Shown: positions 1 through 64,000 of the stretch, in pieces
Layout: each line of letters starts with the position of its first letter
Position numbering within the stretch: position 1 is the first letter of the stretch
Virus record (IMG/VR): IMGVR_UViG_3300028591_003737
Span: 1-64,000 of that record
Source of the DNA: a virus
Taxonomy: Duplodnaviria > Caudoviricetes
DNA length: 64,000 bases
Strand: one strand, 5' to 3'
Translations under genes and position numbers: made by a program
Notes under the pieces: model-generated
Told to the model about the DNA's origin: nothing
Database searches by the model: none
The model's input: the letters and a program-made list of their open reading frames with translations, nothing else

Positions 1-70
1 CGGGAGAAGGGATTCGAACCCTCGACTTCAACCTTGGCAAGGTTGCGCTCTACCACTGAGTTACTCCCGC
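1..70 (-). tRNA. tRNA-Gly(GCC), 3' end at window edge
   Basis: Cloverleaf; anticodon arm CAACC-TT GCC AA-GGTTG; T-loop GTTCGAATC. Confidence 0.92.
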
Positions 71-283
71 ATAAATACAGGCACGTAAACGAAATGCCCT
101 CAGAATTTTCTATGGTTTACCTTTACCGTTCTTCAAACCATGTTACAGCTCCTTCACACTATCCTGAAAACAAACTTTATCACTGACTAGCTTTGTCAGA
201 TATACTCAATTGTTAACATACAACAGAGAAAACGATGGTTCACTTATTACGCTACACCACAAAGAGCGGGTCTGTTTACTTTG

Positions 284-359
284 TGCAGCATAGGTGAGTC
301 GAACACCCGTCCCCGACATGGCAAGCCGGTATAATTAATTACCGTTATACGAATGCTGC
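284..359 (-). tRNA. tRNA-Gly(GCC), divergent copy
   Basis: Acceptor GCAGCAT/ATGCTGC; CCGGC-TT GCC AT-GTCGG. Confidence 0.8.
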
Positions 360-366
360 ATAATTT

Positions 367-513
367 GTGTGGGAGGTTGGACTTGAACCAACATAATCTT
401 TTTTGTCATAAAAGCGTGTATACCATTTGAAGTAACTCTTCGACCACACTATTGGGTAGAAGCCAAAGAACAATGTCTAGAGTGTAATTTCGTTTAATTT
501 CACCACTCCCACA
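367..513 (-). ncRNA. tRNA-scaffold RNA with Y-RNA-like stem replacing the anticodon arm (E1)
   Basis: Acceptor TGTGGGAG/CTCCCACA, D arm, T arm GTTGG-TTCAAGT-CCAAC; insert CTCTAGACATTGTTCT-TTGG..CCAA-TAGTGTGGTCGAAGAGTTACTTC. Confidence 0.7.
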
Positions 514-514
514 G

Positions 515-599
515 TGCGGTATAGACGATTCGAACGCCCACCTTCTGGTTGGAAGCCAGATATGCTTCGCTTTCGCTTTACCATTAACACTAATACCGC
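515..599 (-). tRNA. tRNA-Gly(TCC) with expanded D loop
   Basis: TCTGG-CT TCC AA-CCAGA; extra GC-GAAA-GC segment in D loop. Confidence 0.78.
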
Positions 600-604
600 A
601 TAAA

Positions 605-630
605 AATCTACCATTGTGGAATGGTAGATT
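605..630. other. Perfect hairpin (processing site or terminator)
   Basis: AATCTACCATT-GTGG-AATGGTAGATT, 11-bp inverted repeat. Confidence 0.5.
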
Positions 631-720
631 GACCATACCTAGTTTTACCTATAAACTATAACTACGAACTCGATAACGGATTAGTCGCCTCCGTCGGATT
701 TCAATGTACACTCATCCGAG

Positions 721-792
721 AGCAGGTGAACGGAATCGAACCGTCATCCTCAGCTTGGAAGGCTGACGCACTAACCGTTGTGCTACACCTGC
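721..792 (-). tRNA. tRNA-Gly(TCC)
   Basis: TCAGC-CT TCC AA-GCTGA. Confidence 0.92.
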
Positions 793-919
793 ATGGTCAA
801 GTACCCGGATTTCCACCAACTTTTTACAACCTTAATATAATATAGAAAAATTAACTAGTACTTTTTAAATATTATACTTAGTTCTCCTTCTGGTTTCGAA
901 ACCTGACAGAAGGTGTACT

Positions 920-996
920 TGGGGTGAGTTACCGGATTCGAACCGGTCCTCAGGGATTCACAGTCCCCACGACTCAACCGCTATCTTAAACCCACC
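920..996 (-). tRNA. tRNA-His(GTG), encoded G-1 and CCA
   Basis: GGGGA-CT GTG AA-TCCCT; C73. Confidence 0.88.
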
Positions 997-1002
997 ATGT
1001 AG

Positions 1003-1076
1003 GGTGCCTAGTCGGGATCGAACCGACGACATGCGGAACCACAATCCGCCGCTCTGCCAACTGAGCTATAGGCACC
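1003..1076 (-). tRNA. tRNA-His(GTG)
   Basis: GCGGA-TT GTG GT-TCCGC; G-1. Confidence 0.92.
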
Positions 1077-1083
1077 ATGTAAA

Positions 1084-1408
1084 AAACAGATTTTCTTAGT
1101 TAAGCGTATACTGACCATCTGTTAGGGTCTACCACGCATGGGTTCCTCTCCGTTTCGCAGCTTTTCCATGAGCTGTCGTAGCATGTACTATACTTCTACT
1201 ACGCTGTTCCAATTAGGTATAGATGGTAAATCAAAACAATCAACCAGTGCCCTTATTACTGCCTTACTCCCTGGAATATGAAGGTACGCCGACATTCAGT
1301 TTGATTTCTCATACGGTCTAGTTTGTTATGTCTCATTTCAACAATGATAGGGAGGATAACTTTCATTTGCAACCTATCTACCGCAACTGCTTCATATACT
1401 GATTGTTA
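1084..1408 (-). ncRNA. Putative structured ncRNA (~325 nt), unclassified
   Basis: ORF-free, GC-richer than coding DNA, inside tRNA operon. Confidence 0.35.
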
Positions 1409-1415
1409 TAAAAAA

Positions 1416-1740
1416 AATCAAGCTTTACTACATCAGTCACTTACATAACCTCGGCTTTCGGAGCATCAATCTACCATCTTTCGAAGGATTGACTCTACAC
1501 GAGGATTGCATTACCATTGGCGTATTTCACGTAGAAATTACCGGTTTTACTATCATAGAGGTGTTCTGCATCAATTGTAATTTATCACTAATGTCGTGTT
1601 TATATTTACAATTTCAGTTTCGTTGGACAACCCGACGCTTCGGAACGGTTTCATATTACATAGGCTACTGCGCACTCACCTATCCGATTACTCCACATCC
1701 TACTGGCAAGGTTCTTCTTAAAAAAGAACGAGGCTTGATT
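1416..1740 (-). ncRNA. Putative structured ncRNA (~325 nt), unclassified
   Basis: Closed by AATCAAGC/GCTTGATT terminal helix; GC-richer; abuts a tRNA. Confidence 0.45.
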
Positions 1741-1745
1741 TATTG

Positions 1746-1820
1746 TAGCGGTGGGGAGATTCGAACTCCCACTGAATAGGTTTTGAATCTACTGCCATCT
1801 TCCAGTTGGGCTACACCGCC
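1746..1820 (-). tRNA. tRNA-Leu(CAA), short variable loop
   Basis: GTAGA-TT CAA AA-CCTAT; 5-nt variable loop TCAGT. Confidence 0.82.
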
Positions 1821-1825
1821 ATATT

Positions 1826-1965
1826 AATCTGAAGAACATTTAGAAGAGGTAAGTGGACTAACCACCATGTTTGTCATTTCTGACTGATAGGCTCGAACTA
1901 TCTAAAATCTTATTTCCAGTAAAATTTATTAACCATGAAGTATCTCTTCAGATCACTATCAGATT
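1826..1965 (-). ncRNA. YrlA-like (Y RNA) circularly permuted tRNA mimic (E2)
   Basis: Ends AATCTGA/TCAGATT pair; TAGTGATCTGAAGAGATACTTC ... T arm GATAG-TTCGAGC-CTATC, capped acceptor GTCA-GAAA-TGAC, D-like arm, CTCTTCTAAATGTTCT. Confidence 0.7.
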
Positions 1966-1966
1966 G

Positions 1967-2055
1967 CGGTGAGTAGAGGTGTCGAACCTCATCCGGGTCT
2001 TAACCGAACTAACTGATTTCCAATCAGCACCCATCTCCGTTTGGGATTGCTCACC
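1967..2055 (-). tRNA. tRNA-Ser(GGA)
   Basis: GCTGA-TT GGA AA-TCAGT; long variable arm. Confidence 0.85.
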
Positions 2056-2061
2056 AATTAA

Positions 2062-2153
2062 TGGCGGAGAGCAGAGGTGTCGAACCTCATCCGGTTATTA
2101 GCCGAACAACACGTTTAGCAGACGGTTACCATCTCCGTTTGGTTTTACTCTCC
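2062..2153 (-). tRNA. tRNA-Ser(GCT), divergent, CCA encoded
   Basis: CGT-CT GCT AA-ACG; long variable arm; body similar to upstream Ser(GGA). Confidence 0.8.
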
Positions 2154-2160
2154 AATTATG

Positions 2161-2247
2161 CGGTGGGGGCGAGATTCGAACTCGCGGACCCCTTACGGGG
2201 TCGGCAGTTTAGCAAACTGCTGGTTTAAGCCACTCACCCACCCCACC
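2161..2247 (-). tRNA. tRNA-Ser(GCT)
   Basis: GCAGT-TT GCT AA-ACTGC; long variable arm. Confidence 0.93.
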
Positions 2248-2615
2248 ATTAAAAAACAAGCTTTCACACCTTCAGTACTTGTTATGAAAGGTTTTGATTT
2301 CGTCACCTTAACTGGTCATCCGAGGCCGCTTGGTCATACCCGATGACTGTTGAGCATTGCTTCACCAAGTTCTAACTCAACGAGCTATAAATGAGGTCGT
2401 TGTTCCAGTTACTTTTTGTCGGCTTTAAGTAACAAACCATTATCTCCACAATTACGGTATTGTGGTCAACCAAGGCATCCATTCTTCGATTGGTGCCATA
2501 CACAGAGCTTAAAATAAATCTTTGTTATTCAAGTTCCGAAACTCAATCTGTCTTCAGATGAGCAAAAATACCAATGGCTAGTCTCCTCAGACTGTAACCG
2601 CTTTTGTTTTTTAAT
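2248..2615 (-). ncRNA. Putative structured ncRNA (~370 nt), unclassified
   Basis: 12-bp perfect terminal helix ATTAAAAAACAA/TTGTTTTTTAAT; internal hairpins; no ORF. Confidence 0.45.
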
Positions 2616-2805
2616 CTTCTTATTACATCCTATAAGAAGGACAGATTCGTACAACTGTCAGGTTAACTGTGATACTAACCCAATCACACGGTCGTATTTT
2701 ATAAATAAGTTTTTATATCTACCATGTTGCAGGTACTTAAATATATTTTAAGTTTTAGTTATTAAGAGAACTTATAAACTCATTAATAAACCTTGCCAAG
2801 GTCTG

Positions 2806-2879
2806 TAGCGTGACCTGGAGTCGAACCAGGGACCTTGGGGGTATGAATCCCACGCTCTAGCCAACTGAGCTATCACGCC
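2806..2879 (-). tRNA. tRNA-Met(CAT), elongator type (or Ile2)
   Basis: TGGGA-TT CAT AC-CCCCA. Confidence 0.88.
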
Positions 2880-2886
2880 ATTTTTA

Positions 2887-3058
2887 ACTATTTACTTCTG
2901 AAGGTTTTTATTAAACTATGTATTCCTCTTTTCTTGCTTATCCGGACCCGACCGTTGGAACCCACCTCAGATTATTGAACTACGAACATTCAAATTTTGC
3001 TACTGTGATCTTTCAGAATTAAATCATAACTAGTTATAGTCGCCGATATATAAATAGT
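2887..3058 (-). ncRNA. Putative structured ncRNA
   Basis: Terminal ACTATTTA/TAAATAGT and inner TTCTGAA/TTCAGAA pairing. Confidence 0.35.
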
Positions 3059-3208
3059 ATAATTAGAGCATTATAGAATTTGCAACTTCTATAAATTGTT
3101 ACTTGATATGCTATTCATTTATAACACCACTAAGCACCTGCTGAGGAGGACCGCTTATCAATATCTAGAATTTGATTTTATAACGCCGTCACCTTCAAGT
3201 ATCTCTTG

Positions 3209-3283
3209 TCGGAGCACGTGGATTCGAACCACGGACCCTCTGCTTGTAAGGCAGATGCTCTGAACCAACTGAGCTATGCTCCG
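3209..3283 (-). tRNA. tRNA-Val(TAC)
   Basis: TCTGC-CT TAC AA-GCAGA. Confidence 0.93.
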
Positions 3284-3412
3284 ATTAAAATAATAAGGAT
3301 AACCACTTAACCTTATTTCTTCAATATAACTCCCGTTAAAGAAATATTAAATTAAACCCTTTTAAGGTAGCACCTATCTAGAGAGGTAACGGTCCTCTTG
3401 GGTTGGTTTTTG

Positions 3413-3489
3413 TGGGGATAGTCGGAATCGAACCAACGAAATGCCCATCTTGTAAGGATGGCGGCTTAAACCTACTGGCCTATATCCCC
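3413..3489 (-). tRNA. tRNA-Val(TAC), divergent copy
   Basis: CCATC-CT TAC AA-GATGG. Confidence 0.85.
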
Positions 3490-3496
3490 AAATTAT

Positions 3497-3607
3497 ACCG
3501 AAAGAACATTTAGTAGAGCATTGTGTCACCATTGACGTTTTTCCTGAGCTTTGGTAGAAAAAATAAGAATCGAACTTATGAAGTATCTCTACAGACCACT
3601 ATTCGGT
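3497..3607 (-). ncRNA. YrlA-like (Y RNA) circularly permuted tRNA mimic (E3)
   Basis: Ends ACCGAA/TTCGGT; TAGTGGTCTGTAGAGATACTTC, T arm ATAAG-TTCGATT-CTTAT, looped acceptor TTTTTCT..AGGAAAAA, D arm GTCA-ATGG-TGAC, CTCTACTAAATGTTCT. Confidence 0.72.
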
Positions 3608-3608
3608 G

Positions 3609-3682
3609 TCGGTCTGGGAAGACTTGAACTTCCGACCCCTACATTATCAGTGTAGTGCTCTAACCAACTGAGCTACAGACCG
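3609..3682 (-). tRNA. tRNA-Ile(GAT)
   Basis: CTACA-CT GAT AA-TGTAG. Confidence 0.93.
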
Positions 3683-3897
3683 AAATATTGCCCAATCTTA
3701 AACATGTCTGCACTGCGACCTAACAGGACTTTGTTAGTTTCTCCTCCAGTAATATCCCTCATGACTACTTTACGTATCCTATATTTGGAGTTTAATGATA
3801 CCATCCTACATTTACTCATATTACCTCTTGCGGTTCACACCCCAATGTTTCTCCAATCCATTGAGTTTATTCCGTGAGTTTTAAGATCTACAAGCTG

Positions 3898-3972
3898 TAC
3901 CCCTGAGGAGATTCGAACTCCTACTGAATGGATTCTAAGTCCATTGCCATCTTCCAGTTGGGCTACAGGGGC
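3898..3972 (-). tRNA. tRNA-Leu(TAG), short variable loop
   Basis: ATGGA-CT TAG AA-TCCAT; same D arm as Leu(CAA) at 1746. Confidence 0.85.
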
Positions 3973-4060
3973 ATATATAAGTTTTTGTATCATACCTTAC
4001 TATTGAGGTTGAATATTAAAATATTCATTTATACTTAGGATAACTTTAAACCTTCTTTTG

Positions 4061-4135
4061 TACTCCTGACGGGATTCGAACCCGTGTTTCCACCTTGAGA
4101 GGGTGACTACCTCGACCACTAGTATAGACAGGAGC
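4061..4135 (-). tRNA. tRNA-Glu(CTC)
   Basis: TCACC-CT CTC AA-GGTGG. Confidence 0.88.
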
Positions 4136-4142
4136 ATAATTT

Positions 4143-4266
4143 ACTAAGAATCTTGCAAGTAACTTACTTTAATCTCATTTGGATTCGAACCAAATCCCCT
4201 TCTAAAAGGATCCTCCCAAGTATGCATCGCCTTTTACACTATTTTGATTATTTCAGTATTCTTAGT
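4143..4266 (-). ncRNA. Degenerate tRNA-like element within a 9-bp outer helix
   Basis: T arm TTTGG-TTCGAAT-CCAAA and D-like arm, no canonical anticodon arm; ACTAAGAAT/ATTCTTAGT ends. Confidence 0.5.
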
Positions 4267-4269
4267 TTG

Positions 4270-4428
4270 TACCATTCCTTGGAATCGAACCAAGTTCCTC
4301 TGGGCTCTCTACCCAGCGATTTATGTGTCTTCAATACTTAATAACTAAATTATACCTACTTAACGCGTATTTCAATATAACTTGCTATCAGTTTATCGCT
4401 CAGGGTGACTCCAACCGTCCCGAATGGC
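4270..4428 (-). ncRNA. tRNA scaffold with ~85-nt insertion in the anticodon arm
   Basis: Acceptor GCCATTC/GAATGGT, D arm GAC..GTC, T arm CTTGG-TTCGATT-CCAAG; AGCGAT/ATCGCT closes insert. Confidence 0.65.
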
Positions 4429-4496
4429 GAAAGCTTCCAAGAGTTTCGAACCTACAAGAAAACCCCAACTAATTGTATGTGTTCGATTAGTTGTTG

Positions 4497-4569
4497 TGGA
4501 CCCTACGAGAATCGAACTCGTACTTGAAGCTTGCAAAGCTACTGTGCTAACCGTTATCACTAAGGGCCC
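4497..4569 (-). tRNA. tRNA-Ala(TGC)
   Basis: TT TGC AA loop; G3:U70. Confidence 0.9.
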
Positions 4570-4575
4570 AGAAAA

Positions 4576-4667
4576 ATTTGAAGTGCCGGCCAGCTTACCA
4601 ACTAGGATAGACACTGTAACCCGTTATCTATCTACATCTACTCATCGATGCAATGGTAACTTCAAAT
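4576..4667 (-). ncRNA. Putative small structured RNA
   Basis: 9-bp terminal helix ATTTGAAGT/ACTTCAAAT. Confidence 0.35.
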
Positions 4668-4674
4668 AATTTAA

Positions 4675-4845
4675 AATAGCACAGGCAACAGTCTCTTCCA
4701 TGCAGTTTCCAAAACATTTAAACCCTGATTAACAGACTGGTTCTGACACACAATTAGATGACTTAAATCTCCGGAGAGTCAATTCTAAAAGGTACATAGA
4801 CTTCAGCGCTGTCTACCTGTTGTAGTTGACGTCATAACTGCTATT
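4675..4845 (-). ncRNA. Putative structured RNA (~170 nt)
   Basis: AATAGCA/TGCTATT and ACAGG/CCTGT pairing. Confidence 0.35.
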
Positions 4846-4849
4846 ATTG

Positions 4850-4923
4850 TGGACCCGAAGGGAATCGAACCCTCCACGATCTCCTTGCAAGGGAGTTCCG
4901 CCAGCCTTGGTACATGCAAGCCC
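4850..4923 (-). tRNA. tRNA-Ala(TGC), divergent copy
   Basis: CTCC-CT TGC AA-GGAG; G3:U70. Confidence 0.82.
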
Positions 4924-4933
4924 ATAAATATTT

Positions 4934-5072
4934 GCTAGCAAAGAGGGACTCGAACCCCCGACCCGCGGTTTGGACTAAAATTTGAAGTAACTCTAAACTT
5001 CAACACAGTTAAGGTAATAATCGTCAGAGCATTAAATTTAACTGCTGCTCTACCTACTGAGCTATTTGCTAG
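4934..5072 (-). ncRNA. tRNA with Y-RNA-like stem inserted in the anticodon loop (E4)
   Basis: Canonical acceptor, D arm GCTC..GAGC and T arm; ~65-nt insert containing CTCTGAC..GTGTTGAAGTTTAGAGTTACTTC. Confidence 0.72.
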
Positions 5073-5074
5073 TG

Positions 5075-5169
5075 CGGAGATAGCCGGACTCGAACCGACA
5101 CACCGGAGTGGTTACCGATTACTCGTAGTTTTCAGGACTACTGCCTTACGCAATTAGGCTTATATCTCC
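5075..5169 (-). tRNA. tRNA-Ser(TGA), C33 variant
   Basis: GTAGT-CC TGA AA-ACTAC; long variable arm. Confidence 0.8.
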
Positions 5170-5177
5170 ATATTGTG

Positions 5178-5265
5178 CGGAGGGTGAGGGATTCGAACCC
5201 CCGGTGCGCTCAACACGCACAGCGGTTTTCAAGACCGTCGCTATCGACCACTCAGCCAACCCTCC
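5178..5265 (-). tRNA. tRNA-Ser(TGA)
   Basis: ACGGT-CT TGA AA-ACCGC. Confidence 0.93.
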
Positions 5266-5268
5266 ATA

Positions 5269-5706
5269 TTATTTTGCTGAATATTGATGAATTACTCCAT
5301 GACAATTAGAACATAAAATTTGTAAATTATCTAAAGAATTATCAAAATGATTATGATTTTTATGATGTAATTCAAGTGGAATTGGTTTACCTTGCCATTC
5401 ACTTAATCCACAACATTCACATTTTCTTTCTTTTAAACCATCTCTAAATAATTTATTTCTTAATTTAGGAGCATCTAAATAAATATTATTTTCAATATAA
5501 TACATTGCTGGTTTATAATCATTACCAGGAATACCTTTACCACTAGGATTTAATTTAATTTCAATATTTAATATTTTTAAATTATCTCTTAATGTACTAT
5601 ATTTCATATTAAAATGTTTAGCAATTGCTGATAATGGAATATGTTTATCCATTAAATCAACAATTTCATCTAAATGATTTTTTACAACATTTAATTTTGA
5701 ATTCAT
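5269..5706 (-). CDS. HNH endonuclease (free-standing, homing type)
   Basis: CECC...LELHHKNHNHFDNSLDNLQILCSNCH; N-terminal HTH-like segment. Confidence 0.88.
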   Translation of the reverse strand: MNSKLNVVKNHLDEIVDLMDKHIPLSAIAKHFNMKYSTLRDNLKILNIEIKLNPSGKGIPGNDYKPAMYYIENNIYLDAPKLRNKLFRDGLKERKCECCGLSEWQGKPIPLELHHKNHNHFDNSLDNLQILCSNCHGVIHQYSAK

Positions 5707-5725
5707 ATTATATATAATATTTATG

Positions 5726-5808
5726 TCGGCGTGGAGGGAGTCGAACCCTCACGAGCGTAGCTCACATGTTCCTTAGACATGCCTGTATACCAGTTCCAGC
5801 ACACGCCG
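5726..5808 (-). tRNA. tRNA-Leu(AAG)
   Basis: CATGT-CT AAG GA-ACATG; long variable arm. Confidence 0.88.
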
Positions 5809-5820
5809 ATAATTATTTAG

Positions 5821-5894
5821 TCGGGATAGCGCGACTCGAACGCGCGACCTCTAGTTCCCAAAACTAGCGTTCTAACCAACTGAACTACATCCCG
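5821..5894 (-). tRNA. tRNA-Pro(TGG)
   Basis: CTAGT-TT TGG GA-ACTAG. Confidence 0.93.
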
Positions 5895-6083
5895 ATAAGT
5901 TGCATATATTAATATAGTAAAACTATACTAATATATGCATTATAATTGTTGTTTTCCTTTTACCAGTCACGGCTATTCAGAAAACTAATAATATGCATTT
6001 ACCAGACTTGTCAAAGACCTATGTTCTTGTAAATATATAATAGATATTTTCAGAATATCTTTTCATATATTTTAGAACTTTTG

Positions 6084-6155
6084 CAGGAGTTACAGGATTC
6101 GAACCCATACCTGTGGTTTTGGAGACCAATATGCTGCCATTAACACCAAACTCCT
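6084..6155 (-). tRNA. tRNA-Trp(CCA)
   Basis: TGGT-CT CCA AA-ACCA; G73. Confidence 0.9.
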
Positions 6156-6163
6156 ATTATTTG

Positions 6164-6238
6164 TCGAGAGGCCCAGATTCGAACTGGGATTTCTACTGTA
6201 TCAGAGTAGGATCCTAAAACCATTTAGATGATCTCTCG
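6164..6238 (-). tRNA. tRNA-Ile(GAT), divergent copy
   Basis: CTACT-CT GAT AC-AGTAG. Confidence 0.78.
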
Positions 6239-6309
6239 ATAGCCTGAGAATCGGAAATTTATATACTCAATATATAAATGCCTAAATTATAAAAATTTTT
6301 CTCTCAGTG

Positions 6310-6385
6310 TGCCCACGATCCGAATCGAACGGATGCCTCCAGATCTTCAGTCTGACGCGCTAACTACCACCTACGCAACATGGGC
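6310..6385 (-). tRNA. tRNA-Phe(GAA), divergent copy
   Basis: TCAGA-CT GAA GA-TCTGG. Confidence 0.85.
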
Positions 6386-6396
6386 ATTATCGCTTG

Positions 6397-6472
6397 TCTA
6401 GTAGATAGGACTCGAACCTACATTATCCGCATTCCAAATGCGGCAACCTAAAGCCAATTGGTTTACTACTAG
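6397..6472 (-). tRNA. tRNA-Pro(TGG), A37 variant
   Basis: CCGCA-TT TGG AA-TGCGG. Confidence 0.82.
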
Positions 6473-6491
6473 ATATATTTCAATGATCTAG

Positions 6492-6563
6492 AGTCGGGTA
6501 CCGGATTCGAACCGATGTTGACAGTTTTGCAGACTGTTGCCTAAGCCCCTCGGCCAACCCGAC
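6492..6563 (-). tRNA. tRNA-Cys(GCA)
   Basis: ACAGT-CT GCA AA-ACTGT; U73. Confidence 0.92.
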
Positions 6564-6570
6564 TTATTTG

Positions 6571-6643
6571 AGTCTCTGACAGGATTCGAACCTGCATATC
6601 TGATTTTGCGGACCAGTACCTCAATCCATTCGGCCACAGAGAC
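6571..6643 (-). tRNA. tRNA-Cys(GCA), C33 variant
   Basis: CTGGT-CC GCA AA-ATCAG; U73. Confidence 0.85.
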
Positions 6644-6654
6644 ATTTTATTATG

Positions 6655-6727
6655 CGGGCCTGACCGGAATCGAACCAGTGACACGAGGATCTTCAGTCCC
6701 CTGCTCTACCAACTGAGCTACAGGCCC
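6655..6727 (-). tRNA. tRNA-Phe(GAA)
   Basis: GGGGA-CT GAA GA-TCCTC. Confidence 0.93.
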
Positions 6728-6729
6728 AT

Positions 6730-6741
6730 TTTCAAAGAACT
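6730..6741 (-). promoter_or_regulatory. boxA-like antitermination site
   Basis: AGTTCTTTGAAA on the minus strand, identical to 6821-6832. Confidence 0.55.
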
Positions 6742-6745
6742 TTTG

Positions 6746-6819
6746 TACCCCACCCGAGAGTCGAACTCGGAAAACCTGGTCTCTTAAGCCAGTACGTATG
6801 CCAATTCCGTCAGCGGGGC
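6746..6819 (-). tRNA. tRNA-Leu (AAG, ambiguous loop), short variable loop
   Basis: CTGGC-TT AAG AG-ACCAG with C.A mismatch; Leu-type D arm. Confidence 0.7.
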
Positions 6820-6820
6820 G

Positions 6821-6832
6821 TTTCAAAGAACT
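6821..6832 (-). promoter_or_regulatory. boxA-like antitermination site
   Basis: AGTTCTTTGAAA just 5' of the first tRNA of the operon. Confidence 0.6.
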
Positions 6833-6852
6833 AATGTTTGTTTTGTATACTT

Positions 6853-6880
6853 ATTATAGAAATAAATTTTCTAAATTCAA
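6853..6880 (-). promoter_or_regulatory. Promoter of tRNA operon (TTGAAT..TATAAT)
   Basis: Minus strand TTGAATTTAGAAAATTTATTTCTATAAT; motif recurs in the window. Confidence 0.55.
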
Positions 6881-6988
6881 AATATTCTATAAAAAATTTC
6901 GAAGGTTTTTTGATATCTTTCTCAAATACCAAATAACCTTCGATTTACCTATCTTATATGTTGTTTTATTTGATATTTGAGCCTCTAT

Positions 6989-7090
6989 CTAGCATCCACA
7001 AGGGAAACCAGCAAACACTGATGCAACAGGTGACCAACTGAGCTGGCTACCTGAAATCTCACGAGCAATATGCATCATAGTGTTTCTCAT
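6989..7090 (-). CDS. 33-aa peptide MRNTMMHIAREISGSQLSWSPVASVFAGFPCGC
   Basis: Read by eye; upstream TTGAA-type promoter (7173-7200); downstream hairpin 6899-6945. Confidence 0.4.
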   Translation of the reverse strand: MRNTMMHIAREISGSQLSWSPVASVFAGFPCGC

Positions 7091-7218
7091 ATCAAATAAA
7101 TAATCTTCTAATTTATAATAAACTCTTTTTTTTAATTTGGATAAAAATTTTAACTAATCTTATCTAATTTTATTATAGAAATATTAAAATAAAAATTCAA
7201 TAATATACACTAAAAAAT

Positions 7219-7229
7219 TATTTTTATAT
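7219..7229 (+). promoter_or_regulatory. Putative late promoter motif TATTTTTATAT
   Basis: Recurs upstream of structural and leader-tagged genes. Confidence 0.5.
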
Positions 7230-7252
7230 ATAAAGATTTATAAATAAAATAT

Positions 7253-10200
7253 ATGTTTAAACCTCTTTTAAGAACAATACCTGCTTTAAGTGGTAATGTA
7301 AAGATAGTATGTTCTCTTACAGATTATAATAAGCTTTCTCAAAATGAATTTAATGCTTATGTAAGATTTGCTAAACTTCATCCACTTTCAAGTGTATTGT
7401 CTCAAAGAAATATAGAAATTAATCTTTTAACTTCATCATATGATTATGATTTAAAGAGATATTATAAGTATTATTCACAATATTTCTTTGATCCTGTTTA
7501 TGAGTATGATAAGAAGAATTTCATTTTATTAGATAAATCAGATACTCAGAAAAATAGAAATACTGATTTTGAATTTGGATGTAAAAGAATATCATATTTA
7601 AAGAGTGATAAACAATTTGCATTCTATACACCTATTTATATAGAGTCTTTAGAAGATTTACCAGATTATTTCAAAGTAAAAATTACATTAAAAAATAATA
7701 AATATCAGATAGAAAAAGAAATTAATATTAAAATATCTGATGAATATAAATATAATTATCTTAGAATTTATTTAAATAGATATTTAGAAAAATTAGATTC
7801 TAATGTAATATTTTGTAATACTGGTTCTAAGCAAGCAACATATTATGGTATTGATTTATTAAAAGGTGGTTTTACAAGATGTGTTGATAATTTAATTGCT
7901 AAGATATATACTAATCAGAATACTATAAATAATTTTGATAGTATCATTTCTAGTGGATTTGAAAGAAATAATATATGTATTCGTCAGATTTTACCATTAT
8001 GTTGGATATTTAATATTAATGATATTTTAACTGATGATGAAAAGAATAAGTTTAAAAATTCTCAGGTTTATATAAGTGGTATATGGTATAAGAATAATGA
8101 GATAGTTCATTTTTATGATATAGATATGAACTATCAATATTTATATGACAAACCATATTTATTAAATATCAATAATGGATTATTTACTTATAAGAATACA
8201 ATGAATAATCTTTTAAATATGGAATATCCATCTTTAAATGAATCTATGTATATTAATTATAGATATTCTAATAAAGTAAATAAGAAATATAATAGATGGA
8301 AATTAAAGTATTCTAGTGATGAACATCCATACATTACTAATCTTTCTCCAGCATTTTCTATTAATAGAGGTTCAACATATAAATATGGAGAATTTCCAGA
8401 AAGATATTCATCTCTTAATGTTATAACAGATGTCAATAATAATATGATACTTCCTATCGGAAATTCTTTAAAGAATGAAGATAGTCCTTATTTTAATAAT
8501 TATGCTTTAGTAAATAATTATGTAAATATAATGAACAATAATGTATCTACATGGTATACATTAACAAATGATTTAAAGGATATCTTTAATCAAGATATAT
8601 GGACAGATGTTATTGATAATAAGACATATTATAAAGGAATATTATATAAGTTTGATAATTTATATAATGAAGATGTATTTGATTTATATAAATTTGATAA
8701 ATTTAGTGTAATAGTTAATTTACATTTTGATAAGTTAAAAGATAAAGATCTTGAAAATATAAAGAAGGCTGATATATCATTATATACTTCTCCAAAATAT
8801 ATCACTGATAAAACAATCTGTTTAAGTGAAAGAATTCCTGAAGGATTATCATCTGGAGAATTTAATAAATTACCTTCATTATATAATACATTGAGCACAA
8901 AAAATAATGCTCAAATTGTATTTGATAAATTATATATTAAAGCAGAAGATTCTACTGGAGATTTCATTGATATGTTATCTCTTGGATTTAATATATATGA
9001 TGTCAATAGTTATTATAAATATTCAGATATAGTTAAGAACTTTAATATAGAACATGGATTTTATGATGATATTATAGAAGTATTAAAGAGTAGTGAAAAG
9101 TTCAATACTTATTTCATAGATGGTTATGAGATGCTTCCTATATCTAAATTAAAAAATATTCTTCATGAGAATAACAGAGATATATTATTTGAAAGTAAAA
9201 GAAATACAAGATGGATTTTAGATAATCTTTATTTCTCTCAACATGGTAATTATTATAAGACTAAATATGATAGAGATACATTAGTAAAACTTATAAAAGA
9301 ATATGGAGAAGAAAATAATATGATTCCATTATTCATTAAATGTAAGTTTATTGCTAAGTCTTATTTAATTTCTATTTTACATGATTATTATAAGGATGCT
9401 TATTCACAATATGAAGATATATTCAATTATCTTGTTGAATATAGATATTATCCAAGAGTAAAAGATGAAACTTCTGCTACTTATGCATCAGATTTATTTA
9501 TTAAGAGAAATTTATCATTAGGAGATAATTATGGTAATTATATTCCTAGTGATAAAGTAGATAATGATGTATTATATGTAGATACTTATAATTTAAATAA
9601 TGTAATAAATAAGTATAATCAAAGATATCATCAGAATATTAAAGAAATTAGTGATGAAATTGAAATATTTGCTAAGTTCTTAAATATGAAACATATCTTA
9701 TATTATATTTCAGATTTATATAAGAATGCTGATTCAGAAATTAACTTAAAAGAATTATTTAATTCATTATATCTTAGAAAGAGATTAGTTATTAATCATG
9801 AAGAAATTTCTGACTTAGACTTTAAAGATTATTATATCCATATTTCTCAATTATATGATAGATTCCGTCCTCTTACTCATCAAGAAAAGAAGGATATTAT
9901 AAATGGTACATTAGTTAAACATATATATAAGAAAGTAGATAATCATTATTCAAATTCTGCTTATAAATATTTAGGAGAATCTAATAACGATTATCATTTT
10001 GAAGATTTTTATTTTATTCCTCAATTCTATGTTCAAACTAATGTTGGAACAATGATGTTATTATCAGATTACTTAAGAAATAATATTGATAGTATAGATA
10101 CTGAAATATTAGAAAATAATAATTTTGAAGATGTATTATCAATATCTATTGATAAAGATTCTTCTATTGATGATATTAAAGAAACTTTAAAAGTATCTGA

Positions 10201-12184
10201 AAGAAATGCAAATTATTTAAAGAAAAAGATAAAATCATTAATAAATAATATAAAAGATAATATATATTATAAAGTTCATGATACTGATGAACCTATAAAA
10301 TATAATAATTATACTGGAATTAATGATTATATTATTTTATCAGATCCTAATCTTAAAACAGATATTCTTGATAATAAAGATAGAATTATAACATATGTTA
10401 TAGATGAAAATGGAAATTTTGTTCGTAAAGAATTTGATAAAGATATATATTATGTTTTAAGAGAAGAAGCTGATGAAGATTATAATGAATATATGAATGA
10501 TGTAATTTCTAATTTTGCATCTGATATTCATTTCTATGAAAAGAATAATTATTATAAATTCTCAGAACATTATTATAAGACTCATAATGAAGATGATTTA
10601 GTAGATATTCCAGATCTTGATGGTGAATATAATTCTAAGTTTACTTTTGAAGTTGTATATAAAAAGAACTTTGTTAAGTTAAATAAGAATTTATATGACT
10701 TGATTGGTCTTGAAAATAATATTGCTTATAAAGATTTATATATTTATAAGATTTATCAAGCAAATGAATATCCAGCAGATCTTAGAATATATTATTCAGA
10801 TAAAGATGTTCCAGAAGCATTAGATATAACAAGTTGTTTATATCCATTATTCAATGATATTCATCTTCAAGAAAAGAAATATTCAGTAATATATTCTGAA
10901 TATAATCAAGCAAATATTTATAAAGTATCTACAATTAATGATAATTATTATAGATATAATCAAAGTGATATTACTTGTATGTATGATATAAGTACTTTAC
11001 CTAAAGATAAAGAATATGAAATTATAGACGTAGAAAATGGTAAGCATACTCTTTGTTATACATATGATTATTGGTGGGAATTAACTAATGAAGATAATCC
11101 ATTAGTAGAAAATCATGAAATACTTCCAACATATAAATTATTAAATTCATGTTATTCCACACCAGTTAAATTCTATGATACTTTAAATTTATTTGATGAA
11201 TTTAATATTAATTCATATATTTCACAAAGTACATATACATATTCTTATACTTATATTAAGAGTGAAGTAGAAACTAGTGGTAGTTATAATATAATAGTTG
11301 ATAAAGAATATGAAGGTATTGGTACAGGTATTGCATATACAACATATGGATTTATTATATTAGATACTCATATTGATAATACAAATGTATCATTTAATAT
11401 TGTTGATGATAAATATAAGAAGAAAAAATTCTTTACATCAGTAAATGAACATAATATTTATGATTCTAATTATAATATTCAAGATACATTTAATTTAATG
11501 GTACCATTTTCAAATATTAATTTATTTGATACATTTACTTCTTATTATAGTAAAATATTTATTAAACCTAATAAGTTTAATATTAATACATATTATAAAC
11601 AAACACCAATTATAGATGATAGTGGAATAACTTATGCATATTCAATAAATTATCGTCCTCAACATATTGATGTTTTAACTCTTCAAAGATATTTTGACAG
11701 TATTGTACCTAATATAAAGAAGACTAATGTATTAGAATCAACTTACTGTTTAAAATATAAAAATTATAAATATCAGACAGAAAATATTGATTATATAAAT
11801 GACATCTTCTATACAGAAAATGTTAATATATATAATTACAATAAGTTAAGAGTATATAATACAAAGAATACATATACATTATTTGAACCAGTTGAATATA
11901 AACATTTGAATGATAATAAATTAATTAATCTTAATGAAGAATTTACAATAGATGAACCTGGTAAATTTACTTATGATGAATTAATAATCAGAGAAAAAGA
12001 AAATTATGTATTAGAAAAATTCAAAAATTATATCTTATTAGATAAATTGAATGATTTTGATGATGACCAAATTTTATTTTTATATAATAGATATCATGTT
12101 GATTATAATACTGAATGTATTGGTTTGAATAACATGAAAACTGAAAAATTATATACACTAAAATATAAATTCACATTACTTTAA
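7253..12184 (+). CDS. Large hypothetical protein (1643 aa), probable virion protein
   Basis: Long intact ORF; TATTTTTATAT upstream. Confidence 0.6.
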   Translation: MFKPLLRTIPALSGNVKIVCSLTDYNKLSQNEFNAYVRFAKLHPLSSVLSQRNIEINLLTSSYDYDLKRYYKYYSQYFFDPVYEYDKKNFILLDKSDTQKNRNTDFEFGCKRISYLKSDKQFAFYTPIYIESLEDLPDYFKVKITLKNNKYQIEKEINIKISDEYKYNYLRIYLNRYLEKLDSNVIFCNTGSKQATYYGIDLLKGGFTRCVDNLIAKIYTNQNTINNFDSIISSGFERNNICIRQILPLCWIFNINDILTDDEKNKFKNSQVYISGIWYKNNEIVHFYDIDMNYQYLYDKPYLLNINNGLFTYKNTMNNLLNMEYPSLNESMYINYRYSNKVNKKYNRWKLKYSSDEHPYITNLSPAFSINRGSTYKYGEFPERYSSLNVITDVNNNMILPIGNSLKNEDSPYFNNYALVNNYVNIMNNNVSTWYTLTNDLKDIFNQDIWTDVIDNKTYYKGILYKFDNLYNEDVFDLYKFDKFSVIVNLHFDKLKDKDLENIKKADISLYTSPKYITDKTICLSERIPEGLSSGEFNKLPSLYNTLSTKNNAQIVFDKLYIKAEDSTGDFIDMLSLGFNIYDVNSYYKYSDIVKNFNIEHGFYDDIIEVLKSSEKFNTYFIDGYEMLPISKLKNILHENNRDILFESKRNTRWILDNLYFSQHGNYYKTKYDRDTLVKLIKEYGEENNMIPLFIKCKFIAKSYLISILHDYYKDAYSQYEDIFNYLVEYRYYPRVKDETSATYASDLFIKRNLSLGDNYGNYIPSDKVDNDVLYVDTYNLNNVINKYNQRYHQNIKEISDEIEIFAKFLNMKHILYYISDLYKNADSEINLKELFNSLYLRKRLVINHEEISDLDFKDYYIHISQLYDRFRPLTHQEKKDIINGTLVKHIYKKVDNHYSNSAYKYLGESNNDYHFEDFYFIPQFYVQTNVGTMMLLSDYLRNNIDSIDTEILENNNFEDVLSISIDKDSSIDDIKETLKVSERNANYLKKKIKSLINNIKDNIYYKVHDTDEPIKYNNYTGINDYIILSDPNLKTDILDNKDRIITYVIDENGNFVRKEFDKDIYYVLREEADEDYNEYMNDVISNFASDIHFYEKNNYYKFSEHYYKTHNEDDLVDIPDLDGEYNSKFTFEVVYKKNFVKLNKNLYDLIGLENNIAYKDLYIYKIYQANEYPADLRIYYSDKDVPEALDITSCLYPLFNDIHLQEKKYSVIYSEYNQANIYKVSTINDNYYRYNQSDITCMYDISTLPKDKEYEIIDVENGKHTLCYTYDYWWELTNEDNPLVENHEILPTYKLLNSCYSTPVKFYDTLNLFDEFNINSYISQSTYTYSYTYIKSEVETSGSYNIIVDKEYEGIGTGIAYTTYGFIILDTHIDNTNVSFNIVDDKYKKKKFFTSVNEHNIYDSNYNIQDTFNLMVPFSNINLFDTFTSYYSKIFIKPNKFNINTYYKQTPIIDDSGITYAYSINYRPQHIDVLTLQRYFDSIVPNIKKTNVLESTYCLKYKNYKYQTENIDYINDIFYTENVNIYNYNKLRVYNTKNTYTLFEPVEYKHLNDNKLINLNEEFTIDEPGKFTYDELIIREKENYVLEKFKNYILLDKLNDFDDDQILFLYNRYHVDYNTECIGLNNMKTEKLYTLKYKFTLL

Positions 12185-12186
12185 AA

Positions 12187-15100
12187 ATGGCTATACAATC
12201 AATAAATACATTGCAGAATTCTGACAATTATAACAATATTGCAAAGGAATATATACTTCAATCACTTGCTAACCTTGGACAGAGATATAATGTAAAAGGT
12301 GATAGCATTAGTATTGATAGTTTATCTTTTGATAAATTATTTAATTTAACAGAAGTTGATACTGATAATACTCTTGTTGTAGTTGAAAAGAATAAAGAAA
12401 CTGATAAATATGAAATTTATCTTGTAGAAAAAGATGTCAATGGTTGGAAACTTACTCAAAGAAAATATGCTGAACAAACATTATCTACAGAAGATGAATC
12501 TTTAACAATTGAAAGTTTTGTTTTAGATTCAAATCCTGCTTTACAATATTCTGCTGCTGAATTTATAAATAATAAAATAAATGATAGTATTTATTATGAT
12601 TTTTATTGTCGCCAAGATAATAATGTAAATAGTAATGTAAATTATATTTCAGAAAGATTTGATAAAAACAGTGATAAATTAGTTTCTGGAATTAGAATAT
12701 TTAAGAAACATTTTAGTCAATCATTTGTAAATAATTATATTTTAGTTTCAGTTAAATTAAATAGTGATAATGATTATGATGTTAAATTATATGTTTCTAA
12801 AGAAACTATAGATAATATCAATGAATCAGATCTTTATGATTTTGTTAAAGAATATGATTATGTTTCAGATAATTATTTAACATCAATGTTTAATTTAGTA
12901 TATACTGTAACATGTGATTATGATAATTATAAGATAATTGCTTCTTCAGAATTATTATCACAATTTGCTACTTCTGATCAAGATATTCTTCAAAATCAGA
13001 TATTATATTCTTTTACTGATGATATTAATAATTTATATCCATATCTTAAAGAAGAATATTCTGTTTCTAATTATGGTAAAATTGAAGGAATATATGTAAA
13101 ACTTCTTCAAGAATTATATAATGAAATAAAAATTGATGATGATTTTGATAATAAGATTTACATTCCTTTAAAAGATAAAGAAGGTAATTTCTATTCAATA
13201 ACTTATACATATAATACAAATAAACCAGAAATAGTATATTTCGCTGGTAAAGATATTGAAGTAAGATTTATAGAGAATGATATTACTGACTCTTGGATGG
13301 ATATTAATTATGAAGATTATAAAGGAACAATTATATCTCATACTGAAAAATCTGAAAGAGTATCATTCTATTATTTTGAAACTCAATTATATAATAATGA
13401 ATTTATTACTGATCTTAATGTAAATAAGATTAGTACTCTTCCATATATTGATAAAAATGGTTATTGGGTAATCAATGATATTTCAACAGGTATTTATGCA
13501 AGAGGTAGAAGTGCTGGTAATCCTAATATTATTATTGTTGAAACAACTAATAAAGAAGGTGGATATAATATAATTACTGGTGCTAAAAAGTCAGAACTTC
13601 TTGAACAATTAGTATGGACAAGTAAAGTTGCTAAAGTAGAACCTCTTGAAAGAATCAATCTTGATAACCTTTCATTTAAAAATGAATTTGATTATTTCTC
13701 AGTAGTTTGTTCAATTCCTGATATTGAGAGAATTCCAGAAGTAAATAAATTAGATTATCTTGCACAACTTGAAAATTCAATTATCATTTGTGTATCTCCA
13801 ATATCATGTATAAACTATGATGAAAATGATAATACAGATAATATAAATTATTCTTATGATGATGTTGTTGAAATCTATGGAGAATATGGTATTATAACAA
13901 CAATTTGGACTCTTAATGATGAAAATGAATTTGATTATTTAAGAAAGAGAAATAATGATTATGCTGCTGCAGATTTTAATTATCTTTCTAATATAAATAA
14001 TCTTATCCAATATGCTGTTAAGAATGCTGAACAACTTCACCCAGATAATTATGAATTTACAAGATTAATATTTGATTCAATTAATACTTCATTAAAGAAT
14101 AATACAAGTGAAAACATTTCTTATATTTATCCAAATCTTTCTAATAAATTAAGTGGACAATATAATATTTCTAATTATAACAATGATATTAACTTTACAT
14201 TTAAAGCTAATAATGTAATTGGAAAACAGAATAATAGAAATGTTGATTATTTAACACAAAGTAGTGATGTTAAATATTATAACCCTTCATTTAATATTGA
14301 TGAACTTAATTCAGCAAATGTAGTTACTAATTCATTATATACTTATAATGTAAATGGTGTACAAATGAGATATAATGAATATATCCCTAACTATAATGTT
14401 CCATCATTTGATTTAAGTGAAGTTCTTACAAGAAATGAAACTCTTTTAAATAGATTAAATATACTTTCTTTCAATAAAGAAGGTAACTCATATTTATCAT
14501 ATATTGGTACATCAATTGATACTGATAAGAATATTTTAACTATTGGTACAACTGATACTAATATAAATATGGGTACAGATACATTAATATCTGAAGCTGA
14601 TAAATCTTCATTCAATAAACAAAATAAAATTGAAGTTAACTTTGATAATGTAAAATTAGCAGGTGAAACAACAATTAATAAAAACTTAAATGTTGATGAA
14701 GATGTTTATTTAAATGGAAATGTTTGGACAAAAGATTTTTTAAGTGTAGAAACTAAAACAAGATATACAGATGTAACTTATTATACTTCTATAGTTACTC
14801 CAGCATCAAGATATATATTTGAAGTTGATGAATATTTTAATAATATTTCAGATAATGTTGGTCGTGTTGAAGTTTTACCTACAATTTATGCAGATCTTGA
14901 TAGTTCATATACTAATTTATCATATTTAACATCATATGCTTTATATGAATGGTGTATAGATAGAAATAAATTATATACAATTACTACAATTCCAGAATAT
15001 TATACTAATAATACTAAGCATAATATTTATTTCAGTGATGGTATTTATGTTCCAGTATTATTATCTCAGATAGGACTTTCTAAATATGTAAAGAATAATG

Positions 15101-15417
15101 ATAATAGTATTAAATTAGATAATGTTGTAATAACTTCTAATATGGAATTAATTACTGTTGATAATAATCCATTATTACTTTTATCTTCTTCTACTAATTT
15201 ATATCCTGATAAATATAATTATAGTAGAACAAATAATGGAAATAATTTATTTGTTGATAATATTAACAGTAACTTTACATATACAATATTTACTGCAAAT
15301 CCTCTTAAGATAACATATTTTGAAAATAATGGAAAATTATTTATTCATTTAGAAGAATTATATTCAAAGAATAAGTTTACTACTAATTTTAAATTAAAAC
15401 AAAATTATATCCTTTAA
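12187..15417 (+). CDS. Large hypothetical protein (1076 aa), probable virion/tail protein
   Basis: PYIDKNGYWVIN..TGIYARG motif of the type seen in fibre-like proteins. Confidence 0.55.
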   Translation: MAIQSINTLQNSDNYNNIAKEYILQSLANLGQRYNVKGDSISIDSLSFDKLFNLTEVDTDNTLVVVEKNKETDKYEIYLVEKDVNGWKLTQRKYAEQTLSTEDESLTIESFVLDSNPALQYSAAEFINNKINDSIYYDFYCRQDNNVNSNVNYISERFDKNSDKLVSGIRIFKKHFSQSFVNNYILVSVKLNSDNDYDVKLYVSKETIDNINESDLYDFVKEYDYVSDNYLTSMFNLVYTVTCDYDNYKIIASSELLSQFATSDQDILQNQILYSFTDDINNLYPYLKEEYSVSNYGKIEGIYVKLLQELYNEIKIDDDFDNKIYIPLKDKEGNFYSITYTYNTNKPEIVYFAGKDIEVRFIENDITDSWMDINYEDYKGTIISHTEKSERVSFYYFETQLYNNEFITDLNVNKISTLPYIDKNGYWVINDISTGIYARGRSAGNPNIIIVETTNKEGGYNIITGAKKSELLEQLVWTSKVAKVEPLERINLDNLSFKNEFDYFSVVCSIPDIERIPEVNKLDYLAQLENSIIICVSPISCINYDENDNTDNINYSYDDVVEIYGEYGIITTIWTLNDENEFDYLRKRNNDYAAADFNYLSNINNLIQYAVKNAEQLHPDNYEFTRLIFDSINTSLKNNTSENISYIYPNLSNKLSGQYNISNYNNDINFTFKANNVIGKQNNRNVDYLTQSSDVKYYNPSFNIDELNSANVVTNSLYTYNVNGVQMRYNEYIPNYNVPSFDLSEVLTRNETLLNRLNILSFNKEGNSYLSYIGTSIDTDKNILTIGTTDTNINMGTDTLISEADKSSFNKQNKIEVNFDNVKLAGETTINKNLNVDEDVYLNGNVWTKDFLSVETKTRYTDVTYYTSIVTPASRYIFEVDEYFNNISDNVGRVEVLPTIYADLDSSYTNLSYLTSYALYEWCIDRNKLYTITTIPEYYTNNTKHNIYFSDGIYVPVLLSQIGLSKYVKNNDNSIKLDNVVITSNMELITVDNNPLLLLSSSTNLYPDKYNYSRTNNGNNLFVDNINSNFTYTIFTANPLKITYFENNGKLFIHLEELYSKNKFTTNFKLKQNYIL

Positions 15418-15425
15418 TTCACAAT

Positions 15426-15980
15426 ATGAATAGAAAAGTTTTTATAACAGGACCAAATACTATTGATAAATTAGCTATTGCTAAACTTTTAGTAGAAAAA
15501 GATGATGATTTATCAATAGCAGATAGATTTACAAATAATGATTCTTATATAAATTCAGAGAATGATGAATATATATATTATTTATCTACTCAAGAAATTG
15601 ATTTAAGTTATAAGAATAATGCTATGCTGTTTGTAAATACTAATAATTATATTTCAACAGGTATTACATTAGATTCTTATTACAATAATGATATATGTGT
15701 AATGTCATTATGTGAATTTAATAATATAAGTGATGTGATTTTTAAATCAGAATTAAATGATATTGTTTTAATTTGGATAGACTCAGATGTAATTAAGAGT
15801 AATTTTGATAAATCAGATATAAATGAATCACAGTTTTTACAAGAAAGACTTGATTATGATTCAAATATTAAATATATGTATTTCTTTAATGAAGATCCAG
15901 ATGTTATTACAGATATTATTTTAGAATATTTAGATGGTGATGAAGTTAAAAGAAATGAGTTATTAGAAGAAAATAATTAA
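15426..15980 (+). CDS. Guanylate-kinase-like protein, degenerate P-loop
   Basis: VFITGPNTIDK; YYLS..E; TGIT resemble Gmk motifs. Confidence 0.45.
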   Translation: MNRKVFITGPNTIDKLAIAKLLVEKDDDLSIADRFTNNDSYINSENDEYIYYLSTQEIDLSYKNNAMLFVNTNNYISTGITLDSYYNNDICVMSLCEFNNISDVIFKSELNDIVLIWIDSDVIKSNFDKSDINESQFLQERLDYDSNIKYMYFFNEDPDVITDIILEYLDGDEVKRNELLEENN

Positions 15981-16061
15981 AATTTTTAAAAAACTTTGAA
16001 TTTTTAATTAACGAATTTCTATATATAATATATACTATAAATATATATATCTAGATATAAT

Positions 16062-16697
16062 ATGATGCAACCTAATATGATGGACTTTGGTTCTGGTCCA
16101 GGTGGTGCAATGATTAGCGGTAAATGGATTAATAGAAAAACTGGTGAGGTTATAAATGTAAGAGATTCATTTATTGAAGGAGATAATAATATGGTGCTTA
16201 TGACTGATAAGGGTCAAATGAGCATGGAAACATTTACAAAATATTATATTCAGGCATCTGATGAAATGTATGATGCAAATGGTAAAGTTATTGATAATAA
16301 ACCTGTAGAAATTTCAGAAATTACAAATGCTGAAACAGATTTAGTAGCTGATCCTATAGTATTTAGTAATCCTTCATTGAATACACCTATTGGTGGAAGT
16401 GCACCTAAAAAGCAAATAAACAATTTTGAGTTAATCGATAAGATATTTAAGAAGAGTAATTGGGAACCTAATATTGAAATAGATATTAAATCTGGAGAAG
16501 ATTTCCCTACAAAAGAATTAAATATGCTTATTGATTATTTTGATGTAAAGATAGAAGATATTAGCGAATATATTGGTAATTATGTAATAAATCAAGATTT
16601 GTTACGTGAAAAAATATCAAATTATTTAAGAAGTAATTTTAATCGTAAAGATTCTCAAGTAATTGTTAAGACATCTAAGACAAAAAAGACTTCATAA
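16062..16697 (+). CDS. Hypothetical protein
   Basis: 211-aa ORF with upstream TTGAA promoter. Confidence 0.6.
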   Translation: MMQPNMMDFGSGPGGAMISGKWINRKTGEVINVRDSFIEGDNNMVLMTDKGQMSMETFTKYYIQASDEMYDANGKVIDNKPVEISEITNAETDLVADPIVFSNPSLNTPIGGSAPKKQINNFELIDKIFKKSNWEPNIEIDIKSGEDFPTKELNMLIDYFDVKIEDISEYIGNYVINQDLLREKISNYLRSNFNRKDSQVIVKTSKTKKTS

Positions 16698-16741
16698 TGA
16701 TTTGATTTATTACCAAATTAATTTTTTGTTTAACTTTTAAA

Positions 16742-16999
16742 ATGTTCGGCAATAATGAAAAACAATTCGTGGAATCGTTGGTTAATCATTTAGTCAATGT
16801 GGCAAAAGTACAAGACTACCTTAAAGAAAATTTTAATGTCTCTAGTTACTATGATGAAGATAACGAGACACTGCATTTGGTGGCAAATGGAATCAATGAA
16901 GGACTTGACTTAGCGGCTGCAAAGAGATATGTTAATCAACAAATTGATGAAACAATGCTTTCAGTTGTATATGGTGGAGTCGATTTTGAAGAAGAGTAA
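16742..16999 (+). CDS. Hypothetical protein
   Basis: 85-aa ORF. Confidence 0.55.
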   Translation: MFGNNEKQFVESLVNHLVNVAKVQDYLKENFNVSSYYDEDNETLHLVANGINEGLDLAAAKRYVNQQIDETMLSVVYGGVDFEEE

Positions 17000-17071
17000 A
17001 AATTAATAACACATATATAACAAAATACTGGAATCCTTTATATAGGATTCCTTTATTTTATATATAGATAT

Positions 17072-17103
17072 AAAAAAGAGGAACTCATTAGAGTTCCTTT
17101 TTT
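17072..17103. terminator. Bidirectional intrinsic terminator
   Basis: AAAAAAGAGGAACTC-ATTA-GAGTTCCTTTTTT between convergent genes. Confidence 0.75.
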
Positions 17104-17124
17104 CTGTTTAACCCTTATTTAATA

Positions 17125-17286
17125 TTATCCTTCGAATTTCTTACGATATTCAGAATAATGATTAATAATGTCGAAATAGGTTTCTTTATCAAGACCTGTT
17201 TCCTCAATTGCACGACGGTCAAACATATTGTAATGACCGAGTTCCTGTACACGGCGATAAGCCATAAATTGTTCTTTTGTAACCAT
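17125..17286 (-). CDS. Small hypothetical protein (DUF5049-like)
   Basis: MVTKEQF..VQELGHYNMFD; start moved to internal ATG. Confidence 0.5.
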   Translation of the reverse strand: MVTKEQFMAYRRVQELGHYNMFDRRAIEETGLDKETYFDIINHYSEYRKKFEG

Positions 17287-17288
17287 AA

Positions 17289-17504
17289 TTATTCTTCTAC
17301 TTCCCAACGATAAACATAAGAAATATACCAGCAGCAAGGAATCATCATTCCTTCAGTTCTGTCAGGAAAAATCTGTGGAATTACCTGGATAGAAATAACA
17401 TCTTCAGGTTTATTGAGTTTATAAACTTCTTTATTAAGAACCTGATCTACTTCTTCAGAAGTTTTGCAAAATACATCACGATGTGCGTATTCGTACCTTT
17501 TCAT
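17289..17504 (-). CDS. Hypothetical protein
   Basis: Tightly packed operon ORF. Confidence 0.6.
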   Translation of the reverse strand: MKRYEYAHRDVFCKTSEEVDQVLNKEVYKLNKPEDVISIQVIPQIFPDRTEGMMIPCCWYISYVYRWEVEE

Positions 17505-17506
17505 AA

Positions 17507-17821
17507 TTACTTATTAATTTTATCCATGTTAAACTTATAAGCTCGATAAGTGCAGAAACCACTCTGCTGAATTGTCTCAGTTGGAGTAGCAAGTTCATTC
17601 TCTTCCAACCATTTACCTACACCAGGCATATTGTTTTCATCAACAAACTGAGTATCTTCATCAAGAAGAAAAGAATCAGGAAGATTGACAGTAACAGTAC
17701 CATAATGATATCCAGAAACATTATACTTGTCTCGAACCATCATCATAATAGCAAGACTACCATTATTCTGGTAATGACTGACTTTAAAATAAACTGGATG
17801 TTTTTCGTACCAATAATCCAT
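17507..17821 (-). CDS. DUF4313-like protein
   Basis: YQNNGSLAI..TVNLP..FVDENN..WLEENELA..SGFCTYRAYKF. Confidence 0.7.
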   Translation of the reverse strand: MDYWYEKHPVYFKVSHYQNNGSLAIMMMVRDKYNVSGYHYGTVTVNLPDSFLLDEDTQFVDENNMPGVGKWLEENELATPTETIQQSGFCTYRAYKFNMDKINK

Positions 17822-17826
17822 AATAT

Positions 17827-18198
17827 TTACTTTTTAATTACACCAAATTCAGTGAAACTACCAAACTCACTCCAAACAGAAGTACCAATGAGATAGCGGC
17901 CATCTTTTGAAGAGATATAAAACTTACTACCATCTTCGATATTAGTTATCTCAATAGTAGTCTTATTGTCATAAATATTAGTATGTACATTACCACTATA
18001 AATGCGGCAATATGTATTAGCAATTTCAAGGAAATGATCATAAAGATCTTTAAGATAATGGTCTCCTACAGGCTTAGAATGCCACATAGTATCAAATTCA
18101 CCAAAGATATCCTGACAGATAGAGGTGTAATGATAAAACTTAGTGATGACCCATTTAGTAAGGTCAAGTCGTTTAATGTTTTTATGCCATTCAGTCAT
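17827..18198 (-). CDS. Hypothetical early protein
   Basis: Start MTEWHK follows the conserved early promoter/UTR module. Confidence 0.6.
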   Translation of the reverse strand: MTEWHKNIKRLDLTKWVITKFYHYTSICQDIFGEFDTMWHSKPVGDHYLKDLYDHFLEIANTYCRIYSGNVHTNIYDNKTTIEITNIEDGSKFYISSKDGRYLIGTSVWSEFGSFTEFGVIKK

Positions 18199-18253
18199 AA
18201 TGTTGTTTGTTTTGATTACATTAATAATATAGTACAAAAAATGAGAAATTCAA
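18196..18253 (-). promoter_or_regulatory. Early promoter + 5'UTR module
   Basis: TTGAATT-N-CTATATTATTAATGTAATCAAAACAAAC..ATTATG; near-copies at 25863, 26471, 42043. Confidence 0.65.
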
Positions 18254-18264
18254 AGAATTTCTCA

Positions 18265-18633
18265 CTAATCTATTAAATCAAAAAGATTTAAATCTATTCC
18301 CCAAGTATCACTATTAAAATGTATAGTATTTAATTTAGGTTTATTATAATTATTTTTTAAATCATGATTAACTTGAAATAACCAATTTATATAATTACAA
18401 ATATCATAACATTCTTTTCTTTTTGCTGCATTATGTATCTGAATTTCTATAGAAGCATTTTCTTTATTATATTTAATCCACATAATGTGTTTAGAATGTT
18501 GATACATTGAACGAATTAATTTATCTCCTAATATTTTTACTAAATTATCTGCTTTTTCATCAAATGGGATATCTGTTTTAGTATCTTTATTAAGATGTAA
18601 TTTTTCTATTATATAATTATTAAAATCTTTCAT
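18265..18633 (-). CDS. Leader-tagged protein (putative capsid internal protein)
   Basis: [17 protein letters not shown]. Confidence 0.7.
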   Translation of the reverse strand: MKDFNNYIIEKLHLNKDTKTDIPFDEKADNLVKILGDKLIRSMYQHSKHIMWIKYNKENASIEIQIHNAAKRKECYDICNYINWLFQVNHDLKNNYNKPKLNTIHFNSDTWGIDLNLFDLID

Positions 18634-18634
18634 G

Positions 18635-18964
18635 TTATTTTAAGTTTTTATTAAAGAAAGGATTATCTAAAAGACATTCTATAATATGTTCTGTTTCTTT
18701 ACATATATTAGTAAATTGTCCTACATCTTTAGCTTCTAAATTAAACCATTCATTTAATTCATTTTTTATTTTAAATCTAGAATGTAACATACTTTCCATT
18801 CTAAATGGATATTTTGTTTTATATATAGAAGATATAAAAAGTTCAGTAGAATTTCCAGTTTGAAGTTTTTTTAATCTATTACTTTTTAAATCTCTAGTAA
18901 CACCAATTTTAAATGTTGTATTTGATGGATCACAAATTAAATATACATATCCTTCAGTTTCCAT
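18635..18964 (-). CDS. GIY-YIG / T5orf172 family protein
   Basis: GYVYLI..FKIGVT..RLKKLQTGN..E..LH..EWF. Confidence 0.85.
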   Translation of the reverse strand: METEGYVYLICDPSNTTFKIGVTRDLKSNRLKKLQTGNSTELFISSIYKTKYPFRMESMLHSRFKIKNELNEWFNLEAKDVGQFTNICKETEHIIECLLDNPFFNKNLK

Positions 18965-19006
18965 AAAAATAAAAGTTCATTATATATAGATAATAAACTT
19001 TATTTT

Positions 19007-19384
19007 TTAATCCATGTGATCATAATGAACTGGTTTACCATCCCAAAGACTAGCATGATGATCATCAATTTTCACATCACCCCATTTATTAATTCTACAA
19101 GTAATTTCTTGAGCATCTTTTTCAAACTTATCTTCTACAGGTACACATTCACCTTGCCAACCATTTCCAGAAACATTCTTCTTTTCAAGTTCTTTAACTT
19201 TAAATGATTTACCAGTTGATTTAATAATCTTATAGAAATCAACAAGAATCATATTATATCCACCAATAGTTACGAGAATATCATCAACATCCCATGTTGT
19301 TGGATCATCTACTTTCTTTTCAATAGTCTTTGTATCTTTATTAAGATGAAGTTTTTCAATTATAAATTTATCTATCTGTTTCAT
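19007..19384 (-). CDS. Leader-tagged protein
   Basis: [17 protein letters not shown]. Confidence 0.7.
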   Translation of the reverse strand: MKQIDKFIIEKLHLNKDTKTIEKKVDDPTTWDVDDILVTIGGYNMILVDFYKIIKSTGKSFKVKELEKKNVSGNGWQGECVPVEDKFEKDAQEITCRINKWGDVKIDDHHASLWDGKPVHYDHMD

Positions 19385-19385
19385 A

Positions 19386-19742
19386 TTATTCTAAATCATC
19401 ATTTTCTATTTTTTCAAGATCTTCAGGTGTTATAGTACCATCTTTATAATCATCTTCAAATTGTTCTATATCTTGATAAGATGAAGGAATTCTATATAAT
19501 TCATATGAATAATTATAAGTATCTATCCATTTTTTATAATTATCTTTTATATAATCAATAGGTATTATAAAACCATTTGATTCATTATCAGAAGTAATTA
19601 ATGCATCAATAAAATCTTTTTTAAAAAAGTCATATGCATCACCAAAAGGAATTATAAAAAGAAATTTTTCATCAAATTCTTTTGTTTTTATATTCTTATC
19701 AAGTTTAAGTTTTTCTAATATATAATTATTTAATTGTATCAT
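19386..19742 (-). CDS. Leader-tagged protein
   Basis: MIQLNNYILE-KLKLDKN. Confidence 0.7.
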   Translation of the reverse strand: MIQLNNYILEKLKLDKNIKTKEFDEKFLFIIPFGDAYDFFKKDFIDALITSDNESNGFIIPIDYIKDNYKKWIDTYNYSYELYRIPSSYQDIEQFEDDYKDGTITPEDLEKIENDDLE

Positions 19743-20728
19743 GCTTCTAACTTTTTAAATTTTCTATACCAAGGATCTTTATCTAAATTCTTCCACTCTA
19801 CAGAAGAATGTTTATCTGTCTGATATTTTTTAAATATATCATTAGGTACCCAATTTGGTTTCCATTTATAATTTATACAATCTTCCTCTTCTTTAGTTAA
19901 TATAATATCATATTTATCTTTGTTATTATTTTGAGTAAGTGTATATATTCCATTTATACAATTAGCACCTCTAGCAAAATCATAATATTTTCCATCTTTT
20001 TTAAGAACATAATGATTACCACACATTTCGTCATCATCATTAATAAGTTCTTGTGCTTGTTTAGAAAAATCAACTTTTATTTCTACAGGACAATCAAATA
20101 TTGTATAGAATTTTTCCCAAATTGATTTAACTAATTTTGTACATTGACCAAACTTTTGAGCATCAATACATTCTTCCCATGTAGATACATGATATCGATT
20201 AATTAAAAATTTCTTTACTTTATCTATATCACTGTCTGATAATGATTCTTTAATTAAATTATTTTTTGATGGATCTACAACAAGATTTAATTTAGTCATA
20301 GTATCTCTATTTATAAGAGTCTTTGTAGATTTCTTTCTTTCATCAGTTACTGCTATAAATGGTTCATCAAGTTTTCTACCACCAATTTTTATATAATCTA
20401 TAATAATTATTGGTCTATGATGAACAACATTACCTACAGTAGGACTTGCTTCTCCTTTCTTATCAAATGTATATTCTTTATCACCAATAGTAATAGTTAC
20501 TTTATCACCATCAATATTCATTTTATCAACACCAAGAGTAGGAACAACTCCACCATTACCTGTATCTATAGTAGCAGTAAATTCATATTTATCACCTTTA
20601 ATACCTATAGTTACCATCTCCTTAAATCCAACTCTTTTTTTGAAATTTCTTTGAATGAAATCTCTAAGTGGTTTAAGAAGCTTATTATCAAATAATCCTT
20701 CTACTATATATTCATTTAATGTTCTCAT
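19739..20728 (-). CDS. Leader-tagged retropepsin-like (RimK-associated) aspartic protease fused to unknown domain
   Basis: MRTLNEYIVE; ATIDTGNGG, HRPII, DER..K.LINRD..KLNLVVDPSK. Confidence 0.7.
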   Translation of the reverse strand: MRTLNEYIVEGLFDNKLLKPLRDFIQRNFKKRVGFKEMVTIGIKGDKYEFTATIDTGNGGVVPTLGVDKMNIDGDKVTITIGDKEYTFDKKGEASPTVGNVVHHRPIIIIDYIKIGGRKLDEPFIAVTDERKKSTKTLINRDTMTKLNLVVDPSKNNLIKESLSDSDIDKVKKFLINRYHVSTWEECIDAQKFGQCTKLVKSIWEKFYTIFDCPVEIKVDFSKQAQELINDDDEMCGNHYVLKKDGKYYDFARGANCINGIYTLTQNNNKDKYDIILTKEEEDCINYKWKPNWVPNDIFKKYQTDKHSSVEWKNLDKDPWYRKFKKLEA

Positions 20729-21152
20729 CTTCACTTGGATTACCTATTATATATATTCTTTGATTATTAGTAAATTTATCATCAGCATATGAAAAATAAT
20801 TATCTTTAAATCCTAATCCTGCAGTATTTCCTATTGGACGCCAATTAGAAATAACCTTTTTATATATTTTTCTTAAAAATTTTGTTGGTTCAGAATCAAT
20901 ATCATAAAAATATTTTACTTCAAATTTATTATTTACTTTTTTAGAAATATTTTTATAATCAGATAGTTCAACATATATTAATAAATCATAAATATTATTT
21001 TCTTTAACCCATTTATCAATATAATTTTTAACAACATCAGGATATTTAGGTTTAAGTATATTTAATAATTCAGATACAACATCTATATTTTCAGTATTAA
21101 TATCTTTATTAAGATGTAATTTCTCTATTATATATGTATTAATATTTATCAT
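20712..21152 (-). CDS. Leader-tagged protein
   Basis: [17 protein letters not shown]. Confidence 0.7.
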   Translation of the reverse strand: MININTYIIEKLHLNKDINTENIDVVSELLNILKPKYPDVVKNYIDKWVKENNIYDLLIYVELSDYKNISKKVNNKFEVKYFYDIDSEPTKFLRKIYKKVISNWRPIGNTAGLGFKDNYFSYADDKFTNNQRIYIIGNPSEDENIK

Positions 21153-21176
21153 TTATTAAGTATTTTTTAATAAGTT

Positions 21177-21668
21177 TTATAAATTTTCTTCAATCATATT
21201 TATATATGAATTATAATCTGTAACACTATTTTTTGATTTTAAATATTGTATTGTATATTCATTATCAAATATAAATGTATCATTTTTATCAAAATAATTT
21301 AATAATTTGTCTTTATCTTTATCTGAATTATTATAATTTTTAAATAATTTTTTTATAAGTTCATATCCAATATATATTGGTAGAAATATTGAACTATTAT
21401 TTTTCAAATTAGATTTCCATTCAATAAAGTTATTACTGTTAATAAATATATCTTTCTTTATTTGCTCATAATCTTTAACAAAGGTAATTTGATTTTTAGA
21501 TATATCTTTAATTTTACATATTGGATGTACATAAATATACGTTCCACCCATATGTTCTAATGAAATAAGAATACATTTATCATTAGGAGAAAAATTATAA
21601 TAATCATTAGTTTTAATATCTTTATTAAGATGAAGTTTTTCTGTTATATATGTATTTAAATTATTCAT
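21177..21668 (-). CDS. Leader-tagged protein
   Basis: [17 protein letters not shown] (internal ATG). Confidence 0.7.
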
Positions 21669-22680
21669 AATCTTCATCTGATTTATTTGAAAGTTTTTCT
21701 TTTACTTGAGATTCAATTTCTTCTGCCCATTCTGAATTATCTTCAAAGAATTGTATAAGTTTATCTCTTCCTTGACAGATATTTTCATCATTATATTTAA
21801 ACCATGATCCTGCTTTATGAATAATATCCATTTCAATAGCTAAATCAATTACTTCAGTTCCACGGCAAATACCTTTACCATATTCAATAACAAATTCTGC
21901 TTTTCTAAATGGAGGAGCACATTTATTCTTAACAACTTTAACTCTTGTCATATTTCCTGTTGCATCATCACCATCTTTAAGTTGTGTTGTTCTTCTTACA
22001 TCAAGACGCATAGATGCATAGAATTTAAGAGCATTACCTCCAGTTGTAGTCTCTGGATTGCCAAAAAGTACGCCTATTTTATCTCTGAGCTGATTAATAA
22101 ATATAACACATGTATTTGTTTTGGAAACAATAGAAGTTATCTTACGGAGCGCCTGAGACATTAATCTTGCTTGAAGACCAATTTTATTATCTCCCATTGT
22201 TCCTTCAATTTCAGCTTTTGGAGTAAGAGCTGCTACTGAGTCAATAACAACAACTGCCATACTTCCAGATGAAATAAGTGTTTCAGCAATATCAAGAGCT
22301 TCTTCACCACATGATGGTTGAGAAACATAAAGTTTACTCATATCTACACCAAGAGCTTTAGCATATGTTCTATCAAATGCATGTTCAGCATCTATCATTG
22401 CACACATTTCTCCAAGTTTCTGTGCTTCAGCGATAGCATGTATTGCAAGAGTTGTTTTACCAGAAGATTCTGGACCATAAATTTCTACTATTCTTCCTCT
22501 TGGATAACCACCTATACCAAGAGCATAATCAAGAGTAAGACTACCTGAAGGAATAACATCAATATCAAGTTCAGGTGCTTCATCAAGACGCATTACACTT
22601 CCTTTACCAAAATCTTTTTCAATTTTCTTTAGAGCTTCTTGTAAAGCTGCTAATTTATCTGTATTTTCTATTTTACTCAT
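21661..22680 (-). CDS. recA: Recombinase RecA
   Basis: [43 protein letters not shown]. Confidence 0.97.
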
Positions 22681-22684
22681 AATA

Positions 22685-23140
22685 TTATATTGGATCTACC
22701 AAATTATATTTCACATCACATTTACCTTGATAAACGTCCATAGAATAGAAAGTAATTGGTTTATCTAAAAATGATACTTCAAATGTACAATCATACATTC
22801 TACCTTGTGAATCATATTTTTGGTATAATTCTATTTCTTCATCAATATTTCTTCTTAGAATATCTTTTACTCTCATAAAATCAGCTGCTGATATATCACT
22901 ACACCACAATTGTTTATCTTTTGTATTATAATATATTTTTAAGAATGTTGAATTATCTATAAATTCTTCAATATTATCTTTTTTAGCATCTTTAAATTCA
23001 ATACCAGTATACCATTTAAAGAAATCTTTAATTGTTAATCCTTCAAATTTATACTCAAAATCTTTTTCATCTATTTGAGATGATTTAGTATTTTTATTTA
23101 AATGAAGTTTTTCAATAATATATTTACTTAAATTATTCAT
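22685..23140 (-). CDS. Leader-tagged protein
   Basis: [17 protein letters not shown]. Confidence 0.7.
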
Positions 23141-23727
23141 TGTTCAAATAGTTCTTTAGTTATATTTACTAATTTATTCCATGCTTGACCAGTAAATCTA
23201 GATTTATTAATTGCCTCATTAAAATCATCTTTATAATATTTAAATTCTTTAATACCATCTAAAACTTTTGTTAAAACATCATCAGTTAATTCATATACAG
23301 GATGATTACCATATAAACCTCCGCCTTTATATTTTTCTGATTTATATTCTAATTCATACTTATAAGTTGAAGCTACACTAAATGATTTTTTACCATTACT
23401 ATAAAATAATCTAACATATATTAAAATTTTATCAGATGGTAAATTACCCATATTATTTTCAGCAGGTTTAGTAATATCAAATTTTAAATCAATATGAGAA
23501 GTATTATTTGGATTTTTAAAATAAAGATAATAATTACAATATTTATATCCATTATCATTAATTGATGAAGAAATTTGTTTTTCAAATTCATCACTATTAT
23601 CTTTATATCCTATATCTGAAAATGCTTCATCTAATTCTTTAATTATATCATCAAAACTTTCTTCTTGTTTATCAGTATCTTTATTTAAATGTAATTTTTC
23701 AATAATATATTTATTTATGTTTCTCAT
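23137..23727 (-). CDS. Leader-tagged protein
   Basis: [17 protein letters not shown]. Confidence 0.7.
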   Translation of the reverse strand: MRNINKYIIEKLHLNKDTDKQEESFDDIIKELDEAFSDIGYKDNSDEFEKQISSSINDNGYKYCNYYLYFKNPNNTSHIDLKFDITKPAENNMGNLPSDKILIYVRLFYSNGKKSFSVASTYKYELEYKSEKYKGGGLYGNHPVYELTDDVLTKVLDGIKEFKYYKDDFNEAINKSRFTGQAWNKLVNITKELFEQ

Positions 23728-24085
23728 TTTCTAAATCTAATTGATGTTTTTTCTTAAGTAAATCTGTAACTTCATCTCCATAATCAGCACCTAATTTATT
23801 AAATTCTTTAGTTTGTTTATCTAATGGTAAACCTTTATAACATAAATTAATTATTTTATCTATATTCCTTTCATTTGATATTTTTATTACTAAATGAAAA
23901 GTACCATTTTTATTAAATTGTTTACCATCTCCATTTCTTATTCCATCTGCTGCATCTTCAGCAGTATCATAAAGAATATAATTTGCTCCATCATTTTTCC
24001 AACTATATACAACCATATACTTAACAATTTCTGTATCTTTGTTAAGTTTTAATTTTTCTAATATATAATTATCCAATTGTTTCAT
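23711..24085 (-). CDS. Leader-tagged protein (first of array)
   Basis: MKQLDNYILE-KLKLNKD. Confidence 0.7.
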   Translation of the reverse strand: MKQLDNYILEKLKLNKDTEIVKYMVVYSWKNDGANYILYDTAEDAADGIRNGDGKQFNKNGTFHLVIKISNERNIDKIINLCYKGLPLDKQTKEFNKLGADYGDEVTDLLKKKHQLDLENEKHK

Positions 24086-24087
24086 AT

Positions 24088-24098
24088 ATATAAAAATA
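24088..24098 (-). promoter_or_regulatory. Putative late promoter motif TATTTTTATAT
   Basis: Immediately upstream of the leader-gene array, after a terminator. Confidence 0.55.
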
Positions 24099-24100
24099 AA

Positions 24101-24127
24101 AAATCTGAAGTATAATACTTCAGATTT
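24101..24127. terminator. Intrinsic terminator
   Basis: AAATCTGAAGTAT-A-ATACTTCAGATTT. Confidence 0.65.
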
Positions 24128-25160
24128 ATACTAAATCAAGAATTGAACTAATTGAATTTGCTTCAGCGACTAATTGATATTCTACTTCATGAGTATCTTT
24201 ACATATTTTATATGTTTTATAATCATCGAATATCTTTAAAATTTCTGGAGGATAAGATTCTTTTTGTAATACAACTAATTGTCTATTATATTCAAAATGC
24301 TTTACTATTTGATCTAAAGGTTTATCAACTTTATCTTTATATGCTTTTTGATTTAAAAGATTTTCAAGAAATGTTGTATATTCTTCTTCATCATTATAAT
24401 CTAATTCAGAATTAATATCTTTTTGACTTACTCTATATACTTTATCTGATTTAGATTTCTTTACAATAATAGGGAATATATTATCACCTTTATCTCCACG
24501 AATAATCTTATCAATTACTACTTCTTTAGGATTAATCTCTTTAAACTCTTTTGCTTTATCAATTATTGAATGATAAATCTGTTCATTTTCTGAATAAGCT
24601 TCATTAAAGAAGAAATCCATTTCATCTTCATCTTGATGTACTGTAATTACTCCAGTGTCTTTAGTCCAGCAAATTGTAAAACAACTATCTTTATTAATTT
24701 TAATTAATTGTGTTAAGTCTTTATCTCTAGACCATATAATTACATTAGTTCCTTCTGAATTTAATTTTTCAGACCAATACCACATCCAGTCATCACCTTC
24801 AAGATTTGGTTCTTTACAAACTGTAATACCTGCTGCACGTAATTTAGAAGCAAAATCTTCATAAGCATCAAATATCATATCCCAGTTTATAGATTCATCT
24901 TTTATTCTATTTCCTTTATATTCTTCTTCCAAGAAATCTGGAATTGGTAATTTATTTCTCCAACTGCCCCCATCTGATACAAATATTATATTATCTATTT
25001 CAGTAAATTGTTTAAGAACTATATTTATTGAACGTATCATCATCAATTTTAAGTCCTTACATAATTTATCATCGTCAGAATATCTTGTTTGTAAAACAGA
25101 TAATCTAGACATTAGAAGCCAGTTGCCATCAATTAAAAGTGTAAGTTTACTATTAGGCAT
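24126..25160 (-). CDS. 5'-3' exonuclease / T4 RNase H-like flap nuclease
   Basis: LLIDGN, SWRN, YKGNR, EGDD, SRDKDL, GDKGDNI; start at MPNSK. Confidence 0.88.
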   Translation of the reverse strand: MPNSKLTLLIDGNWLLMSRLSVLQTRYSDDDKLCKDLKLMMIRSINIVLKQFTEIDNIIFVSDGGSWRNKLPIPDFLEEEYKGNRIKDESINWDMIFDAYEDFASKLRAAGITVCKEPNLEGDDWMWYWSEKLNSEGTNVIIWSRDKDLTQLIKINKDSCFTICWTKDTGVITVHQDEDEMDFFFNEAYSENEQIYHSIIDKAKEFKEINPKEVVIDKIIRGDKGDNIFPIIVKKSKSDKVYRVSQKDINSELDYNDEEEYTTFLENLLNQKAYKDKVDKPLDQIVKHFEYNRQLVVLQKESYPPEILKIFDDYKTYKICKDTHEVEYQLVAEANSISSILDLV

Positions 25161-25289
25161 ACTGCTATATAACTTATATTTATATATTAAGATAGAACAT
25201 CTGATTATATAAATACAAAAAGGACGCCTTAAAAAAGACGTCATGAACACAACAACAATACGAACTATGAACTACACCACAATCCTTTA

Positions 25290-25865
25290 TTACTTATTCA
25301 TTTTCTCTTTCAGTTCGGCAAGACAACCAAATGCATCTCCAAAAGTAGGAGTATGTGATCCATATTGTCCTCCAGTCTCATTTTTATCATTCTTTACAGG
25401 ACGATAATCTGAAGATTCCTTTTCAAGCTGACGAGTAGCAGTCTCTTTCTTACGATACATGTGATTCCTCTTCAAGGTCTCATCATCAAACATTGGATTG
25501 ACCATAAAAGGATTCATCAGCATAAGACGTTTACGAATGATATCGAGAACCTGTGCATTGTCACATTCAAGCATCTCCTGAAGCTTCTCAGTAATTTTTG
25601 CAAGCTGAGCAAGAGCTGAAAGCTTTCGGATAGGATCTGCATTGCCACGTTGAAGCATTACACAGACAACGGCATCATTTACCAGTTCATCAGCTTCAGC
25701 CTGCTTTTTCTTTTCCTCTTCGTTGAGGACAGCCCAAAACTTATCAACTACAACAAGCTTCTTGTTAAACTCATCCCAAGAGAATTCCATGGGCTTACCC
25801 ATGAGCTTTACAGTGACAGTCTTAGAGGTCTTGTTAAGAATGCGAAAACGAACTTCTTTTTCCAT
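25290..25865 (-). CDS. Hypothetical early protein
   Basis: 191-aa ORF behind the early module. Confidence 0.65.
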   Translation of the reverse strand: MEKEVRFRILNKTSKTVTVKLMGKPMEFSWDEFNKKLVVVDKFWAVLNEEEKKKQAEADELVNDAVVCVMLQRGNADPIRKLSALAQLAKITEKLQEMLECDNAQVLDIIRKRLMLMNPFMVNPMFDDETLKRNHMYRKKETATRQLEKESSDYRPVKNDKNETGGQYGSHTPTFGDAFGCLAELKEKMNK

Positions 25866-25921
25866 AATATTTATTTTGTTTTTGATTACAATTTAATATA
25901 GTATCTTTTTTCTAGAATTCA

Positions 25922-26236
25922 TTAATGAAGGACTTCAATTTTACCTTCAGAGATAGCATCATTAAGTCTAGTAGAAAGAATATTGAATGCCCACTCAATA
26001 TTTGGAACATCAACTATATCAGTGATAAACTTAGCGTACTTTACATCTCCTTCCATTTCAGGTTCAACTACATTAGAGAGAATATGATAGAACATATCAT
26101 TATCCATAGTCCACTTATCAGTAAGCTTATAACATACACAAAGCTTATTCCAAGCAGTAACATGCATTTCAAGATTATACCAATTACCAGTATCAATAAC
26201 CTTAATAAGACGAGGGAGAGTTTCAATATTAATCAT
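25922..26236 (-). CDS. Hypothetical protein
   Basis: 104-aa ORF. Confidence 0.6.
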   Translation of the reverse strand: MINIETLPRLIKVIDTGNWYNLEMHVTAWNKLCVCYKLTDKWTMDNDMFYHILSNVVEPEMEGDVKYAKFITDIVDVPNIEWAFNILSTRLNDAISEGKIEVLH

Positions 26237-26248
26237 GATTTTTATAAA

Positions 26249-26473
26249 TTATTTGTTAGACTTCAAAGAAATAGCAACAGCGCGGTCATAGACCTCAAGA
26301 AAATGCATCTGTTTTTCAAAATTAGTAAGCCAACCCCAAATAAAGGGACCAAAAATAAGAGCATAAGCCCATCCCCACATAGAGCTCTCAGCAGCACCAG
26401 TGCCAAGAATAATAGAAATAATCATTGCAATCATCTCAATCTGAATAAGGAGATATTTTACAGTGTGTTTCAT
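26249..26473 (-). CDS. Small membrane protein
   Basis: Two hydrophobic segments; early module upstream. Confidence 0.6.
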   Translation of the reverse strand: MKHTVKYLLIQIEMIAMIISIILGTGAAESSMWGWAYALIFGPFIWGWLTNFEKQMHFLEVYDRAVAISLKSNK

Positions 26474-26561
26474 AATGTTTGTTTTTAATTACATTAATAA
26501 TATAGAACATAATCTGAAAAATTCAATTATTTTTATATATAATATATATATATTAAATTTT

Positions 26562-28202
26562 ATGAAAGACTTAAAACATATACTTCTTTTTGAAGCTAAT
26601 AAAAAATCACCATCTGGAATTGGTAAAATAAAGAATACATCAAGAGAAGAAGATGTAGAATTTATTGCTGGAGATGTTTATGATTTATCAGGAGATAATA
26701 GATATACTGATAAATTTACATATTATAGTGGTAAAGGTGATGGTTATATAATGGATAAAGATGGTAATTACTATGATGTAGTTACTTCATCTTGGTCAAG
26801 TGATGCTGGTAGAATTGCTGGTGGTTCTATGAATTATCAAGTAACAATTAAGAAAGCTAATGGTACTGATGATGCAATATTTAATGGTTATACAGCAATA
26901 TTTAGTAGTCCTCATTATTCAACAATTATTGAAGATATTAAAGCTGGTTATTATCTTGAAGATTATATTGCTAAGAACTGGGGTGCTTTATCAGATAGTA
27001 AAAAATTCGAAGAATTAAAAAAGAAAGGAGATCCTAATGCTAAATCATACCATACTGAAAAAGAAGAAAATAAAGCAAGAAAGGAAGAAGAATTTGCAGA
27101 AAGATATATAATACTTCCTAAATTTATAGGTTTTACTATTAAAGATGGTAAATTAGAATTTGAAAATCTTAAACCTAAAAAAGAAACAGAAGGTAAACCA
27201 GAAAAAACAAAATGGGATTTAAGACAAAAAGATTTTGATTCAGAAGAAGCATATAAAGCAGCAGAAGAAACATTACAAAAACAATGGGATGAATATAATG
27301 CTAATCTTAAAGAAATTAATGATAAATTAACTGATGTTGTAAATAAGATTGCAACTAAATTAACAGAAGAATATTTTAAGGCTCCTATATCAAAACTTAC
27401 AGGATTACATTTTACAATTGATCCTAAATTAAATAATCCTCATTCATGGGAAGAAACTTCTGCAATAGCAATTGATACTAAGAAAAATAAAGTTGTTACT
27501 CTTAATAGAAAATCTAAGAAAGGAATTGGACAATATACACCTTGGAAAGATATTAATGAAAATCCAGAATTTGTACTTGGACCATCAGCTACAGTAATAA
27601 AGAGTAAAGCTTCTGATTATTTAGTAGATTTATTTAAGAGAGCATCTGATGCTTGGCAGAAGATTAATGGTAGAACAAAGACTAAGTATATTGAAGATAA
27701 CTGGGAAGAAATTTGGAAATCTGGTAGAGGATATTATTCTTGGAATCCTGATAAGTATACTAAGAGTGAAGCAAGAAAGATGGCTGAAGAAAAATTCTAT
27801 AAATGGTTAAATGAATTTAATTGGGATTCTTCACAAGGAACTATTACATTCAGTACTGATTTTATAAAAGATTATATTCAGGGTGAACTTCCACAGTCAG
27901 AAAATGAAAAAGAAGAAACATCAAAACAAACAACTCAAGAAGAGATTAAGACAGATGTATCTAAAGCAAGAAAAGTTCAAGAACCTAAAATGGATGCATG
28001 GCATAATGGAACAAGAAAACAGAATGTAAAGAATTGTTCAGATGCTAAACTTAAACTTAATTATGAAATTTGTAAAGATAAGGGATATGATAAAGAAGCA
28101 CAGATTCTTAAAGATGAAGCAGAATCAAGAGGACTTACTTTAGAAAATCTTAATCTTGAAGATATGAAATTCTCAATAATTGAACAATTATATTTAAATT
28201 AA
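26562..28202 (+). CDS. Leader-like-tagged hypothetical protein
   Basis: Start MKDLKHILLFE after TATTTTTATAT (26528-26538). Confidence 0.65.
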   Translation: MKDLKHILLFEANKKSPSGIGKIKNTSREEDVEFIAGDVYDLSGDNRYTDKFTYYSGKGDGYIMDKDGNYYDVVTSSWSSDAGRIAGGSMNYQVTIKKANGTDDAIFNGYTAIFSSPHYSTIIEDIKAGYYLEDYIAKNWGALSDSKKFEELKKKGDPNAKSYHTEKEENKARKEEEFAERYIILPKFIGFTIKDGKLEFENLKPKKETEGKPEKTKWDLRQKDFDSEEAYKAAEETLQKQWDEYNANLKEINDKLTDVVNKIATKLTEEYFKAPISKLTGLHFTIDPKLNNPHSWEETSAIAIDTKKNKVVTLNRKSKKGIGQYTPWKDINENPEFVLGPSATVIKSKASDYLVDLFKRASDAWQKINGRTKTKYIEDNWEEIWKSGRGYYSWNPDKYTKSEARKMAEEKFYKWLNEFNWDSSQGTITFSTDFIKDYIQGELPQSENEKEETSKQTTQEEIKTDVSKARKVQEPKMDAWHNGTRKQNVKNCSDAKLKLNYEICKDKGYDKEAQILKDEAESRGLTLENLNLEDMKFSIIEQLYLN

Positions 28203-28203
28203 A

Positions 28204-28881
28204 ATGAAGCAAATTAATACATATATAATAGAGAAATTACATTTAAATAAGGATATTACTGATAAAACAGAATATGAGTATCATCCTGAAACTAAAGAAG
28301 AACTCTTTGAATTATTAAAGAAATTATTAAAAGAAAGAGGACCAAATGCAAATTTAAATGATATTGATGTATCTAATATTGATGATATGTCATGTTTATT
28401 TTCAAGTATAGAAATGAATTCATCTGATATGTTAAAAGTTTTTTCAAATTATTCATCTAATATATTACCAGTTGGAAATTATTCTAATCAATTTAATGGT
28501 AATTTTTTAAAAACAAAAGATGATTATTTAATACATAATATAGATATATCAAAATGGGATGTAAGTAATGTTAAAAACATGTATGGTATGTTTGCTACAT
28601 GTAGATATTTTAATTCTGATTTATCTAAATGGCATGTAGATAATGTTGTTAATATGTCAAATATGTTTTATGATAATTGGAAATTTAATTCAGATATTTC
28701 TAATTGGGATGTATCTAGTTGTGAACAAATGTATTTTATGTTTAATGGATGCAAAAAATTTAATCAAAATTTAAATTCTTGGACATTAAATAAAAAATGT
28801 AAAGGACAAAATTATTATAGAATGTTTAAAAGATGTGATTCTTTAAAAGTAATTCCAGATTGGTATAAAGGAAAACAATAA
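28204..28881 (+). CDS. Leader-tagged DUF285/BspA-like repeat protein
   Basis: [17 protein letters not shown]; repeats DISKWDVSNVKNMYGMF..FNSDLSKW. Confidence 0.85.
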   Translation: MKQINTYIIEKLHLNKDITDKTEYEYHPETKEELFELLKKLLKERGPNANLNDIDVSNIDDMSCLFSSIEMNSSDMLKVFSNYSSNILPVGNYSNQFNGNFLKTKDDYLIHNIDISKWDVSNVKNMYGMFATCRYFNSDLSKWHVDNVVNMSNMFYDNWKFNSDISNWDVSSCEQMYFMFNGCKKFNQNLNSWTLNKKCKGQNYYRMFKRCDSLKVIPDWYKGKQ

Positions 28882-28887
28882 TATTTT

Positions 28888-28920
28888 AAAAAAAGAGAGG
28901 TTTTAATAACCTCTCTTTTT
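28888..28920. terminator. Bidirectional terminator
   Basis: AAAAAAGAGAGGTT..AACCTCTCTTTT. Confidence 0.8.
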
Positions 28921-28924
28921 ATTT

Positions 28925-31900
28925 TTAACTGACTATACCTTTCTTTTTCATTTCTTTCCAAAGAATGTCAGCACGCATTATACATTTCTTAGCTACTTCT
29001 GTTGGATTATTCTTATGTGTTTTCTTTTCAGTTATATTACCATTTTCATCATATTTTACTGAATCAGTGACTTCTGTTTCAAAATCAACATTTGAGAATA
29101 ATGTAGGAACTAAGTCACACATAAATTCATTATAGTCAGGAATCTTTCTACTAATCTTAAGATCTTTAAGAATATCTCCAAGACCTTGTGATCCTTCACC
29201 TTCAACAATTACATATGAACCATCTTCATTATCAATTCTTGAAGTTACTTTAGTACTTGACATTAATGAGCCACTAAGAATTTCTGCAAGAGATGAAGCT
29301 GTAGTTGTTATGGTTTCAGTCTTAGTTTCAGTTTTATATGTATACTCTGTTGGACTATTCTTTTGAGTAATTGTCTGTGCAAGTGCGACAACTGCAAGAG
29401 GTCCAATAGGAGGAACTGTTGCTTTAGGAGGTTTAGGAGTATAAGTAGTAGTAACAGTAGTTACTTCTTTTTCTTGATTTACACCATCACCAATAATATC
29501 ATTATGAATAGACTCAGTTAAATATGCTAATTTCTGTTCAAGAGTATTCTTAGTATTATCTAAACCTTCTTTAAGAATATCATATTGTTTACTGATATTA
29601 TCTTTAATAGTAGTTGAAAGATTTTCAAAATTAGTATTATTACCATTTATAAGATTATTGATATCTTTACTTAATCCACTATTTAAAGCATTTACTGAAT
29701 TATATGTATTATCACTAAATGTACTTAATGAAGTATTTATTACATTTATATATGTCTTTAAAAGATCATTACGATTATCAGCAATTATCTTTTCTTGTTG
29801 AGTCTGATAACTAAAGATATTGCTTAATTCATAAGATAATTCTTTTACATTATAAGACTGATTTAATAATCCTTCACCAATAGATTCACCAATAACCTTT
29901 ACATATGTACCTAAATCATTAAAATTAGATATTCTTAAATCTTCAGTAAATATATATGATGCTACTGTAAATGGTACTGTTTCATATTTATACTTATATG
30001 AATAGTATGCATAACTATCGATAACAGTCTTAATAGCATATGAATTAGTATTTACATCCCAGAACTGTACTTTATGAGTAGATGCTGGTATTAATTCAGT
30101 ATTATAAAGAACAGGAATTTTTTCATTAGTAAGTGGTGTTGCTTGAGAATATGAGAAATATTCTTGAGAAACATATGCCTTCTGATGTTCAATTTCTTTG
30201 ATATTAGTTGTAGTTACAATATCATTTTTCTTATATAAAGAAACTTTTAATGTACCATAACTACCATCAATATCTTTAATCTTTATAGTACCATAATATG
30301 TATCATCTTCATAAGTTATAGGACTTGTTGATGGATAATCATATTCAAAACCATTTAATATATAACTATATCTAACTCTTTCAACAATATCATTAACCAT
30401 AGTTACATAAGAAATTCTTGGATGGTTAATTTCTGCTGTTAATATATATGAATTAGGTATGAAGTTATAAGTTATATTAATTGATGAAACTTCATCTTTA
30501 GGATAGAAGTTATATGATGTAACTTTTAATGGTTTTTCTTCAATTGAATAATTCTTATGGAAATATCCATCTTTTTCAAGAATTGTCTTATGTTCACCAC
30601 TATCTAAGATAATATCTTTAAATGTTGGTGGAACCCATGAATATGTACCATCAAATATAACCTGTTCAGCATTAGTAATTGTAAATGGATTATTTACATT
30701 TATTGAATTAGTTATAATTTCTTTAGTCTGTAATATTGATTTATCAGAATTATAATTTCTAAAATTAAATTGAGATAATTCAACTAATTCATATAAATAA
30801 TATTTAGGAACAAATCCAAATTTAATCAAGAATAAATTTAAATTCTCATTATTCTGATCAAAATTATTATAATATAATTCATTATTAGCAGTATTTAATG
30901 CTGATTTATATATCTCTTCTCTACCATCAAGAGTACCATTATCTCCTAAATCAAATTCAGAAATTAATGTTCTATTATCTACACTTAAACCATTATAACT
31001 AATTTCTGTATCAGATAATGTATCACCTTCTTTAAACATTATAGTATAACTATAAGTTGTTTCATCAATAGGAGTATTAAATATAATTCCATAGAACTGA
31101 TCATTCATTTGAATTACAGTTGGAATTTCATCTCTATTTAATTGATATTTATCTAATGCATTATATTCAAATGTCTTAGTTTCATCTAATTTAGTATATA
31201 ATTCATATCCAGAAGTATTTACATAATATGATGGTGATAATGTTTCTTGAGATAATTGATAATATGTACTATTATCTTCTCCATAACTTATATAATAATT
31301 CTTATAATCATATATTGATATATCATTACTTACTTCACTTGAATCTAAAATAACATATGAAGAAACAATTACATCATATGAATATTTTGTTAAATTCTGA
31401 ATATGGTGGTTAAGATATAATTTCTTAGAAATCTTACCATCTTTACCATCAAATACAAGAGCATTTGTATAATAAGTACCATTTTTATCAATACTTATAC
31501 CATCATTAATACAATAACTATTATAGAAATATTTAGTTTTTACAAATACATCTCCAGTATATGATGAATAATGAGAATTCTTATAATCTGTATTTAATGG
31601 AGATTGTTCAAAATCATCATTTAATGATTCAATTGTTTTATGATCATTATCACAATATGTATAATAAGTTGTTTTATATTCATAAAATTTAATATCATTA
31701 ATATTATATGAATAATCTTTATTTGATGTTAAATTTAATTCAGATAATATATTTGAATCATTAAATACTAATAAATCTTCATTACCATCTAAATTTTTAT
31801 TATCTTTTAAATCATGAATATAAACATTTGATACTTTCTTATAACGTTCTTGAATAAAATATTGTTTATTAATAGACATATGAATATCGTGAGATATTTC

Positions 31901-34900
31901 ATATTTCTGATTAATTTTATAAAAATCAAATATATTATCTCTATTACCAAATACTTCTCTGTTATCATCAGCAATATAACTATTAAGTATTACACCATTA
32001 TATAATCCATTAATTTGCATTATTTCATAATACTTATTAATGTTTCCAGTTTTTACTTTATATAAATATTTACTTAATAATTTACTATTACCTTTTCTTA
32101 AATATTTATAATTATCAGATAATTCATTTGCTGTTAATTTACTTAATAAGAGTGTATATAACTTATTATTTGTTTTATATGTTTGAAGATTTGCAATACA
32201 TAATCTATCTCCATAATTATATTTTGTTATAAGTTTACCTGTTGAGTCAGTAGCAGTATTTCCAGTATTTTCATCAGTTACATATCCAGTATGCTTAAAT
32301 GTATTGAAACCTGTTTCTTTAATATATAATCCAGTTGTTTCATTACCGATATTACTATTATAAATACCTTTAGCTTCTACATAATCAATTTCTTTATATA
32401 CACCTTCTAATGAAACAATATATTTAATATTTACTTTTTGATCATGTTCTATAAGTTCTTGTCTATTTGAAACAGAAAACTTTGTAGAAATAGTTATATC
32501 AAAATTACTTAATAAATAAGAAGAATTTGTATCTCTCTTAATTTTATTTTCATCAGCTTCACTATACCATTTATCTTTAGGTATATTCTTGTATATAGAA
32601 TCTTTAATTTCATCTAAAGATATAATACCATATCTATTATCATCAAATGCATAAATAGTATTTCCTGATAAATCAAGATCATATATATTAGCAGTTTGTT
32701 CTACTGGTATAAATTCTAATACATCACCAATTGTTTCTGCATTTTTATATAACTGAATATTCTTAACTTTAAATTCAGGTAATTTTTCAAGATTAATTTC
32801 AGATGTTTCTAATAATCTATAATTTTGTTTTAAATAATAGAATGAATTATCATCAAATCTCTTATTTAATATTGTTGTACTATTAGATGTATCTTCTTCT
32901 GATATTTCCCTGAATTTAAATCCATAATATTCTACAGAACCATCATGTACAAAACCTTTATAAGGAATATATGTATTATCTACTTTTTGATAATATTTAT
33001 CACTAGAATTTAATAAATTATTTAATTCTTCTCTAAATTTATTTACATTAGAAGAATTAATAGAATATGATGTAAAATTATAATTGTTTTTATATCTCTT
33101 ATATTTACTAAGATTTACATTTTCTTTATGTTCTCCAGTCTTTAAATAATATCCATATTTTACATAAATATTTAAAGGAAGTTCATTTAAATCCTTTACA
33201 TCATTATATCTATATGGAATATAACTATTATTTACTACAGAATATTTATAATACTTATTATAATCATTTTCTATAGTCTGAGAATTTTTAACAACTTGTT
33301 TAAATGAATCTAATGATAATATACTTGGAGAAATTTTAACATATTGTTCTACTTTCTCATAAAGATTATCTTCATCAATATCATTTATATCAGAATATTC
33401 AACAAACTGATAAGTATAAACATTATCATCAATAGTTTCATTAATATTATATTCTATTGGATAATCTGCTGATACATTTATAAGTTTATTATATATAGGA
33501 GTATTTAATGTTTCTGAATATGTATATGAAATATATGCAAAATATAATCCACTATTAGAATTATTAAATATTTTATCTTTAATATTTTGATATGTTGTTT
33601 CAACTAAATTCTTATTACTATATAATAATTTAAATCTAAGATTATAATCTGTATTATCATTATTTTCTGGTTTCTTATTTTCTACAATATATTCATATGA
33701 GAAAAGATATGTAGGTAATACTTCATGAGATTCTATTGTTTCTACATTATTTTCTTTTTTATAGTTAATAAGATCACTATTTAATACTAATAATTGTTCA
33801 CCATTCTTAAATGAATAAATAATCTTCTGTTCATTAATTGGATTTAATTTAACAATATTAGCATTTACATTATATGATAATCCTTCAATACCAATATTTT
33901 TTATTGTAGGATCTAAATATTCTATTTCATTACCATTAATATAAGCATATGCTCTTATACCATAGTAAGTATAACCATTTACTGTAGGTAATTTACTATA
34001 GTTAGTATAATGTTTAGTTTTATTATTTGAAGAATTATCAATATATACAGATTCATCACCAGCTGATACTTGTGGAATACTTATATCAACTGTATGAACT
34101 GTAATCTCATCTTGAGAAATTGTTGTCTTTACATTTGTATATTCTTCCTCAACTGTTGTTTCTTCTTCAGTATGTTTATCATCATCAGATAAATATATAT
34201 TTACAAATTTCTTAAGTTTAAAACTATTAGAAAGAGTTTTTAAATAAATATATATTCTATCTTCATGACGTTCAGTTTGATAATAAAATACAGATGTATC
34301 ATATGGTTGACCATCTCCTTTAACAATATTAGTACCAGCTTTTTTATATGGATATACTAAATCATTACCATAAAATACTGTTATATTACCATTAAATTCT
34401 TCTTCACCATCTTTCAATTCATATATACAAGCTAAAGTTCTTGCAGCTCCACCAATATTTGTATATAATTTTACAGGATTAACATAATAAATATTAGTAT
34501 GAGTATTTGCTGATACTTGTATAGCCCTATTAGTACTTGTTGCTTCTCCAGTTTGTTCTGTACCATCAGAAAAATTTAAAGTAATATTTAATTTTGAAGC
34601 ATTTTTTGTATTTTGACTATTATTTAATGAATATAAAAAGTTTTCACCACATAACCATACTGCAGGAGGAATACTATTAGTTGTTATTCTTGCATCATTA
34701 TTTAAACCTATAGTATTTAATTTAAATTCAAAAACATAAGTTTGATTAGTATTATCAAATTCTGATTTATACCAATTTATAGAATTTATATTATTACAAG
34801 TACTAACAGATACTGTTTGTGTAGATTGAGTATTACCCCATTCAGGATTTTCAGATTCTTGTGTTACTTGTATAGTTTCTGTAGAATTATATATATATGC

Positions 34901-35884
34901 ATTATATGATGATTTATAATATTTCCAATTATGAGTATTACCATAATATGTATAATCAATATCTTCTAATCCATCACCATTATTTATTTTAATTTCAATA
35001 TTATTATACATATTATTTGCTACATATGAATAGCAAGTTAATATATCTTTATGTTCAGGATTATAATGATTATTATGAACAAAATTATTATCTAATTTAA
35101 TATTTTTTATTTCTGTTTTAGATTTTACTCTAAACCAAATATAATTAAATAAATCACAATATTGTATATTAATATCATCAATATCAATATTTGAATTAAA
35201 TTCTACTGCATATTTATTATAAAATAATTGATTAACATCATTTAATTCTACTTCTTTTCCATTAAATGGTGTTATTTTTTTAAATATTATTTGAAAGTAT
35301 GCAACAACATGACCATTACTGTCATTATGTTTTTTATATATTAAAGTATATATATTTTTTGATGTTTCTGATTCATTTCTTTTATAAAATTTAAAAACAC
35401 CATCTTTTCTTGTTGATTCATAATTATATTTAGTAGTAATATTACTAAAAAATGTTTTATAATCTATATTATTAAGAAATACAGGAGTTGTAAGTTTATT
35501 AATTGTAGTAGTATCAACTTCACCATGACTACTATCATCCCCATATTCTATATTATTACTAAATACTGTTTTACAAGAATTTAATAATAAATTTGCTTGT
35601 TCATAATCAATATTAAATAAATTTTGTAAAACATATTGAGTAAATGTACTATCACCACCTCTATTATAAATTTTAGAATATAAATAAATACCATAATAGT
35701 TATCACTATCATATGAAATAGCTGTATTAGGATGTGATTCATAATATTCTAATGTTCCTTTTGTTTCAGTATTAGATATACCACTAAATACATTACTATT
35801 TTGTTTTGTTGATTGTGAATAATTACTATTTGAAATACTTGTTCCAACTGTTCTAGTTGTTGTTCTTGCTGGTTTTCTAGCCAT
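28925..35884 (-). CDS. Giant hypothetical protein (2319 aa), probable virion protein
   Basis: Intact ORF; C-terminal coiled coil; TATTTTTATAT upstream (35909-35919). Confidence 0.6.
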   Translation of the reverse strand: MARKPARTTTRTVGTSISNSNYSQSTKQNSNVFSGISNTETKGTLEYYESHPNTAISYDSDNYYGIYLYSKIYNRGGDSTFTQYVLQNLFNIDYEQANLLLNSCKTVFSNNIEYGDDSSHGEVDTTTINKLTTPVFLNNIDYKTFFSNITTKYNYESTRKDGVFKFYKRNESETSKNIYTLIYKKHNDSNGHVVAYFQIIFKKITPFNGKEVELNDVNQLFYNKYAVEFNSNIDIDDINIQYCDLFNYIWFRVKSKTEIKNIKLDNNFVHNNHYNPEHKDILTCYSYVANNMYNNIEIKINNGDGLEDIDYTYYGNTHNWKYYKSSYNAYIYNSTETIQVTQESENPEWGNTQSTQTVSVSTCNNINSINWYKSEFDNTNQTYVFEFKLNTIGLNNDARITTNSIPPAVWLCGENFLYSLNNSQNTKNASKLNITLNFSDGTEQTGEATSTNRAIQVSANTHTNIYYVNPVKLYTNIGGAARTLACIYELKDGEEEFNGNITVFYGNDLVYPYKKAGTNIVKGDGQPYDTSVFYYQTERHEDRIYIYLKTLSNSFKLKKFVNIYLSDDDKHTEEETTVEEEYTNVKTTISQDEITVHTVDISIPQVSAGDESVYIDNSSNNKTKHYTNYSKLPTVNGYTYYGIRAYAYINGNEIEYLDPTIKNIGIEGLSYNVNANIVKLNPINEQKIIYSFKNGEQLLVLNSDLINYKKENNVETIESHEVLPTYLFSYEYIVENKKPENNDNTDYNLRFKLLYSNKNLVETTYQNIKDKIFNNSNSGLYFAYISYTYSETLNTPIYNKLINVSADYPIEYNINETIDDNVYTYQFVEYSDINDIDEDNLYEKVEQYVKISPSILSLDSFKQVVKNSQTIENDYNKYYKYSVVNNSYIPYRYNDVKDLNELPLNIYVKYGYYLKTGEHKENVNLSKYKRYKNNYNFTSYSINSSNVNKFREELNNLLNSSDKYYQKVDNTYIPYKGFVHDGSVEYYGFKFREISEEDTSNSTTILNKRFDDNSFYYLKQNYRLLETSEINLEKLPEFKVKNIQLYKNAETIGDVLEFIPVEQTANIYDLDLSGNTIYAFDDNRYGIISLDEIKDSIYKNIPKDKWYSEADENKIKRDTNSSYLLSNFDITISTKFSVSNRQELIEHDQKVNIKYIVSLEGVYKEIDYVEAKGIYNSNIGNETTGLYIKETGFNTFKHTGYVTDENTGNTATDSTGKLITKYNYGDRLCIANLQTYKTNNKLYTLLLSKLTANELSDNYKYLRKGNSKLLSKYLYKVKTGNINKYYEIMQINGLYNGVILNSYIADDNREVFGNRDNIFDFYKINQKYEISHDIHMSINKQYFIQERYKKVSNVYIHDLKDNKNLDGNEDLLVFNDSNILSELNLTSNKDYSYNINDIKFYEYKTTYYTYCDNDHKTIESLNDDFEQSPLNTDYKNSHYSSYTGDVFVKTKYFYNSYCINDGISIDKNGTYYTNALVFDGKDGKISKKLYLNHHIQNLTKYSYDVIVSSYVILDSSEVSNDISIYDYKNYYISYGEDNSTYYQLSQETLSPSYYVNTSGYELYTKLDETKTFEYNALDKYQLNRDEIPTVIQMNDQFYGIIFNTPIDETTYSYTIMFKEGDTLSDTEISYNGLSVDNRTLISEFDLGDNGTLDGREEIYKSALNTANNELYYNNFDQNNENLNLFLIKFGFVPKYYLYELVELSQFNFRNYNSDKSILQTKEIITNSINVNNPFTITNAEQVIFDGTYSWVPPTFKDIILDSGEHKTILEKDGYFHKNYSIEEKPLKVTSYNFYPKDEVSSINITYNFIPNSYILTAEINHPRISYVTMVNDIVERVRYSYILNGFEYDYPSTSPITYEDDTYYGTIKIKDIDGSYGTLKVSLYKKNDIVTTTNIKEIEHQKAYVSQEYFSYSQATPLTNEKIPVLYNTELIPASTHKVQFWDVNTNSYAIKTVIDSYAYYSYKYKYETVPFTVASYIFTEDLRISNFNDLGTYVKVIGESIGEGLLNQSYNVKELSYELSNIFSYQTQQEKIIADNRNDLLKTYINVINTSLSTFSDNTYNSVNALNSGLSKDINNLINGNNTNFENLSTTIKDNISKQYDILKEGLDNTKNTLEQKLAYLTESIHNDIIGDGVNQEKEVTTVTTTYTPKPPKATVPPIGPLAVVALAQTITQKNSPTEYTYKTETKTETITTTASSLAEILSGSLMSSTKVTSRIDNEDGSYVIVEGEGSQGLGDILKDLKISRKIPDYNEFMCDLVPTLFSNVDFETEVTDSVKYDENGNITEKKTHKNNPTEVAKKCIMRADILWKEMKKKGIVS

Positions 35885-35958
35885 AAATTATTTAATATAT
35901 ACTTATATATATAAAAATAATTTTTACTAGTTTAATATAAATAAAAAAGAGAACCATT

Positions 35959-36534
35959 TTATGATTCTCTTATGATGTCTTCTAAACTATTTATTAAGTA
36001 TTCTTTATTTTCTTTAGTTAGTTTAGTATTTTCATTTAATTTATTCCTAATATAATTAATGATAGTACTTTGCAATATTTCTCGTTTATCATTATTCTCT
36101 ATTTTATAAAATATATCTTTTATAATATCTTTACTTGTTAAATCTTCAATATCACTAATTATATACTTTTCTTTAAAGAATTTTTCATATAAATCAGTAA
36201 CTATATTTTGAAGATACATAAACATAAAATCTTTATTAAGATTTTCTAAGGAATATAGTTCTTGAATACTTACTTCTTTTTGATTATAAATATTCTCATT
36301 CCCAGTATTTATAAATGATAATTTAAGAAATGTTTTATCATAAGTATCATAATTAAATACATAATTATTTATAATATTTAAGAATTTTTCATCTTTAGAA
36401 ATCTTATCAAATATATCATCAATACCATTCCAATAAAAGATTATAGGAAATCCATTATTGTCATTGAGTAAGACATTTACATTTTCAAGTTCACTTGATA
36501 CAATATTTATTGCTACAAAACATGAATTTATCAT
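35959..36534 (-). CDS. Hypothetical protein
   Basis: 191-aa ORF. Confidence 0.55.
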   Translation of the reverse strand: MINSCFVAINIVSSELENVNVLLNDNNGFPIIFYWNGIDDIFDKISKDEKFLNIINNYVFNYDTYDKTFLKLSFINTGNENIYNQKEVSIQELYSLENLNKDFMFMYLQNIVTDLYEKFFKEKYIISDIEDLTSKDIIKDIFYKIENNDKREILQSTIINYIRNKLNENTKLTKENKEYLINSLEDIIRES

Positions 36535-36656
36535 ATCAAAAGATATATATTATTATATATTTATTATAGAAAACTTCAAAAATATATTCATGTGAAATCA
36601 TTGTAGATATTCGGTGAAAATTTCTATATTTAATAAAAATATTGTTGGTATTGTAG

Positions 36657-37688
36657 ATGCGTGAGCTTTTAATTGGTGATTTACATTTCGGTATAAAATC
36701 AAATTCAACATCTTGGTTAGATACACAAAGAGATTTTTTTGAAAAACAGATATTCAAAATTATAGAAGAAGAGAATATTGATAGAATAGTTTTTCTTGGT
36801 GACTTATTTGATATTCGTTATTCTATAAATCAGCAAATAGGTATTGAAGTAAAAAATATAATTCGTAATCTTGTAAATAGATTTCAATATCCTAAACAAA
36901 TAATATTCTTAGCTGGTAACCATGACTATTATTCTCCTCTAGAAGAGTTCGATTCTTATAATGCTTATGAACTTGTCTTTGGTCCAGAATTTAAAAAGTG
37001 TTATCCAAATATTAGATTTGTAACAACAGAACCATATTTAGATGAGAATGGTGGATTATTCCTTCCATGGTATTGGACAGAAAATCCTGAACATTTTGAT
37101 GAATTACTTTATAGATATAAATTTGGTTCTGAAGTAAAGGCTATTTATTGTCATGCTGATTTGACTATATGGCCTGGTGGTAGAATATCTTGTCTTAAAG
37201 GAATTCCTGTATATTCTGGTCATATTCATTATCTTTATGATGATGAAATAGGAAATCTTCATAATCTTGGAGCAGCTCTTGCTCTTACATTTGGTGATAC
37301 TAATCAAGACAGATATTTATATATTCTTGAAGATTTTAAGATTGTTAAGACTATCACAAATGATACAACTCCTAAATTTAAGAGAATATTTAATGAAGAT
37401 ATATTTACAGTAACTGGAGAGGATTTTAATAATTCTTATATGCAGATTTGTATTAATTCAAGTAATATAAATAAAGCGCAATATATAGATCAAATAAAGG
37501 CTATTAAAACTTCTTATACTGATGCATATATCAGAATTCACGTTATTGATGATGATCAAGAAAGAAATCCTCAGATTATAGCAGAAGGATTTAATACTAA
37601 TATTGGAGATTATATTGAGAATAATATCCCTGACCATCTTAATGATAAATATACTATGATTAAGAACAAATTAAACAATGCTGATTAA
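36657..37688 (+). CDS. Mre11/SbcD-like recombination nuclease (T4 gp47-like)
   Basis: GDLHFG, FLGDLFD, AGNHD, SGHIH. Confidence 0.9.
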   Translation: MRELLIGDLHFGIKSNSTSWLDTQRDFFEKQIFKIIEEENIDRIVFLGDLFDIRYSINQQIGIEVKNIIRNLVNRFQYPKQIIFLAGNHDYYSPLEEFDSYNAYELVFGPEFKKCYPNIRFVTTEPYLDENGGLFLPWYWTENPEHFDELLYRYKFGSEVKAIYCHADLTIWPGGRISCLKGIPVYSGHIHYLYDDEIGNLHNLGAALALTFGDTNQDRYLYILEDFKIVKTITNDTTPKFKRIFNEDIFTVTGEDFNNSYMQICINSSNINKAQYIDQIKAIKTSYTDAYIRIHVIDDDQERNPQIIAEGFNTNIGDYIENNIPDHLNDKYTMIKNKLNNAD

Positions 37689-37690
37689 TT

Positions 37691-38491
37691 ATGATTAAGT
37701 GTATTTATACAAATATAAAAAATCAACATCGTTATCTTGAACAATGGATAGAATATCATATCCGTTTAGGATTTAATTATTTTATCTTTTATCAAGAGAA
37801 GGATAGTATTTCTCATGAGGATATTATCAATAAATATAATAAAGTATGTAGGATTGATTTTTTTGATTATGTATTAAATAAAGAAACATTTGAACCTAAA
37901 GAGATTACTTGTTTCAAACATTTATTAAAAAATTATAATAATATTGATTGGTTAATAAAATTAGATCCAGATGAGTATATATCACTTCCTGGTGATATGA
38001 CTATTGATGATGTATTTTATAATGTAAATGAAGAAGTAATTAAAGAGATAATTCTTGAGAGAAAAATATATAATGCTAATGGATTTATAAATGAACCATC
38101 ACATAATAATTATGATTTAGTAGATACATATATAGATTCTATAAATGAAGATAAATTAGCAACATTTTATAATACTAATATTTCATTTAAAGAATTTAAA
38201 AATACTAAAGCAATTTTAAATTATAAAAGTTTTATACAAGAATATTCTGAAGATGATTTAAGTATGAATTATCCATATAGTTTTTATGATTATACAGATG
38301 AAGATGTTTTGTATTTAAATGGTATAGTCATAAATTACTATATTACTAAATCATTTGAAGAATTTTATAGTAAGATAAATCATAATGAGATTAATATGAA
38401 ACTTGGAGATTTCTTCATATTTAATCCAGATATGATTGATAGAATTCCTGAGATAGAAAATAAATTTAATATAAATGTTTTTACAGCATGA
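37691..38491 (+). CDS. Glycosyltransferase (GT92/GT2-like)
   Basis: YLEQWIEYHIRLGF..F..Y; DWLIKLDPDEYI; INYYITKSFEEF. Confidence 0.75.
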   Translation: MIKCIYTNIKNQHRYLEQWIEYHIRLGFNYFIFYQEKDSISHEDIINKYNKVCRIDFFDYVLNKETFEPKEITCFKHLLKNYNNIDWLIKLDPDEYISLPGDMTIDDVFYNVNEEVIKEIILERKIYNANGFINEPSHNNYDLVDTYIDSINEDKLATFYNTNISFKEFKNTKAILNYKSFIQEYSEDDLSMNYPYSFYDYTDEDVLYLNGIVINYYITKSFEEFYSKINHNEINMKLGDFFIFNPDMIDRIPEIENKFNINVFTA

Positions 38492-40185
38492 TAATTAAAG
38501 ATATTAAGATAACTAATTTTAAATCACTATATGGTGAGAATTATTTTAATTTCCAGCAATTAGATGGACTTATTAAATTATCTGGTCCAATTGGTAGTGG
38601 AAAGACTAGTCTTGCTGAAGCAATTCTTTATGGTCTTTATGGTACTATTCAAGGACAGACAAATACAAGTCTTGTTGCTTGGAATATGAAGAGTTGTACA
38701 GTAGAGATAAATCTTGTTTCAAAAAATAAAGAAGTTCATATTATTCGTAATTCTATAGAGCCTCTTATCATTGAAATAAATGGTAAGACACTTTCAGCAT
38801 CAAGTAAGAGAAATACTCAAGAAATTCTTGAAGAAGAGATTTTTGATGTACCTAAACTTGCTGTAACAAAGATGTGTATTATTTCATTTAATGAATTTAG
38901 TAATAGTCTTGCTAAGATGAATCCTCAACAGACTAAGCAATTTCTTGATGATATTTTCGGATTTAAACTTTTTACTGAATATAATGATGAAGTTGTAATT
39001 GAAAGAAAGAATCAGATTAATGAATCGACAAAACTTAATGCTATTTATACTGAAACCGAAAATCAGATTAAGAGATTAAAAGAGAAGAAAGAACAACAAC
39101 AGAATGAGATTAAACTTTCAGTTGATACACATGCTCTTGACAATGAAAGAAAGCAATATGTTGAACAAGGTAAGAAATTAAAAGAAGACAGATCTAATTT
39201 AGAAGCAGAACAACAGTCAAAAGTTAATGAAGTAAATAAAAAGATTGATGAGATAAGTCAAAAGATTACTGAATATTCTACATTAGGTCGTCAAGAAAAA
39301 TCATATTATAATACATTTAAATCTGGTATATGTCCAACTTGTGGTAGTAAGATTGATGAGTCACATATTGAAGAACATAAGAATAAGATGTTAGAATATG
39401 CTGCTAAAGTAAATGAATGTAATGCTACTAAAGAAGAATATAAGAAAGAATTAAGTGTTATTGCTCAAGAATATAAACCTAAATTTGATGAGATAGCAAC
39501 AAATATTAAAGAATTAGTTAATAAGATAAATAATATTGACTCAGAATTAAAGATATTTGAGAATAATCTTAAAGTTATTAATGCTAATTATGATGATTTA
39601 ATTACTGAGCAAGAACAGAAATTAAAAGATATTAAAGAGAATATTGATAAGAATGATCTTGAGATTGGTGAATGGAATGAGATGAATGAATTATTTACAA
39701 AAACACTTAGATATAATCTTCTTGATACACTTATTCCTCATATTAATAAATCAATTCAATATTATATCAATAAACTTGACCAACCATATAAGATTGAATA
39801 TGACCAAGAGTTTAAACCTCATATTTTTGTAGATACATTTGGTAAAGAAATATCTTATGGTAACTTAAGTACAGGACAAAAGAAGACTCTTGATATTGCA
39901 ATTATATTTGGTATTCTTCAGAATATTATTGCTAATGTTAACTTTAATATTATATTCCTTGATGAGTTATTCTCAAATATGGATAGTGATTCTAGAAATA
40001 CTATGTTAGGTCTTATTAAAGAAAACTTTAAAGATGATAAATCAGTATTTATTATGAATCATGCTGAAATGAGCGATGATTATTTCAAACATAAGATTAG
40101 AGTATCATTACAACAAAGAAAAATTACAGTGAAGAAACTTGGTGATATTGTAGTTAAGAAATCAATTTATGATCAGATATTATAA
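38488..40185 (+). CDS. Rad50/SbcC-like ATPase (T4 gp46-like)
   Basis: GPIGSGKTS, CPTC zinc hook, LSTGQ, FLDE, H-loop. Confidence 0.92.
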   Translation: MIIKDIKITNFKSLYGENYFNFQQLDGLIKLSGPIGSGKTSLAEAILYGLYGTIQGQTNTSLVAWNMKSCTVEINLVSKNKEVHIIRNSIEPLIIEINGKTLSASSKRNTQEILEEEIFDVPKLAVTKMCIISFNEFSNSLAKMNPQQTKQFLDDIFGFKLFTEYNDEVVIERKNQINESTKLNAIYTETENQIKRLKEKKEQQQNEIKLSVDTHALDNERKQYVEQGKKLKEDRSNLEAEQQSKVNEVNKKIDEISQKITEYSTLGRQEKSYYNTFKSGICPTCGSKIDESHIEEHKNKMLEYAAKVNECNATKEEYKKELSVIAQEYKPKFDEIATNIKELVNKINNIDSELKIFENNLKVINANYDDLITEQEQKLKDIKENIDKNDLEIGEWNEMNELFTKTLRYNLLDTLIPHINKSIQYYINKLDQPYKIEYDQEFKPHIFVDTFGKEISYGNLSTGQKKTLDIAIIFGILQNIIANVNFNIIFLDELFSNMDSDSRNTMLGLIKENFKDDKSVFIMNHAEMSDDYFKHKIRVSLQQRKITVKKLGDIVVKKSIYDQIL

Positions 40186-40219
40186 AAAAAGAGAGGTATT
40201 AAACCTCTCTTTCTTTTTT
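40184..40219. terminator. Bidirectional terminator
   Basis: AAAAAAAGAGAGGT..ACCTCTCTTTCTTTTT. Confidence 0.75.
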
Positions 40220-40233
40220 ATATATTATATTGA

Positions 40234-41229
40234 TTACTTGTTAATTCCAAGCATAATACTCTGTCCATTTCCAAGCATATAGGTAGGAAGCTCACCATTC
40301 CACTTGTTAATCCACTCAAGTTCAACAATTCGAGGGTTAGTAGAAATTGACTGTCCCTTAATCTTAAGTGCCTGTGCTTCAGCTTCAGCCTGAGTAATAT
40401 CAATATCCTTCTGAATCTGTGCCTGCTTCAAAAGCTCATTCTTCTGCTTAGTTACCTCAATAAGAGTAAGTGCCTTCTGTTCCTCAAGTTTCTTCTGGTT
40501 AATAGACTGCTCATATTCCTGATTGTAATAAACCTCACGAATATCAATCTGCTCAAGAATAAGATGATATGCCTCAATATCCTTCTTCATCTTATCATAA
40601 GTAAGCTGCTGAATTTCCTCACGCTTATTAGAATAAACTTCAATAGGAGTATACTTAGAAGCAGTAAGAGCAAGTGCAGACTTCAACTTAGCTTTAATAA
40701 CATTCTCTTCAAGCCAAAGGAATCGCCCATTATTAGAGTCATCAAGTTCAGATACATTGTCATAAATCCACCATGCATATTCCTCATCAATCTTCCAGGA
40801 TGCAGAGATAGCAAATCCCATCTTAATACCATCAACAGTAGGTGCCCAGATTGTAGTGCCCTGTACAGAACTCTTCTTAGCATCAGTCATACGAGTATCA
40901 TCTGTAGAAGCATCAGTACGAGAACCAAGATTAGCACAAGTATAAACCTGAACAGTCTTATCCATCTTTACAACCTTATACCAAGGCATTACCATATGCC
41001 AACCAGTCCTATAAGATTCATGTTTAACACCTCCAGGAGTAACTACAACACCACATTCCTGTGCAGGAATAACTGCGACAAAACTAAGACTGATAGCAAC
41101 TACAATACCAGCAATAAGAATCATAATATGGTTAGGAAGAACCTTCTCGTCCTGAACCTTGTTAGTAATAGCAGCAATAACCCAATAAAGGATTGCAAGA
41201 ATTGCAAGAATAGTAATAAATGTAAGCAT
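40234..41229 (-). CDS. SPFH/prohibitin (band 7) membrane protein
   Basis: Two N-terminal TM segments; GWHMVMPW; AEAEAQA..WNGELP. Confidence 0.88.
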   Translation of the reverse strand: MLTFITILAILAILYWVIAAITNKVQDEKVLPNHIMILIAGIVVAISLSFVAVIPAQECGVVVTPGGVKHESYRTGWHMVMPWYKVVKMDKTVQVYTCANLGSRTDASTDDTRMTDAKKSSVQGTTIWAPTVDGIKMGFAISASWKIDEEYAWWIYDNVSELDDSNNGRFLWLEENVIKAKLKSALALTASKYTPIEVYSNKREEIQQLTYDKMKKDIEAYHLILEQIDIREVYYNQEYEQSINQKKLEEQKALTLIEVTKQKNELLKQAQIQKDIDITQAEAEAQALKIKGQSISTNPRIVELEWINKWNGELPTYMLGNGQSIMLGINK

Positions 41230-41261
41230 AATGTTTTAATGTTTAAAGTTAATATTAATAT

Positions 41262-41525
41262 TTATCGAGATTCAATAAAATATACGGTGCTTTCCATTAC
41301 ACCCCAACTAGAACTTTCCTGGAATGTCTTTGTTACTGGAACATAATCAGGAGTCATAGGACGTGTAAGATAGAACAAGTCATCATCTTTCCACGTAACC
41401 TCCATAAGTTCCTGTCCAGCAGGAAGATTGATAGTCATTTCACCACCAAACTGACGAGTACGAATCTGCTCAGTACATCCACAGAGACAGATAATTGCAG
41501 CAATGATTAAAATAAATTTCTTCAT
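41262..41525 (-). CDS. Putative lipoprotein
   Basis: Signal peptide and lipobox LCGC. Confidence 0.65.
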   Translation of the reverse strand: MKKFILIIAAIICLCGCTEQIRTRQFGGEMTINLPAGQELMEVTWKDDDLFYLTRPMTPDYVPVTKTFQESSSWGVMESTVYFIESR

Positions 41526-41563
41526 AATATTTTTAATAATTTAAAGGATTAATATATTAAACT

Positions 41564-41818
41564 TTAATATTCTAATAGACCTTTAGAATAAATCCAACAC
41601 TGACCAGTTGCATATTCACAACCATTTGGAGTACGATGAGAAACAGTAAGACTTGCCGGAACATCAACCTCCACATAGTCTCCTTCATCTTTGAACTGAA
41701 AAATTTCTTCCTTATCAACAATAGAATGAAGCATAACTTCATCTGAATCATTGAATCCATTAAGCATTCTTTTTAGATCACCTACTGTCAAGGTTTTTGC
41801 AGGAAATACTTTATCCAT
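41564..41818 (-). CDS. Hypothetical protein
   Basis: 84-aa ORF. Confidence 0.6.
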   Translation of the reverse strand: MDKVFPAKTLTVGDLKRMLNGFNDSDEVMLHSIVDKEEIFQFKDEGDYVEVDVPASLTVSHRTPNGCEYATGQCWIYSKGLLEY

Positions 41819-41832
41819 AATGTTTATTTTAA

Positions 41833-42045
41833 TTACATATCTTCAGGTGCATATTCATATTCATCACCAGCAGTATATTCATGATTCTTATCAACTATTC
41901 CAAATAACATTAAAACAGTTTCAGAACCTTCATAAAAAGCTTTCTCTATATCAGAAACAGTAAAAGTTGACTTTTCACAAAATAACTTAGCACTAAACTC
42001 ATTCCATGCATTGTGAATATTATTTGCAATATCTATATTCGTCAT
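41833..42045 (-). CDS. Hypothetical early protein
   Basis: Early module upstream (42043-42099). Confidence 0.6.
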   Translation of the reverse strand: MTNIDIANNIHNAWNEFSAKLFCEKSTFTVSDIEKAFYEGSETVLMLFGIVDKNHEYTAGDEYEYAPEDM

Positions 42046-42250
42046 AATGTTTGTTTTTTAATTACATTATAAATATAGTAAATAGTTAAAAAAATTCAAT
42101 GAAATACAGTAGAAATTCAAATGTTTTTTCTATTTTTATATAAAGATATTATTTTATAGATTTGTAGAGAAGTATTTATGCTTCCCTTGAGATTTATAAC
42201 AGAATCGAATACATTTCTATGAAGTTTATAAATATATCCAATAAACTTTT

Positions 42251-43225
42251 ATGAATACTTTAAAAACTAAGTCAAATGATGACAAAAACTTTTCTAAATT
42301 AGCAGTTAACAAATCATTGTTAAAAGAGTACAAAACTTCTGATTGTACAAGAACCGTATATCTTAATGACGGTGATGAATTTCAAATTCAGTTATTTAAT
42401 CCTGAAACTACAGAAATTGGAGCAGAGATTTTTATTGATGGTGAACCACTATCTAATATCATTATCTTAAATCCAGGTGAAAGAATGTGGTTAGAGAGAT
42501 ATACTGATAAAGCAAAGAAATTCAAATTTAAGGTTTATACAGTAGATGGTGAATCTAAGGCAGTAGAAAAAGCAATTGCTCATAATGGAGAAATTGAAAT
42601 TAAGTTCTATAGAAAGCAGAAACCTACTATAATCAATCGTTATCATTATCCTGATTATATATATAGAGATATTACTGTAGAACCTTGGAAACCAAACATT
42701 TGGTATAACTATAACATTACATGTAGTGATGCAAATTCAGTTAATACAGTTGATTCAGGAATAACTAATTTTTCAGCAAATCTTGATTTAAATTCTGTAA
42801 ACTATTGTTCATGTGAACTTGGTGCTGCTACTGGTGTGTATGATGCAAGTGATGTAACAGCAAGTGCTTCAGCATCAAGCGCTACAGCCCTTGAATTTAC
42901 TCCAGAAAAAGCATCATTTAGTTGTGGTGAAACACATTATGAAGATGGTAGTTCATCTAGTTGGGCAGCTTATGATGGTGATGCTGATCCTAATTTAATT
43001 GAAACTGGTCGTGTTGCTGAAGGAAGTCATTCAAATCAGAAATTCCAGAATGTTGATATTGATCTTGAAATATTTGCATTTAGAACTGAAAAGTTTAAGA
43101 TTCTTCCTTATTCAAGAAAACCTTATACAGCAAATGATGCAAAGAAGATTTATTGTTCAAGTTGTGGACATAAATTAAATACAAAGTTTAAATATTGTCC
43201 ATATTGTGGTGCAGAAATCGATTAA
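42251..43225 (+). CDS. Hypothetical protein with C-terminal zinc ribbon
   Basis: CSSCG..CPYCG. Confidence 0.65.
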   Translation: MNTLKTKSNDDKNFSKLAVNKSLLKEYKTSDCTRTVYLNDGDEFQIQLFNPETTEIGAEIFIDGEPLSNIIILNPGERMWLERYTDKAKKFKFKVYTVDGESKAVEKAIAHNGEIEIKFYRKQKPTIINRYHYPDYIYRDITVEPWKPNIWYNYNITCSDANSVNTVDSGITNFSANLDLNSVNYCSCELGAATGVYDASDVTASASASSATALEFTPEKASFSCGETHYEDGSSSSWAAYDGDADPNLIETGRVAEGSHSNQKFQNVDIDLEIFAFRTEKFKILPYSRKPYTANDAKKIYCSSCGHKLNTKFKYCPYCGAEID

Positions 43226-43282
43226 AATTTAAATATAAAAGTTATTTTTACATAACTAACAAATAAATAATTATATATAGAA

Positions 43283-44374
43283 ATGAGAGAAGTTGATATT
43301 AATGATGTAGAAAAAAATCTTTCAGGTCAAATTCCAGAATTTGAAGGAGAAACAGTAGTTGAAGAAACTACTACTCCATCAAAACCTGAAAATGAAGCTA
43401 CTCAATTTCTTGGAACTAAATTAACTCATAAGATTGGTGGATATGGCGAAAGCGATAAAGAAGCCGATAAAGAAATGGTAGAAGAAAAGAAACTTACCAG
43501 AGTTGGCGAAAAAATTACTCAAAGTACTGAAATCAGAGATGGTTGGATGGATGTTGATAAGCGCTTACTTGGTGATAGAGCTATTTTCTATCCAGAAGAT
43601 TGGCAATTTAAGATTCGTCCTGCTACAGTAGAAGCTGTTAGAAACTGGTCAACTATTGATGATGAAAATCCTAATTCAGTTGATGATGTTTTTAATGAGA
43701 TTCTTAAATCTTGTTTAGCTATTGTAACACCTAATGGTCCACTTCCTTGGGGTAATATTCGTTCATGGGATAGATTCTTCTTCATTCTTCTTATAAGAGA
43801 ATATACATTTATTGATGGTGAAAAGAAAGTTGAATTTACTGAAGATTGTCCAAACTGTGATAATCCTGTAACATTTACTCTTAATTCTCAGAGTCTTATG
43901 TATGATATGCCTGATCCTGATGTAATGAAGTATTTCTCATCAGAAGAACAGAATTGGTTAATTGATCCTGAAGAATATGATGTAGAATGGCCAGAAAAGA
44001 TTGTTCTTTATCTTCCTACTCTTGAAAAGGATGCTAATATTAAAGCATGGCTTATTGATAGAGTACAGAATAAGAAAAAGGTTGATAATGTATTTGTTAA
44101 ATTCCTTCCTTGGCTTGCACCAAAGATTTCTAAGGATTTACAAATTGCTCAGCGTCAGATTAGAGAATATGAAGTTAAGTTTAAGAGTTGGGACACAGAA
44201 ATGTTCTCATTTATGGATGAAGTAATAAATAATATTACTGTTATGCCATCAACAAATTTAGTTCAAACATGTCCAACTTGTGGTGAGGAGGTAACCGCAG
44301 CTATTTCCTTTCAAGATGGAATCCGTTCTCTATTCAATATGGCAGGTGGACGTAAGAAATTTGGTAAAAAGTAA
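43283..44374 (+). CDS. Baseplate hub assembly protein (T4 gp26-like)
   Basis: IRPATV..; DRFFFILLIR; CPNC..CPTC; terminal F..GIRSLF. Confidence 0.65.
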   Translation: MREVDINDVEKNLSGQIPEFEGETVVEETTTPSKPENEATQFLGTKLTHKIGGYGESDKEADKEMVEEKKLTRVGEKITQSTEIRDGWMDVDKRLLGDRAIFYPEDWQFKIRPATVEAVRNWSTIDDENPNSVDDVFNEILKSCLAIVTPNGPLPWGNIRSWDRFFFILLIREYTFIDGEKKVEFTEDCPNCDNPVTFTLNSQSLMYDMPDPDVMKYFSSEEQNWLIDPEEYDVEWPEKIVLYLPTLEKDANIKAWLIDRVQNKKKVDNVFVKFLPWLAPKISKDLQIAQRQIREYEVKFKSWDTEMFSFMDEVINNITVMPSTNLVQTCPTCGEEVTAAISFQDGIRSLFNMAGGRKKFGKK

Positions 44375-44609
44375 ACTTTATATTTGTAGAGACTGGCATA
44401 TACAACCATCTGAAATTGATAGAATGATGTATTTTGAATATGAATATATTATTCAAGATATCAATAAAGAAAATAAGGAACAAGAAAAGAGAAATAAAGA
44501 GGATGAAAAGAGATATGGTAATATCGGAAAACTTCCAAATTATAACTCAATGAAAACTCCTTCAGTTAATATGCCTAAAATGCCAACATTTAATATGCCT
44601 AAAATTTAA
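44316..44609 (+). CDS. Baseplate hub assembly catalyst (T4 gp51-like); start uncertain
   Basis: WHIQPSEIDRMMYFEYE; overlaps gp26-like gene. Confidence 0.55.
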   Translation: MESVLYSIWQVDVRNLVKSKLYICRDWHIQPSEIDRMMYFEYEYIIQDINKENKEQEKRNKEDEKRYGNIGKLPNYNSMKTPSVNMPKMPTFNMPKI

Positions 44610-44637
44610 GAGATTTGCAATGCAAATCTCTTTTTTT
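44608..44637 (+). terminator. Intrinsic terminator
   Basis: AAGAGATTTGCA-A-TGCAAATCTCTTTTTTT. Confidence 0.75.
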
Positions 44638-44691
44638 ATTTATATAAATTTTATTTTTATACATAAAGAAGTATAATTTTATTAATAAAAT

Positions 44692-47600
44692 ATGGCTAAT
44701 TCTAATGTTGATATTTCAAATAAACTTTTTACATATGTAAAACATGGAGTTGATATATCACAAACTATAAAAGATATATATTATAATTCATTAATATTTA
44801 TAGGTGATGAACAACAAATATATGTTCCAGCTATTGATACTTATGTAGGTGTAGGTAAATCTAAATATAATGAATTATCAAAAAATATTCTTTGGATTCC
44901 TTCATTAGGTGCATATAGTATTACTACTAAAGAAGGCGGTAATTCTGCTTCTGGTAAATATTCATTATCTATTGGAGAAAATACAGTTGCTTCTGGTAAA
45001 AGTTCATTATCTGGTGGTACTGAAACAAGAGCTTCTGGAGAAAATGCTGTTAGTTTTGGTAATTATACATTAGCTTCAGGAGATAATTCATTTGCCAGTG
45101 GTGATCATACAAAAGCAACAGGAGATTATTCATTTGCTGAAGGTGTTCTTACTGAGGCAAATGGAGATAACTCTCATGCTGAAGGACTTTTAACTTATAG
45201 TAATGGTATAAATTCTCATGCTGAAGGTAATAATACATATTCATTAGGAGAATCTTCACATTCAGAAGGAAATTCTTCAGTAGCTTATGGAGAATCAACA
45301 CATTCTGAAGGTAAAAATACATATTCTATTGGAAATTATTCACATGCTGAAGGTTTATATACTTATACATATAATAATGCTGAGCATGCTGAAGGTAAAT
45401 ATAATAAATCAAATAATAATACAATATCATCTATTGGTATTGGTACAAGTCAAAGCAATCGTAAAAATGCTTTTGAAGTAGTTGATAATGGTAATGCATA
45501 TCTTATTAATGTTGGTGGATTTAATGGTGCTAATAGAGATTCAGCTACAACACTTCAAGATATAGTTAATAGAGCTATATCAAGTACAAATACTGGAACT
45601 GTTAATAATTCTGGAACTCATGTTATTAATAATGTTCATATAAATAGTTATGGTGATTTATCTTATACTTATCATGACTTAAGTGGTTTTGAATCAAGTG
45701 ATTTTTTAACAGGATATACTCAAACTGGTGATGGTAAAGTATCTGTTTCTACTCAAGTATTTACTAATCAAGGTCATCAAAAAACTACTAATCAAACATA
45801 TGTTATAACATATACATATATTGATCATTCTGGTAAATTACATTATGATTATAGAGATATAAGTGGTTCTGATAGTGGAAATTTTGTAACAGGATATACA
45901 CAGACAGCTGATGGTAAAATAAGTATATCAAAAGGAACATTTGCTACAGAAGGTCATGTAAAAACAACAGAACAAAATTATGTAGTTACTTATACTTATA
46001 TTGATGCTAATGGTAAGATACATTATGATTATAGAGATATTAGTGGTTCTGATTCTGATAATTTCTTAACAGGATTTAGTCAAACTAAAGATGGTAAAGT
46101 AAGTGTATCTAAAGGTAAATTTACAAATTCATTTACTAATGAAGGTAAACATAATTTAGTTACATATTCAAGTAGTAATCCACATAAGTTTGTTTCATAT
46201 ACATATATAGATACTACAGGTAAAGTTCATCAGACATATGATACTATTTATGTAGATCCTGAAAATGATTTTAAATATCATGATTTAAGCATAACTCAAG
46301 TAACATATCAAGGTGATGCTAATTTTGTATATGCTCTTACTGGAGTTTCAACAACTAATGGAAATGCTACATCACATACAATTGCTTATCAAATTTCAGG
46401 ACTTCCAACAAAGAAATATGTTGATGATCAATTTAGAGCAAATGATGCTTTAAGATATTGTGGTACAGTTACTCCTTCACAAGCGCAAAATGGAACAGTT
46501 ACATTTACTCATAATACTGTCCATCCAGGTCATGAAACACCTGATTATAGTGCTGGTGCAGTTTATAAAGTAAATGGAACTGGTTATTTTTACGGAGAAA
46601 GAGTATCTGCTGGTGATATGGTAATATCATATTCTGATTCTGCTGCAGCAACATCAAGTGATGGATGGAATGTAATTAATCAGAATATTGATTTAAGACA
46701 ATTAACTCCTACACAAGTATATAATGGTGGTTCAAAATCATCTAATGTAATTACTAATGTTAATTTAACATCTGATGGTACATTATCTTATACATATTAT
46801 CCATTAGATATTACTAATAAGACTCATACATTCTCTTCAGCAACTGAAGTAACAAATACTAATTCTCAAGATTTATTAAGAAATGTTAAGAATAAAGGTT
46901 TAAGAGTTATAACTGGAGTTAGTTTAACTCAAAATGGTCTTACAACAGAATTAGATACTTCTTATACATATCTTTATTCATATCAAGGACATCATAGTGG
47001 TTCATTAAGTAAACCAGAAGGATTTATATATAGTGTTTCATTAAGTTCTGATGGTGAATTAAGTGCATCAGGTAGAGATTTTGGAACTCAACCAAATGAA
47101 AAGAATGGTAATTATGTTATAACTAATGCATATATTACAACTACTGGTGTATTATATTATGATTATAGAAATCTTGAAACAACATCTGCTAGTGGAGTTG
47201 CTGGAAGTACTACAACTATAACAAATAGTACTAAAGTAAATGTTCTTACAGGACTTACTCAAACTAAAGATGGTAAAGTATCATATGCTTATACTTTATT
47301 AAATACATCTCATAGTACAAATAGTGGTTCTGCTACAAATAATGGTACACTTACAACAAGTTATACAAATGTAATAACAGGTGTTTCTATTTCAAGTGAT
47401 GGTGTATTATCTTATTCATATACTCCTCTTAATGTAACTGAATCTGGTCACTCAACATCTTCTGTTGGTCTTGACTCAGTAAATCATTCAGGAGCAACAA
47501 CAGGTGTTGTAACAAGTGTATATGTTGGTACAAATAATGTACTTTCATATGTTACTAGAGATATTTCTGGAAGTGGAAGTGGTAATTTTGCTATATCATA

Positions 47601-48585
47601 TACTCAAGATACTGAAGGACATGTATCAATGGGTTTTGGTTCATTTAGTACAAGTAAAGCTGCTTCAGCAACAACACATACAGCATATGTTGTAGGAGTT
47701 TCTATTGGAAGTGATGGTACATTATCATATAATTATGCTAATGTAAATCATACCAATACTGGTACATCTGCAGAAAATACTGTACAAACTAAGAGAGTAA
47801 TAACTAATGTAGCTCTTAGTACTGCTGGAGCATTAACTTATTCATATTATGATTTATCTGTTGATACTGCAAGTTCACAGAATAAAAATGGTTTAAGTGC
47901 TAAAACAATTAATACTAATAATGATCAAGTAGATATTTTAAGAACTAATTCAGCAAATACTGGTGTAAAAGTATTAACTGGAGTTGTATTAACTCAAACT
48001 GGTACTCAAACTAAATTATCATATGAATATACAGATATTTATGCTAATTTATCTCATCATTCAGGAAGTATTAATCAAAGTAGTGGTTTTGTATACAGTA
48101 TAACAATGGGTACTGATGGTACTCTTAGTGCATCTGGTAGAAACTTTGCTAATACAGGAACAAAATCAGATAATACTGTTGTAAATAGTTTTGCAATTGA
48201 TTTTATAAAGAATGTTAATCTTTCTTCAACTGGAGAATTATCTTATACTTATGGTACAGTAACATTTGGTATTAGTAATGAAGTTAAAACAGTTAAGAAT
48301 ACAAGTAATGCAATATATTTAGCTGGTATAACATCAACACCTAATGATAATACTATTAGTTATCAATATTATACTCCTAATACTTATACAACAAATGGAG
48401 CATTCTATACAAGTAGTGGTATAATTGGTGGTGCACTTACAGTACATGGTAATTTAACACTTAATGGTAATACTACTATTGGAGATGCTAATACAGATTC
48501 AGTAACATTAAAATCTGGTTTAATAACAATTACAAATAATACTGAATTTAGTGGACTTTCAAAACTTTGGGGAACTATAAGTTAA
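44692..48585 (+). CDS. Tail fibre / adhesin-like protein
   Basis: YadA/Hep_Hag-like SHAEG repeats, RKNAFEV, then S/T-rich beta repeats (DGxLSYxY, TGxTQTxDGKV). Confidence 0.75.
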   Translation: MANSNVDISNKLFTYVKHGVDISQTIKDIYYNSLIFIGDEQQIYVPAIDTYVGVGKSKYNELSKNILWIPSLGAYSITTKEGGNSASGKYSLSIGENTVASGKSSLSGGTETRASGENAVSFGNYTLASGDNSFASGDHTKATGDYSFAEGVLTEANGDNSHAEGLLTYSNGINSHAEGNNTYSLGESSHSEGNSSVAYGESTHSEGKNTYSIGNYSHAEGLYTYTYNNAEHAEGKYNKSNNNTISSIGIGTSQSNRKNAFEVVDNGNAYLINVGGFNGANRDSATTLQDIVNRAISSTNTGTVNNSGTHVINNVHINSYGDLSYTYHDLSGFESSDFLTGYTQTGDGKVSVSTQVFTNQGHQKTTNQTYVITYTYIDHSGKLHYDYRDISGSDSGNFVTGYTQTADGKISISKGTFATEGHVKTTEQNYVVTYTYIDANGKIHYDYRDISGSDSDNFLTGFSQTKDGKVSVSKGKFTNSFTNEGKHNLVTYSSSNPHKFVSYTYIDTTGKVHQTYDTIYVDPENDFKYHDLSITQVTYQGDANFVYALTGVSTTNGNATSHTIAYQISGLPTKKYVDDQFRANDALRYCGTVTPSQAQNGTVTFTHNTVHPGHETPDYSAGAVYKVNGTGYFYGERVSAGDMVISYSDSAAATSSDGWNVINQNIDLRQLTPTQVYNGGSKSSNVITNVNLTSDGTLSYTYYPLDITNKTHTFSSATEVTNTNSQDLLRNVKNKGLRVITGVSLTQNGLTTELDTSYTYLYSYQGHHSGSLSKPEGFIYSVSLSSDGELSASGRDFGTQPNEKNGNYVITNAYITTTGVLYYDYRNLETTSASGVAGSTTTITNSTKVNVLTGLTQTKDGKVSYAYTLLNTSHSTNSGSATNNGTLTTSYTNVITGVSISSDGVLSYSYTPLNVTESGHSTSSVGLDSVNHSGATTGVVTSVYVGTNNVLSYVTRDISGSGSGNFAISYTQDTEGHVSMGFGSFSTSKAASATTHTAYVVGVSIGSDGTLSYNYANVNHTNTGTSAENTVQTKRVITNVALSTAGALTYSYYDLSVDTASSQNKNGLSAKTINTNNDQVDILRTNSANTGVKVLTGVVLTQTGTQTKLSYEYTDIYANLSHHSGSINQSSGFVYSITMGTDGTLSASGRNFANTGTKSDNTVVNSFAIDFIKNVNLSSTGELSYTYGTVTFGISNEVKTVKNTSNAIYLAGITSTPNDNTISYQYYTPNTYTTNGAFYTSSGIIGGALTVHGNLTLNGNTTIGDANTDSVTLKSGLITITNNTEFSGLSKLWGTIS

Positions 48586-48620
48586 AAAAAAGAGGAAGAA
48601 ATAAATTCTTCCTCTTTTTT
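48585..48620. terminator. Bidirectional terminator
   Basis: AAAAAAAGAGGAAGAA..TTCTTCCTCTTTTTT. Confidence 0.8.
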
Positions 48621-48945
48621 ATGATATTGAAATTGAATTTTCTGATTCCATTTCAGATAGTATTTTATCATATGTTTCTTTAGATACATCAAGAATATAA
48701 TTTCCTACTTCAACAATATATAATTTCATATTATTTAATTCTTCTTCTCTCTTTTTATATTTTTCAGTACCATATTCTTCATCATTCTTTAGAAACCAAT
48801 ATCCTGTAGTTTCACATATAGCATGTACAAGAGAAGAATTAAATCTGGTTTTACTTAGAGTATAACTATATGTTTTTTCATATCTATCACTACTCCAACC
48901 ACCAGATTCTTTTTTATATGAATTATTTGCTTTAAACCAAAACAT
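48619..48945 (-). CDS. Hypothetical protein (possible paralog of 54114 and 55129)
   Basis: FNSSLVHAI..VSKETYDKI. Confidence 0.55.
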   Translation of the reverse strand: MFWFKANNSYKKESGGWSSDRYEKTYSYTLSKTRFNSSLVHAICETTGYWFLKNDEEYGTEKYKKREEELNNMKLYIVEVGNYILDVSKETYDKILSEMESENSISIS

Positions 48946-48947
48946 AA

Positions 48948-49499
48948 TTATTCTTCATCTAAATTATCATATGTAGGAATATAAGATACTATATTTGTTT
49001 TAAATGGATTATATTTAGGAAAATAAATTTCTTTATCATTATCAAATGTAATTTCTCTTAAAGAATTAACTAAACAACTTAACCCATTATCTATAAACCA
49101 TTGTTTAGGACCAGTTATAAAAAATATATATTCACCATCTTCTCTTTTATAAAAATTCCAATTAAATGCTGGTTTATATTTATCATATTCACCAGAATTA
49201 ACAAAAGATTTTAATGTCTCTTTAAGAACTTTTACTTTATGAGAATCTTCACTTGAAGTATAATTATCTTCTGGTTTTAATTCAATAAATACAATATCAT
49301 CGTAGTCTACATCGATATATGTAAACTTAAATCCAAATAACCACCAATTCTTTTCTATATATGAATTGATACCTTTAACTGAATCTGTATTATTTACTCT
49401 AAATATATTATACCAAGTAAATTTATCAAATTCTACACAGAAACATTTGTTTCCATCTTTACTCCATTTAACTAACATAGGACATATATTTACTTTCAT
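48948..49499 (-). CDS. Hypothetical protein
   Basis: 183-aa ORF. Confidence 0.55.
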   Translation of the reverse strand: MKVNICPMLVKWSKDGNKCFCVEFDKFTWYNIFRVNNTDSVKGINSYIEKNWWLFGFKFTYIDVDYDDIVFIELKPEDNYTSSEDSHKVKVLKETLKSFVNSGEYDKYKPAFNWNFYKREDGEYIFFITGPKQWFIDNGLSCLVNSLREITFDNDKEIYFPKYNPFKTNIVSYIPTYDNLDEE

Positions 49500-49833
49500 T
49501 ATCTAATAAAGGAAAAACATATCTATTTTGTTCAGTTGTCATATATGAATAAGATAAAATCTTTTCATTTGTGATAAGTTTATCAAGTTTATGTTGTTTC
49601 AACTCTTTAATAGTTGTAGATACAAAGAAAATTTTTTCTTTTTGATCAGGATTTGAATAAATCCAATCATACTTAATATTAGTATGACAATTATTCATAT
49701 CCTTAGACCATTGAGATAAACATTCTTTAAATATATTTAAATCATGATCTTTATAATCAAAAGTAGAATTAATTACAATATTAACTCTTTGATTTTCTGC
49801 TTTCTTTAGTTTATATTTTTCAATAATATTCAT
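49468..49833 (-). CDS. Hypothetical protein
   Basis: Start moved to MNIIEK. Confidence 0.55.
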   Translation of the reverse strand: MNIIEKYKLKKAENQRVNIVINSTFDYKDHDLNIFKECLSQWSKDMNNCHTNIKYDWIYSNPDQKEKIFFVSTTIKELKQHKLDKLITNEKILSYSYMTTEQNRYVFPLLDNESKYMSYVS

Positions 49834-49846
49834 AATTTTATAGTTT

Positions 49847-51739
49847 TTAATAAAGTCTAATTTCAATTCCTTTTTCACGAGCTTTCTTCATCTTTCCAGT
49901 ATTACTATCAAGAGAATTAGTAAATACAATCTGAACTTCTTTCCATGAACCAGTATTACGATATTCAGGATGTTTATTAAGGAAATCTCCCTTAGAAAGA
50001 TAATCATTGGGTTCACCAGTCATAATGATTGGAATCTGATCTCCACGAATTGCTTTAGCTTCTTCTACCTGAATACGATACTGATCCATATCAAATCCAA
50101 TAGAATTAATTATACTCATAACTTGATGATATTTAGGATTTTGAATATCAAAAACCCATTCATAAGCAATTTTTGGAAGTGATGTCCAATCACCATCACC
50201 AGATTTAATCATTTCTTTTTCAATCTGTTCTGCAACTTTTATACCACAAAGAGGGAAAGAGCAAGAAACAATAATATCTTTTAAAGTAAGCTTTTTAAGA
50301 TATTCATTAAATGATTTCTTGGCATTAGTTCCAAGTTTACCACCAAGAGCACTATCTATTTCATTTCCAGAAACAAAGAGAATATTATTTGGAACAGGTT
50401 TTTCTGGAATATCAAAGAATTCATCTCCCTTACACTGTTCTTTTACATATTCAAAAATTGTTTCAGCAGCAGAAGGACCAATACTTGGAATATTAAGAGC
50501 TTCTGCAGAAGCAAGAAAACTGTTTTTAATAATTTCTTCTTCAGAAAGTTTCTTATAAAGATGAACACCATCTATAATACAATCATTAATATCAATAAGT
50601 CCGATATTAGATTCATTATATTTAGATGTATCAGTAATCTTATAAATAAAAGGAATAATATCACCAGCAAGTGAAAGAATTACTTTAGTTCCAATACTGA
50701 TTTTATTTTCAAGAATATAACCATAATTATGTGCAGAAGCTCTTGTAACTTCTTTACCATCCATAATTACAGGATTTACAATAATAACTGGAGTATATTC
50801 ACCAGTTTTATTAGAAAGCTGCCATTTGATATCTACAATTTCAGTTTCTTTAAGTTGAGGAGCAAACTTAACAGCAACACAATCTTTAGGACGATGTTCT
50901 GTAAGATTATTCTCTCTTAGACCAGCGACTGGTTTTAAAACAATTCCATCAAGAGCAAATGGACAATCTTCATTTCTATAAGATTCAAATTTATGATAAA
51001 GTCCTTCAAGCATTTTACTATCAAATTTATCAATAGTAAAATAAAATTGAGGTTTATCAGGATAATCATAACCCATCCAATCCATATCAATCCATCTGGC
51101 ATGATCATCCATAATTCTGATATCATAAATGACAACAGAAAGGTCATTAATCATATCTTCAATTTCAGGAGTATAATCCCTATTAAGAAGACCAGATACG
51201 AATGAACGAGGATTTACAAATTCTGAATATTTATTTTCAAAAATAAATCTATCAATAAGAACTTCTCCACGAAGAACATAATCTTCTGGAATTTGTTTAT
51301 TAAGTTTATTAATATCAGGAAGAAGTTTATTAATCAGATGTTTGTTCAAATCTTTACCATACTCACCATCTCCACGAGAAGAAATAAAAATAACATTATT
51401 CTTCTCTCCACTTACAGAACATTCAAATGAACAACCATCAAATTTAGGAGTAACAATAAACCAATTAGCATTATTCCTAAGAAGATATTTATTAATATCA
51501 TTTACATAATCACTAAAGATAATCTTTCCTTCAGAATTCTCTTTAATCTGAACCTTAGAAAGACTACCCATAATAAATGGATGTTTAATTGTATAAGTGG
51601 GATTTTTCTTAGCACCAATATATGATTTATTTTCAAGTCCAAGACGCTTTTCAAGCTCATCGAACTCAAAGTCTTCCATAATTGGAGTACCGTTGTAATA
51701 CGCTTCTTTTGCTTTATTATAAAGTTCTAAATCGGTCAT
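49847..51739 (-). CDS. ligA: NAD-dependent DNA ligase
   Basis: AYY..D.EFD, MGSLSK, PKFDG, SRGDG, RGEV, NPR, DGIV, AVKF, AGDIIP, BRCT-like tail. Confidence 0.93.
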   Translation of the reverse strand: MTDLELYNKAKEAYYNGTPIMEDFEFDELEKRLGLENKSYIGAKKNPTYTIKHPFIMGSLSKVQIKENSEGKIIFSDYVNDINKYLLRNNANWFIVTPKFDGCSFECSVSGEKNNVIFISSRGDGEYGKDLNKHLINKLLPDINKLNKQIPEDYVLRGEVLIDRFIFENKYSEFVNPRSFVSGLLNRDYTPEIEDMINDLSVVIYDIRIMDDHARWIDMDWMGYDYPDKPQFYFTIDKFDSKMLEGLYHKFESYRNEDCPFALDGIVLKPVAGLRENNLTEHRPKDCVAVKFAPQLKETEIVDIKWQLSNKTGEYTPVIIVNPVIMDGKEVTRASAHNYGYILENKISIGTKVILSLAGDIIPFIYKITDTSKYNESNIGLIDINDCIIDGVHLYKKLSEEEIIKNSFLASAEALNIPSIGPSAAETIFEYVKEQCKGDEFFDIPEKPVPNNILFVSGNEIDSALGGKLGTNAKKSFNEYLKKLTLKDIIVSCSFPLCGIKVAEQIEKEMIKSGDGDWTSLPKIAYEWVFDIQNPKYHQVMSIINSIGFDMDQYRIQVEEAKAIRGDQIPIIMTGEPNDYLSKGDFLNKHPEYRNTGSWKEVQIVFTNSLDSNTGKMKKAREKGIEIRLY

Positions 51740-51788
51740 ATATAGTTTAAATTATTTTCAATTTAATATAGTTGATAAATTATAAAAT

Positions 51789-52088
51789 TCAATCTTTTAT
51801 CAATGTAATATAATAAAACCAACCACCATATTTACTTTCATGTGGTACAATAGAAATTATAGAATAATTAAGAAGATTACAAAAATATGATAAAAAGCCT
51901 GCTAAAGTATAAACTCTAACTTTACTATCTTTTTTAATTATCTCTAATTCTTTTTCAAAAAATCCAGTAGAATTTCCTTCTGCTGATGCTATAGTATAAG
52001 GACACACTCCCTTATTTGTATTATAAGGGAGTGAAATCCACATAGTACGATATTCTTTTAATTCGGAATATTTTTTAGACTTAGCCAT
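51789..52088 (-). CDS. Hypothetical protein
   Basis: 99-aa ORF. Confidence 0.55.
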   Translation of the reverse strand: MAKSKKYSELKEYRTMWISLPYNTNKGVCPYTIASAEGNSTGFFEKELEIIKKDSKVRVYTLAGFLSYFCNLLNYSIISIVPHESKYGGWFYYITLIKD

Positions 52089-52091
52089 TTA

Positions 52092-52589
52092 TTAGCTTTT
52101 TACGACCCAGTCAGCAAGAGAAGTAATAAGATAACCTAGAGTCTTATAACGACACTCAAATCCTTCTCCTTCTACCCAACCCTTTGCAGCAGTAAAAACT
52201 TCATTGGACTTATTCTGTCCTCTTGAACCAGGATTAGGATTAATATCGATATCAACATATGCAATAGGAACGCCATATTCGCGAAGTGACTTTGCAACAT
52301 TGATAGACTCTTCAACTTCCTTAAGAAGTCTTTCGGCACGCTGTTCTCTACGATAACGAGGTACATACCAACGACGGAAAATACAGTGAGCACCATGTCC
52401 ATGTTCACCATCTCCCTTATCGTACATTGCAATAATAGTTGAGAAGCAAGTCTTGCTACCCTTACTCTGTGAGTCAGTACCAACCATTATATCAATGTTA
52501 CGATGTGACTTATAATAGTCACGCACATACTCTTCCACATTAGGAAGCTTTTCTCCTGTGAACTTTTTAAAATCAATTGTTCCAGTCAT
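52092..52589 (-). CDS. RNase H-like YkuK (DUF458) family protein
   Basis: VGTDSQ, RLLKEVEES, DIDIN, AD. Confidence 0.85.
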   Translation of the reverse strand: MTGTIDFKKFTGEKLPNVEEYVRDYYKSHRNIDIMVGTDSQSKGSKTCFSTIIAMYDKGDGEHGHGAHCIFRRWYVPRYRREQRAERLLKEVEESINVAKSLREYGVPIAYVDIDINPNPGSRGQNKSNEVFTAAKGWVEGEGFECRYKTLGYLITSLADWVVKS

Positions 52590-52894
52590 AATTTTAATTT
52601 GTTTGTTTTATTTATATTTATTAAATGAAATATCCCCAAGTAATAATCAAACCAAAAATCATTACAGAGGTTTGTTTGCATTTCTTTCCATAAGTTGTGA
52701 GCTTATGAATTCCATACTTAATACATTCTTTATCAAAATCTACACTAAGTGCATACGGGTTTAAAAATGTAGTTGTCATAATAAATTAATTTAAATATTC
52801 AAAAATAATATAGATAATAAATCTGTAAATTCAAAATAAAGTGAATTAAATGTTATAATTTTTCTATTTTATAATATATAAATGTATATCTGAT

Positions 52895-53116
52895 ATGACT
52901 TTGTTAATATTTTTAATAATAATTTTTTTAATATTAATATTTATATATTTCAAATATAAAAGTATTGTATTATTTGATGCATTATATTGGGGTCCTGGTT
53001 GTGGAGCCCCTGTTAAAGTTATTGACAAAACATTATTTAATGTTACTATAAGTACTTATGATGGTACATATAATATAGGAATAATTGAATTTTTAACAAC
53101 ATATAGAAAATCATAA
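52895..53116 (+). CDS. Small membrane-anchored protein
   Basis: N-terminal hydrophobic helix. Confidence 0.55.
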   Translation: MTLLIFLIIIFLILIFIYFKYKSIVLFDALYWGPGCGAPVKVIDKTLFNVTISTYDGTYNIGIIEFLTTYRKS

Positions 53117-53126
53117 CATAGTTTAT

Positions 53127-53948
53127 ATGGAAGAAATAAATTTTAATAAACAGATAGATAAGAGTTTAAAAACTTTAAGTATATCTGCAACTCTTAGTCT
53201 TATTGCTAAACCTGTTGATCAGGAAGCAATGTTGGAAAAGACATATAATAAACATTATAATAATCCTGAAAGTGAATATTATCATTTATCTAAAGATGAG
53301 ATAAAAGCTATTTGGGAGTCTAAAGGTGCAGCATCAAGACAATATGGTTCTCTTCTTGATGATTATATTGGTATTAAATTAACTGGTACTCCAGATGATT
53401 TAGAAATGTATAAACTTGATAATGATGTAGATGGAGATGAAAGATTGAAGGGTCTTATTTCATCATTTGAAAATTTCTGGAGTGTTCTTACAAAATCTGG
53501 TGATATGGAATTTGTTACTAGAGAAAAGACTATATATTATAAAGTAGGAGATTATTATATTAAAGGTCGTTTTGATGCATTATTCAGAAATAAGAGAACA
53601 GGTAAATGGATAATCATTGATTGGAAGAGTAGTAAAAGTATTGATTATAAGAATGTATGGGAAAAACTTCTTGGACCTGCAAAAATGTATGATAACTGTA
53701 ATCATGTAACATATACAATGCAAGGTTATTTCTATAAGACAGGATTAATATATTCTGATTATCTTCCAGAAGGTACAACTGAAGATGATGTAGAATTCTT
53801 AATAGTACAACTTCCTGGTTTTGTAATTGATGGTGATAAAGATTTTAAGATACATAAACCAGCATTTAAATATGACAAAGAATTCATGGATAGAATATTT
53901 GAATTCGCTATTAAGAAAAATATGTTACTTGAGAAAAAAGATGAGTAA
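53127..53948 (+). CDS. PD-(D/E)xK exonuclease (RecB/Cas4-like)
   Basis: E..IKGRFDAL..IIDWKS..Y..Q..Y. Confidence 0.8.
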   Translation: MEEINFNKQIDKSLKTLSISATLSLIAKPVDQEAMLEKTYNKHYNNPESEYYHLSKDEIKAIWESKGAASRQYGSLLDDYIGIKLTGTPDDLEMYKLDNDVDGDERLKGLISSFENFWSVLTKSGDMEFVTREKTIYYKVGDYYIKGRFDALFRNKRTGKWIIIDWKSSKSIDYKNVWEKLLGPAKMYDNCNHVTYTMQGYFYKTGLIYSDYLPEGTTEDDVEFLIVQLPGFVIDGDKDFKIHKPAFKYDKEFMDRIFEFAIKKNMLLEKKDE

Positions 53949-54111
53949 TATTATTGAAGATATATATCATTATATAAAAGATATAAAAGTTGAAAAAGAT
54001 AAAGAAAAGGAAAGTGAATTAATATATGTAAATGTAACTCCAGAATTTTTAAATCCAGAGACAATAGGTAATTATAATAAAGAAACAGCTGAAAAATATA
54101 AAATTAATTAA
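53941..54111 (+). CDS. Small hypothetical protein
   Basis: ATG overlapping the previous stop (MSNIIED). Confidence 0.45.
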   Translation: MSNIIEDIYHYIKDIKVEKDKEKESELIYVNVTPEFLNPETIGNYNKETAEKYKIN

Positions 54112-54113
54112 TT

Positions 54114-54410
54114 ATGTTTATTGAAATTAATGAAATTAGCCGTTATTGTAATAATAATGAAACCGATAATGGAGGTAATTGGAAATATAAACAAGTTATT
54201 ATAGGTAAAATAATTATAAATACTGATGAAATTAGATGTATTTCAATTGATGGATTTGAATGGGAAAATAAAGAAAAATATATTGTTAAAGAAGGTTCTC
54301 AAAGATATTGTATATATTTCGATAAAAATAGATCAGTAAATATAGATATTGAATCATACAATAAGATTAAAAAATATTTAATTAATGAAACAAATGATAA
54401 ATCAATTTGA
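54114..54410 (+). CDS. Hypothetical protein (paralog family)
   Basis: MFIEINEI..INTDEI..YNKIK. Confidence 0.6.
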   Translation: MFIEINEISRYCNNNETDNGGNWKYKQVIIGKIIINTDEIRCISIDGFEWENKEKYIVKEGSQRYCIYFDKNRSVNIDIESYNKIKKYLINETNDKSI

Positions 54411-54592
54411 ATCAAATGTAATAGATATTAAATATGGTCCTTGGTATTGTGAAGATATAAGTGTTGATATAGAACATGAAACTATAAATCTTATATATTA
54501 TAGAGATATTGAAAGTATTACAATACAATTTAACATAAAATAATTTGAATTTTAACACATTTATAACCATATTATATTGGAATTAAAAAAAT

Positions 54593-55108
54593 ATGAAAAA
54601 GTATAAAATATTATTTGCAGATCTTGATGATACTTTAATCAAGACTCATTCTGGTAAAACTTGGGCTCAAGGTATTTGGGATATGGATCTCAAATTTGAT
54701 GTTCTTAATAAGATTAAAGAACTTGAACCTGAATATATGTTCATTGTAACTAATCAAGGAGGAATTGGTAAGTTTGTCACTGAAAGTGATTTTGTCAAGA
54801 AACTTGATTATGTTGAGGCAAGTATTCGTGGATATATTAAACATCCTAAGTTTATAGATATTCAGTCAATGTATTGTGACAGTATGGATAAAGAAGATCC
54901 ATTCCGTAAACCAAATCCTGGAATGATTAAATATTTTATTGATGAATATAAACTTAGAGAAAATGGATATACATCAGATGATATGTTAATGATTGGAGAT
55001 GCATCTGGTAAAGAAGGAGATTTTAGTGATAGTGATAAGAAATCAGCGGAGAATGCAGGGATAAATTATCTTGATGTAAATGACTTCTTGAAATGTGTAT
55101 TTTTTTAA
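54593..55108 (+). CDS. Polynucleotide 3'-phosphatase (HAD-IIIA, PNKP-type)
   Basis: DLDDTLIKTHSGK, TNQGGI, RKPNPGM, GDASG..DFSDSD. Confidence 0.88.
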   Translation: MKKYKILFADLDDTLIKTHSGKTWAQGIWDMDLKFDVLNKIKELEPEYMFIVTNQGGIGKFVTESDFVKKLDYVEASIRGYIKHPKFIDIQSMYCDSMDKEDPFRKPNPGMIKYFIDEYKLRENGYTSDDMLMIGDASGKEGDFSDSDKKSAENAGINYLDVNDFLKCVFF

Positions 55109-55128
55109 CCATTTAAATATTTAAAGTT

Positions 55129-55353
55129 ATGTTTATTGAATTAATTGAAATTGAAAAAACAAAGGAAGTTGTTGGTCCCTTTATGATTAATACCAATAAT
55201 ATTTCCTTCATTGACACAGTCGTTCTTGATGACAATTCAACTGTCAAACGAGTAAGGACAAATGATCAGGTAACATTTTTCATATCTGATAAAGATTATG
55301 GAAAACTAAAGAAGTTGCTATCTGAAAATAATTTGGGACCTACTTCAATGTAA
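55129..55353 (+). CDS. Hypothetical protein (paralog family)
   Basis: MFIELIEI..INTNNI..YGKLK. Confidence 0.6.
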   Translation: MFIELIEIEKTKEVVGPFMINTNNISFIDTVVLDDNSTVKRVRTNDQVTFFISDKDYGKLKKLLSENNLGPTSM

Positions 55354-55375
55354 AATTGAAATCATAATTCTTAAA

Positions 55376-55405
55376 GAAAATGTAGACGTAAGTCTACATT
55401 TTTTT
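55376..55405 (+). terminator. Intrinsic terminator
   Basis: AAAATGTAGAC-GTAA-GTCTACATTTTTTT. Confidence 0.75.
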
Positions 55406-55432
55406 ATTTTTATATATAATATAATAGAAGTT

Positions 55433-56041
55433 ATGAGAGATTTAAAAGAATATATGTTTGAAGGAGCATGGGGATATGATCCACAACAAACAGACTCAGC
55501 TCTTGATTTAAGAGCAGGTATAAATATGTCAATATTAGAAACTATATATGATGAATGCTTCAAAAGAGTGTGGTCTAATAGTGAAGGAATAGATTTAGAT
55601 GGTAATTCTGCTTGGGAAGCAATTGCTCAGATAGAATACTTTTTTGAAAAATGTGCTAACTTATTTGATATACATAATGAAAAAGATCCTGAATATGAAA
55701 GATACTATTATTGGTGGAGATTGAAAAAAGATAAGAAGAAAGATATAGTTGATTTATATTCAGAAGCAATTCAAAGATGCGCATCAGATGATGAGTTTAT
55801 CAATTCTTGGAAAGAACCAGATAAGATGAGAAAGGCATTAACAGAAAGAGGTAAGATATTAAAGAAGTATGCTAAGTTAAGAGATGATTATTTTAAGCAT
55901 GAACTTGAATTAGATAAACAAAGAACAGATGCAACTATAAAATTTGTAAAAGATCCTAACAATAAAACAATTGCTTATGGTAAAGAGGGTTGGTGTGTTG
56001 TTGGTTTTGATGATAAGACACCTGAAGTAGCAGAAGAATAA
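55433..56041 (+). CDS. Leader-tagged protein
   Basis: MRDLKEYMFE; TATTTTTATAT at 55405-55415. Confidence 0.65.
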   Translation: MRDLKEYMFEGAWGYDPQQTDSALDLRAGINMSILETIYDECFKRVWSNSEGIDLDGNSAWEAIAQIEYFFEKCANLFDIHNEKDPEYERYYYWWRLKKDKKKDIVDLYSEAIQRCASDDEFINSWKEPDKMRKALTERGKILKKYAKLRDDYFKHELELDKQRTDATIKFVKDPNNKTIAYGKEGWCVVGFDDKTPEVAEE

Positions 56042-56056
56042 TAGATAAAAAATAAT

Positions 56057-56485
56057 ATGAAAACACTTAAAGAATATTTGTTAAAAGAAAATAAAAAGAA
56101 TATACCTGATGTAGTATATCATGCAACAATAAAACAAAGATTAAGTGATATAAAGAAATATGGATTAGGTGGTAAAATTCCTAAGAAAAGATTCTGGGAT
56201 TATGAAGGAACTGAATATGAACATATAAAACAAGGATTTTTTGTTGATGTTAATCCAGAAAATGCATACTATTATGTTGAAAATTCAGATGAAATTTGGG
56301 ATGCATATGAAGATTTTGATTCTTCTGATATTATATTATTTAGTATAAAAACAAAAGATTTAGATTTGTCAAAACTTCATATTGATTCAAATGATGATTC
56401 AAATGAAGATGAACCTCATTCATATTTTTATGATGGAGTAGTTCCATTTGAAAAATTAACAAAAGAAAGTACAAAAGAATATTAA
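56057..56485 (+). CDS. Leader-tagged ADP-ribosyltransferase-fold-like protein
   Basis: MKTLKEYLLKE; VYHAT..I.KYGL..; GFF..PENA. Confidence 0.55.
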   Translation: MKTLKEYLLKENKKNIPDVVYHATIKQRLSDIKKYGLGGKIPKKRFWDYEGTEYEHIKQGFFVDVNPENAYYYVENSDEIWDAYEDFDSSDIILFSIKTKDLDLSKLHIDSNDDSNEDEPHSYFYDGVVPFEKLTKESTKEY

Positions 56486-56487
56486 TT

Positions 56488-56877
56488 ATGAAAAGTCTTA
56501 AAGAATATTTATTAGAAGAAAAAGATGATATTACTGCTTCAACAAGTCGTGGTGATATTAAGTTTACTATATGGAAAGCTCCAGATAAAAAAGTAAAATG
56601 GTTAAATGATAATGAAAAATATCAGAAGATAGAATATAAACTTGAAGATAAAGAAGAAGGTTTATATATTGACTTTTTACTTGGATTTAAAGATGGATCA
56701 TGGAAACTTTGGATTGGTAAGATAGGTTCATGTAGTTATGATGATGATCCATATTGCTCTTTTGAAACAAAGAAATTTGAAGAAGGCATTGTTGGTGCTC
56801 TTGATAAAGTAGAAGAATTTATTAAGAAAGTAAAAGATGATCCTGATAGTTATATACAATTTTATAAAACATTATAA
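56488..56877 (+). CDS. Leader-tagged protein
   Basis: MKSLKEYLLE. Confidence 0.65.
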   Translation: MKSLKEYLLEEKDDITASTSRGDIKFTIWKAPDKKVKWLNDNEKYQKIEYKLEDKEEGLYIDFLLGFKDGSWKLWIGKIGSCSYDDDPYCSFETKKFEEGIVGALDKVEEFIKKVKDDPDSYIQFYKTL

Positions 56878-57233
56878 TGAATAATTTAACTCAATATATA
56901 ACTGAAAAACTTCATCTTAATAAAAATTTAGTATCTCCAGATGAAGAACTAATAAATAAAGTTAAAGATATTATAATAAAATATCTTGAAGAACATAATT
57001 GGTTTGATTGTTATATGGATGATTTTTCAGTTACGCCAAGAGAAAGTGTTAGTAAAAACGGCAGAAAAGATTTACGAGTATATTTATATTACCCAGAAGA
57101 ATTAAGTAAAAGAATTAGTATTGATAAAATGGGTACAGATGTAGCTGTAACAATTAAAAAAGAATTACATGTTGACTGGGAATGGTCATCAAGTAAAGAT
57201 AATTGTTATCTTTTATTTACAAATGGAATATAA
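56877..57233 (+). CDS. Leader-tagged protein
   Basis: [17 protein letters not shown]. Confidence 0.7.
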   Translation: MNNLTQYITEKLHLNKNLVSPDEELINKVKDIIIKYLEEHNWFDCYMDDFSVTPRESVSKNGRKDLRVYLYYPEELSKRISIDKMGTDVAVTIKKELHVDWEWSSSKDNCYLLFTNGI

Positions 57234-57319
57234 TAAATATATATAATCTTTATTAATGGTAATTATCCGGTGTTGATAGAATTTATATTTTAGCTTTTTA
57301 CCAAAAATATTAAATTCTA

Positions 57320-57538
57320 TTGATGATAAAACAAAAACAAACAACAAGATCTGACTGTAATAAACACATTATTAAAAGAGAACATTACACAAGAAAAAAT
57401 GGAACTTGGAAACCCAAGAAGAAATTTGAAACTCAAGAAGAAGCTGATGCATGGATAAATAAATATAAGATGTATAGATATTCTTCTTATTTATGTGAAG
57501 TTTGTAAAAAATGGCATATAGGAATGAAAAAAGAATGA
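57320..57538 (+). CDS. Small basic zinc-finger-like protein
   Basis: KKKF.T..EA..YLCEVCKKWHIG. Confidence 0.55.
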   Translation: MMIKQKQTTRSDCNKHIIKREHYTRKNGTWKPKKKFETQEEADAWINKYKMYRYSSYLCEVCKKWHIGMKKE

Positions 57539-58185
57539 ATGAGATTTCTTTAAAAGAAGCTAAAAAGATAAAATTATTTAATAGGGTTGAGAAGAAGTAT
57601 GTACTTACACCTTCTCAACTTTATGATTTTTATAAGTATATAGAATCTGATTGGTATATTGTAAAAGAAGAAAATAATTTTTTATTTGAATATCATTCTA
57701 TTTATTATGATACTATAGATTTAGATATGTATCAAGAGCATAGAAATAATATAAACAATCGACAGAAACTTAGAATAAGAGAATATTCTAATGGTAAGAA
57801 ATATCTTGAGATTAAAACAAAGACTGATGGAATAACTAATAAGATAAGAAAGAAAATAACTAATGAAGATATATCAATACTTCAAGATTGGATTAAAGAA
57901 AATCTTCATTATAATCTTTCACTTGAAAAAGAATTAGATATAAAATATAAAAGAACTACATTTATTTCTAAAGATAAAAAAGAAAGAATAACTATTGATA
58001 CAGAAATAAAATTCTATAATTATAAAACTGGATTATCTAAATCTATAGATGATATTATAGTTGAAATAAAACATGAACAAAATTATCCATCATTGATTGA
58101 ATTATATTTTAATACTCATAATATACAAAAACAAAAGTTTTCAAAATATTATAATGGTATTAATTACACATTAAAAGAGAGCTAA
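57535..58185 (+). CDS. VTC (polyphosphate polymerase / TTM) domain protein
   Basis: RVEKKY, SIYYDT, RQKLRIREY, LEIKTK, Y.R, ERITID, IVEIK, FSKY. Confidence 0.85.
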   Translation: MNEISLKEAKKIKLFNRVEKKYVLTPSQLYDFYKYIESDWYIVKEENNFLFEYHSIYYDTIDLDMYQEHRNNINNRQKLRIREYSNGKKYLEIKTKTDGITNKIRKKITNEDISILQDWIKENLHYNLSLEKELDIKYKRTTFISKDKKERITIDTEIKFYNYKTGLSKSIDDIIVEIKHEQNYPSLIELYFNTHNIQKQKFSKYYNGINYTLKES

Positions 58186-58203
58186 ATATATAGCTCTCTT
58201 TTT
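58172..58203. terminator. Bidirectional terminator
   Basis: AAAAGAGAGCTA..TAGCTCTCTTTTT. Confidence 0.75.
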
Positions 58204-58278
58204 ATTTATTTAGTATTTTAATAAAATATATCGTCTATCTCCTTAAGCTATCCCAGAATTAAAAAGAAGCGCTAAAGA

Positions 58279-58896
58279 TTAAGCTTTTGCTATCTGCTTT
58301 TCAATTATTTCTTTTACTTGAGCAAAAGAAACTGGAGTATAATCATTATTATCTATACCAACATCATATTGTGTAGGAAGAAGATAATTTAATCTTGGCA
58401 TATCAGGAGATGTATATGGATGATTCTTATTTGAATGAACATGTCCAAATAATTGCCATGAAGGCTTATCTTTGAAAATACCATCAAATGTAAGGAAAGG
58501 AAAATGACTCAAATAAATCTTTTGTCCATCAACACAAATATTCATTTGAGCACAAATATCTTCAAATCCTTCTTCAATATTTCCTTCACACATTAACTTA
58601 TAATCATGATTACCATGAATTAAGTAAATCTTTCCATTCAATCTAGAACGATATTCCCAGAAACGATTTATATTACCAAACATAAAATCACCAAGATGAA
58701 ATACAATATCATCTGGACCAACTACAGAATTCCATCTCTTTATAAGATCTTCATTCATTTGGTCAACATTTTCATAAGGACGCATAGCATACTTAATTAT
58801 ATTTGCATGACCAAAATGAGTATCACTTGTAAAAAAGATATTATTCTTTTGAGTAGTAAATTGTACTATATGTGTTTCACACTTAAACATAATCAA
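58279..58896 (-). CDS. Calcineurin-like metallophosphoesterase
   Basis: SDTHFGH, HLGDF, GNHD, HFP, GHVH. Confidence 0.9.
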   Translation of the reverse strand: MIMFKCETHIVQFTTQKNNIFFTSDTHFGHANIIKYAMRPYENVDQMNEDLIKRWNSVVGPDDIVFHLGDFMFGNINRFWEYRSRLNGKIYLIHGNHDYKLMCEGNIEEGFEDICAQMNICVDGQKIYLSHFPFLTFDGIFKDKPSWQLFGHVHSNKNHPYTSPDMPRLNYLLPTQYDVGIDNNDYTPVSFAQVKEIIEKQIAKA

Positions 58897-59465
58897 ACTT
58901 CTCCAACATTAATCTTTGGAACTAATCCTAAATCATCTAATACTTCTTTTAAATTAATACATTTTTCTCTTACTTCATTAAGTATCTTACCAAGTTCATT
59001 TCTGCCCCAATTTTTATAATTATCAAGCTTTAAAGCAGAATCCTGATCACAACCAATTCCCCAAATCCTATCATATGGACTTGCCTCAACAAACTGCTTA
59101 CCATCATATTTAGGATCAATAAGTTTATCTCTAAGTTCTTTATTCTGGATAAACTTAGCTGATACTGCAGTTTTCATATAATGTACTCTGACATCATTCC
59201 ATCTCTTGTCATCATATCCTTTAACTTCACGACCAAGACGGCGAGCTTCTTCTGGATCTGATGTTTTTAATATTTTCTCTGCTGTTTCAGTATCAAAGAA
59301 AAACATTGCTTTAAACCACATAAACATTTGCTCAGATGAAGAAAAGTAAAAAGGATCATCACCGTCAGCAACATAATATGGATTTGCAAATTTTATTTTA
59401 CATTTTGTAAAATTACAAAATGGATGTTCTTTCCAAAAGAATACATATTTATCAGTTGTCCTCAT
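58893..59465 (-). CDS. NADAR (YbiA-like) family protein
   Basis: SEQMFMWFKA, LGREV, AKF.QN, EASPYDRIWGIG, GRNELGKIL. Confidence 0.92.
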   Translation of the reverse strand: MRTTDKYVFFWKEHPFCNFTKCKIKFANPYYVADGDDPFYFSSSEQMFMWFKAMFFFDTETAEKILKTSDPEEARRLGREVKGYDDKRWNDVRVHYMKTAVSAKFIQNKELRDKLIDPKYDGKQFVEASPYDRIWGIGCDQDSALKLDNYKNWGRNELGKILNEVREKCINLKEVLDDLGLVPKINVGEV

Positions 59466-59865
59466 GATAACATTTAGCAATTTTTAAATTATTTGTATCT
59501 GTTTCTTGTAAATTATTATAAATTGTTATATATGCATTAGCAAGATTATAATACTCTTCTTGAACCTTCTTAATCTTTTTAATAAGATTTTCCATTATAT
59601 CTTTACTCTTTTCTTTATATAATTCAAGAGCTTGTTCAAGATTAGTAAATATAAATCCACAATCTGTATCATCTAATAATGATTCATGTATAATAAGTGG
59701 ATATGAACAATCTTTTTGTTTAGCTATATATGTACCTTTTATACGTTCATCAGGATGTAAAGGTTCTTCAAGTATATATTCTTCTATTCGAAGATAACCA
59801 GCTGATGTACCTTCATTGATGACATATATTTTATCACTAGCTTTAAGTTCTCTAAACGTTTTCAT
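59452..59865 (-). CDS. Hypothetical protein
   Basis: 137-aa ORF. Confidence 0.55.
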   Translation of the reverse strand: MKTFRELKASDKIYVINEGTSAGYLRIEEYILEEPLHPDERIKGTYIAKQKDCSYPLIIHESLLDDTDCGFIFTNLEQALELYKEKSKDIMENLIKKIKKVQEEYYNLANAYITIYNNLQETDTNNLKIAKCYHEDN

Positions 59866-60262
59866 AATATTTGTTAAAATGACACCAATTTAAAATATCT
59901 TTAACTAATCTATTATATTCTTCTTTAGAAATTTCAACATAATCATCAAAGAAATCACTTACTGAAAGAACAATATTATTTGAATAAGTAAAATTTACAT
60001 CACCAATAGCATAATAATGTAATTTATAACTATTACCTTTTATACAAATAGAATTAATAATATCAACTTTTTTAGGTTTAAATAAAGTTATTGTACCAGT
60101 TCCATCAAATTTTCCACGATAATATTTACCAATACTATCATTCATTTTATTGATTTTATCATTATTAAGTAACTTATTATATTGATAATTTAACTTTTTA
60201 AGTTCTTCAGATTTTTCTTTAATAACATTACTTAATTCATTAATCTGCTCGTTTAACTCCAT
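59852..60262 (-). CDS. Hypothetical protein
   Basis: 136-aa ORF. Confidence 0.55.
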   Translation of the reverse strand: MELNEQINELSNVIKEKSEELKKLNYQYNKLLNNDKINKMNDSIGKYYRGKFDGTGTITLFKPKKVDIINSICIKGNSYKLHYYAIGDVNFTYSNNIVLSVSDFFDDYVEISKEEYNRLVKDILNWCHFNKYYENV

Positions 60263-60440
60263 AAAGCTCTTTATTAATTTCTTGTTTTACATTCTTTTTA
60301 ACAGTAGTTCTAGGTAATGTATTCTCAGCAAAATATTCCCACCAATTACCTACCTTTCTATGATTTTTATCATGAAGATGATAATCTGTTTTCCAAATAC
60401 CACTACCAGGAGTTGTCTTATTTATTCCAAATGGTTTCAT
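60240..60440 (-). CDS. Hypothetical protein
   Basis: Overlapping operon ORF. Confidence 0.5.
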   Translation of the reverse strand: MKPFGINKTTPGSGIWKTDYHLHDKNHRKVGNWWEYFAENTLPRTTVKKNVKQEINKELYGVKRAD

Positions 60441-60922
60441 TCATTATAATATACACGTGTTTTAGAATCTTTATCATAATTCATACAAATATTAAAACCA
60501 ATATAGCATAATCTTATTTCATTATCCTTCTTTGAAATTGGTCTATAATATGTATATATAAATTCATATGCCTTACATCTTCCTAAAACATCTTCATTAT
60601 TACCAGGATCAACAGTAAATACTTCTCCAGACTTTTTAATCCTGTAGTTTGTCTGAACAAGGCGAACTATAAGTTTATGTTCTCGGCCCTTTGTAAATAA
60701 TGTAGGAATATCCTTAACACTATCTACAAAGGGGTTTCTATCAATATATTTTAATTGATCAAGAAAATATAAGTTTTCTCCTTTTTTGTTTTTTCTCATT
60801 AAGAAATTAACAGTAGACTGAAAATCTTCTCCAATTTTCAGTCTCTTATTTTCCTCAATGTTTCTAATAACATTGTTTATCCTTTTATTTACAAAACATT
60901 TAACTTTATTAAAAATCTTCAT
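60437..60922 (-). CDS. Hypothetical protein
   Basis: 161-aa ORF. Confidence 0.55.
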   Translation of the reverse strand: MKIFNKVKCFVNKRINNVIRNIEENKRLKIGEDFQSTVNFLMRKNKKGENLYFLDQLKYIDRNPFVDSVKDIPTLFTKGREHKLIVRLVQTNYRIKKSGEVFTVDPGNNEDVLGRCKAYEFIYTYYRPISKKDNEIRLCYIGFNICMNYDKDSKTRVYYNE

Positions 60923-61143
60923 AATTTATTATAAATAAATTTATCTATAGTAATTAGAAAATTCTTAATGTCAGATAATGAAGTAGTAACATTATTGACA
61001 AAATCTTTATTTTCTAAATATTTTATAATGTTCTCTCTTAGAGATTCTTCATTATAATATAGTTCAACTAAGTCAACTAATGTTTGAATTGGTCCTAATT
61101 TATTTCTTAATTGTGCTGTAATTGTTTCTGGTACCATAATCAA
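60919..61143 (-). CDS. Hypothetical protein
   Basis: 74-aa ORF. Confidence 0.5.
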   Translation of the reverse strand: MIMVPETITAQLRNKLGPIQTLVDLVELYYNEESLRENIIKYLENKDFVNNVTTSLSDIKNFLITIDKFIYNKL

Positions 61144-61481
61144 ACCCTTTGATAAAGTGTTTCAATTTCATAAGGAGTTACATTTTCCAACATTTCTTCA
61201 TTAGTTGCAAGAAGCTGTAAATATTTTTCTTCAATACCAGAATAGTCAATATGACGATAAATATCAGTAAATTCATACATAATAACTTCCTCATCATTTT
61301 CAGTTACATCTCTGAACCAATTAGTAATTTCTACAACAGCATCATCACAACTGTCAATATTACCAGGCCAAAGGCACACGTCACCAATTTCAAACTTAGG
61401 CTTAAGAGTATATACTCTCCTTTGATTAAAAAATAAAGATTTTAATAGTTCAAACATAATATAGGATGTTAAAAAGTTCAA
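61140..61481 (-). CDS. Hypothetical protein (SH3-like PKFEIGD motif)
   Basis: 113-aa ORF. Confidence 0.5.
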   Translation of the reverse strand: MNFLTSYIMFELLKSLFFNQRRVYTLKPKFEIGDVCLWPGNIDSCDDAVVEITNWFRDVTENDEEVIMYEFTDIYRHIDYSGIEEKYLQLLATNEEMLENVTPYEIETLYQRV

Positions 61482-61512
61482 ATGTAATATAGTAATGTTT
61501 TATTATATTTCA

Positions 61513-61543
61513 TAAAAAAAGAGGAATTATTTTCCTCTTTTTT
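61513..61543. terminator. Intrinsic terminator
   Basis: AAAAAAAGAGGAA..TTCCTCTTTTTT. Confidence 0.7.
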
Positions 61544-61546
61544 TAT

Positions 61547-61825
61547 TTATTCTTCTTCATCTGCAACTAGATGAAAACATATACTAGTACTATCTTCAGA
61601 TACACTTATAATATTCCAACCATCATTTATAAAATCTGTAAGAAGATTTTCAATTTTATTTGTATCAAATCCAATAGTTATTTTATCACCAGTAGATTTT
61701 TTTAGAAATTCTGAATCAACTCCATATGAATCTAATATATATTGATGAGAAAATCCAGTATCTTCTTTAATACGTAGTTGTCTATATAACTTTTTAAAAT
61801 TTTTTGATTTATTTGATTTACCCAT
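61547..61825 (-). CDS. Hypothetical protein
   Basis: 92-aa ORF. Confidence 0.55.
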   Translation of the reverse strand: MGKSNKSKNFKKLYRQLRIKEDTGFSHQYILDSYGVDSEFLKKSTGDKITIGFDTNKIENLLTDFINDGWNIISVSEDSTSICFHLVADEEE

Positions 61826-61830
61826 ATTTA

Positions 61831-63027
61831 TTAAATTTTATATGTTATTGGATCAAGTATTTTCTTAGCATAATTAAGTGTAACTTTATACTTAGTTACA
61901 TTCTTAGTAGGTAAACTAAACATAAGTTTAGTCATTAAGTCTTCCATAATAACACGAAGACCACGAGCACCAAGTTTACTAGCAATTGCTCTTTCAACTA
62001 TATAATCAAATACTTTATTTTCAAAGGTTAATTCAATTCCATCAAGAATAAATAACTTCTTATATTGTTTTACAAGAGCATTCTTAGGTTCAGTTAAAAT
62101 TTGACGAAGAGCCTTTTCATCAAGATCATCCATATAAGTAATTACAGGAAGACGACCAATAAGTTCAGGAATAAGACCAAATGATTTCAAATCCATTGGA
62201 GAAACATGTTTAAGAGGATTTTCATTTCCTAAATCTGTCTTTCCAGTATTATTAAAACCAATTGTATGAACATTATATCTTGCTTCAATCTTCTTATCAA
62301 TTCCTTCGAATGCACCACCGCAAATAAAAAGAATATTCTTAGTATTTACATACAAAAGTGGTTGTTCAGGATTCTTTCTACCACCTTGAGGAGGTACACC
62401 AACTACACTACCTTCAATAATCTTAAGAAGAGCTTGCTGTACACCTTCACCAGAAACATCTCTAGTAATAGAAGGATTACCACCCTTTCGACCAATCTTA
62501 TCTATTTCATCAATAAAGACAATACCTTGTTCTGCTCTTTCAATATTATAATCAGCAGCTTGAAGAAGACGAGTCAAAATATTTTCAACATCATCTCCTA
62601 CATAACCAGCCTGAGTTAAAGAAGTACAGTCAACAATAGTAAAAGGAACATCAAGCATCTTAGCAATTGTTCTTGCAATAAGAGTCTTACCAGTACCAGT
62701 TGAACCAATTACTATACAATTAGACTTTTCAATTTCAACATCATCATTGATATTCTGACTTGAAATTCTTTTATAATGATTATAAACTGCTACAGAAATT
62801 CTTTCCTTAGCATTATCTTGACCAATTACATACTGATCAAGAAATTCTTTAATCTGAATTGGCTTAGGAATACCATCAATATTTTTTGCAAAAGCAAATT
62901 CTTTATTTACATTGATATATTGTTTAACAAGTTCAGCACATTCTGAACATATACATGAATCTCCATTACCATATACCATTAATGAAGTTTCACTTTCAGG
63001 CTTTCCACAAAAACTACAATATTTCAT
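61831..63027 (-). CDS. clpX: ATP-dependent Clp protease ATP-binding subunit ClpX
   Basis: CSFCGK zinc finger, [36 protein letters not shown] loop, GARGLR. Confidence 0.96.
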
Positions 63028-63029
63028 TC

Positions 63030-63707
63030 TTAATCTCCCCAATAATTTGTACCTTTATAAAAATCTTGAATTGCTTTAGCTAATCTTTCTTCATCTCTTT
63101 TCTGTTCTTCACGAGAAGTTTCATCAAGAAGAAGATCTACATAAGGTCTAAAACTATAAACAGAAACCTTATCTTTTTCACGAGATTCATATTTGAAAGC
63201 CCAACCAGTAGCTTTCTTAAAATATTTACTCTTACTTACTTCATCAAAACACATTTCAAGTTGTTTCTCATCAGTTTTATCAGGATTTAAGATACAAACA
63301 TCTCTAATACCTTGTTCACCCTTCTCAGGTTTAAAATCAAAGAAAATACGTCCATCTTTATCCCAAAACTTTCTTGAATCTTCAGCATTCTTTATAGCAT
63401 TCTGAATATACTTTTCTTTATAAGAAGATCTCTTATATTTCTTTTCAGCATATTCAATAGCTTCTTTCTTTATTTGTTCAAGACGTTTTTCAAAATATTC
63501 ATCATTAGCTTTTTTACAAATCTCTTTGTATTCTTTACCAGCAATATCAAGATCTTCTTTCATCATCTTGACAAAATCTTCTTTAGAAAGATTTTCACAA
63601 TCAACATTCTCTCTTCTTACAAGAGTAACAATTCCAGTTTTACCATAATATGAATCTACAATATCAAATTCAATAGATTCATAAATATAATCAGTAATAG
63701 ATTTCAT
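63030..63707 (-). CDS. Leader-tagged protein
   Basis: MKSITDYIYE. Confidence 0.6.
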   Translation of the reverse strand: MKSITDYIYESIEFDIVDSYYGKTGIVTLVRRENVDCENLSKEDFVKMMKEDLDIAGKEYKEICKKANDEYFEKRLEQIKKEAIEYAEKKYKRSSYKEKYIQNAIKNAEDSRKFWDKDGRIFFDFKPEKGEQGIRDVCILNPDKTDEKQLEMCFDEVSKSKYFKKATGWAFKYESREKDKVSVYSFRPYVDLLLDETSREEQKRDEERLAKAIQDFYKGTNYWGD

Positions 63708-63716
63708 ATATATAAA

Positions 63717-63935
63717 TTAATAAATTTCATCTTCAGAAGAATATTCAATATTATTAGCAAGATTTAATAAATCTAAATCACTTGCTTCTGATAGATTAAT
63801 ATAATGTGTCCAACCCAAATGTGTGGTATTCAAATGAATATCAACAAGAGGAGATGGACCAGGATAATCAACTAATTCAAAATGAAATACACCATAAGAT
63901 GTATTTACACTTCTCTCTAAGATGTCATTATTCAT
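63717..63935 (-). CDS. Hypothetical protein
   Basis: Start moved to MNNDIL. Confidence 0.5.
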   Translation of the reverse strand: MNNDILERSVNTSYGVFHFELVDYPGPSPLVDIHLNTTHLGWTHYINLSEASDLDLLNLANNIEYSSEDEIY

Positions 63936-64000
63936 ATTAAAAATTAAAATCAATTTTATATTCAGAAGAATTAGCAATACTTTCTACTTCATCCTGAATT

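What the first reader, a model, noticed from the sequence alone, without database searches (positions are those of the whole stretch)
72..4845. tRNA spacers are helix-closed ncRNA cassettes (tRNA-punctuated RNA array)
Seen: many spacers begin and end with complementary sequences: 798/921 (7 bp), 1416/1740 (8 bp), 2248/2615 (12 bp), 2887/3058 (8 bp), 4143/4266 (9 bp), 4576/4667 (9 bp), 4675/4845 (7 bp). Most are GC-richer than the coding DNA, lack credible ORFs, and abut tRNAs. Inference: host tRNA processing releases a suite of discrete ncRNAs, so the 'tRNA cluster' is largely an ncRNA delivery operon.
Basis: partly seen in the sequence, partly recalled or inferred. Interest (0 to 1): 0.7.

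Follow-up and report, generated by a model that had tools for sequence, protein, structure and literature searches.

The report
Phage tRNA array carrying structured RNA genes
The gaps between the tRNA genes of this rumen jumbo phage are not empty spacers but separate, folded and expressed RNA genes, including four Y-RNA-like RNAs (partners of the RNA-binding protein Ro60) and two unclassified large RNAs.

Summary
Observation confirmed. All seven end-to-end complementarities exist at the stated coordinates. The four of 9-12 bp exceed chance; the 7-8 bp ones do not on their own.

The spacers lie on the minus strand. They have about 40% GC against about 20% in the neighbouring coding DNA, and no credible ORFs.

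Four elements carry one conserved stem module: 364-513, 1824-1967, 3494-3610 and 4934-5071. About half of 94 other phage loci have this module directly beside a Ro60-like gene, and bacteria have it beside rsr. It is therefore the Ro60-binding stem of a YrlA-type Y RNA. It occurs here in Y-RNA order and in tRNA order. No Ro60 gene was found in this roughly 60%-complete genome.

Two large RNAs, 1405-1744 and 2248-2625, show strong compensatory covariation in rumen relatives. Short, deep contigs cover them in metatranscriptomes from two studies.

Three helix-bounded units (1244-1412, about 2882-3046, 4143-4262) are exact insertions or deletions relative to close relatives.

No Rfam family other than tRNA matches. 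Release by tRNA processing is plausible but not shown.

This is a new variant of a known kind (T4 species 1 and 2 RNAs, phage Y RNAs). Earlier notes of this scan described similar arrays on other DNA.

The parts
1..6819 (-). Stable-RNA array: 26-28 tRNA genes alternating with non-tRNA RNA units. It is cut by the contig start at position 1.
   Evidence: ARAGORN and Rfam tRNA calls. G000 begins at window position 1. Promoter-like sites lie upstream at 6880-6853 and 7200-7172 on the minus strand (consensus matches only).
364..513 (-). E1: a tRNA-shaped RNA with an acceptor stem and a T arm. It carries the Y module (426-486) as an extra arm. Its anticodon-like loop is not conserved among orthologues.
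   Evidence: Model R1 gives 55.7 bits. Orthologues occur in L078, L095 and L096, with a covarying acceptor stem and a variable loop. RNA contig X17 record 9 covers 364-517.
514..590 (-). Degenerate tRNA-Gly(UCC)-like element.
   Evidence: ARAGORN at relaxed threshold. Rfam tRNA 23.3 bits, below the cut-off.
793..919 (-). Helix-closed RNA with invariant ends and a replaceable centre.
   Evidence: 7-bp closing helix. The ends are invariant, a hairpin has 3 compensatory pairs, and the centre comes in three different versions in relatives. RNA contig X2 record 18 covers 659-922.
1244..1412 (-). Helix-bounded insertion unit, absent from four relatives.
   Evidence: Absent in L203, L222, L210 and L195; its ends are complementary over 7-8 bp. 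RNA contig X17 record 10 covers 1246-1446.
1405..1744 (-). Large structured RNA A (about 330 nt). It is closed by a 9-bp helix, followed by a U-run, and abuts the 3' end of tRNA-Leu(CAA).
   Evidence: Alignment A7: 6 sequences at 65-85% identity, 22 of 70 pairs compensatory, 95.7% of cells paired against at most 42% in slid controls. RNA contig X2 record 19 covers 1411-1717 at depth 440.
1824..1967 (-). E2: Y RNA-like, in Y order. The 5' and 3' ends form the module stem. Inside are a T arm and two small hairpins.
   Evidence: Model R2, built without the window copies, gives 38 bits, E = 2e-6. Fold. 95% identical copies in L203 and L222.
2062..2153 (-). Degenerate tRNA-Ser(GCU)-like paralogue.
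   Evidence: ARAGORN at relaxed threshold. 73% identical to the neighbouring tRNA-Ser. Fold z = -2.4.
2248..2625 (-). Large structured RNA B (about 370 nt). It is closed by a 12-bp helix, and its 3' end abuts the 5' end of tRNA-Ser(GCU).
   Evidence: Alignment A8: 12 compensatory pairs and an invariant 3' core. Fold z = -2.5. RNA contigs cover 2379-2625 at depth 1383 and 2504-2668 at depth 894. Strain changes at 2572, 2606 and 2609 keep their pairs as wobbles, two of them in the closing helix.
2882..3046 (-).
   Evidence: Absent in L216 and L210, where the two arms form a small hairpin. Double compensatory strain changes at 2976/2977 with 2991/2992.
3494..3610 (-). E4: Y RNA-like, in Y order.
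   Evidence: Model R2 gives 39 bits, E = 1e-6. Shares the module with E2, and both stems covary between the two copies. 95-99% identical copies in L203, L210 and L216.
3683..3896 (-). Unclassified RNA, very deep in RNA libraries.
   Evidence: Depth at 3812 is 4249 in X2 and 304 in X17. About 70% identical homologues in L203 and L219 with 6 compensatory pairs from only 3 sequences.
4143..4266 (-). Helix-closed unit with an internal T-arm-like hairpin. It is an exact indel.
   Evidence: 9-bp terminal complementarity. 4143-4262 is absent in L216. A 67% identical copy sits at another site, L216:6257-6385, between two tRNAs, where it is an insertion relative to L203.
4269..4353 (-). tRNA-like element with a T arm and an anticodon-like hairpin.
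   Evidence: ARAGORN at 80% threshold. Fold. GGTTCGATTCC motif at 4281-4291.
4354..4495 (-). Unclassified RNA.
   Evidence: 75% identical homologue in L216. RNA contigs X17 4091-4501 and X16 4108-4463 cover it; an adapter marks a fragment end at 4328 in X2.
4576..4667 (-). Helix-closed unit (9 bp).
   Evidence: Fold z = -2.9. RNA contig X17 record 14 covers 4576-4830. No homologue found in relatives.
4675..4845 (-). Helix-closed unit (7 bp); weakly supported.
   Evidence: not above chance. Covered by RNA contig X17 record 14. No homologue found.
4849..4923 (-). Degenerate tRNA-Ala(UGC)-like element.
   Evidence: ARAGORN at relaxed threshold. Paralogue of tRNA-Ala 4496-4569.
4934..5071 (-). E5: a tRNA body carrying the Y module (4981-5033) as an insert. 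Its anticodon stem is not restored when the insert is removed.
   Evidence: Rfam tRNA 44 bits with a long insert. Model R1 gives 41 bits. Orthologues in L078 and L095. Only 3 of 5 stem pairs under the 28/29 model.

Best explanation
The minus strand of 1-6.8 kb is a stable-RNA array of a rumen jumbo phage. In it, tRNA genes alternate with discrete, independently folding RNA genes of at least three kinds.

(1) Four Y RNA-like RNAs are built on one conserved stem module. The module is a closing helix, an internal loop with UAGUG on the 5' strand and GUUCU on the 3' strand, a second helix ending AGAG:CUCU, and then UUACUUCA. In other phages and in bacteria this module sits beside Ro60/Rsr genes, so these RNAs most likely bind a Ro60 protein. 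That protein would be encoded in the missing part of this genome or supplied by the host. As known Y RNAs do, they would tether it to or gate it against other factors such as PNPase. Two copies have the ends in the stem (YrlA order). Two carry the stem as an extra arm on a tRNA-shaped body.

(2) Two large RNAs of about 330 and 370 nt have conserved, covarying folds and unknown activity.

(3) Several tRNA-derived look-alikes and small helix-closed units are present.

The units are probably transcribed together with the tRNAs. RNase P and 3' processing at adjoining tRNA ends, plus cleavage or termination at the closing helices, would free them.

Shown: the folds, the conservation, the presence in RNA libraries and the modular gain and loss of units. 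Inferred: co-transcription, the processing route and Ro60 binding.
For: Composition and lack of ORFs.

Module family:
- The 12-mer of the module occurs 5 times on the minus strand of the array against 1.2 expected in the whole window.
- A pattern scan found it in 94 viral loci, often twice per locus.
- Covariation in the tRNA-order alignment A2 gives 98% of cells paired, with all 3 closing-helix pairs changed on both sides. In the hairpin-form alignment A6, all 9 closing-helix pairs changed on both sides.
- Model R2, built without the window copies, finds 3494-3610 and 1824-1967 at E about 1e-6. Model R1 finds 426-486 and 4981-5033.

Ro60 link:
- TROVE+vWA genes lie directly upstream of the module, on the same strand, in about 45 phage loci. 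Four of these proteins are only 27-37% identical to the others.
- The same module lies upstream of bacterial rsr genes. Rfam YrlA scores those RNAs at 36-45 bits.
- Phage Ro60 binding of phage Y RNA-like RNAs is established elsewhere (PMC4201824, PMC12135203).

Large RNAs: 22 of 70 and 12 of 106 pairs are compensatory.

Expression: RNA contigs from studies P2, P13 and P14 cover the units. Contigs lying wholly in spacers have depth 440-1383. The contig listed over the HNH ORF in X2 has depth 5.6, the binned depth there is 0-6, and DNA-run contigs over the spacers have depth 5-10.

Modularity: indels coincide with helix-bounded units. 19% of indels have terminal complements of at least 8 bp against 1.4% of controls.
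Against: - No Ro60/TROVE gene was found in G000 or in three relatives' records, but these are only 14-83% complete.
- Rfam YrlA does not detect the window copies, even at E up to 10.
- Minimum-free-energy z-scores of most units are unremarkable.
- Only contigs could be laid, so RNA ends, strand and true abundance are not established, and tRNA-like parts attract contigs from other organisms.
- The large RNAs were found only in close rumen relatives, so their covariation rests on 5-6 related sequences.
- The 7-bp helices are within chance.
Confidence: 0.72

Rival explanations
1. The helix-closed units are small mobile elements, MITE-like or hairpin-bounded insertion units. They spread among tRNA arrays, and their terminal helices are inverted repeats needed for DNA mobility, not for RNA function. 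The RNA is a by-product of insertion into a highly transcribed operon.
For: Three window units are exact indels bounded by 7-9 bp inverted repeats. 19% of indels among relatives have terminal complements of at least 8 bp against 1.4% of controls. A 67% identical copy of the 4143-4266 unit lies at a different inter-tRNA site in L216, where it is an insertion relative to L203.
Against: No transposase or recombinase was seen in the array; the HNH ORF 5269-5706 is the only gene. Target-site duplications are at most an ambiguous AAA. The two copies of the 4143 unit keep an internal T-arm hairpin through compensatory changes and share a conserved 3' block, which points to selection on the RNA. Most indels are not repeat-bounded. 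This reading can coexist with the main one, as mobile RNA genes.
Confidence: 0.3
2. The spacers are processing scaffolds only. They are structured leaders, trailers and inter-tRNA segments that guide RNase P, RNase III or RNase E and protect the precursor. They accumulate because they are folded and have no function of their own.
For: Several units abut tRNA ends, at 1744/1745, 2247/2248 and 4135/4136. Spacer pieces of stable-RNA operons can be abundant in RNA libraries.
Against: A scaffold role does not explain a conserved module shared with Ro60 loci of unrelated phages and bacteria. It also does not explain multi-helix covariation over 330-370 nt, or the free gain and loss of units without loss of the neighbouring tRNAs.
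Confidence: 0.15
3. The spacers are decaying tRNA pseudogenes and chance hairpins left by duplication and loss in a fast-changing array.
For: Several elements are clearly degenerate tRNA copies (514-590, 2062-2153, 4849-4923). T-loop motifs are frequent in spacers. The 7-bp helices are within chance.
Against: In a genome with about 20% GC coding DNA, neutral decay should lower GC, yet the units hold about 40%. RNAs A and B have no tRNA similarity and show compensatory covariation. The Y module is under selection across phages and bacteria.
Confidence: 0.08

Closest known systems
YrlA-type bacterial and phage Y RNAs with Ro60/Rsr (Rfam RF02553; Chen et al. 2014, PMC4201824; Thermus phage phiLo Yrl1 and Yrl2, PMC12135203)
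   Same: A long stem formed by the two RNA ends, with a conserved internal loop. It encloses a tRNA-like part with a T arm. The family as a whole lies next to TROVE+vWA Ro60 genes in phages and bacteria. The 3' strand motif (U)GUUC(U/C) matches the Rfam YrlA consensus.
   Different: The window copies are not detected by RF02553. No Ro60 gene was found in this incomplete genome. The copies lie inside a tRNA array. The same module also occurs as a bare hairpin of about 80 nt, and as an insert in tRNA bodies between nucleotides 28 and 29.
Phage T4 tRNA cluster with small stable RNAs species 1 and 2 (rnaC, rnaD) (from established knowledge of T4)
   Same: Non-tRNA stable RNAs encoded among phage tRNA genes and presumably matured from the same precursors. 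Their function is still unknown.
   Different: No sequence similarity: a search of 50,697 phage records with the whole array returned only tRNA and HNH matches. Here there are many more units, of several kinds and up to 370 nt, with modular gain and loss.
Large phage-associated RNAs often found near tRNAs (ROOL, GOLLD)
   Same: Large structured non-coding RNAs in phage genomes beside tRNA genes.
   Different: No Rfam match, even at E up to 10. RNAs A and B are smaller, at 330-370 nt, and were found only in close rumen relatives.
'Enigmatic' tRNA introns of Lak megaphages (Devoto et al. 2019, PMC6784885, Table S6)
   Same: Oversized tRNA genes in very large gut phages, with inserts that contain T-arm-like hairpins closed by a helix.
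   Different: Lak inserts were predicted in the anticodon loop, just after the anticodon, and lack the UAGUG / AGAG-UUACUUCA module. Here the insert interrupts the 5' strand of the anticodon stem.

Membership tests
YrlA / Y RNA-like (RF02553) | Scores at or above the Rfam gathering threshold (69 bits) | tested here: not met
   No YrlA hit on E2, even at E up to 10 in a 156-nt search. The only window hits, at 19-20 bits, lie on tandem tRNAs. Bacterial RNAs with the same module score 36-45 bits.
YrlA / Y RNA-like (RF02553) | The 5' and 3' ends pair in a long stem with a conserved internal loop, the Ro60-binding site | tested here: met
   Model R2, built from other genomes, finds 1824-1967 and 3494-3610 at 38-39 bits. 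Both helices covary.
YrlA / Y RNA-like (RF02553) | Enclosed tRNA-like domain in the order T arm, acceptor-like hairpin, D arm | tested here: inconclusive
   E2 and E4 have a T-arm hairpin followed by two small hairpins (read by eye). Clade relatives L074 and L078 show clear T, acceptor-like and D arms. No model-based test was done.
YrlA / Y RNA-like (RF02553) | Encoded next to a Ro60/TROVE gene | tested here: not met
   No TROVE or Ro60-like gene in G000, G001, G002 or G005, but these records are 14-83% complete. The feature is met for the module family elsewhere: about 45 phage loci and bacterial rsr loci.
YrlA / Y RNA-like (RF02553) | Binds Ro60/Rsr | not testable with these tools
   Needs immunoprecipitation or a gel-shift assay.
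T4-type small stable RNAs of tRNA clusters (species 1 and 2) | Non-tRNA RNA encoded within a phage tRNA gene cluster | tested here: met
T4-type small stable RNAs of tRNA clusters (species 1 and 2) | Accumulates as a discrete stable RNA | tested here: inconclusive
   Short, deep RNA-library contigs lie inside the units. Contigs cannot show ends or stability.
T4-type small stable RNAs of tRNA clusters (species 1 and 2) | Sequence homology to rnaC or rnaD | tested here: not met
   blastn of 1-7200 against 50,697 phage records gave only tRNA and HNH matches.
ROOL, GOLLD, HDV-like, 6S, SRP, tmRNA, RNase P | Match to the Rfam covariance model | tested here: not met
   Only tRNA at gathering thresholds. 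Nothing credible at E up to 10. ARAGORN finds no tmRNA.
Miniature inverted-repeat mobile elements | Terminal inverted repeats that bound an insertion polymorphism | tested here: met
   Window 1244-1412 and 4143-4262, L195:3795-3951, L195:4028-4135 and L216:6257-6385.
Miniature inverted-repeat mobile elements | Target-site duplication, and many dispersed copies | tested here: inconclusive
   Only an ambiguous AAA flank. One second-site copy of the 4143 unit. No other paralogues in the array.

The most novel reading that the evidence does not exclude
Rumen jumbo phages keep a shuffling library of hairpin-bounded RNA genes inside their tRNA operon. The units move as exact helix-closed cassettes. 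Some are Y RNAs that act on the host's own Ro60/Rsr without a phage Ro60. The same Ro60-binding module has been grafted between nucleotides 28 and 29 of otherwise intact tRNAs in crAss-sized phages. That would make either a new class of tRNA-Y RNA chimeras or a new kind of tRNA intervening sequence. RNAs A and B would be new classes of large functional RNA.
Probability: 0.3. Interest if true: 0.8.

Novelty: new variant of a known kind. Interest (0 to 1): 0.62.

Why it matters
Phage tRNA clusters are usually annotated as tRNAs plus empty spacers. Here most of the 'empty' sequence is conserved, folded RNA that is present in RNA libraries.

- It links Y RNAs, the partners of the RNA-quality-control protein Ro60, to tRNA arrays of gut and rumen phages. 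The variant is one that the Rfam model misses.
- It shows the same protein-binding module reused in three topologies.
- It adds two unclassified large RNAs.
- It suggests that helix-closed RNA genes are the unit of gain and loss in these arrays.

Together this gives concrete candidates for how large phages manipulate host RNA decay, RNA repair or tRNA-directed defence. It also gives a way to annotate similar arrays.

Tried and rejected
- Known RNA families: Rfam at gathering and at E up to 10 found only tRNA. The weak snoRNA, sRNA and plastid hits are chance or the antisense of tRNAs.
- Thermodynamic z-scores: most units are not distinguishable from shuffles, so MFE alone neither supports nor refutes them.
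- E3: the module-like 12-mer at 3195-3206 has one mismatch and no partner strands, and is treated as chance.
- Lak megaphage tRNA introns are a different kind of insert.
- Ro60/TROVE and RtcB were not found in G000. The record is about 60% complete, so this says little.
- Metagenome records of the clade could not be searched for Ro60.
- Distant clade members L095, L096, L074 and L078 share only the tRNAs, E1, E5 and Y-order elements by blastn and nhmmer.
- The pattern TTACTTCAN{2,5}GGTATACAC gave mostly chance loci in viral contigs.
- Exact 19-24-mers from RNAs A and B found nothing in viral or metagenome collections.
- ARAGORN on deletion variants was too permissive to place insert boundaries. 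The explicit 28/29 stem test was used instead.
- Joints in the laid contigs are mostly tRNA-to-tRNA chimeras, and none removes a Y module, so nothing can be said about splicing.
- A first z-score script timed out.

Full report
**Context.** The window is the first 64 kb of a 169.6-kb IMG/VR virus record that CheckV rates about 60% complete. Sequencing runs that hold it come from sheep and cattle gut. A neighbouring 1643-aa protein has 41-44% identical relatives on viral contigs of 236 and 435 kb. It is therefore a fragment of a rumen jumbo phage. ARAGORN and Rfam place 26-28 tRNA genes in 1-6819, all on the minus strand. The array is cut by the contig start.

**The observation.**
- All seven terminal complementarities exist at the stated places. 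Their lengths are 7, 9, 12, 8, 9, 9 and 7 bp.
- A random 14-nt anchor in the same sequence finds a perfect partner within 60-420 nt of at least 7 bp in 19% of trials. The figures for at least 8 bp and at least 9 bp are 4.4% and 0.7%.
- The four helices of 9-12 bp are therefore a clear excess. The shorter ones are not, taken alone.
- The region has 36-52% GC against 14-25% in the coding DNA after 7 kb.
- It has no ORF above 96 aa, apart from an HNH endonuclease gene at 5269-5706.

**A recurrent module.** Folding the spacers showed that 1821-1965 and 3490-3607 share both end segments.
- The shared 12-mer AGAGWTACTTCA occurs five times in the array, always on the minus strand, against 1.2 expected in the whole window.
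- The module consists of a closing helix P1, an internal loop, a second helix P2 and a conserved tail. The loop has UAGUG on the 5' strand and GUUCU on the 3' strand. P2 ends AGAG:CUCU and is followed by UUACUUCA.
- A pattern scan of viral contigs found 94 loci. Many are on contigs of about 100 kb, often with two or three copies beside tRNAs. About 19 are chance or coding matches.
- In 36 copies in which the module is a closed hairpin, 98% of cells pair and all three P1 pairs change on both sides.
- In 22 copies in which the RNA ends lie in P1, all nine P1 pairs change on both sides.
- Model R1 finds window 426-486 and 4981-5033, with orthologues in the clade.
- Model R2 was built only from other genomes. 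It finds 3494-3610 and 1824-1967 at E about 1e-6. There are no further copies in the 169-kb record.

**What the module is.**
- Two complete phages of about 98 kb encode a 474-aa TROVE+vWA (Ro60-type) protein directly upstream of their module copies, on the same strand.
- The same arrangement holds in about 45 of the pattern-matched loci. Four of these Ro60-like proteins are only 27-37% identical to the rest.
- Bacterial Ro60 loci fetched with an alignment of these proteins carry the same module upstream of rsr. There it encloses a T arm, an acceptor-like hairpin and a canonical D arm.
- Rfam YrlA scores those bacterial RNAs at 36-45 bits, below its 69-bit threshold.
- The module is therefore the Ro60-binding stem of a YrlA-type Y RNA subfamily that the Rfam model under-detects.
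- Y RNAs with Ro60 are known in phages (PMC4201824). In Thermus phage phiLo they assemble with host PNPase (PMC12135203).
- In the window's own record and three relatives' records no Ro60 gene was found. These are 14-83% complete.

**Topologies.**
- E2 (1824-1967) and E4 (3494-3610) have the YrlA order.
- E1 (364-513) and E5 (4934-5071) have open acceptor-stem ends and carry the module as an extra arm.
- E1 orthologues keep a covarying acceptor stem and an invariant stem CUUUU/AAAAG. Their anticodon-like loop differs between orthologues, so E1 is not a decoding tRNA.
- In crAss-sized phages the module interrupts otherwise normal tRNAs between nucleotides 28 and 29. Joining the two nucleotides before the insert to the three after it restores a perfect 5-bp anticodon stem in at least nine distinct genes (Lys, Glu, Thr, Ser, Pro). 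Positions 27-28 and 42-43 covary across the insert.
- E5 of the window does not pass this test, with 3 of 5 pairs.
- The 'enigmatic introns' of Lak megaphage tRNAs are different in both position and sequence.

**The large RNAs.** A metagenome scan for E1 orthologues returned close rumen relatives whose spacers align at 65-97% identity.
- For 1405-1746, six sequences give 70 predicted pairs. Of these, 22 are compensatory and 95.7% of cells pair, against at most 42% of cells and at most 4 compensatory pairs when partners are slid.
- For 2244-2625, five sequences give 12 compensatory pairs and an invariant 3' core.
- Three strain changes (2572, 2606, 2609) are wobble-neutral, two of them in the closing helix.
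- Neither RNA matches Rfam. Neither was found outside the close relatives.
- 793-925 has invariant ends, a covarying hairpin and three different centres.
- 3683-3896 has about 70% identical homologues with some compensatory pairs, from three sequences only.

**Expression.** Only assembled contigs could be laid, so ends, strand and abundance are not established.
- Contigs from RNA libraries of three studies cover most units.
- Contigs lying wholly inside spacers have high word depth: 1411-1717 at 440, 2379-2625 at 1383 and 2504-2668 at 894.
- At position 3812 the depth is 4249 in X2 and 304 in X17.
- The contig listed over the HNH ORF in X2 has depth 5.6, and the binned depth there in the RNA runs is 0-6. 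DNA-run contigs over the same spacers have depth 5-10.
- This supports transcription and accumulation of spacer RNA.

**Modularity.**
- Window 1244-1412 is absent from four relatives.
- About 2882-3046 is absent from two relatives, in which the arms of the 2887/3058 helix form a small hairpin.
- 4143-4262 is absent from L216.
- Each of these units is bounded by 7-9 bp inverted complements.
- Among 32 partly redundant indel events in the clade, 19% have terminal complements of at least 8 bp, against 1.4% of length-matched controls.
- A 67% identical copy of the 4143 unit lies at another inter-tRNA site in L216. It has a covarying closing helix and T-arm hairpin.
- Helix-closed units thus behave as units of gain and loss.

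**Verdict.** Release by tRNA processing remains an inference. The kind is known from T4 small stable RNAs and from phage and bacterial Y RNAs. The variant is new in four respects:
- an under-detected Y-RNA stem family that occurs in three topologies inside tRNA arrays;
- no Ro60 gene found in the part of the genome that is held;
- two unclassified large RNAs;
- cassette-like turnover of helix-closed units.

Earlier notes of this scan described the two permutations on this same stretch, and Y RNA-like or T4-like arrays on other DNA.

Noticed in passing
L057:1204-1338, L011:8728-8861, L049:9283-9407, L002, L036, L044, L050, L064, L075 (loci): In crAss-sized phages, otherwise normal tRNA genes (Lys, Glu, Thr, Ser, Pro) are interrupted between nucleotides 28 and 29 by the 52-80-nt Y module, next to a Ro60-like gene. 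Removing the insert restores a perfect anticodon stem, and positions 27-28 and 42-43 covary. Whether the insert is spliced out or kept is unknown.
   Followed up: partly
L124, L125, L127, L141, L154 and others (bacterial rsr loci): YrlA-type RNAs beside rsr in Acidobacteriota, Saccharimonadales, Flavobacteriia and others score only 36-45 bits against RF02553, whose gathering score is 69. The Rfam model appears to miss a large subfamily with the GGUG...AGAG-UUACUUC / UGUUCC stem.
   Followed up: partly
window 1-6819: Most tRNAs come as same-anticodon pairs: Gly GCC, Gly UCC, His, Ser GGA, Ser GCU, Val UAC, Ala UGC, Ser UGA, Cys, Phe, Pro, Leu AAG, Ile GAU. Often one of the pair scores high and the other is divergent.
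   Followed up: no
window 5269-5706 (-): A 145-aa HNH homing-endonuclease-like ORF sits inside the tRNA array in an AT-rich island of 21% GC. It is similar to HNH genes of Erwinia and crAss-like phages.
   Followed up: no
L216:6184-6256 and L195:4459-4530: Close relatives carry a tRNA with anticodon CUA, which reads TAG, in the part of the array that lies beyond the window's start. This hints at amber suppression or stop-codon recoding in the clade.
   Followed up: no
window 2975-3017 (-): A strain haplotype changes UG to CA at both 2992/2991 and 3015/3014, and CA to UG at 2977/2976. Both alternative helices with 2976-2979 therefore stay paired. This is possibly a pair of mutually exclusive helices.
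   Followed up: partly
L006:11141-11445, L014:8097-8400, L072:9484-10008, L049:7263-7673; L031:5290-5528: The crAss-sized phages with Ro60 and Y modules also encode tmRNA genes near the same RNA cluster. One jumbo-phage locus has a group I intron about 40 nt after a Y-module hairpin.
   Followed up: no
window 1405-1420 and 2244-2262 (-): Both large RNAs end with the same motif, AAAGCUUG followed by a U-run, immediately after the 3' strand of their closing helix. This is possibly a shared termination or processing signal.
   Followed up: no

What the first reader, a model, noticed from the sequence alone, without database searches (positions are those of the whole stretch)
367..5072. One tRNA-mimic RNA family present in two circular permutations (Y-RNA order and tRNA order)
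Seen: four minus-strand elements share a bipartite stem, 5' strand GTG..AGAGWTACTTC and 3' strand CTCT..(TGTTCT). E2 (1826-1965) and E3 (3497-3607) open at the end of that stem and read stem > T arm > looped acceptor stem > D arm > stem. E1 (367-513) and E4 (4934-5072) open at the acceptor stem like a normal tRNA, with the same stem (strands in swapped order, capped by a loop) in the anticodon arm. They are the same circle cut at different points. Known: bacterial YrlA Y RNAs are permuted tRNA mimics that bind Ro60/Rsr and are linked to RNA decay and repair. Inference: E2/E3 are phage Y RNAs, and E1/E4 are an un-permuted, possibly CCA-added or aminoacylatable form that could be an evolutionary intermediate or a distinct functional class. 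I am not aware of such co-occurring permutants being described.
Basis: partly seen in the sequence, partly recalled or inferred. Interest (0 to 1): 0.9.

Follow-up and report, generated by a model that had tools for sequence, protein, structure and literature searches.

The report
Phage Y RNAs in tRNA array
Four small RNA genes hidden in a rumen phage's tRNA cluster share a conserved folded "handle" that, in many other phages, sits next to the gene for the RNA-binding ring protein Ro60. Two are built like rearranged tRNAs and two like ordinary tRNAs, and I found the second layout in no paper I could read.

Summary
All four minus-strand elements carry one conserved "handle": outer stem P1, loop UAGUGA opposite ..UUCU, inner stem P2 ending AGAG/CUCU, then WUACUUC. 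In E2 and E3 the handle is open-ended around a T arm, a closed acceptor hairpin and a D arm. In E1 and E4 it is loop-capped inside a tRNA body with a free 7-bp acceptor stem.

The handle is a large phage RNA family. A model built from other phages scores E2 and E3 at 47.5 and 43.9 bits, and all 13 modelled pairs covary.

The family is tied to Ro60:
- 41-43 of 47 handle-bearing phage records encode a TROVE protein, against 1 of 27 controls.
- 62 of 80 phage TROVE loci have handles beside the gene, all on its strand.
- Cultured phage crAss001 has both layouts, unannotated, right after its TROVE gene.

Rfam YrlA matches relatives only below threshold, and YrlA's GNCGAA motif is replaced. These are therefore diverged YrlA-type Y RNAs.

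Caveat: no Ro60 gene lies in the 169.6 kb held for this phage (60% complete, cut inside the array), nor in an 83%-complete relative.

Earlier notes of this scan describe the same kind of RNA on other DNA.

The parts
1826..1965 (-). E2: open-ended Y-RNA-like unit (handle around a permuted tRNA mimic)
   Evidence: R2 model from other phages: 47.5 bits, E=7.6e-9, full length 1-67. Lies flush between tRNA-Ser 1966-2055 and tRNA-Leu 1745-1820.
1959..1965 (-). E2 outer stem P1, 5' strand; pairs with 1826-1832
   Evidence: P1 pairs covary in the family.
1937..1958 (-). E2 handle 5' half: loop UAGUGAUCU (1950-1958), P2 strand GAAGAG (1944-1949), AUACUUC (1937-1943)
1905..1927 (-). E2 anticodon-arm look-alike: 8-bp stem with 7-nt loop CUGGAAA (a GGA, serine-type anticodon)
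   Evidence: MFE fold; coordinates; the unit follows tRNA-Ser(GGA).
1853..1902 (-). E2 T arm (1886-1902), closed 4-bp acceptor hairpin with GAAA loop (1873-1884), D arm (1853-1865)
1826..1848 (-). E2 handle 3' half: P2' CUCUUC (1843-1848), loop UAAAUGUUCU (1833-1842), P1' (1826-1832)
3497..3607 (-). E3: open-ended Y-RNA-like unit
   Evidence: R1 26.5 bits; R2 43.9 bits, E=5.8e-8. Lies between tRNA-Ile 3608-3682 and tRNA-Val 3412-3489.
3580..3607 (-). E3 handle 5' half: P1 (3602-3607), loop UAGUGGUCU (3593-3601), P2 GUAGAG (3587-3592), AUACUUC (3580-3586)
3525..3579 (-). E3 cargo: T arm (3563-3579), closed acceptor-like hairpin (3538-3562), D arm with GG loop (3525-3536)
3497..3518 (-). E3 handle 3' half: P2' CUCUAC (3513-3518), loop UAAAUGUUCU (3503-3512), P1' (3497-3502)
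367..513 (-). E1: tRNA-framed unit with free 7-bp acceptor stem (506-512 with 369-375) and discriminator A at 368
   Evidence: Its counterpart in a relative (around L128:4579-4631) keeps the stems through compensatory changes in acceptor pairs 1-72, 2-71, 3-70 and in the T stem.
429..482 (-). E1 loop-capped handle: P2' (475-482), loop AUUGUUCU (467-474), P1 hairpin (452-466), loop UAGUGUG (445-451), P2 (436-444), UUACUUC (429-435)
   Evidence: R3 47.6 bits, but E1 is one of its 17 seeds; coordinates.
376..428 (-). E1 rest of the tRNA body: D-loop remainder with GG and D-stem 3' strand (416-428), anticodon-like arm with loop AUGACAA (398-414), 5-nt variable loop (393-397), T arm (376-392)
   Evidence: The counterpart in L128 has loop AUUUGGA in the same frame.
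4934..5072 (-). E4: tRNA-framed unit with acceptor 5065-5071 / 4936-4942, intact D arm 5047-5062 and T arm 4943-4959
   Evidence: Rfam tRNA 44.1 bits with 71 nt in place of the anticodon loop; ARAGORN does not call it.
4965..5045 (-). E4 extended anticodon arm: stem 5041-5045 / 4965-4969, bulge GUCCAA (4970-4975), P3 5034-5040 / 4976-4983, P2' 5024-5029, 27-nt cap holding remnants of the loop motifs (4997-5023), P2 4991-4996, UUACUUC 4984-4990
   Evidence: R3 45.4 bits, but E4 is one of its seeds; coordinates.

Best explanation
E1-E4 are four members of a widespread phage and bacterial family of Y RNAs, the small RNA partners of the ring protein Ro60. This family is a diverged branch of the YrlA type.

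All four share a rod-like handle. It has an outer stem P1, an internal loop (UAGUGA opposite ..UUCU), a 7-9-bp inner stem P2 and a kink region (WUAC-UUC opposite ..ACA). By analogy with known Y RNAs, this handle is the docking site for Ro60. What hangs on the handle is a variable tRNA look-alike.

In E2 and E3 the RNA's two ends form the handle and the tRNA mimic has a closed acceptor hairpin (the permuted, YrlA order). In E1 and E4 a hairpin or loop closes the handle and it is plugged into a tRNA body whose acceptor stem is open. In E4 it sits at the anticodon-loop position; in E1 it sits in the D-arm region.

The units sit flush between ordinary tRNA genes. They are most likely cut out of the array transcript by the same enzymes that trim tRNAs (RNase P and the 3' tRNA-trimming enzymes).

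Shown here: the family, its fold, both layouts, and its linkage to Ro60 genes in other phages and bacteria.

Inferred: Ro60 binding, processing by tRNA-end enzymes, and the role of the tRNA-shaped part as bait or adaptor for a tRNA-binding factor. The Ro60 that would serve this phage was not found. It may lie in the missing 40% of the genome or belong to the host.
For: 1. Family and fold. The pattern scan found the module in over 100 viral contigs. A model from six seeds recovered 91 copies, of which 82 are distinct. In these, 95% of cells pair, 13 of 13 pairs show double changes, and the covariation score is 0.952 against 0.205 shuffled and at most 0.112 slid. R2 finds E2 and E3 at E<1e-7. 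The closed form covaries on a sequence-only alignment.

2. Ro60 linkage, forward direction. TROVE (PF05731) is present in 41 of 47 handle-bearing records, and in 18 of 18 that are at least 90% complete. It is present in 1 of 27 records that matched the pattern by chance (Fisher p=3e-13). A phage TROVE profile raises the count to 43 of 47. In 11 of 12 loci checked, the TROVE ORF lies within about 800 nt of the handles on the same strand.

3. Ro60 linkage, reverse direction. By my count of the table, 62 of 80 phage TROVE loci have at least one handle within 6 kb. All 169 hits are on the TROVE strand, and most lie just upstream of the gene.

4. Bacterial and archaeal genome collection. TROVE is present in 4 of 6 loci with true handles and in 0 of 74 chance loci (p=9e-6).

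5. Cultured phage crAss001. Gp96, annotated as a TROVE protein, is followed by an unannotated 0.9-kb stretch with three open and two closed units. The gene is an early gene (PMC8375218).

6. Kinship with YrlA. The order of stems and loops is the same as in the Rfam YrlA consensus. YrlA gives full-length sub-threshold matches on members: 40.1, 35, 31.7 and 31.3 bits, with E from 2e-5 to 8e-3. A conserved UA follows the inner stem, as in YrlA (10.1101/312249).

7. Array context. E2 and E3 start 0-1 nt after the upstream tRNA and end 5-7 nt before the next one.
Against: - No TROVE gene is in the 169.6 kb held for this phage, by Pfam model or by phage-specific profile. None is in the 236-kb, 83%-complete relative G075, which carries seven open units and one closed unit.
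- The defining YrlA motif GNCGAAN0-1G (PMC4201824) is absent from the family consensus.
- The Rfam YrlA and Y_RNA models do not hit E1-E4 at E<=10.
- Binding to Ro60 has not been shown for any member of this family.
- The 80 TROVE loci were chosen by likeness to TROVE proteins of handle-bearing phages, so the reverse test is not fully independent.
- About a third of the 47 records are close relatives of crAss001.
Confidence: 0.72

Rival explanations
1. In this phage lineage the handle works without Ro60. It docks another protein (for example PNPase or another RNase), or it only stabilises tRNA decoys. The Ro60 link seen elsewhere does not apply here.
For: No TROVE in G000 or in the 83%-complete relative G075, although both keep several conserved units. 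The ORFs beyond the relative's array show nothing Ro60-like. Thermus phage Y-like RNAs bind host PNPase on their own in vitro (PMC12135203).
Against: Both records are incomplete, and G000 is cut inside its array. The loop letters of E2 and E3 match the family consensus found beside TROVE genes, which argues for the same partner. A host Ro60 could serve: the control genome Bacteroides thetaiotaomicron has TROVE.
Confidence: 0.13
2. The units are unusual pre-tRNA genes (permuted or intron-bearing). Their shared module is a splice and processing signal, as the bulge-helix-bulge motif is in archaea and red algae. After cutting and joining they become working tRNAs.
For: The module occurs around whole tRNAs (L044:2188-2320 encloses tRNA-Asn), around permuted tRNA bodies, and inside tRNA bodies. 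That is the same set of topologies as bulge-helix-bulge sites. Removing the insert from E1 leaves a plausible cloverleaf with anticodon GAC.
Against: - Many members are 59-75 nt with no tRNA part at all.
- E2's acceptor is a 4-bp hairpin closed by GAAA.
- Removing the module from E4 cannot give a 7-nt anticodon loop with U33 (sequence).
- No splicing endonuclease is known in bacteria (10.1101/312249), and no RtcB is in the record.
- Contigs from RNA libraries span E2, E3 and E4 with the module in place, and no listed joint removes it (contigs, weak evidence).
- The Ro60 linkage is unexplained by this reading.
Confidence: 0.07
3. The module is a self-cleaving ribozyme or nuclease site that trims neighbouring tRNAs in the array.
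For: Conserved internal loops flanked by covarying stems. The units abut tRNA 3' ends. Small ribozymes next to phage tRNAs are known from the literature (my recollection, not checked here).
Against: No match to any ribozyme family of Rfam 15 at E<=10. The family also occurs directly next to TROVE genes with no tRNA nearby, as in crAss001.
Confidence: 0.04
4. The four elements are decayed tRNA pseudogenes whose likeness is chance or recent duplication.
For: They lie in a crowded array that holds many odd tRNA-like pieces.
Against: Covariation across 82 distinct homologs from unrelated phages. Models built without window sequence find E2 and E3. The counterpart of E1 in a relative with 41-44% protein identity keeps all stems by compensatory changes.
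Confidence: 0.01

Closest known systems
YrlA (Y RNA-like A; Rfam RF02553; Chen et al. 2014, PMC4201824; structure in bioRxiv 10.1101/312249)
   Same: Encoded beside Ro60 (at family level). The 5' and 3' ends form a two-stem handle with an asymmetric internal loop. A conserved UA follows the inner stem. Then come the T arm, a closed acceptor hairpin and the D arm (E2, E3). Rfam YrlA gives full-length sub-threshold matches to relatives.
   Different: - The handle loop reads UAGUGA opposite ..UUCU instead of GNCGAAN0-1G.
- No member reaches the gathering score.
- Many members have no tRNA part, a whole tRNA, or an anticodon-arm look-alike.
- E1 and E4 have the handle inside an unpermuted tRNA body.
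- Units come in arrays and inside tRNA clusters.
- No Ro60 gene was found in this phage.
Mycobacterium smegmatis YrlA (cut by RNase P, then CCA-added; PMC4201824)
   Same: A Y RNA whose tRNA-like part has a 7-bp acceptor stem and ends up with tRNA-like free ends. This is the nearest published approach to the E1/E4 state.
   Different: There the free ends arise by cutting a closed acceptor loop, which leaves a two-piece RNA. E1 and E4 are encoded with open acceptor ends and a capped handle.
Thermus phage phiLo Ro60 with Yrl1/Yrl2 (PMC12135203)
   Same: A phage Ro60 with small RNAs encoded next to it. Binding was shown in vitro, and a complex forms with host PNPase.
   Different: Those RNAs carry the CGAA motif and no tRNA-like domain is described. 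The present family has another loop sequence and tRNA-shaped cargo.
Circularly permuted tRNA genes of Cyanidioschyzon merolae and Thermofilum pendens (cited in 10.1101/312249)
   Same: The gene order (3' half, then closed acceptor, then 5' half), with the ends pairing in an extended anticodon stem, is that of E2 and E3. Permuted and normal orders coexist in one genome.
   Different: Those are matured into working tRNAs through a bulge-helix-bulge splice site and a 7-bp acceptor. Here the shared stem is a conserved Ro60-linked module, E2's acceptor has 4 bp, and no sign of joining was seen.

Membership tests
YrlA / bacterial Y RNA (RF02553) | Gene lies next to a Ro60 (TROVE) gene: tested on the relatives of E1-E4 | tested here: met
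   41-43 of 47 handle-bearing records against 1 of 27 controls. Adjacent on the same strand in 11 of 12 loci. 62 of 80 TROVE loci carry handles. crAss001 gp96 is followed by the array.
YrlA / bacterial Y RNA (RF02553) | Gene lies next to a Ro60 (TROVE) gene: tested in this phage | tested here: not met
   No TROVE in the 169.6 kb held. The record is 60% complete and is cut inside the array. The relative G075 (83% complete) also has none.
YrlA / bacterial Y RNA (RF02553) | Conserved 5'-strand motif GNCGAAN0-1G (the Ro60 contact) | tested here: not met
   The family consensus at that place is UAGUGA. Only E1 happens to read GUCGAAG, and that lies inside P2.
YrlA / bacterial Y RNA (RF02553) | Two-stem handle made by the RNA's ends, then T arm, closed acceptor stem-loop and D arm | tested here: met
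   Met for E2 and E3; same order as the Rfam consensus line. Not the layout of E1 and E4, which are unpermuted.
YrlA / bacterial Y RNA (RF02553) | Reaches Rfam's gathering score (69 bits) | tested here: not met
   No match on E1-E4 at E<=10; the weak YrlA hits in the array span ordinary tRNA pairs. Relatives reach 31-40 bits.
YrlA / bacterial Y RNA (RF02553) | Binds Ro60; carries tRNA-type modifications (TruB, DusA) | not testable with these tools
   Needs pull-down, EMSA and modification mapping.
tRNA (RF00005) | Cloverleaf with a 7-nt anticodon loop on a 5-bp stem | tested here: not met
   E4 scores 44.1 bits but has 71 nt in place of the loop. E1 gives only a 17.9-bit partial match. ARAGORN calls none of the four.
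Circularly permuted pre-tRNA genes | 7-bp acceptor stem with a cleavable linker, and ends whose joining restores a 7-nt anticodon loop | tested here: not met
   E2's acceptor is 4 bp closed by GAAA. Many family members have no tRNA part. No joint removing the module appears in RNA-library contigs (weak).
Known self-cleaving ribozyme families (Rfam 15) | Match to a family model | tested here: not met
   None at E<=10 over window 1-7000.

The most novel reading that the evidence does not exclude
The tRNA-framed units (E1, E4 and their kin in crAss001 and other phages) are trimmed by RNase P and the 3' tRNA-trimming enzymes, receive CCA and present a complete tRNA surface, while their extra arm holds Ro60. 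E1 even has valine-type marks: A35, C36 and A73. They would then be adaptors or decoys that bring Ro60 (and through it an exonuclease) to enzymes that charge, modify or cut particular tRNAs. The anticodon-like loop would be retargeted quickly: GAC in E1 against UUG in the counterpart of a related phage. In this lineage, which shows no Ro60 gene of its own, the RNAs would capture the host's Ro60.
Probability: 0.22. Interest if true: 0.85.

Novelty: new variant of a known kind. Interest (0 to 1): 0.68.

Why it matters
Y RNAs are known as Ro60 partners, and YrlA as a permuted tRNA mimic, but what the tRNA-like part binds is still unknown.

This family adds several things:
- The same Ro60-linked handle carries nothing, a permuted tRNA mimic, a whole tRNA, or sits inside a normal tRNA body.
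- Anticodon-like loops differ between close relatives.
- The variety points to tRNA-recognising enzymes as the targets.

It also makes the question testable. The cultured gut phage crAss001 has a TROVE early gene followed by both layouts in a stretch that is unannotated today.

For annotation, it shows that Rfam's YrlA model misses a large phage branch. It also shows that gaps in phage tRNA arrays can hold such RNAs even where no Ro60 gene is in view.

Tried and rejected
- **Rfam.** Searched at gathering and at E<=10. No YrlA, Y_RNA, ribozyme or other family covers E1-E4. The weak YrlA rows at 5022-5126 and 6703-6772 span ordinary tRNA pairs.
- **Splice-module idea.** For about twenty calls I read the module as a splice or processing signal, or a ribozyme. 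I compared it from memory with hairpin, hammerhead, twister, pistol, HDV-like, k-turn, loop E and T-box stem I motifs and found no convincing fit. I dropped the idea after the TROVE tests.
- **RtcB (PF01139).** None in the record.
- **BLAST against GenBank phages.** Window 1-7000 matched only tRNAs and the HNH gene.
- **First model.** R1 with default filters missed E2 because of its 88-nt cargo. With filters off the scores were low. The rebuilt model R2 solved this.
- **Alignments.** MAFFT alignments A1-A4 were out of register in the 3' half and were not used for models.
- **RNA libraries.** Rumen metatranscriptome contigs cover parts of the array. The joints listed are cross-matches between tRNAs. 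Nothing can be said about RNA ends, strand or level, and stretches without cover carry no meaning.
- **Neighbouring ORFs.** Pfam on the two large ORFs next to the array, and on the ORFs beyond the relative's array, gave nothing relevant.
- **L127.** Its 435-kb contig could not be searched for TROVE because it is not held.
- **Closed form beside TROVE.** It is rare among the 80 TROVE loci, at 2 hits. Low-scoring R3 hits inside tandem arrays are junctions between neighbouring open units, not true closed units.
- **Review.** PMC10870794 could not be read.

Full report
**Setting.** The window is the first 64 kb of a 169.6-kb IMG/VR virus record that CheckV puts at 60% complete. Public runs that hold the sequence are sheep and cattle gut samples.

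Positions 1-6820 are a dense minus-strand tRNA array. ARAGORN and Rfam each tRNAs there. The array runs off the left end of the contig, because a tRNA is cut at position 1. In a related jumbo phage the array continues for about 9.6 kb past the matching point. The four elements lie in gaps of this array, each flush against its neighbouring tRNAs.

**Checking the observation.** AGAGWTACTTC occurs exactly four times in the window. All four copies are on the minus strand at E1-E4. A fifth copy, with one mismatch, lies at 3196-3206.

E2 and E3 share the same order of parts:
- an outer stem P1;
- a loop that starts UAGUG;
- an inner stem P2 that ends AGAG;
- AUACUUC;
- a T arm, a closed hairpin and a D arm;
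- CUCU.. closing P2;
- UAAAUGUUCU, then P1'.

E1 and E4 begin and end with 7-bp acceptor stems. They carry the same pieces in the order CUCU....UUCU, cap, UAGUG-like..AGAG, UUACUUC. The statement that this is one circle cut at two points is a fair description.

In E1 the module is inserted after the 5' strand of a split D stem. E1 also has its own anticodon-like hairpin (loop AUGACAA), then a 5-nt variable loop and the T arm. In E4 the module sits on the anticodon stem, but its outer stem has decayed to a 27-nt loop. E2 also carries an anticodon-arm look-alike, with loop CUGGAAA.

**A large family.** The pattern TAGTG-N5-8-AGAGWTACTTC hit more than 114 viral contigs. Some hits are chance matches inside ORFs. 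Many others show the full module with complementary but different P1 and P2 sequences.

Members are very varied:
- units of only 59-75 nt with no tRNA part at all;
- units with a hairpin as cargo;
- units with a permuted tRNA mimic, like E2 and E3;
- units that enclose a whole ARAGORN-called tRNA (L044:2188-2320);
- loop-capped units inside tRNA bodies, like E1 and E4.

A covariance model from six short seeds (R1) recovered 91 copies in the fetched loci. On that alignment 95% of cells pair and all 13 pairs have double changes. The covariation score is 0.952, against 0.205 for shuffles and at most 0.112 when partners are slid. That alignment is fitted to the model, which favours the structure. 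The slid controls and the number of pair types make a chance origin untenable all the same.

The rebuilt model R2 scores E2 at 47.5 bits and E3 at 43.9 bits, and finds nothing else of note in the whole record. For the loop-capped order, a plain MAFFT alignment of 17 copies gives 90% pairing and a score of 0.576 against 0.208. Model R3 finds only E1 and E4 in the window. Both are seeds of R3, so their scores there are not independent.

**How my reading changed.** At first I read the module as a splice or processing signal, because it occurs around tRNAs, around permuted tRNAs and inside tRNAs. Notes from earlier work of this scan on other genomes described the same stem-cargo-stem plan next to phage Ro60 genes. 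I treated that as a lead and tested it.

**The Ro60 tests.**
- *Forward test.* The Pfam TROVE model matches 41 of 47 handle-bearing records, including 18 of 18 that are at least 90% complete. It matches 1 of 27 records that had hit the pattern only by chance (p=3e-13). A profile of ten phage TROVE proteins adds two more.
- *Adjacency.* In 11 of 12 loci examined, the TROVE ORF is within about 800 nt of the handles on the same strand, often within 10-40 nt.
- *Reverse test.* Among 80 phage TROVE loci, 62 by my count have at least one R2 hit at E<=0.001 within 6 kb. All 169 hits lie on the TROVE strand, mostly just upstream of the gene. These loci were picked by likeness to TROVE proteins of handle-bearing phages, so this test is not fully independent.
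- *Cellular genomes.* In the bacterial and archaeal collection, 6 of 80 pattern loci have true handles. Four of these six have TROVE beside them, and none of the other 74 does.
- *A cultured phage.* Bacteroides phage crAss001 has a TROVE gene (gp96). The unannotated 0.9 kb after it holds three open and two loop-capped units. Published transcriptomics place that gene among the earliest expressed and do not mention partner RNAs (PMC8375218, PMC10136315).

**Relation to YrlA.** Published YrlA RNAs are Ro60 partners. Their ends form a stem that carries GNCGAAN0-1G, and their other half is a permuted tRNA mimic with a closed acceptor stem and no anticodon loop (PMC4201824; 10.1101/312249).

The Rfam consensus line shows the same sequence of stems and loops as the present family. 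The Rfam model gives full-length matches to several members, but at 31-40 bits, far below its 69-bit cut-off. It gives nothing on E1-E4. The Ro60-contact motif is replaced by UAGUGA.

I therefore file the family as a diverged branch of the YrlA kind, not as a member of RF02553 as now defined.

The loop-capped, tRNA-framed layout is not in the papers I could search or read. The nearest published case is M. smegmatis YrlA, which gains free tRNA-like ends only after RNase P cuts its acceptor loop. The layout is uncommon: 2 of the 80 TROVE loci have it. It nevertheless recurs in crAss001 relatives, in this phage's lineage and in several other contigs.

**What is missing here.** No TROVE or RtcB gene is found in the held part of this phage.

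Two relatives share 41-44% identity over a 1643-aa neighbour protein, and both also keep handle RNAs in their tRNA arrays. One of them, 236 kb and 83% complete, has no TROVE either. The other could not be searched.

One of these relatives holds the counterpart of E1. Its acceptor and T stems are kept by compensatory changes, and its anticodon-like loop is different: AUUUGGA against AUGACAA.

Either the Ro60 gene lies in unsequenced parts, or this lineage uses the host's Ro60, or the handle has another partner here. I cannot decide between these.

**RNA evidence.** Contigs from four rumen RNA libraries span E2, E3, E4 and part of E1 with the handle in place. No listed joint removes it. These are contigs and may include DNA carry-over. 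They say nothing about ends or abundance and only weakly speak against splicing.

**Mechanism.** My committed reading has three steps.
1. The array is transcribed as a whole.
2. tRNA-end enzymes release each unit. E2 and E3 start 0-1 nt after the upstream tRNA and end 5-7 nt before the next one. E1 and E4 have ordinary acceptor stems.
3. The handle docks Ro60, and the tRNA-shaped part engages a tRNA-binding factor.

Only the conservation, the fold and the gene linkage are shown. Binding, processing and the target are inferred. Published work gives the frame: bacterial Y RNAs tether Ro60 to PNPase, and a Thermus phage Ro60 with its RNAs binds host PNPase and damps it (PMC4201824; PMC12135203).

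**Verdict.** It is a new variant of a known kind. The interesting parts are the second layout, the breadth of the family (including a cultured model phage) and its presence in a lineage with no Ro60 gene in view.

Noticed in passing
L336 (MH675552.1, Bacteroides phage crAss001) 3445-4159; record about 95,965-96,870: The unannotated 0.9 kb right after gp96 (TROVE protein) holds three open units (3445-3524, 3539-3612, 4018-4159) and two tRNA-framed units (3660-3713, 3902-3954). This is a cultured system in which the family can be tested.
   Followed up: partly
window 1246-1734, 2379-2810, 3688-3886, 4269-4436, 4514-4925 (minus strand): Long stretches of the array with no tRNA and no Rfam match are covered by near-identical contigs of high word depth in rumen RNA libraries (up to about 1380 in X7). 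They may be further unannotated structured RNAs.
   Followed up: no
window 517-582, 4851-4923, about 4440-4500, 4270-4320, 4190-4260 (minus strand): tRNA-like pieces with good T arms (GGTTCGA-type) that ARAGORN does not call and Rfam scores below threshold (23.3 bits for 517-582; 19.1 bits as tRNA-Sec for 4851-4923).
   Followed up: no
window 3050-3207 (minus strand): A fifth, partial copy of the handle. AGAGATACTTG follows tRNA-Val directly, without the UAGUG loop, and an AATGCTCT..TTATAC stretch like E4's lies about 125 nt downstream. Neither model scores it, so it may be a decayed unit.
   Followed up: partly
window 283-6819: Many tRNAs come in same-anticodon pairs, with one scoring high and one low on the Rfam model. 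Examples are His 64.2 and 46.7, Val 72.4 and 53.8, Ile 73.2 and 44.7, Ser(tga) 55.7 and 44.3, and Phe 66.4 and 53.4 bits. The low scorers may be variant copies.
   Followed up: no
window 5269-5706 (minus strand): A 145-aa ORF with weak HNH and helix-turn-helix matches sits inside the tRNA array. Similar HNH genes occur in crAss-like and other phages.
   Followed up: partly
L008, L031, L040 (relatives of crAss001), tRNA-framed units: Near-identical units differ in the 7-nt anticodon-like loop (CGUUUAA, CUGGUAA, CUGAUAA). This fits fast change of that loop between close relatives.
   Followed up: no
L192 (Nibricoccus sp. MAG, 5.16-Mb contig) 987-7077: A cellular contig carries about 30 tRNA genes, four handle RNAs (3854-4742) and a TROVE gene (4684-6261) in one block. 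It is either a prophage or a chromosomal island of the same design.
   Followed up: no
G000:C1:73909-73980 (minus strand): A weak R2 match (16.8 bits, E=0.48) outside the array; probably noise.
   Followed up: no

Follow-up and report, generated by a model that had tools for sequence, protein, structure and literature searches.

A common leader on unrelated proteins

Neighbouring phage genes whose products appear to have little else in common begin with the same short peptide. The genes lie in a 64,000-nt stretch, here called the window, of an uncultured giant T4-type rumen phage whose record measures 169.6 kb and is ~60% complete. We found an N-terminal leader on 16 ORFs in the window, ten of which carry its full form, M-x5-[YF]-I-x-E-K-L-[HK]-L-[ND]-K, with the glutamate exactly at residue 10. 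Eight full leaders start on the minus strand (18633, 19384, 19742, 21152, 21668, 23140, 23727 and 24085) and two on the plus strand (28204 and 56877). The minus-strand start at 20728 (MRTLNEYIVEGLFDNK) opens a diverged full leader, one homolog of which reads ...YITEKLLDNK. Short-form leaders with E at residue 10 start at 55433, 56488 and 63707 (minus strand), and two further short leaders are off by one, at 56057 (K10, E11) and 26562 (E11). An earlier note on this DNA, which took the leader for a T4-like capsid targeting sequence (CTS), had put the total at about 16, and our count agrees. Its eight leaders with E at residue 10, the ninth at 20728 and the full leaders at 28204 and 56877 are all present; its five short versions exist too, but two of them (56057 and 26562) have the glutamate at residue 11. 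For the ORF listed from 21677, the most likely start is the ATG at 21668, with which E falls at residue 10. The Met at 26562 lies inside a longer ORF, but a promoter-like motif (TTATTTTTATA, 26527..26537, plus strand) 24 nt upstream of its ATG supports it as a start.

A genome-wide search for the leader had been suggested by the same note. Across the whole 169.6-kb record, the pattern M-x5-[YFW]-[ILMVT]-x-E was found at the N-terminus of 32/210 called genes (~1 in 7) and at 4/761 internal Met positions (Fisher p = 2e-18), and the MK-subset of the leader, written as a DNA pattern, gave 19 matches compared with 0 for the reversed control. Chance can thus be excluded. Position 4 is L, I or F and position 7 is Y or F in 20/20 full leaders, and I8 and E10 are likewise found in all 20; the short leaders carry [ILM]-x-E. 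The residue after E10 (P1') is Lys in 20/20 full leaders and mostly S, G, A, E or N in the short ones. A second motif, KLHLNKD, follows about half to two thirds of the tags. The exact string YIxEKLHLNK was present in only ~10 of the 2.9 million contigs of an IMG/VR scan.

The bodies behind the leader are as unrelated as had been claimed: no pair of tagged proteins matched at E<1e-3 by BLASTP, except two DUF285 proteins. Their lengths range from 63 to 631 aa, and structure prediction of the cargo domains, also proposed in the earlier note, returned different folds (all-beta, retropepsin-like, LRR). We therefore rejected the idea of a single paralogous family, since the bodies share neither BLASTP similarity (the DUF285 pair excepted) nor predicted fold. 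Among the tagged bodies, DUF285 (28204) and PHROG 37844 (19007) were all that Pfam and PHROG scans recognised, and the ESM Atlas held no usable match for a tagged protein of 329 aa. The bodies are neutral to acidic, like the remaining proteome, whereas T4 internal proteins are basic (PMC9026906), a difference that counts against the CTS reading. In the AlphaFold model the leader itself is a low-confidence extension that does not pack against the confident body, in line with the CTS reading, and is predicted as no more than a short helix (residues 4-11). An amphipathic helix was rejected as a shown property of the leader, whose hydrophobic moment was not above that of shuffled sequences (median fraction 0.38); this, too, counts against the CTS reading. 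The leader peptide is retained in orthologs with bodies just 45-55% identical.

Tagged genes form arrays

Most tagged genes of the window are found in a minus-strand array (18265-24098). Following the FEN gene, a terminator-like hairpin with a T-run (24098..24124, minus strand; TCTGAAGTA/TACTTCAGA stem, identified by sequence reading) merges into a promoter-like motif (TTATTTTTATA, 24089..24099, minus strand), which lies 3 nt from the start codon of the array's first gene. The same hairpin-plus-motif unit precedes array heads in the relatives L034 and L035. The first gene (23711..24085) encodes a full leader (MKQLDNYILEKLKLNKD) on an orphan body (124 aa), and is followed by two further full-leader genes with orphan bodies, 23137..23727 (196 aa; body identity of ~91% by BLASTP with the orthologs in L022 and L027) and 22685..23140 (151 aa). 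Next to these is a RecA/UvsX-like gene without leader (21661..22680), named from the RecA Walker A motif in its translation alone; a synteny check of related IMG/VR fragments found RecA absent there. Two full-leader genes come next, 21177..21668, read from the ATG at 21668, and 20712..21152 (146 aa, orphan body).

The gene with the diverged leader (19739..20728) encodes a protein whose C-terminal half is variable and which has a retropepsin-like DTG domain at residues ~30-155. The best match of its predicted fold was the RloA2 aspartic peptidase (Z 7.6, 105 residues, rmsd 3.1), with DUF785 as a further match (Z 6.5), and its ortholog sits in the head operon of relatives. Further along are full-leader genes for an acidic orphan body of 118 aa (19386..19742) and for the PHROG 37844 protein of 125 aa (19007..19384). 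The latter was modelled as a confident all-beta body (pLDDT >90) with residues 1-20 as a flexible extension (pLDDT ~50), and a Foldseek search of the PDB with this body gave no match at E<=0.001. Twelve of its 13 orthologs have the full leader; one (P0013) lacks residues 9-13, E10 included, and this ortholog counts against the CTS reading. An untagged T5orf172/MUG113 (GIY-YIG-like) gene (18635..18964) is inserted before the last array gene, which is again fully tagged (18265..18633, 122 aa). All these genes are on the minus strand. The array encloses the untagged RecA and is surrounded by recombination and replication genes, a setting that likewise counts against the CTS reading.

Tagged genes also occur elsewhere in the window. 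On the plus strand, a 546-aa gene with the degenerate leader MKDLKHILLFE (E at residue 11; 26562..28202) is followed by a full-leader gene with a DUF285 (BspA-like repeat) body (28204..28881), a paralog of which is located at genome positions 156804-157445. A second plus-strand array of four tagged genes (55433..57233) starts 18 nt downstream of a promoter-like motif (TTATTTTTATA, 55404..55414, plus strand) that follows a hairpin. Its leaders read MRDLKEYMFE (55433), MKTLKEYLLKE (56057) and MKSLKEYLLEE (56488), and the fourth (56877) is a full leader. On the minus strand, a gene with the short leader MKSITDYIYE (63030..63707) lies directly upstream of a complete phage ClpX gene (zinc finger + AAA+; 61831..63027).

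The leader resembles the T4 capsid targeting sequence and is linked to the head module

The N-terminus of T4 ipII and ipIII is MKTYQEFIAE. In T4 IPIII, residues 4 and 7 are the main determinants of targeting and residues 8 and 10 those of processing, and Asp at position 10 stops processing while still allowing targeting (PMC9026906). The conserved leader positions 4, 7, 8 and 10 are precisely these experimentally shown determinants.

The phage also encodes a Gp23 capsid protein and a Peptidase_S77 domain, the latter within a 581-aa protease-scaffold fusion. This prohead protease scored 36.5-38.7 bits with PF03420, above the cut-off, and matched T4 gp21 by BLASTP (E = 3e-7), with GELEHP/SSRGAGS aligned to GELNHP/SSRGLGS and its N-terminus MANKKCMVFE|T to MNEPQLLIE|T of gp21. 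Its last 400 residues form an acidic, coiled-coil-like region in which a NWVCEEFAPEVQ unit recurs about five times, and its homolog in PTm1 bears the annotation 'prohead core scaffolding protein and protease'. Four of the five [LI]xE sites of the capsid protein are within its first 42 residues, as ...IHEIHE|S.

Immediately upstream of the genes for head core, protease and capsid is a slot occupied by four full-leader genes. In relatives, the same head-operon slot holds one tagged gene (L034) or four (L035), including the ortholog of 19739-20728, so that three related genomes have 1, 4 or 4 different tagged genes at this position. This variation supports the 'large, expandable library' of the earlier note. 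The promoter-like motif is present in 18 copies in the genome, 14 of which are intergenic and upstream of a same-strand gene. In three genomes, TTATTTTTA[TA] precedes capsid, protease, sheath and giant structural-type genes and also the first gene of tagged arrays, while a different box, CTATATTA, is found upstream of ligase and topoisomerase-type genes. Judged only from the genes downstream of it, the motif may be a late one. The T4 late box TATAAATA was not clearly enriched (upstream of 13 genes in sense vs 7 in antisense orientation) and is absent upstream of the capsid gene.

Taken together, the sequence evidence makes it probable that the leader is a bipartite and much expanded version of the T4-type capsid targeting sequence. 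We give a probability of roughly 0.55 to a two-module tag, of which module 1 would be a T4-type CTS cut after E10 and module 2 the new mature N-terminus. Module 1 (residues 1-10, M-[KIN]-x-[LI]-x-x-[YF]-[IL]-x-E), the putative counterpart of the T4 sequence, would bind the protein to the scaffolding core during prohead assembly, and the scaffold-fused, gp21-type serine protease (Peptidase_S77) would remove it after E10. Module 2 (residues 11-17, K-L-[HK]-[LI]-[ND]-K-[DN]) would thereby become the new N-terminus of the mature protein. Any ORF that gains the tag could then become head cargo, which would explain both the unrelated bodies and the gene turnover in the arrays and in the head-operon slot. 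From this arrangement we infer that tagged proteins are made late, directed to the head, cut after E10 and delivered into the host, and that the phage probably carries an unusually large protein cargo that changes readily.

For residues 1-10, the CTS reading of the earlier note has partial support, which is indirect but comes from separate directions: the positional match to the T4 determinants, the gp21-type protease, the head-operon linkage, the shared promoter-like motif and the head-module leaders of cultured relatives; the P1' Lys differs from T4. T4 cut sites are found in gp23 (65-residue propeptide), gp24, the IPs (10-20 residues) and gp21 (LIE-9) (PMC5694885, PMC9026906), and presumably at IAE-9 in gp22. 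With the cut set after each [LI]xE, P1' is A, S or T at the sites of ipI, ipII, ipIII, gp21, gp22, gp23 and gp24. The Lys of the full leaders falls outside this set of small residues, which is a regularity of the T4 sites and not a proven requirement.

Should the tag act as it does in T4, phages of this clade would load tens of different and rapidly changing proteins into the head, more than has so far been predicted for any T4-type tag. Candidate injected proteins (anti-defence, takeover) in uncultured rumen and gut phages could then be listed simply by searching for the leader sequence.

The second motif also stands alone

Two conserved gene families start with M-L-[HK]-L-[ND]-K-[DN], in which Met replaces K11 of the leader, so that the module boundary falls at E10|K11. 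Both genes headed by this stand-alone motif (M-LHLNKD) are in early-gene settings. KLHLNKD therefore seems to be a module of its own, independent of packaging, and at least this half of the tag appears not to be a packaging signal. This weakens the suggestion, made in the earlier note, that KLHLNKD docks on the core or ejection machinery. The separable motif represents a new, unexplained N-terminal signal common to tagged genes and genes in early settings.

We can imagine a double signal that is unmasked by the protease. Module 1 would load the protein into the head and be cut off, and the exposed (K)LHLNKD would act as a second address or timer in the newly infected cell, either by docking on a phage or host factor or as an N-terminal degradation signal; early-made proteins would carry module 2 directly after the start Met. 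If so, one common N-terminal code would route injected and early-made proteins. We put this forward tentatively, as a possibility with the odds clearly against it.

Alternative explanations for the leader

The tag might load the prohead with assembly or internal structural parts (core, inner body, DNA-packing) and not with injected effectors, some of them, especially the full-leader class with P1' Lys, staying uncleaved. The scaffold of phage PAU carries a leader, four full-leader genes adjoin the head-core genes, P1' Lys departs from the T4 sites, and the Asp10 variant of T4, blocked in processing, keeps its targeting (PMC9026906). Conserved structural parts, however, would not be expected to be as diverse as these bodies or to turn over as fast between relatives, nor to include enzyme-like and binding domains (retropepsin-like, DUF285), and a real boundary is favoured by the stand-alone module 2, with its start precisely at position 11. 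We consider a purely structural cargo unlikely.

The tag might also address proteins to a shared partner other than the capsid, such as the phage ClpX, as a degron that times their removal or as a remodelling handle, or another hub protein. The complete ClpX gene at 61831-63027 has a tagged gene directly upstream, and module 2 heads proteins in early-gene settings, where no packaging is needed. ClpX is known to read N-terminal motifs. Iyer et al. noted ClpX in related jumbo phages and suggested that it acts in the translocation of unfolded proteins or in virion assembly (PMC7824862). The record, ~60% complete, yielded no ClpP, but that of the host could serve. Such a partner would leave the match to the T4 targeting and processing residues and the [IL]xE motif unexplained, as well as the head-operon slot and the promoter-like motif shared with structural genes; moreover, PAU has its leader on annotated scaffold and internal capsid proteins. 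All in all, we regard this explanation as improbable.

Finally, is it the peptide that is selected? Leu12 is encoded by TTA (7), CTT (12) or CTC (1) and Leu14 by CTT (10) or TTA (9), an alternation that matches the genome-wide usage of TTA and CTT (0.49 and 0.43), and the 60 nt upstream of the leaders are unrelated to one another. Since the leucine codons alternate as they do genome-wide and conservation does not extend into the upstream DNA, selection acts on the peptide, as had been concluded from synonymous variation in the earlier note. Compared with the genome, single codons are in excess at I8 (ATA, 17/20) and K11 (AAA, 20/20), so a minor nucleotide-level constraint is possible. Although this codon excess and the tandem arrays, whose genes move between loci, would suit a by-product of gene shuffling without peptide function (a conserved cassette for recombination or translation start, or what is left of a single diverged paralog family), we find this scarcely credible given leucine codons that differ at two bases, unrelated upstream DNA, leader DNA so short and varied that it is a poor substrate for homologous recombination, a peptide kept where bodies are 45-55% identical, and bodies of different predicted folds and of 63 to 631 aa.

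Comparison with known systems

The closest parallel is the CTS of T4 IPII and IPIII (with IPI and Alt). Like it, the present leader is a tag of ten residues at the very beginning of proteins that are otherwise unrelated, and the two share a Met-Lys start, a hydrophobic residue at 4, an aromatic one at 7, Ile/Leu at 8 and Glu at 10; both phages have a gp21-family protease and a Gp23 capsid protein. In contrast to the handful of tagged genes in T4, there are at least 32 here in 60% of the genome. KLHLNKD after the tag, the P1' Lys in place of a small residue, the non-basic bodies and the protease-scaffold fusion, all known from sequence alone, also set this phage apart from T4.

At the variable internal-protein loci of T-even phages, the CTS is conserved while the mature parts are diverse (PMC3012670, PMC9026906). 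In both cases the tag is kept while cargo genes vary between relatives, a pattern taken to reflect an arms-race toolbox. The present system is far larger, with several arrays, one of which encloses RecA, and hints at cargo function are limited to the retropepsin-like domain and the DUF285 repeats.

The phiKZ-like giants (phiKZ, 201phi2-1, SPN3US) fill the head with many different proteins (~50 in SPN3US), several of them cut at x-x-E by a gp21-related protease, and have N-termini that are conserved among diverged paralogs (PMC5694885). Unlike the leader described here, their propeptides are mostly 80-160 residues long, with the motif (S/A/G)-x-E and without a short universal tag. By lineage, the present phage groups with PAU, Tenacibaculum phages and Lak phages and not with the phiKZ-like ones.

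The full leader form is clade-specific, since its profile (A1) found nothing in PTm1, PAU, MA9V-2 and LR756500 and one weak match in pT24, and the general pattern gave one match in Lak-A1. Variants of the leader were seen in cultured relatives, on four genes of MA9V-2, three of pT24 and, as MKT[LI]xxL[YF]E, on 14 genes of PAU (0 in the control). PAU, a Sphingomonas (Sphingobacterium) phage of the same T4-related jumbo group, has a capsid protein 34% identical to the present one. We found no published description of its leader in the searchable literature, nor virion proteomics in the PAU and MA9V-2 papers. The PAU leader has E at residue 9, fewer copies and no KLHLNKD module, with AKLNEA after the Glu in two proteins. 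By annotation, the genes that carry it include gp152 ('scaffolding') and gp154 ('internal capsid protein'). With their smaller leader sets, PAU, MA9V-2 and pT24 make the packaging idea directly testable.

A shared leader under peptide-level selection

Ten ORFs of the window begin with the full leader M-x5-[YF]-I-x-E-K-L-[HK]-L-[ND]-K, in which Glu is exactly residue 10. Eight start on the minus strand (18633, 19384, 19742, 21152, 21668, 23140, 23727 and 24085) and two on the plus strand (28204 and 56877). The N-terminus at 20728, MRTLNEYIVEGLFDNK, is regarded as a full leader that has diverged, since a homolog elsewhere has ...YITEKLLDNK. Short leaders, which consist of residues 1-10 (module 1) and lack residues 11-17 (module 2, KLHLNKD type), start at 55433, 56488 and 63707(-); in the ORFs from 56057 and 26562 Glu is shifted by one position, to residue 11. 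Our recount of leader ORFs in the window gave 16, the total put forward in the earlier note. Genome-wide, M-x5-[YFW]-[ILMVT]-x-E opens 32 of 210 called genes vs 4 of 761 internal Met positions (Fisher p = 2e-18), showing that the leader is real, and 20 genes carry the full form.

In these 20 full leaders Leu12 is encoded by TTA (7), CTT (12) or CTC (1) and Leu14 mostly by CTT (10) or TTA (9), choices that equal genome-wide Leu usage (0.49 and 0.43). The 60 nt upstream of the leader starts are unrelated among genes, and many starts overlap the preceding stop. The synonymous variation and the unrelated upstream DNA bear out the proposal that selection acts on the leader peptide. Single codons are in excess at I8 (ATA in 17/20 vs 0.31 genome-wide) and K11 (AAA in 20/20 vs 0.72), and a small nucleotide-level component of selection is possible. 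The leader was not measurably amphipathic, which speaks against the capsid-tag reading.

Bodies of the tagged proteins

The bodies behind the leader are unrelated, as had been claimed: at E<1e-3, BLASTP linked no pair but two DUF285 proteins (28204 and genome 156804), and Pfam and PHROG gave almost no matches to tagged bodies. For 19007-19384, AlphaFold run with 13 orthologs predicts an all-beta body with high confidence (pLDDT above 90), to which a PDB search gave no clear match. The N-terminal extension ahead of it has a pLDDT of about 50, and the sole helix there is a short one spanning residues 4-11. For the 329-aa protein encoded by 19739-20728 (-), the top structural match of the model was RloA2, a bacterial aspartic peptidase (Z 7.6, 105 residues, rmsd 3.1), followed by a DUF785 protein (Z 6.5) and about two dozen retropepsins and pepsins. 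This protein contains a DTG motif; among homologs its N-terminal half is conserved and its C-terminal half variable.

The main window array adjoins a 5'-3' exonuclease gene and encloses untagged RecA and T5orf172 genes, a setting that counts against the capsid-tag reading. The latter (T5orf172/MUG113, GIY-YIG-like; 18635-18964 (-)) has its own AT-rich box upstream and is probably a mobile endonuclease insertion. Elsewhere, at 54593-55108, 57511-58185, 58893-59465 and 40234-41229, neighbouring genes encode a PNK-type 3' phosphatase, a VTC (polyphosphate polymerase-like) domain, a NADAR domain protein and an SPFH/Band 7 membrane protein.

Module 1 resembles the T4 capsid targeting sequence

The window comprises the opening 64 kb of an IMG/VR viral record that is 169,614 bp long (CheckV completeness ~60%), and the G+C content of the window is 20-30% except in a 26-gene tRNA array at 283-6819. 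Among the genes of the record is one for a T4-type Gp23 capsid protein. Ranked by capsid protein identity, the nearest GenBank records are the uncultured phage LR756500 (36% identical), Sphingomonas phage PAU (34%), the Tenacibaculum phages pT24, PTm1 and PTm5 (34-38%), the Prevotella Lak megaphages (38% over 74% of the query) and Chryseobacterium phage MA9V-2 (33%).

In the T4 genome, ipII and ipIII start with MKTYQEFIAE and ipI with MKTFKEF...ITE, and the same build is found at the starts of gp24 (MAKINELLRE), gp22 (MLKEQLIAE) and gp21 (MNEPQLLIE). The main determinants in IPIII are residues 4 and 7 for targeting and residues 8 and 10 for processing (PMC9026906, a review of mutational work by Mullaney and Black); these are the conserved positions of module 1. 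A Peptidase_S77 (T4 gp21) domain, covering about residues 1-190, opens a 581-aa protease-scaffold fusion. The phage protease aligns with T4 gp21 at E = 3e-7, its GELEHP and SSRGAGS are the counterparts of GELNHP and SSRGLGS, and its N-terminus MANKKCMVFE|T lines up with the T4 LIE-9|T site. Four of the five [LI]xE sites of the capsid protein lie within residues 1-42, as ...IHEIHE|S, the clustering expected of a cleaved propeptide. In the fusion gene (genome 144558-146303; L002:14558-16303 (-) in our numbering of stretches of this genome), there are an acidic linker and about five tandem copies of a unit like NWVCEEFAPEVQ. Every copy contains a hydrophobic-x-E site, and these sites could form a ladder of self-cleavage sites.

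Tagged genes are linked to the head operon

Four full-leader genes (genome 149122 to 147407) immediately precede the head-core, protease-scaffold and capsid genes. Two further genes of this operon, neither with a Pfam match, we take from position and size to encode tail sheath and tube. In two relatives (197-kb and 356-kb contigs) the same slot, flanked by a conserved 350-aa gene and the head-core gene, contains one and four tagged genes, the first of which is in both cases an ortholog of the retropepsin-like gene 19739-20728. Thus, tagged genes belong to the head operon and move between arrays.

A promoter-like motif, TTATTTTTATA, has 18 copies in the genome. Fourteen are intergenic and upstream of a same-strand gene, 13 of them 3-30 nt and one 132 nt from the start codon. 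They precede genes for giant structural-type proteins (7253, 28925, 44692 and 165277) as well as tagged genes (24085, 55433, 156195 and 159511); those at 24085, 55433 and 159511 stand first in arrays of tagged genes. A further copy lies within a longer ORF, 24 nt 5' of the 26562 start codon. A variant, TTATTTTTAAT, is found upstream of the capsid, protease and sheath genes and a gene for a 2954-aa protein, and the placements are the same in both relatives. A distinct box, [TA]CTATATT[AG], precedes the genes for ligase, topoisomerase-type and other enzymes by 22-28 nt. As the motif is common to arrays and virion genes, we infer that they are transcribed together.

At several tagged-array heads the promoter-like motif TTATTTTTATATAT is separated from the ATG by just 3-4 nt (window 24086-24099; genome 159512-159525 and 64459-64473; 9987-10000 in the related viral genome L034; 9989-10000 and 291-302 in another, L035), vs a gap of 18-30 nt elsewhere. 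The motif often follows a terminator hairpin, and the heads with the short gap may give leaderless mRNAs.

The two modules are separable

A scan for the second half of the leader alone revealed two genes, both on the minus strand. One (genome 111493-111924, L032:7493-7924) begins MLKLDKNLKV... and has an early-type box 25 nt upstream; the other (85784-86074, L031:1784-2074) begins MLHLNKNLVV..., with an in-frame stop two codons upstream. In both, Met replaces K11 and module 2 follows directly. The genes just upstream of 85784-86074 look from their sequences like topoisomerase II subunits, and both module 2-only genes sit in early-gene settings. Nine of ten orthologs of 111493-111924 retain M-L-[KH]-[LI]-[NDS]-[KR]-[ND] at a body identity of 37-73%, and an ortholog of 85784-86074 that is 41% identical begins MLHLNKDINV. 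The leader therefore comes in three forms: module 1 alone (about 12 short leaders), module 2 alone (two families) and both (20 full leaders). The border between the modules falls exactly on the predicted cleavage point E10|K11, a coincidence that supports a genuine boundary there. The earlier note had suggested that KLHLNKD docks on the core or ejection machinery; such a role is disfavoured because proteins that need no packaging also bear module 2.

Spread of the leader among relatives

Exact Y-I-x-E-K-L-H-L-N-K occurs in IMG/VR on only about 10 contigs from six samples, with several copies per contig, and searches with the full-leader profile counted 20 copies on a 74.6-kb fragment and 12 on another of 168 kb. 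Expansion of the leader is thus characteristic of a narrow clade. The leader is retained even in orthologs with a body identity of 45-55%. Two natural variants could reveal which parts of the tag are required: P0013, an ortholog of 19007-19384, is without residues 9-13, E10 included, and at L034 2207-2554 the leader is shortened to MISLFEKLKLDND, which places Glu at residue 6.

The full-leader profile had no match in PTm1, PAU, MA9V-2 or LR756500 and one weak match in pT24; Lak-A1 has one leader-pattern match. Across the whole PAU record (JQ362498.1), 14 genes start with MKT[LI]xxL[YF]E, Glu being residue 9 (reversed control, 0), including those annotated as gp152 ('scaffolding') and gp154 ('internal capsid protein'). 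We found no mention of this set in the searchable literature, and papers on PAU and MA9V-2 yielded no virion proteome, N-terminal or transcript data. Four MA9V-2 genes start with MK[NT]F..F[IV]NE, one directly and another about 4 kb upstream of the protease gene, and pT24 has three leader genes.

Interpretation and comparison with known systems

We put the probability that the leader is a two-module capsid tag at roughly 55%. The record encodes a complete phage ClpX (zinc finger and AAA+; 61831-63027 (-)) with a short-leader gene directly upstream, and ClpP was not found anywhere in the 169.6 kb of this ~60% complete record; the tag could on this basis act as a degron for ClpX or as a handle for its unfoldase activity, a reading that accounts for neither the T4 positional match nor the head-operon linkage. 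Tagged proteins could also enter the head yet not be injected, or remain uncleaved. It is unlikely that the leader is a shuffling relic, against which the synonymous-site pattern counts, or the mark of a single paralog family, given the differing folds predicted for the bodies.

Known precedents are the capsid targeting sequence of T4 and, in T-even phages, the variable internal-protein loci (PMC3012670, PMC9026906). What is new is the scale, with 15% of genes tagged, the bipartite build, in which the second motif is separable, and the lineage-specific leader versions in Bacteroidota-infecting T4-related jumbo phages; our search of the searchable literature found no description of the expanded two-part leader or of these versions. 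Two differences from T4 count against the capsid-tag reading: the residue after Glu is Lys in 20/20 full leaders, whereas it is A, S or T at the T4 sites compared, and internal proteins are basic in T4, whereas the tagged bodies are neutral to acidic, as are the other proteins of this phage. In phiKZ-like phages, about 50 proteins are packed into the head, but the propeptides used are long (PMC5694885), in contrast to the short leader described here.
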